NCBI GenBank assembly: GCA_963817525.1
Contig: CAWFOU010000010.1
Span: 1 to 25,523, forward strand
DNA from: an uncultured archaeon
GTDB lineage: Archaea; Thermoproteota; Nitrososphaeria; Nitrososphaerales; Gagatemarchaeaceae
Length of the DNA: 25,523 nucleotides
Direction: 5' to 3'
Shown here: in pieces, positions 1 through 25,523 of the stretch
Position numbering within the stretch: position 1 is the stretch's first letter
How the letters are laid out: every line of letters starts with the position of its first letter
The notes under the pieces: model-generated
Seen by the model: the letters and a program-made list of their open reading frames with translations, nothing else
Database searches by the model: none
What the model was told of the DNA's origin: nothing
Made by a program: the position numbers and the translations under genes

Positions 1-211
1 TTGTTCGGCGGAGCGACCTTCCATCCCGGTGGCATGGCACCGGATGGGGGTTGGCTCCACTAGAGAAACGTTTCTGCCGTGGCCCGCTCGTCGCGTGGCA
101 GTCAAGACACCCAACCCGAGACGATGGCGACGGGCGCTGCCGTTCCTGGAGGGCCGACCGGTTCCTCCAATATTGTGATATAAGGGAACCCCGCGCAGCG
201 ACTGCTGCGCA

Positions 212-1474
212 ATGTCGAGCTTTAGCGGTGGAAGGTCCAGGCGTGGAGCCAGGGCGAACTACGGTAGACGTAGCGCTGTCGGCACGGCGATCCTCGCCGC
301 GGTCGTCGTGATATTCCTCGTTGTCGCCGTCGGAGGGTATTTCGTCCTGAGCTCGACCTCGAAAACTACCAGCAGCCAGTCGCAGACGACGTCGACAAGC
401 CAATCGACCTCCTCGACCACCACCTCGACCACTCTATCGTCCACCTCGAACGCCTCGGGCGCTTTGTTTCCGTTCGAGTTCTCCCTTGCGCAAGCCTCGG
501 ATGCCCTGGTCTCGCCAGGTGATTACAGCTACGTCGTCTCCCTGACAATCAGCCATGCTCCCGGATCCGGCGGCGAATTTGTCACTCTCAACAGCACTTC
601 ACCGACAGGAATCAGCGTACAGTTCTCGCCCTCCAGTCCTGTCGCCCTCCAGTCGGGCGCGGACGTGAACGTGACCTTGGACGTCATCGCAGCCTCGAAC
701 GCGACTCTTGGTAACGACACGATAGAGGTGCAGGGTGTCGCGGGGGCGTACTCGCAGACCGCGAGCTTCAACCTCATGGTCGTGCAGTACAGCGTCATCA
801 TTTCTCCCAGCACCTACGCGTCGGCGAGCGTCTTCTACCCGAGCGTGCTGAACGTCACCGCCGGGAGCACCGTCTACTGGCAGAATCTCGATGGCCCTGC
901 GTCAGTGTGCGGAGAGGCGGCCGGCCCGGGAACGGGCGACCATAACGTGGTCTTCACCACGCTCCCGGCCGCGAACTCCCCAACCATCAAGCAATTCCAG
1001 ATCTACAACTACACTTTCACCACCCCTGGCAGCTACTTCTACTACTCGTCCCTTGACACCGACCAGTCGATGAACGGGACCATCAACGTCTTGGCGCCGG
1101 ACGGAGGGGGGCTGGGGATGGTCCCGAGGATCCCTACGTTCTCGTACTTCAACAACCAGAACCTCAGCGCCGTCTCGACGCCGTCCGGAACCGGGGAGGC
1201 CTTCAGTCCTAACGGGATGGTCCTGCCTTTCCTGCCCGGCGGGCTGGCATCCATAGCCCTGGTCCTCTGGGGCACGCTTTCATCAGTTGCCTCGCGCTAC
1301 TTGTCAGAGGCTGGTCCGGCAGTCCTAGCCTTGGCGCTTGTTGTGGCCGTCCTGGCTAGGAGGGGGGCAGCGACTCTGGGCGCAGGCGCGCCTCGCGCTG
1401 CTCGAACGACGCGCGCGGGGATTCCGAGCCGATTCCGAGGCGCCGATTCTCCGGCGGGCGATACTCTCCGCTAG
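212..1474 (+). CDS. Membrane-anchored protein with Ser/Thr linker, Ig-like region and cupredoxin (plastocyanin-like) domain
   Basis: N-terminal TM (AILAAVVVIFLVVAVGGYFVL), S/T-rich linker, cupredoxin-type segment FYPSVLNVTAGSTVYWQNLD...HNVVF...YNYTFTTPGSYFYYS...MNGTINV, C-terminal hydrophobic helices. The tail after the last TM looks off-frame. Confidence 0.8.
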   Translation: MSSFSGGRSRRGARANYGRRSAVGTAILAAVVVIFLVVAVGGYFVLSSTSKTTSSQSQTTSTSQSTSSTTTSTTLSSTSNASGALFPFEFSLAQASDALVSPGDYSYVVSLTISHAPGSGGEFVTLNSTSPTGISVQFSPSSPVALQSGADVNVTLDVIAASNATLGNDTIEVQGVAGAYSQTASFNLMVVQYSVIISPSTYASASVFYPSVLNVTAGSTVYWQNLDGPASVCGEAAGPGTGDHNVVFTTLPAANSPTIKQFQIYNYTFTTPGSYFYYSSLDTDQSMNGTINVLAPDGGGLGMVPRIPTFSYFNNQNLSAVSTPSGTGEAFSPNGMVLPFLPGGLASIALVLWGTLSSVASRYLSEAGPAVLALALVVAVLARRGAATLGAGAPRAARTTRAGIPSRFRGADSPAGDTLR

Positions 1475-1617
1475 AGACCCGATGGTTGAGTTTGCAATGG
1501 CCGTCCGCGAGGCATTGTGACGGGAACAAATCACACCTGCGGAAGAACTTCGCCGTTTCTCGGCATTCATTGACTTTCGCAACGCTTTAATTCTCATAGT
1601 CTCCGCGAACGCTGAGT

Positions 1618-3180
1618 ATGAAGTCGCGGTTGTCTACGGTAGTGTCAGTCGCCGTGCTCATATTGATTGGAGCATCGTTTCTCACCCTCGCTCTACCTCC
1701 CTCCGCCCAGGCGAATGTGACTCCCGCCTCCCACCCGAGGATTACCTACGCCAACGGCAGCAGCGAGAACTGGAGCGGCTACGCCGTCACAGGCCCCGCG
1801 GGTTCTGTGACGAACGTGGAGGGCTCCTGGATTGCTCCCAGCGTCACCTGCTCCTCGAGGGGGAGCGCCTACGCCGCCTTCTGGGTGGGGATAGACGGTT
1901 ACTCTTCCGACACGGTGGAGCAGACGGGGACGATGGCGCAGTGCCTGCGGGGCACCCCCAGCTACTACGCATGGTACGAGTTCTACCCGAGCGGCTCTTA
2001 CGATATTTCGAGCGTCCCGGTCTCGCCGGGTAACAAGATGTCTGCGGGGGTGACCTACTCCGGAGGCGAGTTCACCACAACGATCAACGATGTGACGACG
2101 GGGAAGTCCTACAGCATAACCCAGGCGGTGGCCTCGGCGGTGGAGAGTTCGGCAGAGTGGATAGCTGAGGCTCCTTCTTCCAGTACCACGATTCTGCCGT
2201 TGGCTGATTTCGGCACGGCGTACTACGGCGTAGACAACACCGGCGTCGCCTCCACCGATTACGCCACAGTCAGCGGGGTAACGGGGACGATCAGCTCCTT
2301 CGGGTCTGCCGTGCAAGAAATCACGATGGTCTCGGGCTCAGGCTCGACCGAGGCGACACCCTCGGCGATCTCGAGCGACGGCACTAGCTTCTCGGTTGCT
2401 TGGGGAAGCGGGACGACCACCACGACCACGAGCTCAACCTCAACCACATCCAGCACGAGCACGACCACGAGCTCGACCTCCACCTCAACCAGCAAGACTA
2501 CGAGTACGAGCACAAGTACGAGCACGACCACGAGCTCGACTTCCGCTTCAACCAGCAAGACTACGAGCACTAGCTCGAGCTCGACTTCCACCTCAACCAG
2601 CACGAGCACGAGCACCAGCTCGACCTCCAGCGTCACCGTCAACTCGCAGAACCAGGCTGGTGCCGCCATCACCGGCTACTACACCATCCTCTACGGCGCC
2701 AGTGGAAGCGTCGCTGATACTGGCTATACTCCAGCTACATTCCCCACGACGTCTGGGGACGCGTACAGTGTGCAGGTGGACAACTACGGCAGCTGCGTCT
2801 TCAGCGCGTGGTCCGACGGCGTGACGAGTAACCCGAGGACTTTCACAGCTACAAGCTCACCGACGACCTTCACCGCGATTTACAACTGCTCAGGTACGAC
2901 GTCATCGGGCTCTAGCGTCACGGTGAACTCTGTCAACCAGGACGGCACTACCATCACCGGCTACTACACCATCCTCTACAGCTCGAGCGGGAGCGTGGAC
3001 AACACCGGCTTTACTCCAACGACATTCTCCACGGCGTCTGGGGACGCGTACAGCGTCCAGGTGGACAACTATGGCAGTTGCGCCTTCACCAGCTGGTCCG
3101 GCGGCGCGACAGCTGATCCTATGACCTTCACCGCGACGAGCTCCGCCCAGACGTTCACAGCGGAATACAACTGCGGATAG
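1618..3180 (+). CDS. Secreted G1-family glutamic peptidase (scytalidoglutamic/peptidase A4 type) with S/T linker and duplicated C-terminal domain
   Basis: Signal peptide; SENWSGYAV, AFWVGIDGY, EQTGT (catalytic Gln), YYAWYEFYP, SAEWIAEAP (catalytic Glu); TATA-like CTTTAAT about 32 nt upstream of ATG. Confidence 0.92.
   Translation: MKSRLSTVVSVAVLILIGASFLTLALPPSAQANVTPASHPRITYANGSSENWSGYAVTGPAGSVTNVEGSWIAPSVTCSSRGSAYAAFWVGIDGYSSDTVEQTGTMAQCLRGTPSYYAWYEFYPSGSYDISSVPVSPGNKMSAGVTYSGGEFTTTINDVTTGKSYSITQAVASAVESSAEWIAEAPSSSTTILPLADFGTAYYGVDNTGVASTDYATVSGVTGTISSFGSAVQEITMVSGSGSTEATPSAISSDGTSFSVAWGSGTTTTTTSSTSTTSSTSTTTSSTSTSTSKTTSTSTSTSTTTSSTSASTSKTTSTSSSSTSTSTSTSTSTSSTSSVTVNSQNQAGAAITGYYTILYGASGSVADTGYTPATFPTTSGDAYSVQVDNYGSCVFSAWSDGVTSNPRTFTATSSPTTFTAIYNCSGTTSSGSSVTVNSVNQDGTTITGYYTILYSSSGSVDNTGFTPTTFSTASGDAYSVQVDNYGSCAFTSWSGGATADPMTFTATSSAQTFTAEYNCG
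2413..2630 (+). repeat. Low-complexity Ser/Thr linker-coding repeats
   Basis: Repeated acgagc/acgacc/tcgacc units encoding TTTTSSTSTS within the peptidase. Confidence 0.85.
2629..3177 (+). repeat. Intragenic tandem duplication of a ~88-aa domain (2629-2890 and 2914-3177)
   Basis: SVTVNS.NQ.G..ITGYYTILY..SGSV..TG.TP.TF.T.SGDAYSVQVDNYGSC.F..WS.G occurs twice, each ending YNC. Confidence 0.9.
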
Positions 3181-3227
3181 AGCCGCATTTCGCGCATTGA
3201 AGCGCGTCGTAGGAGAAGATTTTCGGC

Positions 3228-3568
3228 CTAACCGACGCGGCCCCGCATACAACGATGGGATTAGGCGCACGTTCCAGAACAGGCCCCAGCATATCGCAAG
3301 GGTCGGGATAGGCAAGCCCCACGCGAACAACAACCGCGTGGAGCGGTTGAACGGGACGCTCCGCGAGCGGGTGAAGGTTCAACGCGGCTGGAAGTCGATG
3401 AAGACGCAGCTCGCCGAGGGCGCGAGGATTCAGTATAACTTCGTCAAGCCGCACATGGCCTTGGAGAATCAGACCCCGGCGGACGCGGCGGGCGTTGGAG
3501 TCGAAGGCAAGGACAAGTGGATGGGCCTGCTAAAGGGAGCCATCACCCAAGCCCGGCGAGACCCGTAA
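3228..3568 (+). pseudogene. IS6-family DDE transposase, C-terminal fragment (element A)
   Basis: Near-identical protein to 7785-8126 (GIRRTFQNRPQHIA.VGIGKPHANNNRVERLNGTLRERVKVQRGWKS); 5' part missing. Confidence 0.88.
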
Positions 3569-3595
3569 ATATGACGGGGTCGGTTTAACGTTCCC

Positions 3596-3919
3596 TTGAT
3601 TTCGAAGAGAGTCGCGATTGCCGCCAGCGCGATTGTCATAGCCTTCCTTGTCCTCGTTCCAATCATCCCTGACGGACGCGACTCTTTTTGCCCGCCGAAA
3701 GAGCGTTGCATACAGGGCGCTTCGCCATTTGTCTCCGTAGCATACTTCGCCTTCGGAATCGGAATGGTGGACTCCGGTGGAATTATTTTCTTTGTCTACA
3801 CCCCTTGGATGTGTAGCACCACCCATTATGTCAACGGGTCGATTGAGGCGTATGGCTGCAACCGAGGAATCGTTCAGCTCAATCATCCAGAGCGGAACAG
3901 CCGTTCAAGTCACCCATAG
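3596..3919 (+). CDS. Small membrane protein (IS passenger)
   Basis: N-terminal TM ending in Pro, Cys pair, SVAYFAFGIG motif shared with the next ORF. Confidence 0.65.
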   Translation: MISKRVAIAASAIVIAFLVLVPIIPDGRDSFCPPKERCIQGASPFVSVAYFAFGIGMVDSGGIIFFVYTPWMCSTTHYVNGSIEAYGCNRGIVQLNHPERNSRSSHP

Positions 3920-3983
3920 GCGGAACAGAGCCGTTAGCGATGCTGACTGAGGCCGTAAATAGCACCCAAGCCCCTTCGGACGC

Positions 3984-4196
3984 ATGAAGAAGAGAACAAC
4001 GCGCATAGTCGCTGTGTTAGTCCCGGCCTTCCTCCTGTTCTTCTTCTTTGCTCCCGTAGTCTGGATGAATATCATTCCCTGCATTGCCTACGGTTACGGC
4101 TACTCCTCGATTTCTCGCGCTCTCTTCAATGTCGGAGAGGGATACATCGGGGGACATTTGATATGGATGACAGAGAATTATCACAACTGCATTTGA
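3984..4196 (+). CDS. Small membrane protein (IS passenger), likely paralogue of 3596-3919
   Basis: Basic N-terminus, TM ending in Pro, SISRALFNVG..YIGG motif; GTAAATA box about 28 nt upstream; stop abuts the IS end. Confidence 0.7.
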   Translation: MKKRTTRIVAVLVPAFLLFFFFAPVVWMNIIPCIAYGYGYSSISRALFNVGEGYIGGHLIWMTENYHNCI

Positions 4197-4197
4197 T

Positions 4198-4251
4198 AGC
4201 ATCACCGGTCATGGGACAGCCCTCCAAATCACCGGTCTATGGGACAGAGTC
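4198..4251. repeat. Right terminal repeat of IS6-like element A (two CACC-N6/7-TGGGACAG sub-repeats)
   Basis: agcATCACCGGtcATGGGACAGccctccaaATCACCGGtctATGGGACAGagtc; homologous to 5973-6022, 8579-8630 and (inverted) 6030-6080. Confidence 0.88.
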
Positions 4252-4738
4252 CAGAAGAGCATGGCGTATCTCTGGAACATCATGGACAGGAAGACGAGGT
4301 TCTTGATCGCCTCGCGGCTCTCCGAGAAGCGCGATTCCATCGGGGCGATGGCCGCATTCAACCGTGCGATTAGGGTTGCACACGGGAGCGAGCCTGAAAG
4401 GGTCTTGACGGAGCGGCCTGCATACAACGAAGGGATTAGGCGCACTTCCAGAACAGACCAGCACATCGCGAGGGTGGGAATCGGGAAGCCCACGCCAAAA
4501 CAACCGAGTAGAGAGGTTGAACGGGACGCTCCGCGAGAGGGTGAAGGTTCAGAAGAGGATGGAAGAGCATGAAGACCAACTCGCGGAAGGGCAGAGAATC
4601 CAATACAACTTTGTCAATCCATGCGCTCTTGATGGGCAGACTGCGGCCAAGTCGCTAGAATCGGAATAGAGGGAGAGAACAAGTGGATGGAATTGCTCAA
4701 GGCTCACTCAAGAGGACAGAAGGTTCTTCGAAGTATGA
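4252..4738 (+). pseudogene. IS6-family transposase fragment (element B), frameshifted and 5'-truncated by element A
   Basis: Starts right after the A end with cagaagagcatggc, matching 7632 onward; MAYLWNIMDRKTRFLIASRLSEKRD identical to element C; several indels. Confidence 0.88.
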
Positions 4739-4944
4739 GAGCTGGCGAATTAGACATGCACGCGTGATGATTGTCATTGGTAAATGTTGAAAGAAAAGGG
4801 GCAGATTAACGCTGATGAATGGGAAAGAAGGGTAAAACGGAAGATTCCTAAATAACAATCACCGGATTGGCGCTTAAGTCTAAAAAACTTAATACTGTAG
4901 CATATGTTTACTTACAGTGTGGTGGGGAGTGCATCGTGGCAACA

Positions 4945-5230
4945 TGAGCACTAAACTGAACGTATCATCTGAGCTCGGCGTTCGGCTAACTGGATTCAAA
5001 CTGGATGACGTAATGTCCACTAAGTTCCTTTCCGAATTCAGGAAGGCGTTTCTACGGCATAATTAAGGCAATCGTATTCGGGTTCACCGATTCGAAGGAA
5101 GGAATCATCATTGAGCACGACAGAGACACGATAGCGGAAAATTCAACATGGAACGGGTTGATGTAGAGGGTTCTAAGCCTGACTTGAATGTTAAGGCGAA
5201 GGATGTCTTGGTCAGGGTGTTCTCTTAGAT
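4945..5230 (+). pseudogene. Hypothetical passenger gene, frameshifted
   Basis: MSTKLNVSSELGVRLTGFKLDD... then protein-like reads in shifted frames (AIVFGFTDSKEGIIIEHD; VEGSKPDLNVKAKDVLVRVF). Confidence 0.35.
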
Positions 5231-5580
5231 GGCACAGGCACTCCAAGATAAGACATGGATTGGAATGGAGAGGCACGCCTTTTGGGTTCTAGCAAGACAA
5301 CATTGGGTGCGCCAAATCTAATTTCAATGGTCATCTGCTTCAGAATCGGGCGACAGGCTTTCGCAAGGTGCTGGCAATAGTGCACATCAGGCCATCGAAG
5401 ATCTTGGAGAAGATTTCAAGAAGAAGAATCGCGGGAAATACATCGTGATGTCCTACGAGGGGAAGCAACTTGCGATTGGAAATTCGATCAGGAAATTAGG
5501 TGGCAGCCAAGGCAAAGGGTATTCACGGAAATGCTGTGATTGAACGGATAGGTTTCGACCACTCATCAAGCTTTCACGGT
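5229..5580 (+). pseudogene. DUF5678-like small protein, frameshifted
   Basis: Segment EDFKKKNRGKYIVMSYEGKQLAIGNSIRKL...IERIG resembles the DUF5678 pattern and precedes an aspartyl protease, the usual pairing. Confidence 0.45.
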
Positions 5581-5628
5581 AGCGGAGACTGACCTTACTG
5601 CCGACCTGCTCTTACATTCAGAGGTGAG

Positions 5629-5963
5629 TTGCGAGTTGATGTCGTTCTTGAATTGAAGGGTAGGGAAATCCGAACTAATGCATGCATAGATACCGGATTC
5701 ACGGGTGAAGCGGGCTTTAGGGTTCCAGACCACCTTTGGATTGCAGGAAACGATACCTACGATTTGAGACAGGAGGATTCGAATGGCGAACTCGATTGGG
5801 TGCTACATCCTTTGACGCAAAATTGATAAGAATTAATGGCGTGGATGTCTCCAAGAGGCATAACAGCATTTCAGGATGGCGATCATTAATGGGAGAGGAA
5901 TTCTTGCAAACATGTGTCTTACACATCGACGTCCACGCGCGAAGGCACTCCTTAGTTCCCTAA
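5629..5963 (+). pseudogene. Clan AA (retropepsin-like) single-domain aspartyl protease, one frameshift
   Basis: ACIDTGFTG catalytic motif in 5629-5826 and SLMGEEFL...LHID C-terminal motif in 5736-5963. Confidence 0.7.
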
Positions 5964-5972
5964 GCATACTCT

Positions 5973-6022
5973 CACCACCAAAATGGGACAGGCTTCGGAA
6001 ACACCAAGGACGGGACACAACC
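5973..6022. repeat. Right terminal repeat of element B
   Basis: CACCaccaaaATGGGACAGgcttcggaaaCACCaaggacGGGACACaacc. Confidence 0.75.
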
Positions 6023-6029
6023 CGATTGG

Positions 6030-6080
6030 GACTCTGTCCATCTTCGGGTGTTTTGAAGGGCTGTCATTTTGGGTGGTGAT
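6030..6080. repeat. Left terminal inverted repeat of element C
   Basis: Reverse complement atcaccacccaaaatGACAGcccttcaaaaCACCcgaagATGGACAGagtc matches the right ends apart from G-run shortening. Confidence 0.8.
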
Positions 6081-6116
6081 ACTGTCTTGAGAGTGTGGAT
6101 TCTCCAAGTGAACTCG

Positions 6117-6640
6117 TCAAAGAACCAGGTTTGTTCCTTTGATGTGGTAATCTGTCTGTTTCTTCTGACAACTATGGGTCTCGCGTTCTTCCGCGATTAA
6201 GTCTAATCCGCATCTCTCACACTTGAGCGATTTGCGTTCATCAAAAGACCCCCGGAAATGCTCTTTCTTGGGAGGTTCAGGTTGCTTTGGAGCGTTCGCA
6301 AGTGGTGGAGTCTTCTTCTTGCCCTCGGATTCTTCTTGCGGATTCCGCTTCTTTTCTGCATCCAATTCCTTCGCAAGGGTCTTGGCATCGTCTAAGGCTC
6401 GTCCTCTCTCGCCTCAGTTTTTCTATCTCTGGATTCGGTGGAGATATTGGGCGAACCTCGTCGTAGTCATAACTCACCTTTCGGTGGCAATAGGGACAGG
6501 CGACTTCAATGGGATAATCAGTAGAAGTCCCATCATCGCCTTAGCACCTGATTTCTTCTGACCAAGTTCTTTGTTTGCCTCAGTGAGGTCGATAGTTCTG
6601 AAGCACTTGTAACACACTACGCATTATGGTCGGTGAGTGG
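6117..6640 (-). pseudogene. Zinc-finger passenger protein, frameshifted
   Basis: Joined frames give VVCYKCFRTIDL...EVACPYCHRKVSYDYDEV...LKCERCGLDL....ETHSC. Confidence 0.5.
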
Positions 6641-6654
6641 GGAAGACAAAGCGA

Positions 6655-6786
6655 TCAACTTTCATCCAGATACTTCTTTATGAGTTCTTGGATTACATCG
6701 TTCTTCTTCCGACCGCCAAAGTTCTGAATGACTTTGATGGAGAAGTCCTTCCCTCTGTCTGGAACATCGATGGTGGTCTTCACCAT
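6655..6786 (-). CDS. Small ribbon-helix-helix-like regulator divergent from the transposase (43 aa, not in ORF track)
   Basis: MVKTTIDVPDRGKDFSIKVIQNFGGRKKNDVIQELIKKYLDES: beta-strand then two helices. Confidence 0.6.
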   Translation of the reverse strand: MVKTTIDVPDRGKDFSIKVIQNFGGRKKNDVIQELIKKYLDES

Positions 6787-6953
6787 CTACGTCGGCTCCT
6801 TGCCGGTGTCCTTCGCATGGTCATGTTTCCTTCTCTGAGGATTAGAAGGCCTAATACTTAAGTGTAATCCCTTCGACAAAAGAAGGGTTATCGACGGGGA
6901 AACGGGAACCTCTATTACCATCGATACTTACCCGTATGGAAGGGGATACAGCG

Positions 6954-8126
6954 ATGGAAACCCAGACTGGCAACAACTCGGACGCTCGGATGACGAGAGG
7001 CTTGGAGATTTCCAAGACCGCGACGATAGCGGAGAACGAGGACGGTAGCTTCACCGTCCCCTCTCAGACGAGCAATTCTTCTTACCAAGTCAGACTTCTC
7101 GGGCGCGACTTGGGTTTGCTCCTGTCCAGACTTTGAGAACCGAGCAGACCAGATAGAGATGTGCAAGCACGCCTTCGCGGTCAAGTTCTGGATTGACGTC
7201 AAGCGTGGAACTGCAAGAGGCACCAGAGCCGAAGGTCTTCGCCGACGACGCTGACCCAATGCGTGAAGTGTGGGAGCATCAGGGTGATTAGGTTCGGGAC
7301 ATACAACGGGAACCAGATTTGGAAGTGCAACGACTGTAAGACCAAGTTCCGCGAGCTCCCTCATCAAGAAGGTCCACTATTCCACCAGAGACGATTACCC
7401 TCACCCTCGACCTCTACTTTTCGGGGCTCTCGCTCCGAAAGATAACGCGCATCGCTGAACGACCACTTTGACATGAACCTCGGCAAGTCCACTGTCTACC
7501 GATGGATTGAGACTTTCGTGCCGAAGATTTCCGAATATGTGAACAGCTTGAAGCCCCAACTCTCGGACACCTGGCACGCGGACGAGCTTTTCGTGAAGAT
7601 GAAGGGCGGAGTGAAGGACACCCAATACAACCAGAAGAGCATGGCCTATCTCTGGAACATCATGGACAGGAAGACGAGGTTCTTGATCGCCTCGCGGCTC
7701 TCCGAGAAGCGCGATTCCATCGGGGCGATGGCCGCATTCAACCGTGCGATTAGGGTTGCACACGGGAGCGAGCCTGAAAGGGTCTTGACCGACGCGGCCC
7801 CTGCATACACCGAAGGGATTAGGCGCACGTTCCAGAACAGGCCCCAGCACATCGCCAAGGTAGGAATCGGGAAGCCACACGCCAATAACAACCGAGTCGA
7901 GAGGTTGAACGGGACGCTCCGCGAGAGGGTGAAGGTTCAGCGCGGTTGGAAGTCCATGAAGACCCAACTCGCGGAAGGCCAGAGAATCCAATACAACTTT
8001 GTGAAGCCTCACATGGCTCTCGATGGCCAGACTCCGGCTCAAGCGGCTGGACTCGCCCCGAAGGGCTGGATGGAGCTATTCACGGAAGCCTTAGAAGCAT
8101 CCGGCTCAACTTCAGGATCACAATGA
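6954..8126 (+). CDS. IS6-family DDE transposase with N-terminal SWIM zinc finger and zinc ribbon (frameshifted 5' half)
   Basis: FTVPSQT...WVCSCPDF...CKHAFAV (SWIM), C.KCGS...WKCNDC (Zn ribbon), HTH (LGKSTVYRWI), then WHADE...LWNIMD...VLTD...NNRVERLN in 7473-8126. Confidence 0.88.
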
Positions 8127-8578
8127 CAGCGAAGCGCGTTGTCATCCTCGCGGTTGCCGCCATCGTCGTAATCTTCGCCGCGACCGGCATATACTACTTG
8201 GTGCTTCCGCCCGGAGCCTCGAAGACCGTGACGATAGTTGCGACGGGCAGCCCTCCTGAAGGAAGCTTGGGCGCTCCCGAACAAGGCTTGGTTTTCGCCC
8301 CAGCGAACTTCACAGTCAGGGAGGGACAGCGTGTCACCCTCGTATTTGTTAATCGCGGAAGCGCTCCCCACGAACTTGTCATCCCTCAATTGGGCGTGGA
8401 CACCGGAGTGGTCAATGTAGGAGCGACGAAAAGCGTCTCCTTTGTCCCCAGCACGGTCGGCACGTTCTTCGATATGCAGCCATGTGGAACACCCGCTGCG
8501 GAATCGGCGGGTCTGCCTGGCTGCAACATTGAGGGATATGGCAACATTGAGGGATATGTGACAGTCTTGTCCCGGTAG
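8123..8578 (+). CDS. Cupredoxin-domain membrane or secreted protein (IS passenger)
   Basis: ATGA overlap with transposase stop; TM, then FAPANFTVREGQRVTLVFVNRGSAPHEL...FVPSTVGTF; stop abuts the IR. Confidence 0.82.
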   Translation: MTAKRVVILAVAAIVVIFAATGIYYLVLPPGASKTVTIVATGSPPEGSLGAPEQGLVFAPANFTVREGQRVTLVFVNRGSAPHELVIPQLGVDTGVVNVGATKSVSFVPSTVGTFFDMQPCGTPAAESAGLPGCNIEGYGNIEGYVTVLSR

Positions 8579-8630
8579 CATCACCGGACATGGGACAGCG
8601 TTTCAAATCACCGGGAGATGGGACAGAACC
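8579..8630. repeat. Right terminal inverted repeat of element C
   Basis: cATCACCGGacATGGGACAGcgtttcaaATCACCGGgagATGGGACAGaacc. Confidence 0.88.
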
Positions 8631-8664
8631 GCAATCGCGATATTTCACTCCTCACCGTAGAAGA

Positions 8665-8705
8665 AGTTAAAAGGCTTATATCCTCTGCCCGACCCACCGA
8701 ACCCA
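8665..8705 (+). promoter_or_regulatory. Archaeal BRE/TATA promoter of tes (probably leaderless transcript)
   Basis: AAAAGG-CTTATAT with the TATA box starting 31 nt upstream of ATG 8706. Confidence 0.65.
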
Positions 8706-10379
8706 ATGGCACAGATTGTTGACATCTCCCTAGACCTAAGGAAGGAAAGTGCAAAGGGTAGATTCATTCGACAGACGCAGTCCATTTGCCCAGACTGCAA
8801 CAAGATACTCCCGGCGATAGTTTTCGAGCGCGATAACAAGGTCTTCATGACCAAGACGTGCCCAGAGCACGGAGAGACAGAGGAGCTATACTTCGGCGAC
8901 TACCAGATGTACGCGAAGTTCGCCCGCTTCTGGAAGGACGGGAAGGGGACCCATGCGCCCAACGTGCCCATGGACGTCTGCTCCTGCCCGGCCAACTGCG
9001 GATTATGCTCCAATCACCTCTCCCACACGGGCCTGTCCAACATCATCATCACGAACAGGTGCGACCTGACGTGCTGGTACTGCTTCTTCTACGTCAAGAA
9101 GGGTCTCGAGGGCGCATACGTCTACGAGCCCACGATGGACCAGGTGAGGGAGATGGCCAGGACGCTCAAGTCCGAGAGGCCAGTCCCAGGTAACTCGGTC
9201 CAGCTCACAGGCGGCGAGCCGACCATCCGCCCGGAGCTCCCGGAGATCATCAGAATGATGCACGAGGAGGGCATCGACCACGTCCAGCTCAACACGAACG
9301 GCATCAACCTTGCGCTAGACCCGTCCCTCGCGGGGCGGCTACACGAGGCAGGTGTCTCCAACCTCTACATGTCGTTCGACGGCACTAGCCCGAAGACAAA
9401 CCCCAAGAACCACTGGGAGGCGCCCTACACGCTCGAGGCGTGCAGGAAGAACAACATCGGCGTCGTTCTCGTCCCGACTGTCATCAAGACTGTAAACGAC
9501 CATGAGCTCGGCTCGATCATCGACTTTGGGCACAAGTATCTCGGCACGGTCCACGCGGTCAACTTCCAACCAGTCTCGCTGACCGGCAGGATGACCAAGA
9601 AGGAGAGGGACAAGTACCGCATCACGATACCCGACTGCATCAAGAGGATCGAGGAGCAGACCAACGGCGACATCACGTCGGACGGCTGGTTCCCAGTCCC
9701 GTCGTGCTCTCCGCTGACGAGCTTCATCGAGGCCTTCACCAAGAAGGAGCAGTATGAGCTCTCGATACACTTCGCGTGCGGCGCGGGGACCTACGTCTTC
9801 GAGGACGCCGAGACAAAGAAGCTCGTGCCTCTGACGAACTTCGTCGACATCCAGGGGCTCATCGAGTATCTGGAGGAGAAGACGGAGGAGATCTACTCAG
9901 GCACCAACAGGTACGTGGTGGCCGGGAAGGTCCTCACCCAGATGTCCCGCTTCGTCAACAAGGAGAAGCAGCCCAAGGGCATGAGCTTCGCGAAGATGAT
10001 CACCAACGCGCTGATCAGGCACGACTACTCGGCCATCGGTGACTTCCACACGAAGAGCATGTTCATCGGCATGATGCACTTCCAAGACAAATATAATCAG
10101 GACGAGGAGAGGCTCCAACGCTGCGACATCCACTACCTCACCCCCGACCTGAGGATCATTCCCTTCTGCTCGTTCAACGTCATCCCCGAGTGGTACAGGG
10201 ACAAGATCCAGCAAAAGTACGGCCTGCCAATCGAGGCCTGGGAAGCGAAGAACGGGAAGAAGCTCGAGGACGGGCTCTACCGTGGCACCCTGAGGCGGGG
10301 CACCCACCACGCGGGCTGCGGCTGCGCGGTCGGCGAGCAGGGCGAGGAAGTCCACATCCAGCCTATCACAGGAACTTAG
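8706..10379 (+). CDS. tes: Tetraether lipid synthase (GDGT-MAS, MJ0619-type radical SAM enzyme)
   Basis: N-terminal rubredoxin-like SICPDC...KTCPEHG, CPANCGLC..H cluster motif, radical SAM CDLTCWYCF, QLTGGEPT, NFQPVSLTGR, HFACG, C-terminal RCDIHY.TPD.RIIPFC. Confidence 0.92.
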   Translation: MAQIVDISLDLRKESAKGRFIRQTQSICPDCNKILPAIVFERDNKVFMTKTCPEHGETEELYFGDYQMYAKFARFWKDGKGTHAPNVPMDVCSCPANCGLCSNHLSHTGLSNIIITNRCDLTCWYCFFYVKKGLEGAYVYEPTMDQVREMARTLKSERPVPGNSVQLTGGEPTIRPELPEIIRMMHEEGIDHVQLNTNGINLALDPSLAGRLHEAGVSNLYMSFDGTSPKTNPKNHWEAPYTLEACRKNNIGVVLVPTVIKTVNDHELGSIIDFGHKYLGTVHAVNFQPVSLTGRMTKKERDKYRITIPDCIKRIEEQTNGDITSDGWFPVPSCSPLTSFIEAFTKKEQYELSIHFACGAGTYVFEDAETKKLVPLTNFVDIQGLIEYLEEKTEEIYSGTNRYVVAGKVLTQMSRFVNKEKQPKGMSFAKMITNALIRHDYSAIGDFHTKSMFIGMMHFQDKYNQDEERLQRCDIHYLTPDLRIIPFCSFNVIPEWYRDKIQQKYGLPIEAWEAKNGKKLEDGLYRGTLRRGTHHAGCGCAVGEQGEEVHIQPITGT

Positions 10380-10440
10380 GGAATCGATACGCCGGTCAAG
10401 TTCGAAACCGGCAGCTTGCACATTATGAATGTGCTAGAAT

Positions 10441-10478
10441 TGATTCTGGAAAGACCGGACCTGGTTTCTCCAGAATCA
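10441..10478. terminator. Hairpin between convergent tes and LAGLIDADG genes
   Basis: TGATTCTGGA ... TCCAGAATCA perfect 10-bp stem. Confidence 0.45.
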
Positions 10479-10505
10479 GCGCATCAAATCAGGCTCTCGC
10501 CTACC

Positions 10506-11693
10506 CTAGGATTTAGAAAAAGAGGGAGGGGCAGGAATGAGATCTCGTCGGATTGCATGTCGAGTTAGCTGCCCGTATCTATAGCTCCCAATGATTGGAT
10601 TGAAGAGAGATAGTCGAACTGCGTCACGTGTTAGGATTCTGACTTGGCTTGGTTGATTTTGTGGATAGGTGTGAGCGTCGAGTCCTAGAGTTTCGAAGAG
10701 TTCTTTGTAAAAGGCGGAGTTCGGGACGCTAGCGATTTCGGCATAGTATCCATGTATATCCACATACCCATCAGAGTCGGCGAGTCCCTGAAGGAATGCT
10801 ATGATTAGACTCCTGGGACACCTCTTCATCCATGCCATGTCGAGTTTGTGAGTGCTGGTTGTCTCTCCTTCCTTCAAACCGAGACAGACCTGGAACGCCC
10901 ACGTAATGACATTGCTCGAGATCGAATTCCATCGAACCACTTTGCCATCCGATGCAATCTGGTGCGACGGGATTCCTACGCACTCCAGCGCCAACTGCAC
11001 GTACCTTAGCACTCTGAAGTTGCTCTCCCTGTGCGTCATCATAGTCGCCATTGACGTCTTGCGGTAGTGTCTTGCCCTGGGCTCGTTGTGGACATACTGC
11101 TTTCCCGCGTCTCCCACCAAGAACCCCAACAAGAACCAGAACAACTCCGCCTTGTGCTCCTGAGCCCACGCGCTCGTCAGTCCGAAGAAACGAAGTGCTT
11201 CGCTCTCCTCACTGACCGGCGGGAACTGCTTCAGGAACTCGAGAATCTCGTCATAGGAGCGGATGCGTTCTGGGACCTGCAGAGTTCTCGGGTAGGGATT
11301 GGTCGGTTTGGGCGTGCGGTCGAATATCCACTTCCGTCCTTCCAGAGGCCTTCCAATTCGCGCAGAGTTGAGGTACATCTGCACGAGGTTCGGGCGCCAG
11401 TTGAAGCCGGAGAGCGTCCTCGAGACTACCGCCTGGTCGATGCGGTGCTTTGATGCGATTGTTTTTTGTTCCTGTCCTTGTGATCTGAGCCTCCACACGT
11501 CCCCGTGCCTTTTCCACTGCGCGATGTCCCTTTCGTCGTAGACGACGTTCCAAAACTCCTCCATGAACTTCAGGTCGTTCCATGACGAGAGCTTCTCACG
11601 AAGCAGCTCTAGCTCATCGGGCGTGTACTTCGGCCAGGGCGTGCGGTCTTTCCATTCTCCCTTGCTTTTTCCGTATCCGCCTTTCCGCATCAA
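10506..11693 (-). CDS. Free-standing double-motif LAGLIDADG homing endonuclease-like protein with N-terminal HTH
   Basis: WFLLGFLVGDAG and AFLQGLADSDGYV motifs about 110 aa apart; HTH-like GQEQKTIASKHRIDQAVVSRTL; no intein splicing motifs. Confidence 0.85.
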   Translation of the reverse strand: MMRKGGYGKSKGEWKDRTPWPKYTPDELELLREKLSSWNDLKFMEEFWNVVYDERDIAQWKRHGDVWRLRSQGQEQKTIASKHRIDQAVVSRTLSGFNWRPNLVQMYLNSARIGRPLEGRKWIFDRTPKPTNPYPRTLQVPERIRSYDEILEFLKQFPPVSEESEALRFFGLTSAWAQEHKAELFWFLLGFLVGDAGKQYVHNEPRARHYRKTSMATMMTHRESNFRVLRYVQLALECVGIPSHQIASDGKVVRWNSISSNVITWAFQVCLGLKEGETTSTHKLDMAWMKRCPRSLIIAFLQGLADSDGYVDIHGYYAEIASVPNSAFYKELFETLGLDAHTYPQNQPSQVRILTRDAVRLSLFNPIIGSYRYGQLTRHAIRRDLIPAPPSFSKS

Positions 11694-11780
11694 TTCTTTT
11701 GCGCATTTCCATATTTAGTCGCCACCTACGTCGGATTGATACCGGAAAACACGCGCACTGACAGTGATGGTAATCTATCC

Positions 11781-11813
11781 TGCGGCTTCAACGTCATCCC
11801 CGAGTGGTACAGG
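11781..11813 (+). repeat. tes 3' remnant 1
   Basis: TTCAACGTCATCCCCGAGTGGTACAGG (11787-11813) is a 27-bp exact copy of 10173-10199 (FNVIPEWYR). Confidence 0.92.
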
Positions 11814-11922
11814 AATTTCCTGGCAATGCGCGAATAGCCTATTCGCATCAGACGACCAGACTGGAGAATCAGCCGGAGGTATCTACGCTTATATCTCCGG
11901 TCCTACTTCTTCGATGACTCGG

Positions 11923-12207
11923 ATGTCGTCGGACGCATCTAAGGAGGAGTCGACGGAGTGGGCGAATCGGGTCTTGGACGCGCGCATCTTCAAAGCGAAA
12001 GGGGTCTCGCCAAACTCTCGTTGGGCAAAGAACTACTCAAAGATGATGCGCGAACCTCTGAAGCCCGAAGAATGGCGCGCATTCCAGGAGAAGCTCAAGG
12101 ACCCCACTTTCGCCGAGGAATGGATGGATAAAGTGATTTCTGGATGGCATCGCCGGAGGACACCGGTCTCCTCAAGGCAACCCTCGAACAGGTCGAAGTC
12201 TCGCTAA
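11923..12207 (+). CDS. Hypothetical small protein A1 (two-gene module, copy 1)
   Basis: CTTATAT box at 11888; C-terminus KLKDPTFAEEWMDKVISGWHRRR resembles 17002-17157. Confidence 0.65.
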   Translation: MSSDASKEESTEWANRVLDARIFKAKGVSPNSRWAKNYSKMMREPLKPEEWRAFQEKLKDPTFAEEWMDKVISGWHRRRTPVSSRQPSNRSKSR

Positions 12208-12332
12208 TTCGCAGGATACCTTTCGCCGCTCTCAGACGCCCGGAAACGTTGTGGGAAGAGTTCGCAATGCTTGACACTGTCCTTGAGTTGACAATGAAGC
12301 TCGCTCTACTATCTGCTCGAGCGCGAGCCTAA
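12144..12332 (+). CDS. Hypothetical small protein B1 (two-gene module, copy 1)
   Basis: Overlaps A1; LEQVE...PETLWEEFAMLDTVLEL resembles the frameshifted ORF at 17150-17318. Confidence 0.6.
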   Translation: MASPEDTGLLKATLEQVEVSLIRRIPFAALRRPETLWEEFAMLDTVLELTMKLALLSARARA

Positions 12333-12367
12333 GGAATAGAATCTAGTCGCGAGAAATGACCGTTGCG

Positions 12368-12424
12368 TCCCCGAGTTGGCGAGCAGGGCGAGGAAGCCAT
12401 ATCCAGCCGATCACCCGGGCCTAG
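12368..12424 (+). repeat. tes 3' remnant 2
   Basis: GGCGAGCAGGGCGAGGAAG-CCATATCCAGCCGATCACCCGGGCCTAG aligns to tes 10332-10379 (GEQGEE.HIQPIT..stop). Confidence 0.9.
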
Positions 12425-12708
12425 TCGGAACGCTCTGTCCCTAGGCTAGGCCTCTCTTGAGACATCTTTGTGCCTGGTCGACGTTAGTTGTGAACAGCGA
12501 ATCGACTGCACCGCTGAAATTGGGATTCCGACCCGTATGGGTTAATAATCTGACGAGAATTTGTAACAACTGCTATATACATCCGAACGCCCACTATCGC
12601 CTATGGCGTTCCCTGCCCACGAAGAGGGGATGGGCGCGGCGAGCGCCATCAACGTCTACGGAATCGTTTCCGCCTCCAGTCGGTTGCATGAGGCGGGAAA
12701 ACTAGCCT

Positions 12709-13716
12709 TTGACTTCAAACTTCCACCAATTTCTCAAGACAACGTCCCCCCGCAAGCGTACGAGTGAATCTCGTTTGGACCGCATCGACATCAAGGTGCT
12801 CGGGGGGCTGTCCCGTGGGACTTCCAGCATTGGAAGCCAACCCGTGTTGCAAGGTGTCTTTGGGAGGATTGCGAAGAGGCTTGTTCTTGACGAAGACACC
12901 GTCAGGAAGCGAGTAGACAGATTGGAATCTGCAGGAATATTTCGAGGATGGCAACTCGTGGTCAATCCGGGCGTTCTGGGGCTCAAATTATACGGCGCCC
13001 AGGTAACGGTTAGTCCGCAGCTGGGAATACAGGACGCAGTCCGCAAGATCATGCTTGTCCAAGGTGTTACATCAATCGCCTGCGAGGTGGTCGATACGCT
13101 CGGTATTGGAATAATCTGCGAAAACGAACTTGTCTTCAGAAATAGGATCGAACTAATCTCAGAGTTGGCGGGGACGAAAGAGTTAACGACATATGCGGTG
13201 AACTACCCACAACCAGAGGTCCAGCTGAGTCGCACGGACTGGCAAGTCATCAATGCGTTCAGACCGAATCCGTTGATTCGATACTCCGAGGTGGCCGACA
13301 AGCTTGGGATTTCAAGCAGGACAGTCCAGAGGAGGCTGAAGAAGCTCGCCGTGAGCAAGGCCATCTTCTTTCGACCAATAATCGATGTCAGTCGCTTTGA
13401 GGGTGCATCGTCAGTCTCTCTCTTTGTGTCCTACGCCTCAGATGAGTTCAAACGCGAGGTTGACCGAAGCATATTCGGAAGATTCGAGGACTACATCCTT
13501 CGGGCTGGATGGGGAAGTGCAAGCCATGGCTATTTCGAGTTCATCATCCCGAACATCCATGTCGTAAAGGAGATTGTCGATTGGACCCGCAGCCTGCGGG
13601 GAGTCAAAGAATTGCGATTGAATCTCAAATACGACAGCCTTAGCCTTTACGAAAACGCGCTGGATGAAATCATTGCCAGGCAAGGTCAAGGCCCGTCGCC
13701 CCGCCGGCCGAACTGA
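12709..13716 (+). CDS. AsnC/Lrp-family transcriptional regulator with two HTH domains
   Basis: LDRIDIKVL...IAKRLVLDEDTVRKRVDRLESAG and LSRTDWQVI...YSEVADKLGISSRTVQRRLKKL. Confidence 0.88.
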   Translation: MTSNFHQFLKTTSPRKRTSESRLDRIDIKVLGGLSRGTSSIGSQPVLQGVFGRIAKRLVLDEDTVRKRVDRLESAGIFRGWQLVVNPGVLGLKLYGAQVTVSPQLGIQDAVRKIMLVQGVTSIACEVVDTLGIGIICENELVFRNRIELISELAGTKELTTYAVNYPQPEVQLSRTDWQVINAFRPNPLIRYSEVADKLGISSRTVQRRLKKLAVSKAIFFRPIIDVSRFEGASSVSLFVSYASDEFKREVDRSIFGRFEDYILRAGWGSASHGYFEFIIPNIHVVKEIVDWTRSLRGVKELRLNLKYDSLSLYENALDEIIARQGQGPSPRRPN

Positions 13717-13968
13717 AAAACTACCATTGGTCTCGTCGGCGCTGCAATGAAGACGGAGGCAGTTCGTATCCCTGCTATAGGCTCGAGTCAGCCTAGAGAG
13801 CCCCCGTGTCGGCGCCCCCCGCCTACTGGGGCTCCATGCGCTAGCACGGATAGCCTGTTCACCTAATCCGAGTCGGGGAATACGAATACCGACCCTTGTC
13901 GTGTCGGAATTCCCTACCATGTCGCGGCGAATGCATAATATCCGATTGCTCGACTTTTTTTATCACGG

Positions 13969-16491
13969 ATGACTAACGTATTACCGAAACGAAACAAGAA
14001 CGCATTTACGAAAAGCATTAAGAAAACATTAAGCAACACATCAATCCGCGCAATCGCACTAAGCCTTCTTTTCGTCGTCTCAGGGATTGGAGCGTCAGTG
14101 CTCCTCAACCCAGCCGCAGCCACGCCCAACACGGCAGCGCCCTCGGCCGCGGCCCCCGTTGCAGCCCAGCCGGCGCTGACGCAGGCGGAGGCGAATTGGG
14201 AGTTCCCGAACGGCAACGCCTTCAACCAGGACTACAACCCCCAAAGCCAGATTAACAGCTCCAACATCCAGTACCTGGGGCTGAGCTGGATCTATCCGTT
14301 GCCCACCCAGCCGACCTCCTTGTCGGCTCTGTCAGCTTTCGGCGGTGACATCGGAATGGCGATTATCATCGCCAACGGCACTGCCTTCGCAACCACGCAG
14401 TTCGACGAGACCATCGCCTTCAACGTGGCCAACGGCGACGTGCTCTGGACCTTCCTCACGCCTCTCGCGGTCAACCAGACCGCAGGCGAGTCCACAGGCC
14501 CGGTCCCGCTGCACGACCACGACGGCAACGAGTGGTTCTCTACCGCGACGTTCGGCTCCGGCGTGTCCGGCCCGACGCTGTGGTTCCAAGGAGAGAACAA
14601 CCACGTCTACGCCATCGACGCCCTCAATGGCAAACAGGAGCTGAACTTCAGCGACTTCACCGGCCTCAACATGGTGGCAGGCAACAACCCGCAGACCATA
14701 TACAACGGAATTGGCGCCTCGAACATCGTCGTCAACCCGACACTGGGCATCCTGGTGTCTGGGCATGACGCCGAATCAGACGCCGACAACGGGAGGGGCT
14801 TCTTCGCGGGATGGAACCTAAACACCAACCCGGTCACCATGAAGTGGATCACCTACGACGTTCCTCCCCAACCAGGGAGCCCAACGGCGTCGCTGAACCC
14901 CTACTTCGACCAGCAGTTGATCGCCAACATGACCACCGCGACCACCTTCTACCCTGGTGAGAACGGCTCTACCAACGGGTACACCACCCCGACGGAAGTG
15001 GCAGGAGGCCTGCTCGTCAACAACAACGACGACATCGTCGTCAACTGGAAGGCGCTGTCTCCGACTCAGCTCAACACAACCCTCTACAACGACTGGGGAC
15101 AGTCCGGCCAGACGGCCCAGTGCCTCGCCATCGACGGCGGCGGCTCTACGGGCTCCACAGGCTCCGCATGGGGCGGCGCTTGGCTCGTGGGCTCTGGCCA
15201 ATCGGCGGGGATGGTCTTCCTAGGGACGAACAACAAGGACCCGTTCACAGGGCCTTGCGACCCAGGACCTGACCTCTGGTCAGCTTCAGTCCTCGGACTC
15301 AACATCACCACCGGGCAGATAGTCTGGGGCTTCCAGGCAACCACGCACGACGTCTGGGACTACGACTGCTCCTGGTACCAAGCACTGGCCAACGTCACCC
15401 TCTCGGGCGTCAACACCGAGGTCATCCTGAAGACGTGCAAGGACGGATACCTCTTCGAGATCAATGCCGTGACTGGCAACCTCATCTGGGCGTGGGACCC
15501 ACCCGCGAACTCAGAGCAGTCAGGACCAAGCAGATGTCCAGTCTGCTACCCGATGAACCCGATGAACGCATCACAGACCGGCATCGACTTCCCATCCGCA
15601 CTCACCAACTGCTACCCAGCATACACCATCGCCTGCGACAGGGGCTCTCAGCCTCCGTTCCTCCAGTGGCCATCTGAACTGGCCGGCTTCGAGGACGAGC
15701 AGGCGTTCGACCCAGCAACCGGGGACATCTACGCCACCTCGCACGTGGTGCCCCTGTACATGGGTTACTTCGGCCTGAACGCGTCCACCTACTTCACCTC
15801 CACGGGTGAAGGAGGCGTGCCGTGTCCGAGCTGCGGAACCCTGTACGACAACGCTACACTCTGGTCAATCAACGCACAGACTGGAGCCGTCAACTGGGAC
15901 CACCAAGTTGCGAATCTGCAGGGATACCGTGGCCAGACCGACGTCAGCGGTAACGTCGTATTCAACGTCTTGTCCTCGGGCGACATCGTCATGACCAACG
16001 CCGCGACAGGCGCACTCATCAGAGACTACTACATCGGCGCGCCGATGGACCAGGGAGTGACGATCGGAGCGTCAGTAAACGGTCAGGAGTACATCCTGAC
16101 GCCGGTAGGGACGTGCAGCATCGAAGCCGTAGGGACGTGCCCTGGCACAACGCCAGGAGACATCGTGGCCCTGAGCCTGCAGAACCTCCCGCCTTCCACC
16201 GCGAGCACTAGCACAACCACAGTGACAGCAACATCCACCACTACAGCGACTTCCACAACGACAGCAGTATCCACGACCACCGCCACGGCATCGGGCGCTA
16301 CCGTCACGGTAACGACTGGAGCCAACGGGCAGACAACCACAGTCACCATGAGCGGAGTGACCTCGACGGTCACCTCCACATCCACAACATCAAGCAGCAA
16401 CACAGCGCTATACGCAGTAGCTATAGTCGCCGTGATCTTCATCATAGCTACGGGCTATCTTGCCATGCGTGGCAGGAAGCCCGCCTCCTAA
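13969..16491 (+). CDS. Membrane-anchored PQQ-dependent dehydrogenase-like beta-propeller protein
   Basis: Signal peptide; NWEFPNGN...YNPQSQINSSNIQYLGLSW, Trp-docking repeats (AFNVANGDVLW, GLNITTGQIVW, EINAVTGNLIW), FQATTHDVWDYD, KTCKDGYLF; S/T stalk and C-terminal TM with basic tail. Confidence 0.9.
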   Translation: MTNVLPKRNKNAFTKSIKKTLSNTSIRAIALSLLFVVSGIGASVLLNPAAATPNTAAPSAAAPVAAQPALTQAEANWEFPNGNAFNQDYNPQSQINSSNIQYLGLSWIYPLPTQPTSLSALSAFGGDIGMAIIIANGTAFATTQFDETIAFNVANGDVLWTFLTPLAVNQTAGESTGPVPLHDHDGNEWFSTATFGSGVSGPTLWFQGENNHVYAIDALNGKQELNFSDFTGLNMVAGNNPQTIYNGIGASNIVVNPTLGILVSGHDAESDADNGRGFFAGWNLNTNPVTMKWITYDVPPQPGSPTASLNPYFDQQLIANMTTATTFYPGENGSTNGYTTPTEVAGGLLVNNNDDIVVNWKALSPTQLNTTLYNDWGQSGQTAQCLAIDGGGSTGSTGSAWGGAWLVGSGQSAGMVFLGTNNKDPFTGPCDPGPDLWSASVLGLNITTGQIVWGFQATTHDVWDYDCSWYQALANVTLSGVNTEVILKTCKDGYLFEINAVTGNLIWAWDPPANSEQSGPSRCPVCYPMNPMNASQTGIDFPSALTNCYPAYTIACDRGSQPPFLQWPSELAGFEDEQAFDPATGDIYATSHVVPLYMGYFGLNASTYFTSTGEGGVPCPSCGTLYDNATLWSINAQTGAVNWDHQVANLQGYRGQTDVSGNVVFNVLSSGDIVMTNAATGALIRDYYIGAPMDQGVTIGASVNGQEYILTPVGTCSIEAVGTCPGTTPGDIVALSLQNLPPSTASTSTTTVTATSTTTATSTTTAVSTTTATASGATVTVTTGANGQTTTVTMSGVTSTVTSTSTTSSSNTALYAVAIVAVIFIIATGYLAMRGRKPAS

Positions 16492-16513
16492 TTTTAGGAG
16501 ATACAACAAACCA

Positions 16514-16551
16514 GGCCCCCCGACCGGGGGCATCTCCCCTTTTTGCTTTTC
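16514..16551 (+). terminator. Hairpin plus T-tract downstream of the PQQ gene
   Basis: GCCCCC-cgacc-GGGGGC followed by CTTTTTGCTTTT. Confidence 0.55.
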
Positions 16552-16695
16552 AAAAACGGCCGCCCGGGCCGGGGCACCCCGCCTTCGTCATCAGAATCGC
16601 TGGGGACCCCGAGGCCCGGGCAACTCCACGGAGTGCTCTATTAAGCTCTTGTCGACAAGCGGAAACGCTCGATGAGCTATGTCAGAGCCTTGCTG

Positions 16696-16913
16696 CCCTT
16701 CCCAACTTCAAGGTCATCCACGAGTGGTACAGGGACAAGATACAGCAAAAGTACGGCCTGCCCATCGAGGCATCGGAAGCGAAGAACGGGAAGAAGCTCG
16801 AGGACGGGCTCTACCGTGGCACTCTAAGGAGGGGCACGCACCACGCTGGCTGCGGCTGCGCTGTGGGCGAGCAGGGCGAGGAAGTCCACATCCAGCCGAT
16901 TTCGGGGACCTAG
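16696..16913 (+). pseudogene. tes 3' remnant 3 (complete last ~70 codons)
   Basis: Colinear with tes 10161-10379; encodes FKVIHEWYRDKIQQKYGLPIE...GEQGEEVHIQPISGT-stop with no start codon. Confidence 0.96.
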
Positions 16914-17001
16914 ACGGGTCGGGCCTCCCAACGCCAGAAGCCTCTCTATTTCCGTCGCTCCGGATGTGCGCTTATATTTCCCCTCCTCTTCTTTACCGAG
17001 A

Positions 17002-17157
17002 ATGAAGCGTTCAGAGCAGGAGCACATTGAGGACCTGTCATACCTCAGGGCCAAGCTCGCGCAGCCTGAACCAGAAATCGATGCGTGGCTAAACGGAATA
17101 GTGGATGCATGGATTGCCACGCGCAGGACCAAGAGGTCGCGCGCCAAGCGTGTCTGA
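17002..17157 (+). CDS. Hypothetical small protein A2 (two-gene module, copy 2)
   Basis: CTTATAT box 31 nt upstream; KLAQPEPEIDAWLNGIVDAWIATRR resembles A1. Confidence 0.65.
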   Translation: MKRSEQEHIEDLSYLRAKLAQPEPEIDAWLNGIVDAWIATRRTKRSRAKRV

Positions 17158-17318
17158 CGAGAACGACAGGACGGAAGTTCGACTGCTGGTCGAGCGGCTA
17201 GAACCGGTGATGCTTTGGAGAGTTGCTACCGCAGCGCGGCTTTCCTCCTGAGACCCTTCCCGACGAGATTCTGCTGTTGGAAAGCGTAACGGTGCTGCGG
17301 AAAGAGCTCAACCCCTGA
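17150..17318 (+). pseudogene. Hypothetical small protein B2 (one extra base between about 17213 and 17246)
   Basis: GTG start overlapping A2 stop; MSDENDRTEVRLLVERLEPVML...PETLPDEILLLESVTVLRKELNP. Confidence 0.55.
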
Positions 17319-17329
17319 ACTATTTTGCA

Positions 17330-17376
17330 AGGGCGAGGAAGTCCACATCGAGCCAGTCGGGAGTGCATCAACCTGA
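17330..17376 (+). repeat. tes 3' remnant 4
   Basis: AGGGCGAGGAAGTCCACATC 20-bp exact match to tes 10339-10358, continuing GEEVHIEPVGSAST-stop. Confidence 0.85.
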
Positions 17377-17425
17377 CTTCGCTAAGGTTCGAATGCGTCA
17401 GGTTGCGCTTGATCTGCTAGGCAGT

Positions 17426-17965
17426 TCACTTGGAGCCAGCGACCAGTGATTCGAATTCGATAACACACAAGTTTTCTGAAACCGTCTCCCTGCGGACCTT
17501 CCCCAAGAGCCTTACAAATATTGCTTCCAGCGCCCCTGCGTAGTATACTGACCAGTTTCTACCCATCTTCTGCCCGACCACTATGATGTGCTTTCTCTCC
17601 TTTACGGTATGCTCGAAGGTGAATCTGCCGCCATAGGCTCCGAGGTTCTTCATCAGCCTGTCAGCCGACTCGACTGACACGGTGGAGTATTCCGCCAACA
17701 GGTTGGGCAAGAACAGCTCACGCCCAGCCCACCTCCCCATCTCACGGGCCTTCTCCTCGCTTTGCTCGGCCATCAGCTTCACCAGGAGCAAAGACGGGAC
17801 CGAGACAAGCCCCCTGTTCGATAAGGCCCTGTCCCACTCAACGTACTTCCTGAGGGCCTTGTTCATGACCTGGCTATTGGAAAGTCTCTCCTCCTTTGCG
17901 ATCTTCTCCATCGCCTCGTCGATGTCGGTCTCGACCCTGAATGTGCGGGCCTTGCTCCTCTTCAA
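17426..17965 (-). CDS. Ribbon-helix-helix protein with C-terminal V4R-like ligand domain (thaumarchaeal paralogue family)
   Basis: RTFRVETDIDEAMEKIAKEERLSNSQVMNKALRKYVEWD...MGRNWSVYY...IEFE. Confidence 0.82.
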   Translation of the reverse strand: MKRSKARTFRVETDIDEAMEKIAKEERLSNSQVMNKALRKYVEWDRALSNRGLVSVPSLLLVKLMAEQSEEKAREMGRWAGRELFLPNLLAEYSTVSVESADRLMKNLGAYGGRFTFEHTVKERKHIIVVGQKMGRNWSVYYAGALEAIFVRLLGKVRRETVSENLCVIEFESLVAGSK

Positions 17966-18504
17966 TCGACCCTCGACGACTTTGGCATGTCGAATTCGAG
18001 CGCCACGAGCTCTTCGGTCATCCTGGACTTGGTGTTAAGACCCAAAGTCTTGCCGAACAGTGATTCAACTACCCCCATGTAGAAGGCGGACCATTTCATT
18101 CCTCCTGAGTGACGGATTGTGATGACGTTCTTCGAATCTGAGGTCACGTGATGGAATTGGAACCTGGCCATATAGCGCGAAATGAGTTTGATGACCTCCA
18201 GAGCGGAGGTCAGCGTCACCTCGCCGGAGATAGACGTCATGAACGGCATCAAGACATCGCTGTCTACTGATTCTCCGAGGCTCCTGGCTTCTTCTAATGT
18301 CTGCTTGTCCATGAGTCTGCCCAAGGTTATGGGGCTTATCACGACCAGGGCCGCTCTCTCAGCAAGCCCGTCCCACTCCACCAATCTCCTCAGAGCTCTC
18401 CCGGCGATGACGTTGACCGATTCTCCTGATTCGTCGGCCATCCGCTTAAGGGCCGCATCGACATCCTCGTCGAGCCTAAGCGTGCGGGTTACGCTCCCTG
18501 ACAC
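17962..18504 (-). CDS. Ribbon-helix-helix plus V4R-like domain protein
   Basis: VTRTLRLDEDVDAALKRMADESGESVNVIAGRALRRLVEWD...IRHSGGMKWSAFY; GTG start chosen (ORF is open to 18552). Confidence 0.82.
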   Translation of the reverse strand: MSGSVTRTLRLDEDVDAALKRMADESGESVNVIAGRALRRLVEWDGLAERAALVVISPITLGRLMDKQTLEEARSLGESVDSDVLMPFMTSISGEVTLTSALEVIKLISRYMARFQFHHVTSDSKNVITIRHSGGMKWSAFYMGVVESLFGKTLGLNTKSRMTEELVALEFDMPKSSRVD

Positions 18505-18621
18505 AGTTTCCTTTCTGGACCAACTTCCGTATATGTATTCGCTTGCGTACAAATGACTCCGCTTGTAAACCTAGAGTACTTCTTGAATGGTCGGCATCCC
18601 AAACGAAGGGAACCAGAAAGC

Positions 18622-19026
18622 ATGACGGACAACCAGAGGAAGGAGGATGTCACCTACGGGGCTGCCAGTCAAGTCATCAAGGCCCTCTTCGACTCGGACA
18701 GGCGCATCCGTTATGGCGCAGTTATCGGCGAAAAAGGAGAAGAAATCGTCGGAGGAATGAGGCCAGGAATCAAGTCGCTCGAATCCGAACGCGAGAGCAG
18801 CAGGCTCAGGATACAGACACTCATAGGCATGGCGATCAACCGGAATTGGAACGAACTGCTCGGAGATGCCGACTACATAATCGTGCATAGAAGCAAGATA
18901 GTCGTCTTCATCTTTCCTCTATCCGGCATGAAGTCGCTGCTAGTGTCTGCCGAGCCAGACTACCCATTGAAGAGGCTGGGCGAAATATCTGACGCTGCCC
19001 AGGCTATCCCGAAAGAGCTGCGGTGA
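18622..19026 (+). CDS. Roadblock/profilin-like (DUF6659-type) protein
   Basis: DRRIRYGAVIGEKGEEIVGGMRPGIKSL...LGDADYIIVHRSKIVVFIFP...LLVSAEP. Confidence 0.8.
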   Translation: MTDNQRKEDVTYGAASQVIKALFDSDRRIRYGAVIGEKGEEIVGGMRPGIKSLESERESSRLRIQTLIGMAINRNWNELLGDADYIIVHRSKIVVFIFPLSGMKSLLVSAEPDYPLKRLGEISDAAQAIPKELR

Positions 19027-19029
19027 CCA

Positions 19030-19728
19030 TTGACCAATGACGAGTTGGTCAGCCAGTCAATCCTGAGCGGGTTGAAGGCTACCGGCCACGAAACTATGCA
19101 ATTGGTCCTCGACGTCTTGCGGACCCGCTATGGATTCACTCTGGAAGACGATGCGAAAGATCCGGTGAGACTTGGAAAAGGACTCAGAGGAATACTCGGA
19201 GGGGCTGGAGCCCGAACGGTCATCGACAGAATCCTCGAAGACTTACCCGATCAAAGTTCTCCTCCGGAGTATTACATCAGATTCATGGATGGGCTGAAGG
19301 CCTACGGGGAAAGCCTATCTTCCAAACCGGACGACGAGGCCGACAGAGGACTTGCGCCCGGGAACGTGCTGAAGCGGCCTAAAGGGGCCTTCCAGGTCCC
19401 ATTGAAGGGGTTCCCGCCTGACTTTACGCAGAAGATGGTTGAAGCGGTAGTCAGAGGACTTTCACCTTTGGGCGACTCAGGGAGAGAGGCGGCCATTTAC
19501 CTCCTAGAGCAGCAGTACAACGTCAGTGTGACAGACGCTTTCACAAATCCAAGGAGTTTTCTTTCAGGCCTAACAGGAATGTTCGGGCTCGGCGCACATT
19601 ATTTGGAATCTTCTATCATAGACGAGATAACCGGCGCATTTGCTTTGTCCGCAAGGCCTGATTCGCTGCCAGTGGCCGTCAGGGAGGCAGGCCGAAAATA
19701 CAAAAAGGCCGGAAAAGGGTCAGAGTAA
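19030..19728 (+). CDS. Protein with two small helical archaeal output-type domains (DUF3227/NitrOD5-like)
   Basis: Two repeats: GLKATG...LRTRYG...DPVRLGKGLRGILG.GARTVI and GLSPLGDSGREAAIYLLEQQY...NPRSFLSGLTGMFGLGAHYLE. Confidence 0.7.
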   Translation: MTNDELVSQSILSGLKATGHETMQLVLDVLRTRYGFTLEDDAKDPVRLGKGLRGILGGAGARTVIDRILEDLPDQSSPPEYYIRFMDGLKAYGESLSSKPDDEADRGLAPGNVLKRPKGAFQVPLKGFPPDFTQKMVEAVVRGLSPLGDSGREAAIYLLEQQYNVSVTDAFTNPRSFLSGLTGMFGLGAHYLESSIIDEITGAFALSARPDSLPVAVREAGRKYKKAGKGSE

Positions 19729-19834
19729 GATAACTCAACTACCGCGTGGTCAATGCAGAGAACCGATTACAGAGTCGACACCCCCGAGCGGGGAAGGTCG
19801 GCTCAGAATCGAGGGCAGTCCAAGGGGTTGGCTT

Positions 19835-20356
19835 CTAGGCCTCAAAACGAGCGATGCAAACCGCGTCAGTGCACTCGAACTTCACCTGCTTTGATAGGAG
19901 ATCGTGTAATATCTCTTTCACCAATCCCTGGTAGAAGTTCGTCCATTTTCGACCTTGATCGTGTCTAAACACGAGAATGTGCACGTTTCCTTCCTGCACG
20001 TCGTCAAATACAAACCTATCCGTGTAGAAGGCGACTCTTTTGAACGTGGAGATGAACGCGGTCGCGGTGACCTCTCCGAAGAGATACTCGGTCAGAGGCC
20101 TGGCGAACTCCCTCGCTGTGAACCTGCCCAGTTCGGTGCACTTGTCGGCGTCGAACTCGTCAATCAGTTTTTTGACCATTATCTCCGGCACTTCCATATA
20201 CCCTATCTTCCTCCCGGGGATATCCCACTCGATCAGCTTCCTCATCGTCCTGTTAATCAAGAAGTTTGTCGTCACCTTATCTTCCCTTGCTCTCCTCTGA
20301 ATCGCCTCGTCCAGGTCAGAGTCCAGCCTCACTGTCCTCGTCCTGGTCTTGGGCAT
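19835..20356 (-). CDS. Ribbon-helix-helix plus V4R-like domain protein (third paralogue)
   Basis: TRTVRLDSDLDEAIQRRAREDKVTTNFLINRTMRKLIEWD...FRHDQGRKWTNFY. Confidence 0.82.
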   Translation of the reverse strand: MPKTRTRTVRLDSDLDEAIQRRAREDKVTTNFLINRTMRKLIEWDIPGRKIGYMEVPEIMVKKLIDEFDADKCTELGRFTAREFARPLTEYLFGEVTATAFISTFKRVAFYTDRFVFDDVQEGNVHILVFRHDQGRKWTNFYQGLVKEILHDLLSKQVKFECTDAVCIARFEA

Positions 20357-20513
20357 CCCCTGTCCGCGTATCAAGCCTTCAATTTACGTGTTCCTTTGTG
20401 CCCTAATGTGTGTATCAGAGTACAAAGTGCGCATCCGACTCGATATCTCACCTGAAGTAGACGGAGCCCACTTAGCCTCCCCCAGATTCAGCTGCACTAG
20501 CCTGGATTGTGCC

Positions 20514-20924
20514 GTGGGGGAACTGATTACGTCGAAGAAGAGGGATGCTGAGAGCGAGATTGCTTATCGAATAGTGAAGGCGACGTTCGAGTCGGACCGG
20601 CGAATCCGATATTGCGCATTGATCGGCGAAAAGGGAGAGGAGCTGGTCGGTGGGATGAGACCTGGGATCAGGCCGCACGAGACCGAACTCGAGAGCAGCA
20701 GGCTCAGGCTGCAGACGCTCGTAGGCATGGCGATGAACAGGAATTGGGACACCCTGCTGGGTGACGCGGACTACATAATAGCTCACAGAAGCAAGGTGGT
20801 GCTCTTCCTCTTCCCTCTTTCCAGTCTAAGGTTGCTTTTGGTTTCAGCCGAGCCAAACTATCCGCTGAGGAAGTTCCGAACTATCCTTCGCATCGTCAAA
20901 GGGCGTCCCGAAAAACTCCGGTGA
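20514..20924 (+). CDS. Roadblock/profilin-like (DUF6659-type) protein, paralogue of 18622-19026
   Basis: FESDRRIRYCALIGEKGEELVGGMRPGI...LLGDADYIIAHRSKVVLFLFP; start uncertain. Confidence 0.8.
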   Translation: MGELITSKKRDAESEIAYRIVKATFESDRRIRYCALIGEKGEELVGGMRPGIRPHETELESSRLRLQTLVGMAMNRNWDTLLGDADYIIAHRSKVVLFLFPLSSLRLLLVSAEPNYPLRKFRTILRIVKGRPEKLR

Positions 20925-20946
20925 TGCCGAGAGCATCAGTGCGACC

Positions 20947-21252
20947 ATGAGCCTACCATCTGAGGAGCTAGTCCGCGACGCCGTGTTGGCGGGGTTGAGG
21001 AAACTGGGCGACGACGTCCCGCGCGTCGTCTTGTACTTCTTGCAGACCGAACGCGGAGTCGCATTGGAGGACTTGGCTGGCGATCCAGCTAGGCTCGGCG
21101 ATGCCCTCAAAGCGGTATTTGGGGAAGCCGGAGCGCGGATTGTCATCGAAAATATCCTGGACGAAGCTGGCAAACATCCGTCTCATCCATCTCGCTATCA
21201 TCGGTTCATGGAAGGCCTGGCATCCTACAAGGAATCTCTCTCGCTCGCCTGA
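20947..21252 (+). CDS. Single-domain DUF3227/NitrOD5-like protein, paralogue of the 19030 N-terminal domain
   Basis: EELVRDAVLAGLRKLG...DPARLGDALKAVFGEAGARIVIENILD...RFMEGLASYKESLS. Confidence 0.75.
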   Translation: MSLPSEELVRDAVLAGLRKLGDDVPRVVLYFLQTERGVALEDLAGDPARLGDALKAVFGEAGARIVIENILDEAGKHPSHPSRYHRFMEGLASYKESLSLA

Positions 21253-21286
21253 GGGGGTTCAGTTCCTCGCGGTAATGGCTCGTAAC

Positions 21287-21331
21287 CGAGCAGGGCGAGC
21301 AAGTCCACATCCGGCCCATCCCAGGGAATAG
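21287..21331 (+). repeat. tes 3' remnant 5
   Basis: CGAGCAGGGCGAGCAAGTCCACATCCGGCCCATCCCAGGGAATAG aligns to tes 10334-10379 (EQGEQVHIRPIPG). Confidence 0.88.
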
Positions 21332-21694
21332 ACATCCCTCGCCCGCCCAAGACCAGCTGCTTCCTGTTGGGCCTCTGGAAAAGGCGTTCGCCACGATTCG
21401 GCGAGAGACTGGGTTTCCCGTCCTCAATGCTTTTCCGTTTGAGGGCCTCCGAGGGCACAATGTCGACCCAATTCACGTAAACTGGCAGACCCCAGGGTGG
21501 CGGAAAATCCGCATCCTCTGGAAGCCATACCTTTGCATGACTAAGGTACGAAACAGTTGATGTAATTACATATAATTATACCTGAGTGATAATTAAGTAT
21601 TCAAGGAGGCCGCCGCTCGCCGAGCTGGCCCCTTCGCAGACTAGCCAGCATGCGGCCGGGTCTTCGCGACCTCGTGCGCTGGCGCCGGGCCTGG

Positions 21695-22221
21695 TCAGCC
21701 CGAGACTACCCTGTAGTCGTCCTCGAGCCTGACGATGTCGGCCTCGTCGAAGTCCCCCTTCGAGACTTCGAGGATCTCCGCGCTCTCTTCCTTGCAGCCG
21801 AGGCGATGGACCATCAACCGAGGGACGACGACGTGCGAGTCCTTCGCGAGGGGCACCTCTTCGAGCTTGCCGCCGCGCTTGAAGATCGCATATGCGCGGC
21901 CGGAGAGACAATACCACTCCTCGGTGCGGTGGCGGTGGTATTGAAGGCTGAGCCGCGACTTTGCGTAGACGTGGATGATCTTCACGGTGAGCGCCTCGCC
22001 GGGCTCGTGCGCGAGGAGCTCGCCCTCCGGGTGGTAGGTCGATCGGAGCTCCTCGAGGAAGCTCGCCTCCCAGGATGGGGTGGGAACCTTTCCCTGAAGA
22101 TAGACCGAGAAGGACCCCCACGGGCGCCGCTCGATTGTGTCGGGCGTCGAGAGTATCGTGCGATTAGCTCGTTCGTTGCTTGAAGACGTTTTTGGTCGCC
22201 CCGGGCAGCTTTTCCAAGCAT
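21695..22221 (-). CDS. Cupin protein, type II mannose-6-phosphate isomerase C-terminal-like (probable frameshift near 22150)
   Basis: In frame upstream of 21985: ERRPWGSF...TVKIIHV...RLSLQYHRHRTEEWYCLSG...HRL...ILEVS.G...EADIVRLEDDY. Confidence 0.82.
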
Positions 22222-22263
22222 GCGTATATACGATGCGAAAACCTTTTGATTGGAGGCAGGACT

Positions 22264-22753
22264 ATGAGGAGCCAGGATTTCAGCACGGCCTTCATCGTGG
22301 ACCGGACCCCCGAGGAGGCCTTTCGCCGCCATCAACAAAGTCCGCGGATGGTGGTCGGGAGAAATCGAAGGCGGCACGGACAAGCTCGGCGATGTGTTCA
22401 CCTATCGCTACAAGGACATTCACTATTCAAAGCAGAAGATCACCGAACTGGTCCCCGGCAAGAAGATCGTCTGGCTGATTCTGGACAGCTTCCTGTCCTT
22501 CGTCGACGACAAGACCGAGTGGAACGGCACGAAGGTTACCTTCGAAGTATCCAAGAAGGGAGACAAGACCGAGGTCCGCTTCACTCACGTGGGCCTGGTC
22601 CCGGAGTACGAATGCTACGGGACATGTTCAAACGCCTGGAGCTCCTACGTCAACGGCAGTCTCCGCAAGCTGATCACCACAGGCAAAGGAGAGCCGAACA
22701 AGAAAGAGAAGCCTGGGCGAAAGGCCTCCAGACCAAAGGCTCGGACTAGATGA
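22264..22753 (+). CDS. SRPBCC/AHSA1-like (START-fold) protein, frameshift near 22321
   Basis: [20 protein letters not shown] / [16 protein letters not shown]...[10 protein letters not shown]...[10 protein letters not shown]...[19 protein letters not shown]. Confidence 0.85.
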
Positions 22754-22789
22754 GTCTCGCTTCCTCGGGGCAGCGCTCAGGCTAGCCAG

Positions 22790-23134
22790 CTAGCTTCTGG
22801 CCAGAGCGTGCTTCGGTTGGTATAGGCCCACCTGGCCTCCTCCGGGCAGCCTGACCATCGTGAGCCTGCCCCACGCCAGGTCACGAGGCGGGGTGCACTT
22901 CACCTTCATCCGCTTGAGGGCGCTCATCGTCGCCTTGATGTCCTCGCACATCAGGTACATCTCGTGTCCGCCGTTTTCCTTCGCCGGATGGACGGCTAGC
23001 TCGGCGGGAGGGAGGGCGAAGATGAGCCATCCGTCGCCCACGTCCACGTTCGACAGCCTAAGGACGTCGCGGAAGAATTCTCGGTCGGCTTCGGCGTCCC
23101 TGCTGTAGAGCACGAAGTGCACTCCAGATATCAA
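22790..23134 (-). CDS. VOC (glyoxalase/extradiol dioxygenase) family protein
   Basis: GVHFVLYSRDAEADREFFRDVL...ELAVHP...YLMCEDI...WGRLT...LPGGG.VGLYQP. Confidence 0.88.
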   Translation of the reverse strand: MISGVHFVLYSRDAEADREFFRDVLRLSNVDVGDGWLIFALPPAELAVHPAKENGGHEMYLMCEDIKATMSALKRMKVKCTPPRDLAWGRLTMVRLPGGGQVGLYQPKHALARS

Positions 23135-23250
23135 TTCAGGTCAGACCGACGTCTGGCGTCGCTAAAAAAGAGGCGTGACGGACTTCCGAACGGCGAACTC
23201 CAGGGGCACGCGAATCATTATAATGTCGGATACTCGTCCCAGACCCTAGG

Positions 23251-23406
23251 ATGTCATCCAAAGGCAAGCGAAGGCAGAGAGTCGACGCGGACGTAAAGAA
23301 GGTTGGTCACGACGCGAAGAAGGCCGGAAAGGACGTCGAGAAGGCGGTCGAGAAAGGAGCCCGCGACGTCAAGAAGGCAGGCCAGAAGCTAAGGAAGAAG
23401 CTCTAG
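23251..23406 (+). CDS. Small Lys-rich helical-repeat protein (51 aa, not in ORF track)
   Basis: MSSKGKRRQRVDADVKKVGHDAKKAGKDVEKAVEKGARDVKKAGQKLRKKL; ATTATAA box about 30 nt upstream. Confidence 0.7.
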   Translation: MSSKGKRRQRVDADVKKVGHDAKKAGKDVEKAVEKGARDVKKAGQKLRKKL

Positions 23407-23876
23407 GCCAGCGTCTTCTCATAGCAGACGCTCAGGCTGCTGTCTCGGTACTCCCCGTAGTTCGGGATTCGGTGGTAGCCGAGGCTCTCGTAGAGAGACA
23501 TAGCCTCGGGCTGGCGCACGCCCGTCTCCAAACGCATGACGTTGTACCCCCGCTCCCTGGCGAGACGCTCCAGCTCCTTGACCACCGCCTTCGAGTACCC
23601 TCTTCCCCGAAACTCGTCCTTGACGTACACCCTCTTCAGCTCCGCAACGTCCACTCTCAGGGGTCGGATCGCGCCGCAGGCGACGGGCCTCCCTCGGACG
23701 CGGCCGATGACGAACGCGCCTCTTGGGCCTTGGGCGTGCTCCGGTTTGAAACCTCCCGACCCATCCTCCATGTAGTCGTATCTCCGTGCCAACTCGGCGG
23801 ACAGAGCCTTGATGAGCTCGGCGGCTTCCGGGCCCCGGGGGTCGGCACCGGTGACCTCGAACCTCTCTTCGCCCAT
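23403..23876 (-). CDS. GNAT-family N-acetyltransferase
   Basis: PVACGAIR...AELKRVYVKDEFRGRGYSK...MRLETGVRQPEAMSLYESLGY. Confidence 0.9.
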   Translation of the reverse strand: MGEERFEVTGADPRGPEAAELIKALSAELARRYDYMEDGSGGFKPEHAQGPRGAFVIGRVRGRPVACGAIRPLRVDVAELKRVYVKDEFRGRGYSKAVVKELERLARERGYNVMRLETGVRQPEAMSLYESLGYHRIPNYGEYRDSSLSVCYEKTLA

Positions 23877-24067
23877 ACCTGGGTCGGCTCGCTCGGGCGC
23901 AGGTTTAACGATTGGGGCCAAGGGCCGAGCCTCGCCAGGGATTGGGGGGCAAGGCAAGGCTTGCGGGCGCGCCGCGGAGGTCCGGAGACTCAATCTGAGC
24001 GCGCTGGATGAGGGTCGACGCCAGCCACGCTTAAATAACGAAACCCACCAAAACCCCGTGCGAGAAG

Positions 24068-24430
24068 TTGAGCTCTTCGCTCACAAAGACGTGCGCAAGC
24101 TGTGGGGCGCAGATGACCGCGGGAGCAGAGAGGTGTCCAAAGTGCGGCGCAGTGGCCACGACATCACAGCAGTCCTCGGGGCAGCACAAGAGCGTGGTCG
24201 GCGCGGCTGTTGCCTCCGCGATATTCCCTGGCCTCGGCCAGATCTACGATGGCGAGCCTCGAAAGGGGGTGCTGTTCATCATCATCGCGGCCTTATGCCT
24301 GTCCCCGCTTCTCGGCATGGGGACCATCCGCAACTTCGCGCTCGTCCTCTATCCGCTGTTCTGGATATACGGCGTCTACGACGCCTACACCACGGCGAAG
24401 GACATCGACGAAGGCGGCGACGACTTCTAG
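24068..24430 (+). CDS. Zinc-ribbon plus TM2-like membrane protein
   Basis: CASCG...CPKCG, then SAIFPGLGQIYDG...KG and two further TM helices ending YDAY. Confidence 0.82.
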   Translation: MSSSLTKTCASCGAQMTAGAERCPKCGAVATTSQQSSGQHKSVVGAAVASAIFPGLGQIYDGEPRKGVLFIIIAALCLSPLLGMGTIRNFALVLYPLFWIYGVYDAYTTAKDIDEGGDDF

Positions 24431-24532
24431 CTCTCACCCGGTCCGAGCTCCCTTGCGGGAGTTCTCAAATTTGGCAATAGGCCGAGATTTTAAGCTCGGC
24501 GACGGGAGAACGAGTTAGGGAGACGGAGAGAT

Positions 24533-24709
24533 TTGACTAGCGAGAAGGAAGCCAGAGCCGTCGCGCGGAAGGCGTTCAAGGAGGCCAAGGAAAAGGCCAG
24601 AAAGGCCTACAAGGACGCGGTGGCCGAAGCGGAAAGGGCCAGAAAGGAATCGGTCGCCGAAGCGCGACGGATTCGCAAAGAGGCCATAGCAGCGGCGCGA
24701 AAGCTTTAG
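24533..24709 (+). CDS. Small Ala/Lys/Glu/Arg-rich helical protein (58 aa, not in ORF track)
   Basis: MTSEKEARAVARKAFKEAKEKARKAYKDAVAEAERARKESVAEARRIRKEAIAAARKL; TTG start. Confidence 0.65.
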   Translation: MTSEKEARAVARKAFKEAKEKARKAYKDAVAEAERARKESVAEARRIRKEAIAAARKL

Positions 24710-24781
24710 GGGAGCCAGCCTTGGCGCGGCCGGGGTTCTTGATTTCGCAGAATCTTACGCCAAGGGGAGTAGGGCGAAACG

Positions 24782-25496
24782 GTAGCGGCTAAGACAGACG
24801 ACCCCGTCGAGGTACATGCAAGCTCCAGCACGCTCTCGAACTTCATCCTGGGGAGCCAGGACGGGCTCGTCAACGTCCTCGGAATCCTGCTGGGCCTCAC
24901 CGCGGCGACCAGCGACCTCCGCCTGATATTCGTCGCTGCCTTCGCCGCCCTCGGCGCCGAGTCCATATCGATGGGAGCGGTAGCGTACACATCGACCCTC
25001 GCGAGGAGAAAGCAGGTACCTCAAGGAGGTGGGCCGCGAGGAGGCGGAGATGAGGGACGTGCCCGACACGGAAAAGTCCGAGGTCAGGGACGTCTTCCGG
25101 CGGTGGGGTTACGAGGGCGAGGAGCTCGAGCGCCTTACCGAGCTGATCGCGTCGAAGCCGAAGGCTTGGCTCGAGTTCATGATGTCCCACGAGCTCCAGC
25201 TCGAGCGCGTAGGGGAGTCCGAGCCGAGGAGGAGCTTCATGATCGTCCTCAGCTCCACCGTGTTCGGCTCTATCATCCCCCTGATACCCTACTCCCTCGT
25301 GGGCAACGACGTCATCCTCGGAGCCTTCGGCTCGGTGGTGGTTAGCGGTGCGGTCCTCTTCTTCATCGGCTACTACGAGGCGAGGACCACGGTCGGGTCG
25401 CTCTGGAGGAGCGGGCTACAGATGGCGGTGATAGGGCTGGCTGCCGGGCTGGCCGGGTTCCTCATCGGGCACTTCATCGGAGCGTCCCCCGTCTAG
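24782..25496 (+). CDS. VIT1/CCC1-family Fe/Mn transporter (frameshift near 25015, start unclear)
   Basis: LSNFILGSQDGLVNVLGILLG...AESISMGAVAYTS, then EEAEMRDVPDTEKSEV...MMSHEL...GSIIPLIPY. Confidence 0.88.
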
Positions 25497-25523
25497 CTCG
25501 GCGAGAGGTCCTCGTGGCCCGTT

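Follow-up and report, generated by a model that had tools for sequence, protein, structure and literature searches.

Displaced copies of the tes 3' end mark a variable gene island in Gagatemarchaeaceae, a plausible case of accretion without an integrase

How does the 3' end of one protein-coding gene come to lie, in five displaced copies, among blocks of other genes? This question is raised by a stretch of 25,523 nucleotides (hereafter, the window) from an uncultured archaeon of the Gagatemarchaeaceae (assembly GCA_963817525.1, contig CAWFOU010000010.1). The gene concerned is tes, encoding tetraether lipid synthase (8706-10379, + strand), a radical SAM protein with an N-terminal zinc ribbon. 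It is intact, and its product matches Pfam Radical_SAM (5e-26), Zn_ribbon_HMPTM (6.5e-20), and the NCBIfam equivalog NF045702 'tetraether lipid synthase Tes' (690 bits vs. a cut-off of 450, amino acids 23-508 covered). The unit that recurs downstream is the resident tail (10166-10379, + strand), with a near-invariant core at 10341-10363. The original prediction, made from sequence alone, had placed five direct-orientation copies of this tail behind tes. When the last 300 nt of the gene (10080-10379) were used as a blastn query against the whole genome, all five were recovered in the window, every one on the + strand, i.e., in tes orientation; the predicted coordinates were correct to within a few bases, and the extents of copies 2, 4, and 5 slightly too generous. 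Copy 1 (11780-11813; blastn 11787-11813, 27/27 identical) comprises tes nt 1461-1494 only, and comparison of its junction with contig C7 of the same genome leads to the inference that the remainder was deleted between two ACAGG repeats. Copy 2 (12361-12424; blastn 12375-12414, 90%) consists of approx. 15 nt of the tail start joined to its last approx. 50 nt, i.e., it has an internal deletion. Copy 3 (16677-16913) is long, spanning approx. tes nt 1460-1674; blastn aligns 207 nt of it at 91% (16707-16913), and tblastn extends the match to 16677. Copy 4 (17325-17376; blastn 17330-17354, 96%; 17325-17363 in another search) is short and retains only the core, and copy 5 (21287-21331; blastn 21287-21325, 90%) is also short. 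That the tail is repeated is further shown by the 23-mer GGCGAGGAAGTCCACATCCAGCC, which, with up to three mismatches, occurs four times in the window vs. zero expected; none of 100 dinucleotide-preserving shuffles contained any match.

The blocks separated by the tail copies are unrelated to one another. The newest cassette (10380-11779) occurs in the window contig but not in C7 or C14, two other contigs of the same genome; it holds a LAGLIDADG gene (10506-11693, - strand). It is followed by a cassette (11814-12360, + strand) whose small ORF (11917-12207, about 96 aa) belongs to no known family and recurs between tail copies in genome G018 and after a tail copy in G020. The cassette at 12425-16676 (+ strand), common to C7 at 91%, contains an 82-aa ORF, an AsnC-type HTH protein (12709-13716), and a PQQ beta-propeller protein (13969-16491). 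Block X (16914-17324, + strand), with a 51-aa ORF at 17002-17157, is the ancestral tes-downstream flank, and the cassette at 17377-21286 consists of small paralogous genes, in place of which C7 has a 1.2-kb block with a YVTN-repeat surface protein. Beyond the last tail lies a conserved distal flank (21332-24461) with a 177-aa ORF (21650-22183) and a GNAT acetyltransferase (23403-23993); G012, G017, and G018 carry this flank on the far side of their arrays, and in G008, which has no array, it lies 2.6 kb downstream of tes. Two predicted blocks, the LAGLIDADG gene and AsnC plus PQQ, were confirmed, and a predicted 'RHH/roadblock' cluster at 17377-21286 has weak support only (RHH_1, E 0.007; DUF6659 and NitrOD5 under their cut-offs). 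Across the arrays, blocks measure 0.4-4.9 kb and carry ordinary cargo, including an ABC transporter pair, PQQ proteins, and surface proteins.

It had been proposed that the tes tail is a reused landing pad that builds an accretion island, which would be supported by relatives with variable block number and order and by empty sites, and refuted by a genome-wide dispersed repeat or by one fixed arrangement. Block polymorphism is shown both within and between species. Within a genome of 2.8 Mb, the window contig represents a strain variant of a locus that the main contig, C7 (1.28 Mb), carries with other blocks. The two tes genes differ at 63 nucleotides, all synonymous, and their proteins are identical. 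In C7, the tes stop codon (43864) directly abuts the sequence that begins at 11816 in the window; the LAGLIDADG block is thus present in one haplotype and missing from the other. Furthermore, a 4-kb block is swapped for the 1.2-kb one exactly at tail copy 5 (C7 homology restarts 7 nt ahead of it), and copy 4, which is also found behind block X in G012 and G014, is lost in C7. Arrays lie behind tes in at least 15 of the 23 genomes of the genus (13 from one survey, plus G016 and G001 from other searches); 10 genomes of other genera, as well as G008 of the same genus, showed none. Blocks ending in tail copies number seven in each of G012, G014, and G018, three in G000-C7, and one or two in G020, and G014 has two additional blocks inserted between parts that are contiguous in G012. 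Some blocks are shared at high identity: one with an 89-aa ORF is 94% identical between G017 and G020, and the small-ORF block is 91.7% identical between G018 (6014-6495) and G020 (4033-4512), whose tails are just 84-85% alike. Neither refutation was borne out, since blocks differ between haplotypes and species, and since the tail copies of G007, G012, G014, and G015 all lie within about 40 kb downstream of tes. Together with the displacement described below, these variable blocks support the landing-pad proposal.

Displacement is shown at the 16.7-kb copy, because this copy and the DNA following it (16696-17318) are colinear, at 77%, with the tes tail and flank of two relatives, G012 and G020. 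The 51-aa ORF lies behind tes itself in G012 (1772-1903), G020 (1780-1911), and G014 (1577-1717), and behind the displaced copy in G000. Copy 3 is the ancestral tail, displaced by inserted DNA, as had been predicted for the old 3' end. In the newest block, however, the 5' part of the downstream copy is likely to be donor-derived rather than expelled native tail, because the Ser codon of copy 1, GGC, differs by a single change from AGC, the codon in G012 (and in G014 and G008), where both resident tails have TCG. Import from other lineages is shown by the long copies. Copy 3 differs from the resident tail in 14 synonymous and 4 non-synonymous codons, and the synonymous/non-synonymous counts of the long copies vs. 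a working tail are 14/4, 23/3, 19/4, 16/1, 20/5, 24/11, 19/9, 16/4, 23/3, and 23/4; differences are mostly synonymous in 10/10, against a neutral expectation of 78% non-synonymous (P 7e-7 to 8e-13). This count covers the long copies analysed without frameshift trouble; G022, whose long copy has 3 synonymous and 20 non-synonymous differences, attributed to frameshifts in its assembly, was left out. Working tails of different species differ in 24-28 synonymous and 0-2 non-synonymous codons. Because the long copies differ mainly at synonymous sites, each of them was once a working tail in another lineage.

These counts bear on two alternative explanations. The first is that the tail and downstream DNA were duplicated locally in tandem and then decayed, or that the array is a mixed-bin assembly artefact. 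The bin, with 8.75% contamination, contains the locus in three versions, of which the window is one, and repeats break short-read assemblies (the G011 and G004 contigs end inside the tail). However, in-situ copies should diverge with 78% non-synonymous changes and the opposite is observed, the blocks between copies are mutually unrelated, and arrays occur in independent assemblies, including the single-contig genome G007 and contig C7. A check against reads, suggested with the original prediction, could draw only on short contigs of four public runs; these are 100% identical to parts of the window, both through copy 4 and from copy 3 on into block X, and gave no tail joints. Duplication or artefact is therefore highly improbable. 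The second alternative is that the copies are retained as small Tes C-terminal proteins or as regulatory or termination signals for the cassettes. The long copies are dominated by synonymous differences, several are open reading frames of 82-197 aa, and the last 40-60 nt are preferentially retained. Nonetheless, start, end, or frame is lost as decay grows with distance from tes in G014 and G012 (an in-frame stop at G012 5900, a lost end at G012 3105, a gap at G014 3478), copies 1 and 2 of the window carry deletions, copy 3 in C7 lacks 150 nt that the window retains, and there is no fold signal. Retention for function can hardly be upheld.

The newest block deserves separate consideration. Its gene, convergent with tes, encodes a free-standing double-LAGLIDADG homing-endonuclease-like protein of 395 aa with an N-terminal HTH region. 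LAGLIDADG_3 was matched, at best with E 6.2e-8, in 6/18 family members, the two motif Asp residues do not vary across the 18 sequences (G194 D195; S307 D308 G309), and an AF2 model (pLDDT 84.4) has as its top Foldseek matches PI-SceI, I-DmoI (TM 0.57-0.66 normalised to target), I-Tsp061I, and WhiA. The endonuclease fold is shown, and nuclease activity is inferred. Gene-end duplication around paralogues is shown at two other conserved genes. Behind the aEF-1alpha gene, a paralogue is enclosed by a 76-nt duplication of the gene's end; it is present in 8 and absent from 11 of 19 genomes of the genus, and in four of those 11 the flank that follows the repeat in G000 comes directly after the stop codon. 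At a tRNA gene, the 5' half is perfectly duplicated over 42 nt, with another paralogue inside the duplication. Such flanking duplications are found at only 3 of the 30 loci holding a family member. Although it had been listed as cargo, the gene is probably a mobile agent in its own right.

It could be argued that homing explains the whole array, each tail copy recording a separate past invasion by a homing-endonuclease element with a tes end of its own, with neighbouring genes hitch-hiking and endonuclease genes later decaying and disappearing, in line with the homing cycle. In favour of such serial homing, the newest block is an element of this kind with presence/absence polymorphism, the aEF-1alpha and tRNA paralogues share duplication and patchy distribution, family members occur downstream of tes in G015, G016, and G007, and three synonymous differences between the window and C7 tes cluster at nt 1444-1458, beside the copy boundary at 1461. 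However, no trace of the endonuclease gene was found in the arrays of G012, G014, G018, G020, or C7, and G014 (82% complete) has a seven-copy array and no family member that could be found. Moreover, homing into a naive allele copies the donor structure and by itself adds no new kinds of block, and the ABC transporter pair, PQQ proteins, and surface proteins are atypical cargo. Serial homing is thus an unlikely source of the array.

The remaining alternative, which stays possible, is site-specific integration: elements with a tyrosine or other integrase would use an attB core near the tes end and pile up in tandem, their integrase genes having later been deleted, or a single recombinase encoded elsewhere acting on every cassette. 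Direct repeats on both sides of blocks, at a protein gene's 3' end, are the trace left by such elements, and of 68 thaumarchaeal elements with defined sites, 14 lie in protein-gene 3' ends, with tandem arrays known (PMC6563490). Moreover, nearly all short copies retain the same last 40-60 nt (approx. tes nt 1625-1670), long copies begin at a few discrete tes positions (about 1391, 1416, and 1461), and a permuted pair in G018 (tes nt 1552-1674 ... 1442-1562) has an 11-nt overlap, the kind expected of an att core. Against this, it is shown that the arrays scanned lack recombinase genes. A scan of 36 window ORFs revealed neither a tyrosine nor a serine recombinase, and 74 ORFs from the window, other arrays, and loci with stray tail pieces gave no recombinase either; the only DDE transposases there lie upstream of tes (window 3197-8126). 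PF00589 matches in G000, G007, G012, G014, and G018 are all distant from the tes loci, and ARAGORN found no tRNA in the window; the predicted absence of both recombinase and tRNA therefore held. The tail core has no inverted repeat or hairpin exceeding shuffles and no attC-like hairpin, so that the term 'integron-like' holds for layout only, and the core 20-mer was not found in viral contigs. The small blocks with ordinary cargo also speak against integrated elements, as do duplications of 210-290 nt, which far exceed the atts reported for archaea (29-69 bp in crenarchaeal genomes; 'generally short' in thaumarchaea, one of 13 bp, PMC6563490).

On balance, the evidence leans towards an integrase-free accretion island that grows by recombination on portable tes-tail copies, with the last 210-290 nt of the gene as anchor. 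Incoming DNA from related lineages, either the region downstream of a neighbour's tes or a block cut out between a pair of tail copies, would bring its own tail copy, which would recombine with the resident tail in shifted register; new genes would thus end up right behind an intact tes, and a tail copy would remain on their far side. Subsequent recombination or deletion between tail copies could cause blocks to be lost, swapped, or shortened. Joining would most likely be the work of host homologous recombination, which the near-invariant stretch before the stop codon would help, and the LAGLIDADG endonuclease encoded in the newest block may assist there by making a double-strand break. The identity of the cutting and joining enzyme and the linear or circular nature of the intermediates are inferred, and homologous exchange between tails merely 85-90% alike is an assumption of the model; the short contigs of public runs revealed neither a recombination intermediate nor a circle or alternative joint. 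The fixed last 40-60 nt and the discrete starts of the long copies are equally compatible with a site-specific enzyme. G020 has tail pieces without a 3' end on other contigs; these, as well as the permuted G018 pair, are not accounted for by the favoured model.

Among known systems, the thaumarchaeal mobile elements integrated in the 3'-distal part of protein-coding genes (Krupovic et al. 2019, PMC6563490) share with the tes island the phylum, the conserved protein gene 3' end as target, flanking direct repeats, a restored reading frame, and tandem re-use of one site. However, they are proviruses, casposons, ICEs, or cryptic elements with integrases or casposases and short att/TSD sites (13 bp in the example), whereas the tes island has duplications of 40-290 nt, no recombinase, blocks of 0.4-4.9 kb, and up to seven copies in a row. 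Neither tes nor 'radical SAM' appears in the main text of that paper, a search that did not cover the supplementary target table or a possible 'Zn-finger protein' target. The newest block resembles the free-standing homing endonuclease genes with C-terminal host-gene duplication in the mitochondria of fungi, such as those at cob and atp6 of Endoconidiophora resinifera (PMC6279837), where a LAGLIDADG ORF likewise lies between an intact gene and a partial C-terminal copy. That case, however, concerns a eukaryote organelle where each gene has only a single such copy and there is no cargo array, whereas the archaeal family is chromosomal, has three targets (tes, aEF-1alpha, and tRNA), and is associated at tes with a multi-cassette island.

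Three further systems resemble the island in layout. Integrons, including reported archaeal ones, carry promoter-proximal, mostly single-gene cassettes with a recurring site and proximal entry. The tes island shares the cassette row separated by a recurring site and the proximal entry of new cassettes, but it has no intI beside the array, and its recurring site is the end of a coding gene rather than an attC hairpin. In tRNA-gene accretion islands, such as the tycheposon islands of Prochlorococcus, elements carry recombinases of their own, with tRNA or tmRNA genes as targets; as at tes, partial remnants of the target gene mark successive insertions in a strain-variable island, and the recombinases and the targets are what set tycheposons apart. 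Finally, the rhs and cdiA toxin genes have C-terminal displacement arrays in which the new tips code for different toxins and come with immunity genes. There, as at tes, incoming 3' ends push older ones downstream; the route is recombination on a conserved stretch of the main gene, which is inferred for tes. Unlike those tips, however, the tes tails all code for one and the same Tes end, with 0-2 amino-acid differences from species to species, and it is between them that the payload is carried.

The core of the original prediction, that the 3' end of tes recurs downstream of the gene in five direct copies, was upheld: blastn recovers all five in the window, on the + strand (copy 1 at 11780-11813, copy 2 at 12361-12424, copy 3 at 16677-16913, copy 4 at 17325-17376 and copy 5 at 21287-21331; blastn extents 11787-11813, 12375-12414, 16707-16913, 17330-17354 and 21287-21325). 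With up to three mismatches, a 23-nt core of the tail is found four times in the window but never in 100 shuffles. Copy 1 retains tes nt 1461-1494, joined at ACAGG, and copy 2 retains approximately 15 nt of the tail start together with the last 50 nt; both are likely to be long copies carrying internal deletions at short repeats. The case that would have refuted the prediction, a repeat dispersed throughout the genome, was not borne out, as the copies cluster downstream of tes. In the source genome, the remaining copies lie behind the tes genes of the main contig C7 and the small contig C14, apart from two stray pieces on C7 (76.4 kb and 403.8 kb). In four related genomes (G007, G012, G014 and G015), all copies are located within approximately 40 kb downstream of tes, and in G018, in which tes is unassembled, one array lies where a contig starts and a further four pieces are found at a second locus, surrounded by housekeeping genes. 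With the window tail as the query, extra copies are convincing in 13 of the 23 genomes of the genus; other queries add two (G016 and G001), and the largest arrays comprise seven copies (G012, G014 and G018). No tail copies were found within 18 kb in G008, within 11 kb in G024, or in the 1.1-1.5 kb examined in each of ten genomes of other genera.

No gene-end array with multiple copies other than that of tes was found in the source genome, where the other clusters of repeats belong to the promoters or 5' ends of paralogous genes. One locus on contig C1 (776494-791063) contains five direct copies of an intergenic repeat of approximately 60 nt with a short stem, spread over 14.5 kb; each lies upstream of minus-strand genes and, without an Rfam match, they resemble promoter or leader repeats rather than gene ends. 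Direct repeats in two copies, 61-89 nt long, 85-98% identical and spaced 1.4-11 kb apart, occur at C1 964967/976012, C7 392009/393426 and C8 72494/77301, and these could possibly mark further inserted elements.

The source genome (2.82 Mb, 15 contigs, estimated contamination 8.75%) is carried by two large contigs, and most of the small ones duplicate regions of C1 or C7 in diverged form; the bin is a strain mixture. Its file contains three versions of the tes locus, on C7, on C14 and on contig C10, of which the window is the entire length. C14 is 99.5% identical to C7 51159-34273, and the window is colinear with C7 49633-34563 at 89-96% identity, with different inserts. Given this colinearity and a bin that includes diverged second copies, the window is therefore the tes locus of a second strain, which provides a built-in comparison. 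The window tes (8706-10379) is a bona fide tetraether synthase gene with a radical-SAM core and an N-terminal zinc ribbon, and its product matches the NF045702 equivalog (690 bits, cut-off 450) as well as PF04055 and PF23545. It differs from the C7 allele (45537-43864) at 63 of 1674 bases, all synonymous, and the two proteins are identical. The curated NCBIfam model of Tes stops at aa 508; beyond it lies a lineage-specific extension, the final 49 residues, which is also the portion copied most frequently. A separate NCBIfam model covers intein-containing Tes, and hence tes is already known to harbour selfish elements of the endonuclease type elsewhere. Upstream of tes, a 5.4-kb insert missing from C7 (3185-8602) has repeats at 82-99% identity and carries three IS6/IS240-type DDE transposase genes, of which that at 7473-8126 is full and those at 3197-3568 and 4261-4572 are partial. 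The neighbouring peptidase A4 gene (1618-3180) contains internal tandem repeats with 12-39-nt spacings (2404-2670) and a 285-nt repeat (2620-3174). It should be noted that ORFs were called greedily and that most genomes compared are incomplete bins.

Displacement of the old tes tail downstream is shown for the lineage of the source genome. Copy 3 and its flank (16696-17318) align without a break with the tes tail and downstream flank of G012 and G020, and in G012, G014 and G020 the 51-aa ORF that lies behind this copy in the window (17002-17157) comes first after tes. It follows from this colinearity and ORF order that 4.9 kb (C7) to 6.3 kb (window) was inserted in tes at approximately nt 1460, leaving a complete tail in front and the old tail pushed back. 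The insert lies between direct repeats of its target and tes remains intact, which satisfies one of the two criteria for an integrase-borne integrative element at a gene 3' end, the other being a recombinase encoded inside the element. The blocks themselves turn over. The LAGLIDADG block between tes and copy 1 is present in the window and missing from C7 and C14; the 4-kb block at 17279-21279 is swapped in C7 for 1.2 kb with a YVTN-repeat surface protein, homology restarting 7 nt ahead of copy 5; and copy 3 measures 237 nt in the window versus 62 nt in C7. Likewise, G012 2104-3383 corresponds to G014 3698-4961, with two additional blocks in between in G014, each closed by a long tail copy. A block with a small ORF follows tes immediately in C7, is flanked by two copies in the window and G018, and comes after a YVTN gene in G020; between G018 and G020 this block is 91.7% identical, with tails 84-85% alike. 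A block with an 89-aa ORF is 94% identical between G017 and G020, and the distal flank beyond the arrays is conserved. Likeness between the blocks after copies 1 and 3, named modules A1 and A2 in the original prediction, was not established (blastp E 0.029, 6/35 identical).

An assembly artefact is very unlikely, as such arrays recur in independent assemblies and exact short contigs were found in four public runs. Parts of the window stretch occur in five public runs from two studies, and the four that were examined hold short contigs only, in which no joints at tails were found, the contigs being too short for spanning support or circles. In two short-read bins, the contigs break off inside the tail.

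The codon differences in the copies reveal their origin. Ten long copies differ from the working tail by 14-24 synonymous and 1-11 non-synonymous codons, whereas 78% non-synonymous differences would be expected from random change (P from 7e-7 to 8e-13); the reference was the tes of the same genome for six copies and that of G012 for the four from G018. An eleventh long copy, from G022, gives the opposite count and was left out since tes in that assembly contains frameshifts. Between species, working tails show 24-28 synonymous and 0-2 non-synonymous codon differences. The synonymous bias therefore indicates that the tails diverged in service in separate lineages and were later brought together: the long copies are once-working tails of other lineages, and local duplication of the tail in situ is rejected by the same bias. 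Codon variants of the copies in G007 and G015 match their own clade, and the copies of G014 group with its own tes. The farther a copy lies from tes, the more non-synonymous changes, gaps and truncations it carries. This decay argues against the suggestion that the copies are kept for a function, which is very unlikely. The 5' part of copy 1 has the Ser codon GGC, one change from AGC of G012, versus TCG in the resident tail, a foreign-type codon that fits a crossover to the right of it. Furthermore, three synonymous differences between the two haplotypes (tes nt 1444, 1455 and 1458) cluster beside the copy 1 boundary at nt 1461, where approximately 0.6 would be expected; this is possibly relevant, though merely a hint, and no step in divergence along tes was seen between the two haplotypes.

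No dedicated enzyme was found to account for these rearrangements. Among 74 ORFs scanned in the window, the other arrays and the neighbourhoods of stray pieces, there are no recombinases, and DDE transposases occur solely upstream of tes. Neither tyrosine nor serine recombinases nor casposases were found among the cassette ORFs scanned in G000 (the source genome), G012, G014, G018 and G020, although some small ORFs remain unscanned, and all PF00589 (tyrosine recombinase) matches in G000, G007, G012, G014 and G018 are far from the tes loci. The cargo is ordinary; the scanned ORFs encode regulators, PQQ and YVTN propellers, a PKD protein, an ABC-2 transporter pair, a methyltransferase, endonuclease V, RibD_C, a HEPN/MNT pair and many unknowns. 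The PQQ propeller gene (13969-16491) has at least ten paralogues in the source genome (72-89% nucleotide identity), five of them in tandem at C7 1-14271. The variety of the cargo, without endonuclease remnants, makes it unlikely that serial homing alone, with each block brought in by its own endonuclease, built the island.

Three known kinds of system were considered and set aside. An IntI-type tyrosine recombinase was not found beside the array (window ORFs; PF00589 in five genomes), and DNA folds of three tail ends on both strands revealed no attC-like hairpin beyond shuffles (for the resident tail and copy 3, z-scores lie between +0.25 and +0.96; for copy 5, they are -1.3 and -1.5). Without an integrase or an attC-like fold, the integron reading is rejected. 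A virus or plasmid as the carrier of the tail is rejected on the absence from viral contigs of both the core 20-mer (0 matches) and relatives of the endonuclease. A diversity-generating retroelement is not supported either: there is no reverse transcriptase among the scanned window ORFs, most differences are synonymous and the end of Tes is conserved.

Tail pieces also occur away from the arrays, namely at C7 76346-76464 and 403695-403821 in the source genome and at C13 41022-41171 and C68 34719-34842 in G020. Over approximately 48 nt, the downstream flank of the first matches that of a G018 copy, the second adjoins a HEPN/MNT pair, and both G020 pieces lack the 3' end of the tail. The second locus of G018 (C3 441344-489511) holds four pieces amid purD-like, ilvD, Lhr and SMC genes, and a tblastx comparison for synteny with C7 gave only noise. 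Two of its pieces form a permuted pair, in which tes nt 1552-1674 is followed by 3.2 kb of small HTH genes and then by nt 1442-1562, with an 11-nt overlap, an arrangement that is unexplained. A weak LAGLIDADG match beside a G018 piece (E 0.0086) was dropped, as it fails the family profile; no relatives of it were found in the source genome, the tes-downstream regions or nine other loci.

The reading that we favour is an integrase-free accretion island, in which the cutting and joining enzyme is inferred. Tail copies would serve as portable homology: imported DNA bearing a copy would pair with the resident tail in a shifted register, and a block would be gained right behind an intact tes by a double crossover (linear DNA) or by a single crossover (a circle excised between two copies), while pairing of copies within a genome would delete or swap blocks. 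For its own block, the break may come from the endonuclease, and the first duplication may go back to an element of this type. This view would account for the lack of a recombinase, for the common start positions of long copies (the start is inherited with the copy), for the synonymous bias and for blocks more alike than their surroundings. It would perhaps also account for the survival of the last 40-60 nt, where the longest stretch identical between species lies. A site-specific enzyme that acts in trans or has since been lost remains a possible alternative, for which the discrete boundaries, the preserved core and the 11-nt overlap of the permuted pair speak.

The newest block, between tes and copy 1, very likely carries a homing-endonuclease gene (10506-11693, - strand), although this rests on model prediction and cleavage is inferred. 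Its 395-aa product has two LAGLIDADG motifs, the Asp of each being invariant in 18 relatives, and its structure model (pLDDT 84.4) matches PI-SceI, I-DmoI and I-Tsp061I, and also the non-catalytic WhiA; the criterion of a double LAGLIDADG fold is thus satisfied. Pfam LAGLIDADG_3 is detected in 6 of the 18 relatives, with the window protein at 21.1 bits falling under the cut-off of 22.5. The family is present in 18 of 23 genomes of the genus, and, of 150 further genomes sampled from the order, 2 contain close relatives (E ≤ 1e-40); its 58 database relatives are labelled 'hypothetical protein' wherever the source gives a name, and source labels point to Nitrososphaerota. At 17 of 30 loci examined, the member lies beside a highly conserved gene, the other 13 being unclassified. 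Eight members are convergent with the 3' end of the S28e/L7Ae ribosomal protein genes, at least seven with that of aEF-1alpha and one, in the window, with that of tes; a further one lies just upstream of a tRNA gene. As the criterion for a free-standing homing endonuclease requires, presence is polymorphic, both at tes (window versus C7 and C14) and behind aEF-1alpha, where the gene is found in 8 of 19 genomes of the genus and not in 11, the latter including the closest relatives of the source genome; in 4 of these 11, the post-repeat flank of the source genome directly follows the stop codon. The aEF-1alpha paralogue of the source genome lies, together with a 115-aa ORF (C1 195244-197462), inside a 76-nt duplication of the gene end with four synonymous differences, one non-synonymous difference and the stop lost. 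In G019, the member is enclosed by a perfect 42-nt repeat of the 5' half of an intron-bearing tRNA gene (C90 locus L058, 1341-1382 and 2400-2441), which ARAGORN missed and Rfam detected (45 bits). Such flanking duplications of gene parts were found at only 3 of the 30 loci with a family member. The S28e/L7Ae group of eight genomes (L062, L064, L065, L069, L070, L075, L076 and L077) has no flanking duplication, and its L062 member overlaps the 3' end; these might be old or domesticated copies.

A bolder reading, which is less likely than not and in which cleavage is likewise inferred, is that a free-standing LAGLIDADG gene and the end copy of an essential gene (tes, aEF-1alpha or tRNA) together form an integrase-free mobile unit of a kind not yet described, present in Nitrososphaerota. 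It would cut the intact gene of naive genomes and be integrated by repair, and left-over copies would provide the portable homology for a genus-wide, integron-like store of cassettes behind tes.

Gene flow in Nitrososphaerota is poorly understood, and the usual explanation for islands is an integrase acting at a tRNA gene. The tes island, kept throughout a genus and varying between strains, is anchored on the end of an essential lipid gene; it bears clear signs of import from other species, and no recombinase was found in it. It offers a natural locus for measuring exchange between lineages, and a candidate way of capturing genes for which homology, perhaps aided by a homing endonuclease, would be enough. 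The approximately 60 uncharacterised archaeal LAGLIDADG proteins have predictable targets and could be tested at the bench. A practical warning is that the tail repeat is a point at which tes contigs of metagenome bins become broken or mixed.

The phylum already offers examples of integration at protein-gene 3' ends and of tandem arrays, but these involve integrases, short sites and other targets (PMC6563490); tes and radical SAM are absent from the main text of that study, whose target table was not covered. In fungal mitochondria, endonuclease ORFs are known to separate a gene from a duplicate of its C-terminal part (PMC6279837). In the literature searched, no relevant account pairing tetraether synthase with an integrase was found. 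What is likely to be new, as a variant on known kinds, is an accretion island that is anchored on a gene end, lacks an integrase and is coupled to a new archaeal family of free-standing endonucleases.

Follow-up and report, generated by a model that had tools for sequence, protein, structure and literature searches.

The open reading frame (ORF) behind the tetraether lipid synthase-like gene tes of an uncultured Gagatemarchaeaceae archaeon (GCA_963817525.1, contig CAWFOU010000010.1, positions 1-25,523; this 25,523-nt stretch is referred to as the window) appears, at moderate confidence, to encode an intact HTH-like LAGLIDADG homing endonuclease (HEG) that resides in a 1.4-kb selfish cassette and would install a replacement gene end; this reading covers the first block behind tes only. 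The cassette explains its own small insertion but probably not the complete series of duplicated gene ends. The features of the locus are collected in Table 1.

Table 1. Features of the tes locus, with coordinates in the window
Feature	Position	Strand	Evidence or remark
tes, tetraether lipid synthase-like radical SAM gene	8706-10379	+	Pfam Radical_SAM 5.1e-26, Zn_ribbon_HMPTM 6.5e-20
Live tes tail, repeated downstream as remnants	10166-10379	+	Repeat families D2-D6, blastn
126-nt spacer between convergent stop codons	10380-10505	.	Read from sequence
1,435-nt cassette, absent from allelic contigs C7 and C14	10381-11815	.	blastn, junction alignment
Free-standing HTH-like and double-motif LAGLIDADG ORF, 395 aa	10506-11693	-	ORF list, translation, alignment, AF2
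LAGLIDADG motif 2, FLQGLADSDG	10767-10799	-	D308 codon 10770-10772
LAGLIDADG motif 1, LLGFLVGDAGK	11100-11138	-	D195 codon 11109-11111
Helical N-terminal domain (aa 1-178) with an HTH-like segment of three helices (aa 54-95)	11160-11693	-	AF2 secondary structure
TAAATAT, possible archaeal TATA box, inside cassette	11711-11717	-	About 21-24 nt upstream of start codon
tes fragment (remnant 1a), copy of tes 10166-10199	11780-11813	+	34 nt, 31/34 bases identical
Older tes-end remnant	12375-12428	+	Also in HEG-less allele, C7 43302-43251
Long tes-tail remnant	16689-16917	+	Repeat families, blastn
Short tes-end remnants	21282-21325 and 17325-17363	+ (21282-21325)	Repeat families, blastn

The ORF starts with a TTG codon directly followed by ATG, as seen in the ORF list and the translation. 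It is placed between genes with own start and stop codons and is not embedded in a Hint domain or an intron. The sequence-only reading of this DNA had described a free-standing double-motif LAGLIDADG ORF that has kept both acidic residues, lies outside any intein or intron, is convergent with tes and is bounded by the live tes tail and a first tes remnant. All of this was borne out. D195, contained in motif 1 (FWFLLGFLVGDAGK), and D308 in motif 2, the putative catalytic Asp residues, were invariant in 20 of 20 relatives in the family alignment. No intein domain was found in the ORF, LAGLIDADG_3 being its only Pfam domain match, no Rfam family was detected between positions 8000 and 18000, and no tRNA gene was found in the window. 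The first remnant is the 34-nt tes copy listed in Table 1. The spacer between the two convergent genes carries short inverted repeats (e.g. GCACATT-ATG-AATGTGC near 10419-10435) that may form a terminator, and the TAAATAT motif is a putative promoter element of the LAGLIDADG ORF.

With 21.1 bits, the Pfam LAGLIDADG_3 match of the ORF itself fell below the cut-off of 22.5, and a search of the PDB by sequence with the 395-aa protein returned no significant match; a precomputed PF14528 match is present in many of its homologues. The AF2 model of the protein (pLDDT 89.5, pTM 0.88) gave 59 PDB matches at E <= 0.001 in Foldseek, the top match being I-DmoI (2vs7_G, E 1.2e-6, TM 0.69 normalised to the target). 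We are confident that the protein, as modelled, adopts the pseudo-dimeric alpha-beta-beta-alpha-beta-beta-alpha LAGLIDADG fold. For the HTH label, the support is indirect. The N-terminal domain has a weak NarL-type match (E 0.22), and its model had no significant Foldseek match (best E 1.1), the top matches being HTH proteins; in longer relatives, the same LAGLIDADG core is preceded by Pfam HTH modules, and L7Ae-type relatives have a C-terminal HTH-like extension. A small ORF at 11914-12204 was considered as a homologue of the HEG N-terminus and rejected (E 0.22).

The ORF is part of a presence/absence cassette, as seen from the contigs C7 and C14, which were co-assembled in the same assembly and represent the same locus. 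Positions 8602-10380 match C7 45641-43863 and positions 11816-16679 match C7 43861-38995, so that the segment missing from C7 and C14 consists of exactly the ORF plus the region of the 34-nt tes fragment. Remnant 1a thus marks the far edge of the cassette, where it is joined directly to shared downstream DNA, and it has an ACAGGAA microhomology in common with the end of tes. Since the remnant at 12375-12428 is shared with the HEG-less allele, it does not belong to the cassette event. Both cassette junctions were bridged by soil-metagenome contigs with 0 differences (three runs from one study). The GC content is 0.53 for the cassette and 0.57-0.62 for the genome. The Tes protein is identical to that of the C7 allele over 557/557 residues, while 78 of 1779 bases differ. 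Mismatches to C7, looked at as a sign of co-conversion, did not increase towards the cassette (13 over the final 480 nt of tes versus 78/1779), which is uninformative. One RNA run (X7) covered the tes of a relative only and left the cassette uncovered, which is uninformative on expression.

Of 36 genomes of the same family, 26 have homologues, compared with none of 24 genomes from other families of the order; the homologues are limited to a single family of soil Nitrososphaerales. At E <= 0.001, the HEG family comprises 468 clusters at 50% identity. Among 31 loci, seven adjoin tes or lie within 10 kb downstream of it, nine adjoin EF-1alpha, nine lie between ndk and L7Ae and six are found elsewhere, at least two of the latter converging on tRNA genes. 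At tes, EF-1alpha and L7Ae, the ORFs are convergent with the host gene, and these three main sites correspond to clades with 99-100 SH-aLRT support. The tree also contains two genus-incongruent placements (95*, 96*). A HEG copy is carried by 13 of 30 L7Ae loci. In-frame stops interrupt 8 of 56 homologue matches, and truncated fragments are present as well. Hallmarks of mobile HEGs are thus present in the form of site-tied lineages, sporadic distribution and degenerate copies. A metagenome scan for the HEG yielded two loci, both on contigs that end at the upstream side of the HEG, which places the far junction out of view. Compared with a 77%-identical metagenome copy, the ORF has a dN/dS of 0.17; for the same locus pair, dS is 0.84 for the HEG and 0.73 for the adjacent tes, values so similar that long co-residence fits as well as recent mobility.

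A duplicated gene end beside another core gene, as looked for in the sequence-only reading, does exist in this very genome. The HEG copy at EF-1alpha lies within a clean insertion of 2.07 kb, on whose two sides 75 nt of the gene tail are repeated, and this HEG copy is absent from the site in the relatives G020, G012, G022 and G006. At both tes and EF-1alpha, the endonuclease ORF is therefore bracketed by the live gene end and a displaced copy. At another locus (L016), a perfect repeat of 42 nt, corresponding to the 5' half of a tRNA, lies on both sides of a HEG copy, and flanking repeats were seen at 5 of 32 short loci. The neighbourhood survey thus confirmed that homologues lie downstream of, and convergent with, tes, EF-1alpha, L7Ae and tRNA genes, but its second expectation, duplicated tails at these places, largely failed, as tail duplicates were absent from 10 of 11 HEG loci of relatives and present at one. 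The EF-1alpha case also did not bear out a foreign live end with a native displaced end: the live tail is identical to that of G020 over about 50 nt, and the remnant is the more divergent copy.

Each HEG lineage keeps to the end of a single, highly conserved gene, be it tes, EF-1alpha, L7Ae or a tRNA gene. In the mechanism that we propose, the enzyme would break cassette-free alleles in or beside this gene end, and repair from a cassette-bearing copy would bring in the cassette along with a new end for the gene. The former gene end, now displaced, would stay on the far side and then decay or be deleted. Such an end replacement would account for the 34-nt tes fragment described here and for the 75-nt EF-1alpha repeat. 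The strategy would be to replace the gene end rather than to splice, as mobile ORFs of fungal mitochondria do. What remains of the tes-tail array would represent a separate, genus-wide insertion hotspot in which the cassette is one tenant. Counting against the model are the scarcity of tail duplicates at the HEG loci of relatives, the convergent orientation of the ORF, which differs from the fungal cases, the live EF-1alpha tail being closer to relatives than the remnant, and the lack of any substitution that sets HEG-bearing apart from HEG-free tes or EF-1alpha alleles and could explain how the resident allele escapes its own enzyme.

It is possible, though unlikely, that the nuclease gene is a passenger only, a further selfish or decaying piece of cargo, and that the nuclease takes no part in its own spread at tes, the 3' hotspot being served by another mechanism such as an unrecognised or trans-acting recombinase or Campbell-type insertion of tes-tail circles. 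At least three tes-tail copies occur in 11 of 23 genomes of the genus, and in 8 of these 11 neither a tes-type HEG nor a fragment of one was found; likewise, the HEG-less C7/C14 allele has the other tes remnants. Such arrays without a HEG fit a passenger well, as do the typical island cargo of the array blocks (PIN, HicA, RM enzymes, GNAT and beta-propeller surface proteins) and the position of the tes fragment at the far edge of the cassette, which is like that in other blocks. A self-immunity signature was not found either: a comparison of seven HEG-bearing with eight HEG-free tes alleles revealed no HEG-diagnostic bases, and no HEG-linked substitution was found in EF-1alpha tails. Against a mere passenger stand the placements of the family at EF-1alpha, L7Ae and tRNA genes, which are without arrays and which a tes-specific hotspot cannot explain. 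Moreover, the site-specific clades and the kept catalytic residues speak for selection on a nuclease activity that is site-specific. Tyrosine recombinases were found neither near this locus nor near five other arrays, and no recombinase was among the 25 listed of the 94 Pfam families found in 137 array ORFs.

Two further readings give the nuclease a larger role than the cassette model does. In the first, which we regard as quite unlikely, the tes 3' end would be a platform opened by HTH-LAGLIDADG cuts at a few fixed positions in tes, with the enzyme supplied by a resident copy or by incoming DNA. Repair from diverged donors would replace the gene end and capture the toxin-antitoxin, restriction and surface-protein cargo behind it, resulting in integron-like arrays without a recombinase, and the same would happen in miniature at EF-1alpha, L7Ae and tRNA genes. 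In the second, which follows the sequence-only reading in taking the ORF, or its lineage, as the engine of the array and which we hold to be decidedly improbable, repeated cuts in tes, diverged donors and an illegitimate far join would stack tails and cargo, the HEG being lost from older blocks. The left boundaries of the long remnants are indeed sharp and recurrent, and the flanks upstream of them are unrelated. Among 16 independent junctions, five fall in tes 10089-10099, three in 10119-10123 and four in about 10147-10166; the last cluster includes both long remnants of the window, the left boundary of the remnant at 16689-16917 (about tes 10155-10166) being close to that of remnant 1a. Uniform simulations matched this clustering in 812 of 100,000 cases over 9900-10290 and in 7,586 of 100,000 over 10089-10290. 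On the cargo side of the 16 junctions, conserved sequence was limited to two orthologous pairs. Remnants and live tails share 88-91% nucleotide and about 96% amino acid identity, and their differences are mostly synonymous, as expected of displaced functional tails. HEG debris is present in the tes islands of three genomes: a frameshifted copy plus two to three fragments in G015, a C-terminal fragment in G007 and, in G004, a HEG fragment that abuts a tes fragment.

The role as engine of the array was not supported by the wider comparison. A profile search of 16 array loci and of the C7 allele detected no trace of the HEG, and one genome (G014) has eight tail copies and no match to the HEG. Conversely, arrays are lacking at EF-1alpha and L7Ae, where HEGs reside in many genomes; a single genome out of 23 in the genus has a duplicated EF-1alpha tail, though HEGs are common at this gene. 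Most tes remnants are gene-end pieces of 40-75 nt with other boundaries. The predicted contrast between a resident (TGC TCG TTC) and a remnant-type allele (TGC GGC TTC) was contradicted as well, for the HEG-free allele has the resident TGC TCG TTC.

WhiA is a LAGLIDADG-derived transcription factor with a C-terminal HTH and without the catalytic Asp, and a domesticated DNA binder of this kind, regulating or otherwise serving the neighboring conserved gene, would share with the archaeal ORF a LAGLIDADG scaffold combined with an HTH; L7Ae-type relatives resemble WhiA further in their C-terminal HTH-like extension, and the extra HTH domains of relatives fit this reading. The fold matches include WhiA (3hyj_A, E 1.9e-5), and the position beside the same gene across genera, the low dN/dS and the dS similar to that of tes would be equally expected of a domesticated gene, but this alternative is highly improbable given that both catalytic Asp residues are invariant, that the family is patchy, with presence and absence even inside one assembly, that pseudogenes and fragments occur and that two placements are incongruent with the genera.

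Returning to the selfish cassette, we compared it with known systems. Archaeal LAGLIDADG endonucleases are known from inteins, rRNA introns and tRNA introns, and a literature search of titles and abstracts found no sizeable free-standing archaeal LAGLIDADG family. I-DmoI is encoded in an rRNA intron. The archaeal protein, as modelled, resembles it in the double-motif pseudo-dimeric fold with acidic residues in equivalent motifs; unlike I-DmoI, its ORF is free-standing and twice as long, with 13-16% identity. Seg and Mob of phage T4 are free-standing homing endonucleases of the GIY-YIG or HNH type and lie intergenically beside a conserved gene. Such phage HEGs are inherited by co-conversion after cutting a naive genome, with no gene-end duplication. 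The archaeal gene shares the intergenic position beside a conserved gene and differs in that it is LAGLIDADG, chromosomal and accompanied by a duplicated gene end.

A close parallel is found in fungal mitochondria. According to the part of the source considered here, mobile ORFs (mORFs) are free-standing LAGLIDADG or GIY-YIG ORFs inserted in the 3' portion of conserved genes, as in atp6 of Allomyces macrogynus and atp6, atp9, cox2 and nad3 of Glomus sp.; they bring a replacement C-terminal coding piece, the native piece remains downstream and unexpressed, and their mobility is ascribed to cleavage of ORF-less alleles (PMC3630166). As far as that description goes, the tes and EF-1alpha cassettes are alike in having a LAGLIDADG ORF between the live gene end and a displaced copy. 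They are unlike the organellar mORFs in residing on an archaeal chromosome, in the HTH-like N-terminal domain and in targeting tes, EF-1alpha, L7Ae and tRNA genes. Furthermore, mORFs are co-oriented or in phase with the host gene whereas the archaeal ORF is convergent, most archaeal family members are without a detectable remnant, and the live EF-1alpha tail is not the divergent copy. Integrated elements of Thaumarchaeota offer a second comparison. In the portion of that report considered here, 14 of the 68 elements insert at the 3' ends of genes, where element DNA can restore the end of the reading frame, tandem insertions at one site are known, and the elements encode integrases or casposases, with no LAGLIDADG or homing named in that text (PMC6563490; Krupovic et al., 2019). 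Within the same bounds, the 3'-distal insertion into a gene is a common trait; unlike in these elements, a tyrosine recombinase was not found near the tes locus. Our verdict is that the cassette represents an archaeal, chromosomal version of a homing element whose type is already known.

The members of the HEG family lie behind essential chromosomal genes and would sometimes carry a replacement gene end. If cleavage proves true, the strategy of fungal mitochondrial mobile ORFs would extend to archaeal chromosomes, and the family would offer natural nucleases for long sites, with HTH domains as modular additions. In that case, the enzyme would also give a testable origin for breaks at the island hotspot that occurs across the genus beside a tetraether-lipid gene in relatives of soil ammonia oxidizers.

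The ORF convergent with the tetraether lipid synthase-like gene tes (8706-10379, plus strand; radical SAM and HMPTM zinc ribbon domains in Pfam) is encoded on a complete 25.5-kb contig (C10) of a 2.8-Mb assembly of 15 contigs with 8.75% estimated contamination; the stop codons of the two genes are 126 nt apart. It is an intact LAGLIDADG gene, referred to here as the HEG. Residues G194, D195, K198, S307, D308 and G309 are invariant in a 20-sequence alignment of its family, and the AlphaFold2 model built from that alignment reached a pLDDT of 89.5 and a pTM of 0.88. In a Foldseek search, the C-terminal 190-200 residues superposed on I-DmoI (2vs7_G, E 1.2e-6; TM 0.69, normalised to the target), followed at lower rank by PI-SceI, the TliVMA intein endonuclease domain and WhiA. 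Pfam matched LAGLIDADG_3 alone (21.1 bits, slightly below the 22.5 cut-off) and a sequence search of the PDB gave no significant match. As no Hint domain (Pfam), no surrounding Rfam family and no adjacent tRNA gene were found, the sequence-only observation of a double-motif LAGLIDADG ORF outside inteins and introns stands. The label HTH-LAGLIDADG holds for its second part and is weaker for its first. The N-terminal 178 residues have a confident predicted fold (pLDDT 88.9), a structural search with this domain returned nothing significant (best E 1.1, HTH proteins among the top matches) and a NarL-type sequence match had an E of 0.22. Longer relatives carry HTH_23, HTH_28 and Sigma70_r4 (Pfam) upstream of the same LAGLIDADG core and no Pfam intein domains. 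We infer that the product has nuclease activity.

Features of the HEG and its cassette in the window
Feature	Position	Strand	Remarks
LAGLIDADG ORF	10506-11693	-	translation of 395 residues
LAGLIDADG motif 1, LLGFLVGD195A	Asp codon 11109-11111	-	read from translation
LAGLIDADG motif 2, LQGLADSD308G	Asp codon 10770-10772	-	read from translation
Cassette	10381-11815		spacer, ORF, TAAATAT element and 34-nt tes fragment; absent from C7 and C14
TAAATAT element	21-24 nt before ORF start codon		inside cassette
34-nt copy of tes 10166-10199	11780-11813		86 nt upstream of ORF start

Two further versions of the tes locus, on contigs C7 and C14 of the same assembly, probably stem from co-assembled strains. 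Window 8602-10380 is 95.6% identical to C7 45641-43863, and window 11816-16679 is 90.7% identical to C7 43861-38995; 78 of 1779 bases differ between the window and C7 tes alleles, and all 557/557 residues of Tes are identical. On both C7 and C14, what the window has after 11815 begins directly behind the tes stop codon, and the window-specific piece is therefore the cassette of the table. Thus, the ORF sits in a 1.4-kb presence/absence cassette, the GC content of which is 53%, compared with 57-62% for the contigs. Logan contigs of a single soil-metagenome study (three runs) bridged both cassette junctions with 0 differences; these contigs may derive from the source sample and hence not be independent. 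The 34-nt tes fragment directly adjoins downstream DNA common to the window and C7/C14. Because the heptamer ACAGGAA is present both at the end of this fragment and at the end of tes, the join can be explained by a microhomology deletion, which would have removed the middle of a once-complete old tes tail and left the 34-nt fragment. A predicted contrast between a resident TGC TCG TTC and a remnant-type tes allele failed, as the HEG-free C7 and C14 read TGC TCG TTC like the occupied allele. No base tracked HEG occupancy among 7 occupied and 8 empty tes alleles or among 8 occupied and 5 empty EF-1alpha alleles, and mismatches to C7 within tes were not raised near the cassette.

With the ORF protein as query, 26 of 36 further genomes of its family, Gagatemarchaeaceae, gave matches at E <= 1e-5, usually 2-4 per genome, and 24 genomes representing 19 other families of the order gave none. 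Its named database relatives are annotated 'hypothetical protein' and come from Nitrososphaerales or Thaumarchaeota; when 1.84 billion representatives were searched with a profile, 468 clusters reached E <= 0.001 and 230 reached E <= 1e-30. A survey of 31 loci placed homologues downstream of or convergent with tes and also at other core genes. The HEG is directly convergent with tes in five loci and lies 3.5 kb and 9.6 kb downstream of it in two more; nine copies converge on EF-1alpha, nine lie between ndk and L7Ae, convergent with L7Ae, and six are elsewhere. Two of these six, from further lineages of the family, converge on tRNA genes, in L020 (HEG 1315-2367, tRNA 1224-1300, gap 15 nt) and L023 (HEG 1339-2100, tRNA 1239-1333, gap 6 nt); L023 also contains a second, unrelated LAGLIDADG-like ORF at 557-1195. 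On two metagenome contigs, copies 77-80% identical to the ORF are likewise convergent with tes. In a tree of 29 intact copies (two frameshifted copies, those with stops and four same-place duplicates were left out), SH-aLRT support was 100 for the tes set and 99 each for the EF-1alpha and L7Ae sets. The family thus has site-specific lineages at conserved gene ends. The EF-1alpha copy of this genome groups with other genera and not with its own (95), and a genus-g6 copy is nested in the g1 L7Ae clade (96). The distribution is patchy: a copy is present at 13 of 30 L7Ae loci, once as a fragment, and absent from five where ndk is close by. In-frame stops occur in 8 of 56 family matches and several matches are truncated. 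Between the ORF and its 77%-identical copy, dN/dS is 0.17 and dS 0.84; dS of the adjacent tes for the same pair of loci is 0.73.

Gene-end repeats surround some HEG copies. Behind EF-1alpha of this genome, a 75-nt repeat of the gene's tail brackets a 2.07-kb insertion (G000:C1:195,2xx-197,46x, equal to L103 3246-5463), in which the ORF has a 452-aa paralogue, accompanied by an acidic ORF of 114 aa without Pfam match. The HEG-free genomes G020, G012, G022 and G006 align to both 75-nt copies and are collinear beyond them; the EF-1alpha remnant has CAG in place of the stop codon. In L002 (G000:C1), the EF-1alpha reading frame is split across two frames (77-496 and 247-1401), either by an assembly error or by a real frameshift. 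In L016 (G019:C90; 1341-1382 and 2400-2507), the HEG is flanked by a perfect 42-nt repeat, the 5' half of a tRNA gene that has an intron-like insert and that ARAGORN misses; here the 'head' of a gene, not its 'tail', would be duplicated. In L009, a 51-nt repeat flanks the HEG. The answer to the proposed survey for duplicated tails is mixed: they are present at the EF-1alpha copy of this genome, whereas 10 of 11 relatives' loci (4 tes, 7 EF-1alpha; 8-kb flanks) lack a second tail, G016 being the exception. Among 23 genomes of the genus, a duplicated EF-1alpha tail occurs in one only.

Downstream of tes, tail remnants and cargo blocks form an array. The 281-nt tes tail was matched in 19 of 23 genus genomes, with at least three copies in 11 and as many as 8, 8 and 11 in G012, G014 and G018. 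Array cargo is island-like (PIN, HicA, D12 methylase, ThaI, DpnI, GNAT, beta-propeller surface proteins), and no tyrosine recombinase was found near the arrays examined. A regular array follows tes in L051 (G014:C21:54000-67372) at ~8400-12890, where ~260-280-nt tail copies alternate with 0.7-2-kb blocks (HicA and PIN toxin genes, unknown ORFs). Two of its three long copies begin at tes position 10099; the third was scored at 10122, and its upstream flank matches the L050 junction, pointing to ~10096. Neither recombinase nor HEG was detected in it, and its layout resembles a cassette array in which a gene end serves as the repeat. In the window, an 840-aa PQQ-type beta-propeller gene (13969-16491) lies within the array; ten or more paralogues, 72-88% identical to it, are found on other contigs of the assembly (C1, C7, C8). 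The 4-kb block 17279-21279 (an RHH protein, two DUF6659 proteins, NitrOD5-like ORFs) is window-specific; C7 has instead 1.2 kb with a beta-propeller surface protein, and homology restarts exactly at remnant 21282-21325. A 97-aa ORF with a basic tail and no Pfam match (11914-12207, plus strand) is seen four times, in the window, C7, L052 and L059, each time directly behind a tail or remnant of tes. A secreted YVTN/NHL-type beta-propeller in L059 (6024-7064) runs into a tes-tail remnant and ends in ...YIQPVTGT, as does Tes; similar propellers recur in several arrays. A 119-nt tes-tail fragment (89% identity) lies at G000:C7:76346-76464, ~31 kb from the C7 tes on the gene's upstream side. Three related IS6/IS240-type DDE transposase copies or fragments are located upstream of tes in the window (3231-3492, 4251-4663, 7473-8126).

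Tes arrays exist without the HEG: the family profile found no trace of it in 16 array loci (13 genomes) or the C7 region, and G014 has no match to the ORF protein anywhere, an L7Ae-type HEG fragment lying beside its L7Ae. It appears unlikely to us that another agent made the hotspot and that the HEG only travels in it as a passenger. The sequence-only proposal that the HEG is the engine of the array was not borne out, and for the whole array we regard it as improbable. Besides the HEG-free array loci, the C7/C14 allele, which lacks the HEG, contains counterparts of the window remnants 12375-12428, 16689-16917 (in part), 17325-17363 and 21282-21325, and EF-1alpha and L7Ae host the HEG in many genomes yet show no arrays. 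Some observations do connect HEG and array. The tes island of G015 (L105 5012-7212, on G015:C8) holds a frameshifted tes-type HEG 9.6 kb downstream of tes and, on the other strand, two or three short LAGLIDADG fragments (E 4e-6 to 1e-3); that of G007 has a C-terminal HEG fragment (E 1.6e-35), and in G004 a HEG fragment abuts a tes fragment. In addition, the left boundaries of long remnants (window, L050-L058) are sharp and shared between genomes, and the cargo that adjoins them is unrelated; the many short remnants of 40-75 nt are bounded elsewhere. Of 16 junctions, counted after collapsing two orthologous pairs, five fall in 10089-10099, three in 10119-10123 and four in ~10147-10166, including both long window remnants. 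Under uniform placement, clustering of this degree arose in 812 of 100,000 trials for 9900-10290 and in 7,586 of 100,000 for the narrower 10089-10290, so that the boundary signal is suggestive only; it would point to at least one site-specific breakage or recombination point inside tes. A domesticated binder is very improbable, and the rest of the probability goes to something else.

The cassette architecture is that of fungal mitochondrial mobile ORFs as described in PMC3630166, where a LAGLIDADG or GIY-YIG ORF in the 3' part of atp6, atp9, cox2 or nad3 brings a foreign C-terminal piece, the native piece is displaced downstream, and the ORF-less allele of Allomyces atp6 is reported to be cleaved. 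Unlike in that account, the element here resides in an archaeal chromosome, its ORF is convergent with the host gene and has an HTH-like N-terminal domain, the target genes differ, and the live EF-1alpha tail is not the more foreign copy. Thaumarchaeal integrated elements use 3'-distal parts of protein genes in 14 of 68 cases, and the text searched (PMC6563490) mentions neither LAGLIDADG nor homing; among literature titles and abstracts, only intron, intein and unrelated papers came up for archaeal or Nitrososphaera LAGLIDADG genes that are free-standing. On balance, we favour by a modest degree a cassette that mobilises itself by homing and is responsible for its own block of the array, and that would thereby replace the end of the gene on which it converges.

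Follow-up and report, generated by a model that had tools for sequence, protein, structure and literature searches.

The stretch of DNA analysed here, called the window, is the whole 25.5-kb contig C10 (25,523 nucleotides) of the 15-contig assembly of an uncultured archaeon of the Nitrososphaerales. Genes for tetraether lipid synthase (tes) are found on three contigs of this assembly (C7, C10 and C14), the contamination of which is 8.75%. C7 is the main chromosome piece, and C14 is 99.5% identical to it. The Tes protein of the window is identical to the C7 and C14 copies; it scored 690 bits against the NF045702 Tes equivalog profile (cut-off 450), with residues 23-508 on profile positions 1-485 of 486, and it contains the Pfam domains Radical_SAM and Zn_ribbon_HMPTM. 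The tail of the protein beyond residue 508 lies outside this profile, yet it is conserved in relatives (tail dN/dS 0.04-0.16). No tRNA genes that could serve as insertion targets were found in the window. The features of tes and the DNA downstream of it are the following:

8706-10379, forward strand: tes, tetraether lipid synthase, 557 aa, intact (NCBIfam and Pfam)
10173-10379, forward strand: present, probably replacement, tail of tes, codons 490-557 and stop (repeat partner of 16707-16913)
10381-11815, no strand: 1435-bp segment with the endonuclease gene, missing from C7 (the C7 base after the tes stop aligns with 11816)
10506-11693, reverse strand: predicted free-standing LAGLIDADG homing endonuclease gene (ORF395), 395 aa, with an N-terminal helical/HTH part and a two-motif core (motifs, model, Foldseek)
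11780-11813, forward strand: orphan copy of the first codons of the tail (C-G-F-N-V-I-P-E-W-Y-R), lying beyond the endonuclease gene (identity)
11816-16679, forward strand: block X, common to C7, collinear at 90.7% identity (genes assigned with Pfam)
12375-12414, forward strand: short tail-end remnant in block X, ending QPITRA and stop, frameshifted (90% identity to 10329-10369, E 1e-9)
12709-13716, forward strand: double-HTH regulator in block X (Pfam)
13969-16491, forward strand: PQQ beta-propeller protein in block X (Pfam)
16680-16695, no strand: junction filler of 16 nt between block X and the long remnant (C7 homology ends at 16679, tes homology begins at 16696-16707)
16696-16913, forward strand: former tes tail, very probably displaced, codons about 486-557 and stop (blastn, codon count, synteny, tree)
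16914-17318, forward strand: E3, which originally flanked tes downstream and contains a conserved 63-aa ORF (16966-17157; synteny)
17325-17363, forward strand: older short tail-end remnant, ending EPVGSAST and stop (blastn, translation)
21287-21325, forward strand: outermost short tail-end remnant, containing RPIPG (90% identity to 10334-10372, E 1e-9)

The order of block X, remnant and E3 is the same in C7 and C14 as in the window. Besides its two larger genes, block X holds a small ORF together with its short tail remnant. The PQQ propeller gene has at least nine paralogous matches elsewhere in the genome and belongs to a multicopy surface-protein family. An earlier sequence-only reading of this DNA had described shorter remnants with the endings QPITRA, EPVGSAST and RPIPG, and all of these were found in the window. 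The first lies at the same place in C7, the last (21287-21325) is also common to C7, and the unit formed by E3 and the short remnant behind it recurs in C7 and at the tes loci L039, L040 and L041 of relatives. That the short remnants record earlier alleles, as the same reading proposed, is plausible for the set, but the one at 12375-12414 came in as a passenger, since it lies inside the inserted block, and need not have ended tes in this lineage. A likeness among the small ORFs ahead of the short remnants was considered and dropped for want of blastn support. The orphan at 11780-11813 matches 10166-10199 at 31 of 34 positions, with 27 of 27 identical between 11787-11813 and 10173-10199, and it adjoins block X where C7 has the tes stop codon.

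The longest remnant was compared with the present tail codon by codon. In a blastn search with the tes 3' end, 10173-10379 matched 16707-16913 over 207 nt at 90.8% identity and without a gap (E 3e-80); when the remnant is aligned to the tes of a relative, the homology extends upstream to 16696, the start coordinate that had been proposed for it. A codon recount returned exactly the 14 synonymous and 4 non-synonymous differences, with no indel, reported from the sequence alone: 19 nucleotide differences fall in 18 codons, the replacements are N>K, P>H, W>S and T>S, and both copies stop with TAG. No ORF of 80 aa or more with an in-frame start codon was found in the remnant.

By the Nei-Gojobori method (NG86), 15 synonymous differences over 45.2 sites and 4 non-synonymous differences over 158.8 sites give a dS of 0.44 and a dN of 0.026. 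The dN/dS of 0.058, a computation proposed in the earlier reading, is far from 1. A model in which both copies are neutral is rejected for the pair (binomial p = 2e-7), as is an in-place duplicate model that leaves one copy neutral and keeps the other under full constraint, under which 36% of differences should be synonymous as against the 15 of 19 observed (p = 1.7e-4). Each of the four replacements occurs only in the remnant, at a residue invariant in the 12 relatives compared, and the synonymous states of the remnant are shared in mixed fashion with the live tails of relatives, 9 of 15 of them with genome G020. The proposal that the two tails diverged under purifying selection is borne out by the low dN/dS together with these private replacements and shared synonymous states. 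In all likelihood, as far as can be read from the codons, the two sequences acquired most of their differences as functioning gene ends, and slight decay came later; the differences would be mostly synonymous because both tails served as live ends in different genomes. The four private replacements fit decay after displacement. They compare with 16.5 expected had the remnant been dead before the window and C7 split (tes clock; Poisson 3e-4). Along the contig the dS between the window and C7 varies as a mosaic (0.02-0.40), and the junctions before the remnant are not alike in the two strains: at the place of the 16-nt filler of the window, C7 has 89 nt of unmatched filler followed by a remnant of just 62 nt. 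Neither filler has a match elsewhere in the sequences compared. Displacement may be younger than the split of the window and C7, or independent in both strains.

The old copy and the new copy were told apart by synteny, not by distance. The tes loci used for comparison come from Nitrososphaerota/Thaumarchaeota genomes of soil and peat. In two of these, G012 and G020, the counterpart of 16696-17318 is the live tes tail and the DNA past its stop codon (L039 10142-10763 and L040 8476-9094, respectively), collinear at 77% identity overall and at 75% over the 389-399 nt of the post-stop part. Taken separately, E3 is 75% identical to the DNA immediately after the tes stop (L039 10361-10763 in G012, L040 8692-9094 in G020), and its 63-aa ORF was recovered by tblastn at 65-73% identity (E 4e-17 to 9e-16). 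Remnant and E3 are collinear with live tail and flank in both genomes, and therefore 16696-16913 once ended tes. In the window the live tail is followed by 6.5 kb not present at that place in G012 and G020, and 10173-10379 is the first segment of the DNA missing between tes and the E3 flank there; on synteny, these genomes are empty sites for the putative insert of the window. It is thus very probable that tes natively ended in 16696-16913, and that this tail was displaced by a 6.5-kb insert (10173-16695) that starts with a replacement tail.

Distances are silent on this point. The present tail is 97.1% identical to C7 and the gene body 96.1%; the two are thus equally close to C7, and distances give no sign of a foreign origin of the tail. 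Between the remnant and the G012 tail, identity is 93% (dS 0.28), and the remnant differs from the G020 tail by a dS of 0.35; for the present tail the values are 94.7% (dS 0.30) with G012 and a dS of 0.56 with G020. The dS of 0.44 between the two tails lies between the whole-tes values for the window and C7 (0.20-0.21) and for the window and G012 or G020 (0.58-0.59). A breakpoint had been predicted near 10161-10173, but sliding identity along tes against C7 shows no step there, because C7, the nearest strain, has the same new tail.

Separate trees of tail and body, as had been suggested, gave a partial answer. The tail tree was built from 27 rows and 207 columns and the body tree from 17 rows, with C14 omitted, since it duplicates C7 at 99.5%. 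In the tail tree the remnant is sister to the live tail of G012 (85/82) and not to the tail of its own contig, but this tree is too short for the AU test to reject an in-genome clade of remnant and window tail (p 0.075; 0.198 with the C7 tail added). Phylogeny alone does not decide, because the clade around the window is without resolution and the AU test is not significant. Of the earlier claim that the present C-terminus came from elsewhere and displaced the remnant, the direction therefore stands by synteny, but neither the tree test nor an identity step shows it. The search for matching alleles covered 80 genome loci and 80 of at least 401 metagenome loci. The closest live allele to the remnant was 91-93% identical among the former and 90.3% among the latter, no allele in either set was closer than 90-93% to the present tail, and metagenome contigs contained no exact match to a 33-mer of the remnant.

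The gene directly after the present tail, ORF395, appears to belong to the two-motif LAGLIDADG enzymes. Its motifs are LLGFLVGDAGK (D195) and FLQGLADSDGYV (D308), which would place a catalytic acidic residue in each, and G194, D195, K198, S307, D308 and G309 are invariant in 12 homologs. The match to the Pfam family LAGLIDADG_3 reached 21.1 bits (E 3.9e-4), below the cut-off of 22.5, and 5 of the 12 homologs match that family, at best with E 6e-8. An AF2 model (pLDDT 87.1, pTM 0.85) has the predicted pseudo-dimeric alpha-beta-beta-alpha-beta-beta-alpha fold; its top Foldseek matches are I-DmoI, the endonuclease domain of PI-SceI and I-Tsp061I, with WhiA, a non-cleaving relative of LAGLIDADG enzymes, also present. 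Residues about 180-390 match I-DmoI at a Foldseek probability of 1.00 and a target-normalised TM score of 0.69-0.70. ORF395 alone had no match in a PDB sequence search, a profile match to designed armadillo repeats in the PDB was read as spurious, and PHROGs and NCBIfam hold no family for it. ORF395 is thus a candidate site-specific endonuclease, and homing is hinted at by the presence/absence difference with C7 and by a patchy distribution. Homologs lie antisense directly after tes at 10 of 76 usable genome loci and 14 of 80 metagenome loci (of at least 401), and the family is spread through Nitrososphaerota, DPANN lineages and others. Flanking direct repeats were seen at one of 44 further loci of the family and at none of the other 43. 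At locus L090, a 179-nt displaced tail begins 37 nt past the start of the endonuclease gene; the remnant differs at 43 of 182 nt, with five aligned residues changed, a one-codon deletion, one new stop and the original stop lost.

A second gene in the genome of the window shows the same layout. On contig C1 of this genome (G000), the tail of the aEF-1alpha gene is followed by a paralogous endonuclease gene, a 115-aa ORF and a displaced aEF-1alpha tail, the last 24 codons of the gene being duplicated 2 kb downstream. In G012 and G006 no endonuclease gene was found in the roughly 3.6-kb loci around aEF-1alpha, and the live tail there joins directly the DNA that follows the remnant in G000, leaving clean empty sites. 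By this comparison, the endonuclease paralog appears to have displaced the aEF-1alpha tail.

Arrays of tail remnants behind tes were found at 9 of 76 genome loci and 9 of 80 metagenome loci (of at least 401), and they hold up to 7 pieces. Endonuclease presence and remnants are not associated across loci. Among the 76 genome loci, three have both, six a remnant alone, seven an endonuclease alone and 60 neither (Fisher p 0.09); among 80 of at least 401 metagenome loci, viewed with 3-kb flanks, the corresponding numbers are 0, 9, 14 and 57. No endonuclease homolog was found in the remnant arrays of G012, G014, G018, G022 and G009. The 5' boundaries of the remnants form classes at codon 465 (five remnants), codons 490-494 (four), codon 502 and, often, codons about 530-543. 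A single enzyme with a single cut site is inadequate to account for them, because the boundaries fall into several classes. A unit of spacer and remnant can occur in differing surroundings, L039 10780-12059 being 84% identical to L041 3698-4961 over 1280 nt. Tail pieces occur also far from tes. In G018:C3 two long tail pieces lie 48 kb apart, and the DNA between them was considered as an integrated element and rejected, since it carries his, ilv, 2-oxoacid dehydrogenase and TFIIB genes.

The best explanation overall, held at somewhat short of an even chance, combines a displaced native tail with an insertion triggered by an endonuclease. About 6.5 kb (10173-16695) would have been inserted at codons 486-490, whereupon translation of the native tail ceased. 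In its first 207 nt the insert would carry the whole of a replacement tail, in frame and from a related allele, and tes remained intact because the insert begins with it. The old tail would have been stranded ahead of its original downstream flank. The trigger may tentatively be sought in a double-strand break in the tes tail made by the LAGLIDADG endonuclease family resident downstream. The broken end would invade a donor allele within tes, the donor tail and the DNA following it (endonuclease gene and cargo) would be copied, and a non-homologous joint with short filler would link the copied end to the opposite side of the break. The opposite side would begin at the cut site, which would account for remnants starting at about codon 490. 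Repeated rounds would build an array of tail remnants, and the endonuclease gene with its 34-nt orphan (11780-11813) looks like a later, second event of the same kind. In favour of the endonuclease, remnants abut the far side of its gene both in the window (11780-11813) and in L090; against it, the long remnant is 4.9 kb of block X away from the gene, and C7 has block X without the gene.

Ordinary homologous recombination could instead exchange cassettes of live tail, cargo and remnant without any site-specific enzyme, a somewhat less probable account than the endonuclease trigger. The left arm would lie in tes, and on the right a donor remnant would pair with the live tail of the recipient, which would become a new remnant with the boundary of the donor. 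The first remnant would have arisen by homology-facilitated illegitimate recombination. Clustered boundaries are explained in this way although most arrays have neither integrase nor endonuclease, as is the recurrence of one spacer and remnant unit in the different surroundings of L039 and L041. The older remnant carried inside the inserted block (12375-12414), the mosaic of dS against C7, as in a recombining population, and the lack of association between endonuclease and remnants point the same way. It is the junctions that fit poorly: filler of 16 nt in the window and 89 nt in C7, with unequal remnants after the same block end, resembles end joining more than a clean homologous crossover. 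Such exchange also leaves without explanation why tes and aEF-1alpha are targeted and why remnants abut endonuclease genes.

Serial integration by integrase-bearing elements is an unlikely source of the arrays. The elements would use the 3' end of tes as part of their attachment site, in the way that tRNA genes are used; each integration would give a new tail with the old one as attR, and the integrase genes would have been lost or would lie beyond the contig. Tandem arrays of tail remnants with few sharp boundary classes are what such elements would leave, between the remnants there are ribbon-helix-helix and HTH genes characteristic of cryptic elements, and integration into the 3'-distal part of genes has a precedent in Thaumarchaeota (PMC6563490). 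Integrase genes were sought genome-wide as the tyrosine-recombinase family only, with PF00589, in a search the control of which matched in 14 of 14 reference genomes; no match was found on C10 or within 50 kb of the tes arrays in G000, G012, G014, G018 and G009. A Pfam scan of the 24 ORFs of the window found no recombinase except IS-type DDE fragments upstream of tes. The block carries a gene of a chromosomal-type multicopy surface-protein family and an older remnant, and beyond one and the same block end the remnant measures 207 nt in the window and 62 nt in C7, all of which argue against integration. In the main text of PMC6563490, tes is not a named target, the term 'radical SAM' occurring 0 times.

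Tandem duplication of the tes tail within the genome, followed by neutral decay of the spare copy, is very improbable. The AU test on 207 columns does not reject a pairing of remnant and own tail, and no outside allele nearer than 91-93% came from the genome and metagenome loci searched. Against this stand the excess of synonymous differences, the fact that the remnant keeps the post-tail flank of relatives while the present tail is joined to DNA that relatives lack, and an inter-copy dS exceeding that of tes between the window and C7. Least credible of all is a chimeric contig of two strain variants of the tes region: three tes contigs and the contamination of the assembly could favour chimeras, as strain mixtures do, but the junctions are not an artefact of this assembly, because zero-mismatch Logan contigs from public soil runs (four runs of one study, which may be the source campaign, and in which gaps in depth carry no evidential weight) bridge 10340-10549, 11706-11861, 16589-16750 and 16868-17232, and the shared order in C7 and C14 and the similar arrays in relatives point the same way.

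Several known systems resemble the displacement reading in part. As far as PMC3630166 describes them, the mORFs of fungal mitochondria replace the C-terminus of a gene, in atp6 of Allomyces macrogynus and in atp6, atp9, cox2 and nad3 of Glomus sp. The 3' part of the gene receives a LAGLIDADG or GIY-YIG endonuclease gene along with a foreign in-frame C-terminus, and the native C-terminus remains downstream as a duplicate, the copies differing mostly synonymously (PMC3630166). The aEF-1alpha locus of G000, L090 and positions 10173-11813 of the window, where a 34-nt orphan of the displaced tail remains, have the same layout as there described. The remnant at 16696-16913 departs from it, being separated from the endonuclease gene by block X, which in C7 occurs without the gene. 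Archaeal chromosome and organelle also differ as hosts, and the insert here is 6.5 kb long with cargo genes, in serial events that build arrays of up to 7 tail pieces. The endonuclease gene is separate, antisense (convergent) and extended by an N-terminal HTH part, unlike the in-phase fusions described for mORFs. By the mORF criterion that the native copy is closer to relatives, the evidence is divided: G012 is closer to the present tail by identity (94.7% versus 93%) but not by dS (0.30 versus 0.28), and G020 is closer to the remnant by dS (0.35 versus 0.56).

Integrated elements of Thaumarchaeota offer a second comparison. In the account of PMC6563490, 14 of 68 such elements lie in the 3'-distal parts of protein genes, tandem arrays occur, and attachment sites are generally short, with one example of 13 bp. 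They share with the tes arrays the phylum, a conserved gene 3' end, a gene kept whole by element sequence and a site that is reused; they differ from them in that no integrase was found near the tes arrays, where the repeated segment is 207-280 nt. Remnant length also varies here between strains after the same block end, unlike in those elements.

Free-standing endonucleases and structural relatives of ORF395 can be compared as well. Intron-less homing and marker exclusion by free-standing homing endonucleases are familiar from T4-type phages. By analogy, a free-standing endonuclease gene beside a conserved gene would spread by cutting the endonuclease-free allele, with flanks copied in. Phage crosses, in contrast, use two-sided homology and leave no duplicated gene end, and one side here was apparently joined without homology. 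With I-DmoI (2vs7, 1b24), an archaeal monomeric enzyme, ORF395 shares the predicted fold and the two catalytic motifs. I-DmoI is intron-encoded in rRNA; ORF395 differs from it in being free-standing, in an extra N-terminal domain of about 170 residues and in a sequence identity of only 13-15%.

That the 3' end of a gene can be replaced by incoming DNA, with the old end left behind, is already known from integrase elements, those of this phylum included (PMC6563490), and from the mitochondrial mORFs of PMC3630166. What is new is tes as the target, an archaeal chromosome with a free-standing, antisense, HTH-bearing LAGLIDADG gene, the aEF-1alpha instance and arrays with no recombinase found. A search of one literature library found described neither tes as an insertion hot spot nor free-standing LAGLIDADG genes displacing archaeal gene ends.

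In a broader view, which is more speculative than the endonuclease trigger itself, the 3' ends of tes and aEF-1alpha would form a recombinase-free site of cassette acquisition in soil Nitrososphaerota: an endonuclease would cut, donor tail and cargo would be copied, and stranded tails would serve as portable homology for tail-cargo-tail transfer. If true, archaeal chromosomes would have in such a site an analogue of mitochondrial mORFs, and one by which flexible genomic islands are built as well. Tail remnants can be mis-called as small genes or taken for assembly error, and tes tails call for caution as phylogenetic markers. If the displacement reading holds, endonuclease genes with a spare gene end would extend from fungal mitochondria to archaeal chromosomes, and ORF395 and the tes tail near codon 490 would be a candidate pair of enzyme and target. 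An essential lipid-synthesis gene would then anchor a growing, strain-variable island, the history of which would be legible in its discarded gene ends.

Directly downstream of the aEF-1alpha gene on contig C1 of the assembly (G000), in antisense orientation, lies a 452-aa paralog of the predicted LAGLIDADG endonuclease that follows tes in the window. This paralog is succeeded by an acidic 115-aa ORF and then by a copy of the aEF-1alpha end, comprising the last 24 codons at 87% identity to the live end, with six synonymous and four non-synonymous codon differences and loss of the stop. Clean empty sites for this insertion, in which the live gene tail runs uninterrupted into the DNA that in G000 lies beyond the displaced copy, were found in two related genomes (G012 and G006). 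A further paralog adjoins the ribosomal protein L7Ae gene; no second copy of the L7Ae gene end was found in G000 by blastn or tblastn. Pieces of the tes tail are likewise present at sites distant from tes, both on C7, the main chromosome piece of the sister strain, and in the related genome G018. The distant piece on C7 ends in ..QPITRA and a stop, as does the short remnant at 12375-12414 of the window.

G000:C1:194160-197456 (L120 247-3544), endonuclease paralog locus at aEF-1alpha
G000:C1:939662-940927 (L121 1267-2532), third endonuclease paralog, 421 aa, convergent with L7Ae
G000:C7:76346-76464, tes-tail piece, with the C7 tes gene 31 kb downstream
G018:C3 ~441-489 kb (L170-L172), several tes-tail pieces amid histidine and branched-chain amino-acid genes

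Three contigs of G000 carry tes (C7, C14 and C10, the window contig). Divergence from C7 is 4-12% for C10 and 0.5% for C14; judged by these figures, the bin is a mix of at least two strains. Its contamination is 8.75%.

Upstream of tes, window 3186-8601 spans ~5.4 kb versus ~1 kb at the C7 counterpart, and includes a 162-nt repeat (4251-4412 and 7631-7792, 99% identity). This region may be a composite transposon. The peptidase A4 family gene carries a run of imperfect 12/33/39-nt repeats at 2404-2670 (108-nt register, eight copies, 60-72%) and an internal 270-nt duplication (2620-2889 versus 2905-3174, 77%).

1618-3180, peptidase A4 family protein gene
3197-3568, 4261-4572 and 7473-8126, three IS6/IS240-type DDE transposase fragments
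18679-18973 and 20577-20871, two DUF6659 paralogs, 77% to each other

The 840-aa PQQ beta-propeller protein (13969-16491) has a hydrophobic stretch at its C-terminal end, and its family has at least nine further matches on C1, C7 and C8 (72-89% nt identity). The dS of this gene against C7 is 0.40, twice the tes value. The 177-aa ORF (21650-22183) is much nearer to C7 than are neighbouring genes, with three synonymous and eight non-synonymous changes (dS 0.024, ratio ~0.95); this closeness is suggestive of recent exchange or of relaxed constraint. Window 17364-21286 (3.9 kb), bordered on each side by a short tail remnant, contains three ribbon-helix-helix (Arc/CopG-like) genes, NitrOD5-like ORFs and the DUF6659 paralogs, where C7 instead has ~1.6 kb of unlike DNA. 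This stretch behaves as a cassette that varies by strain.
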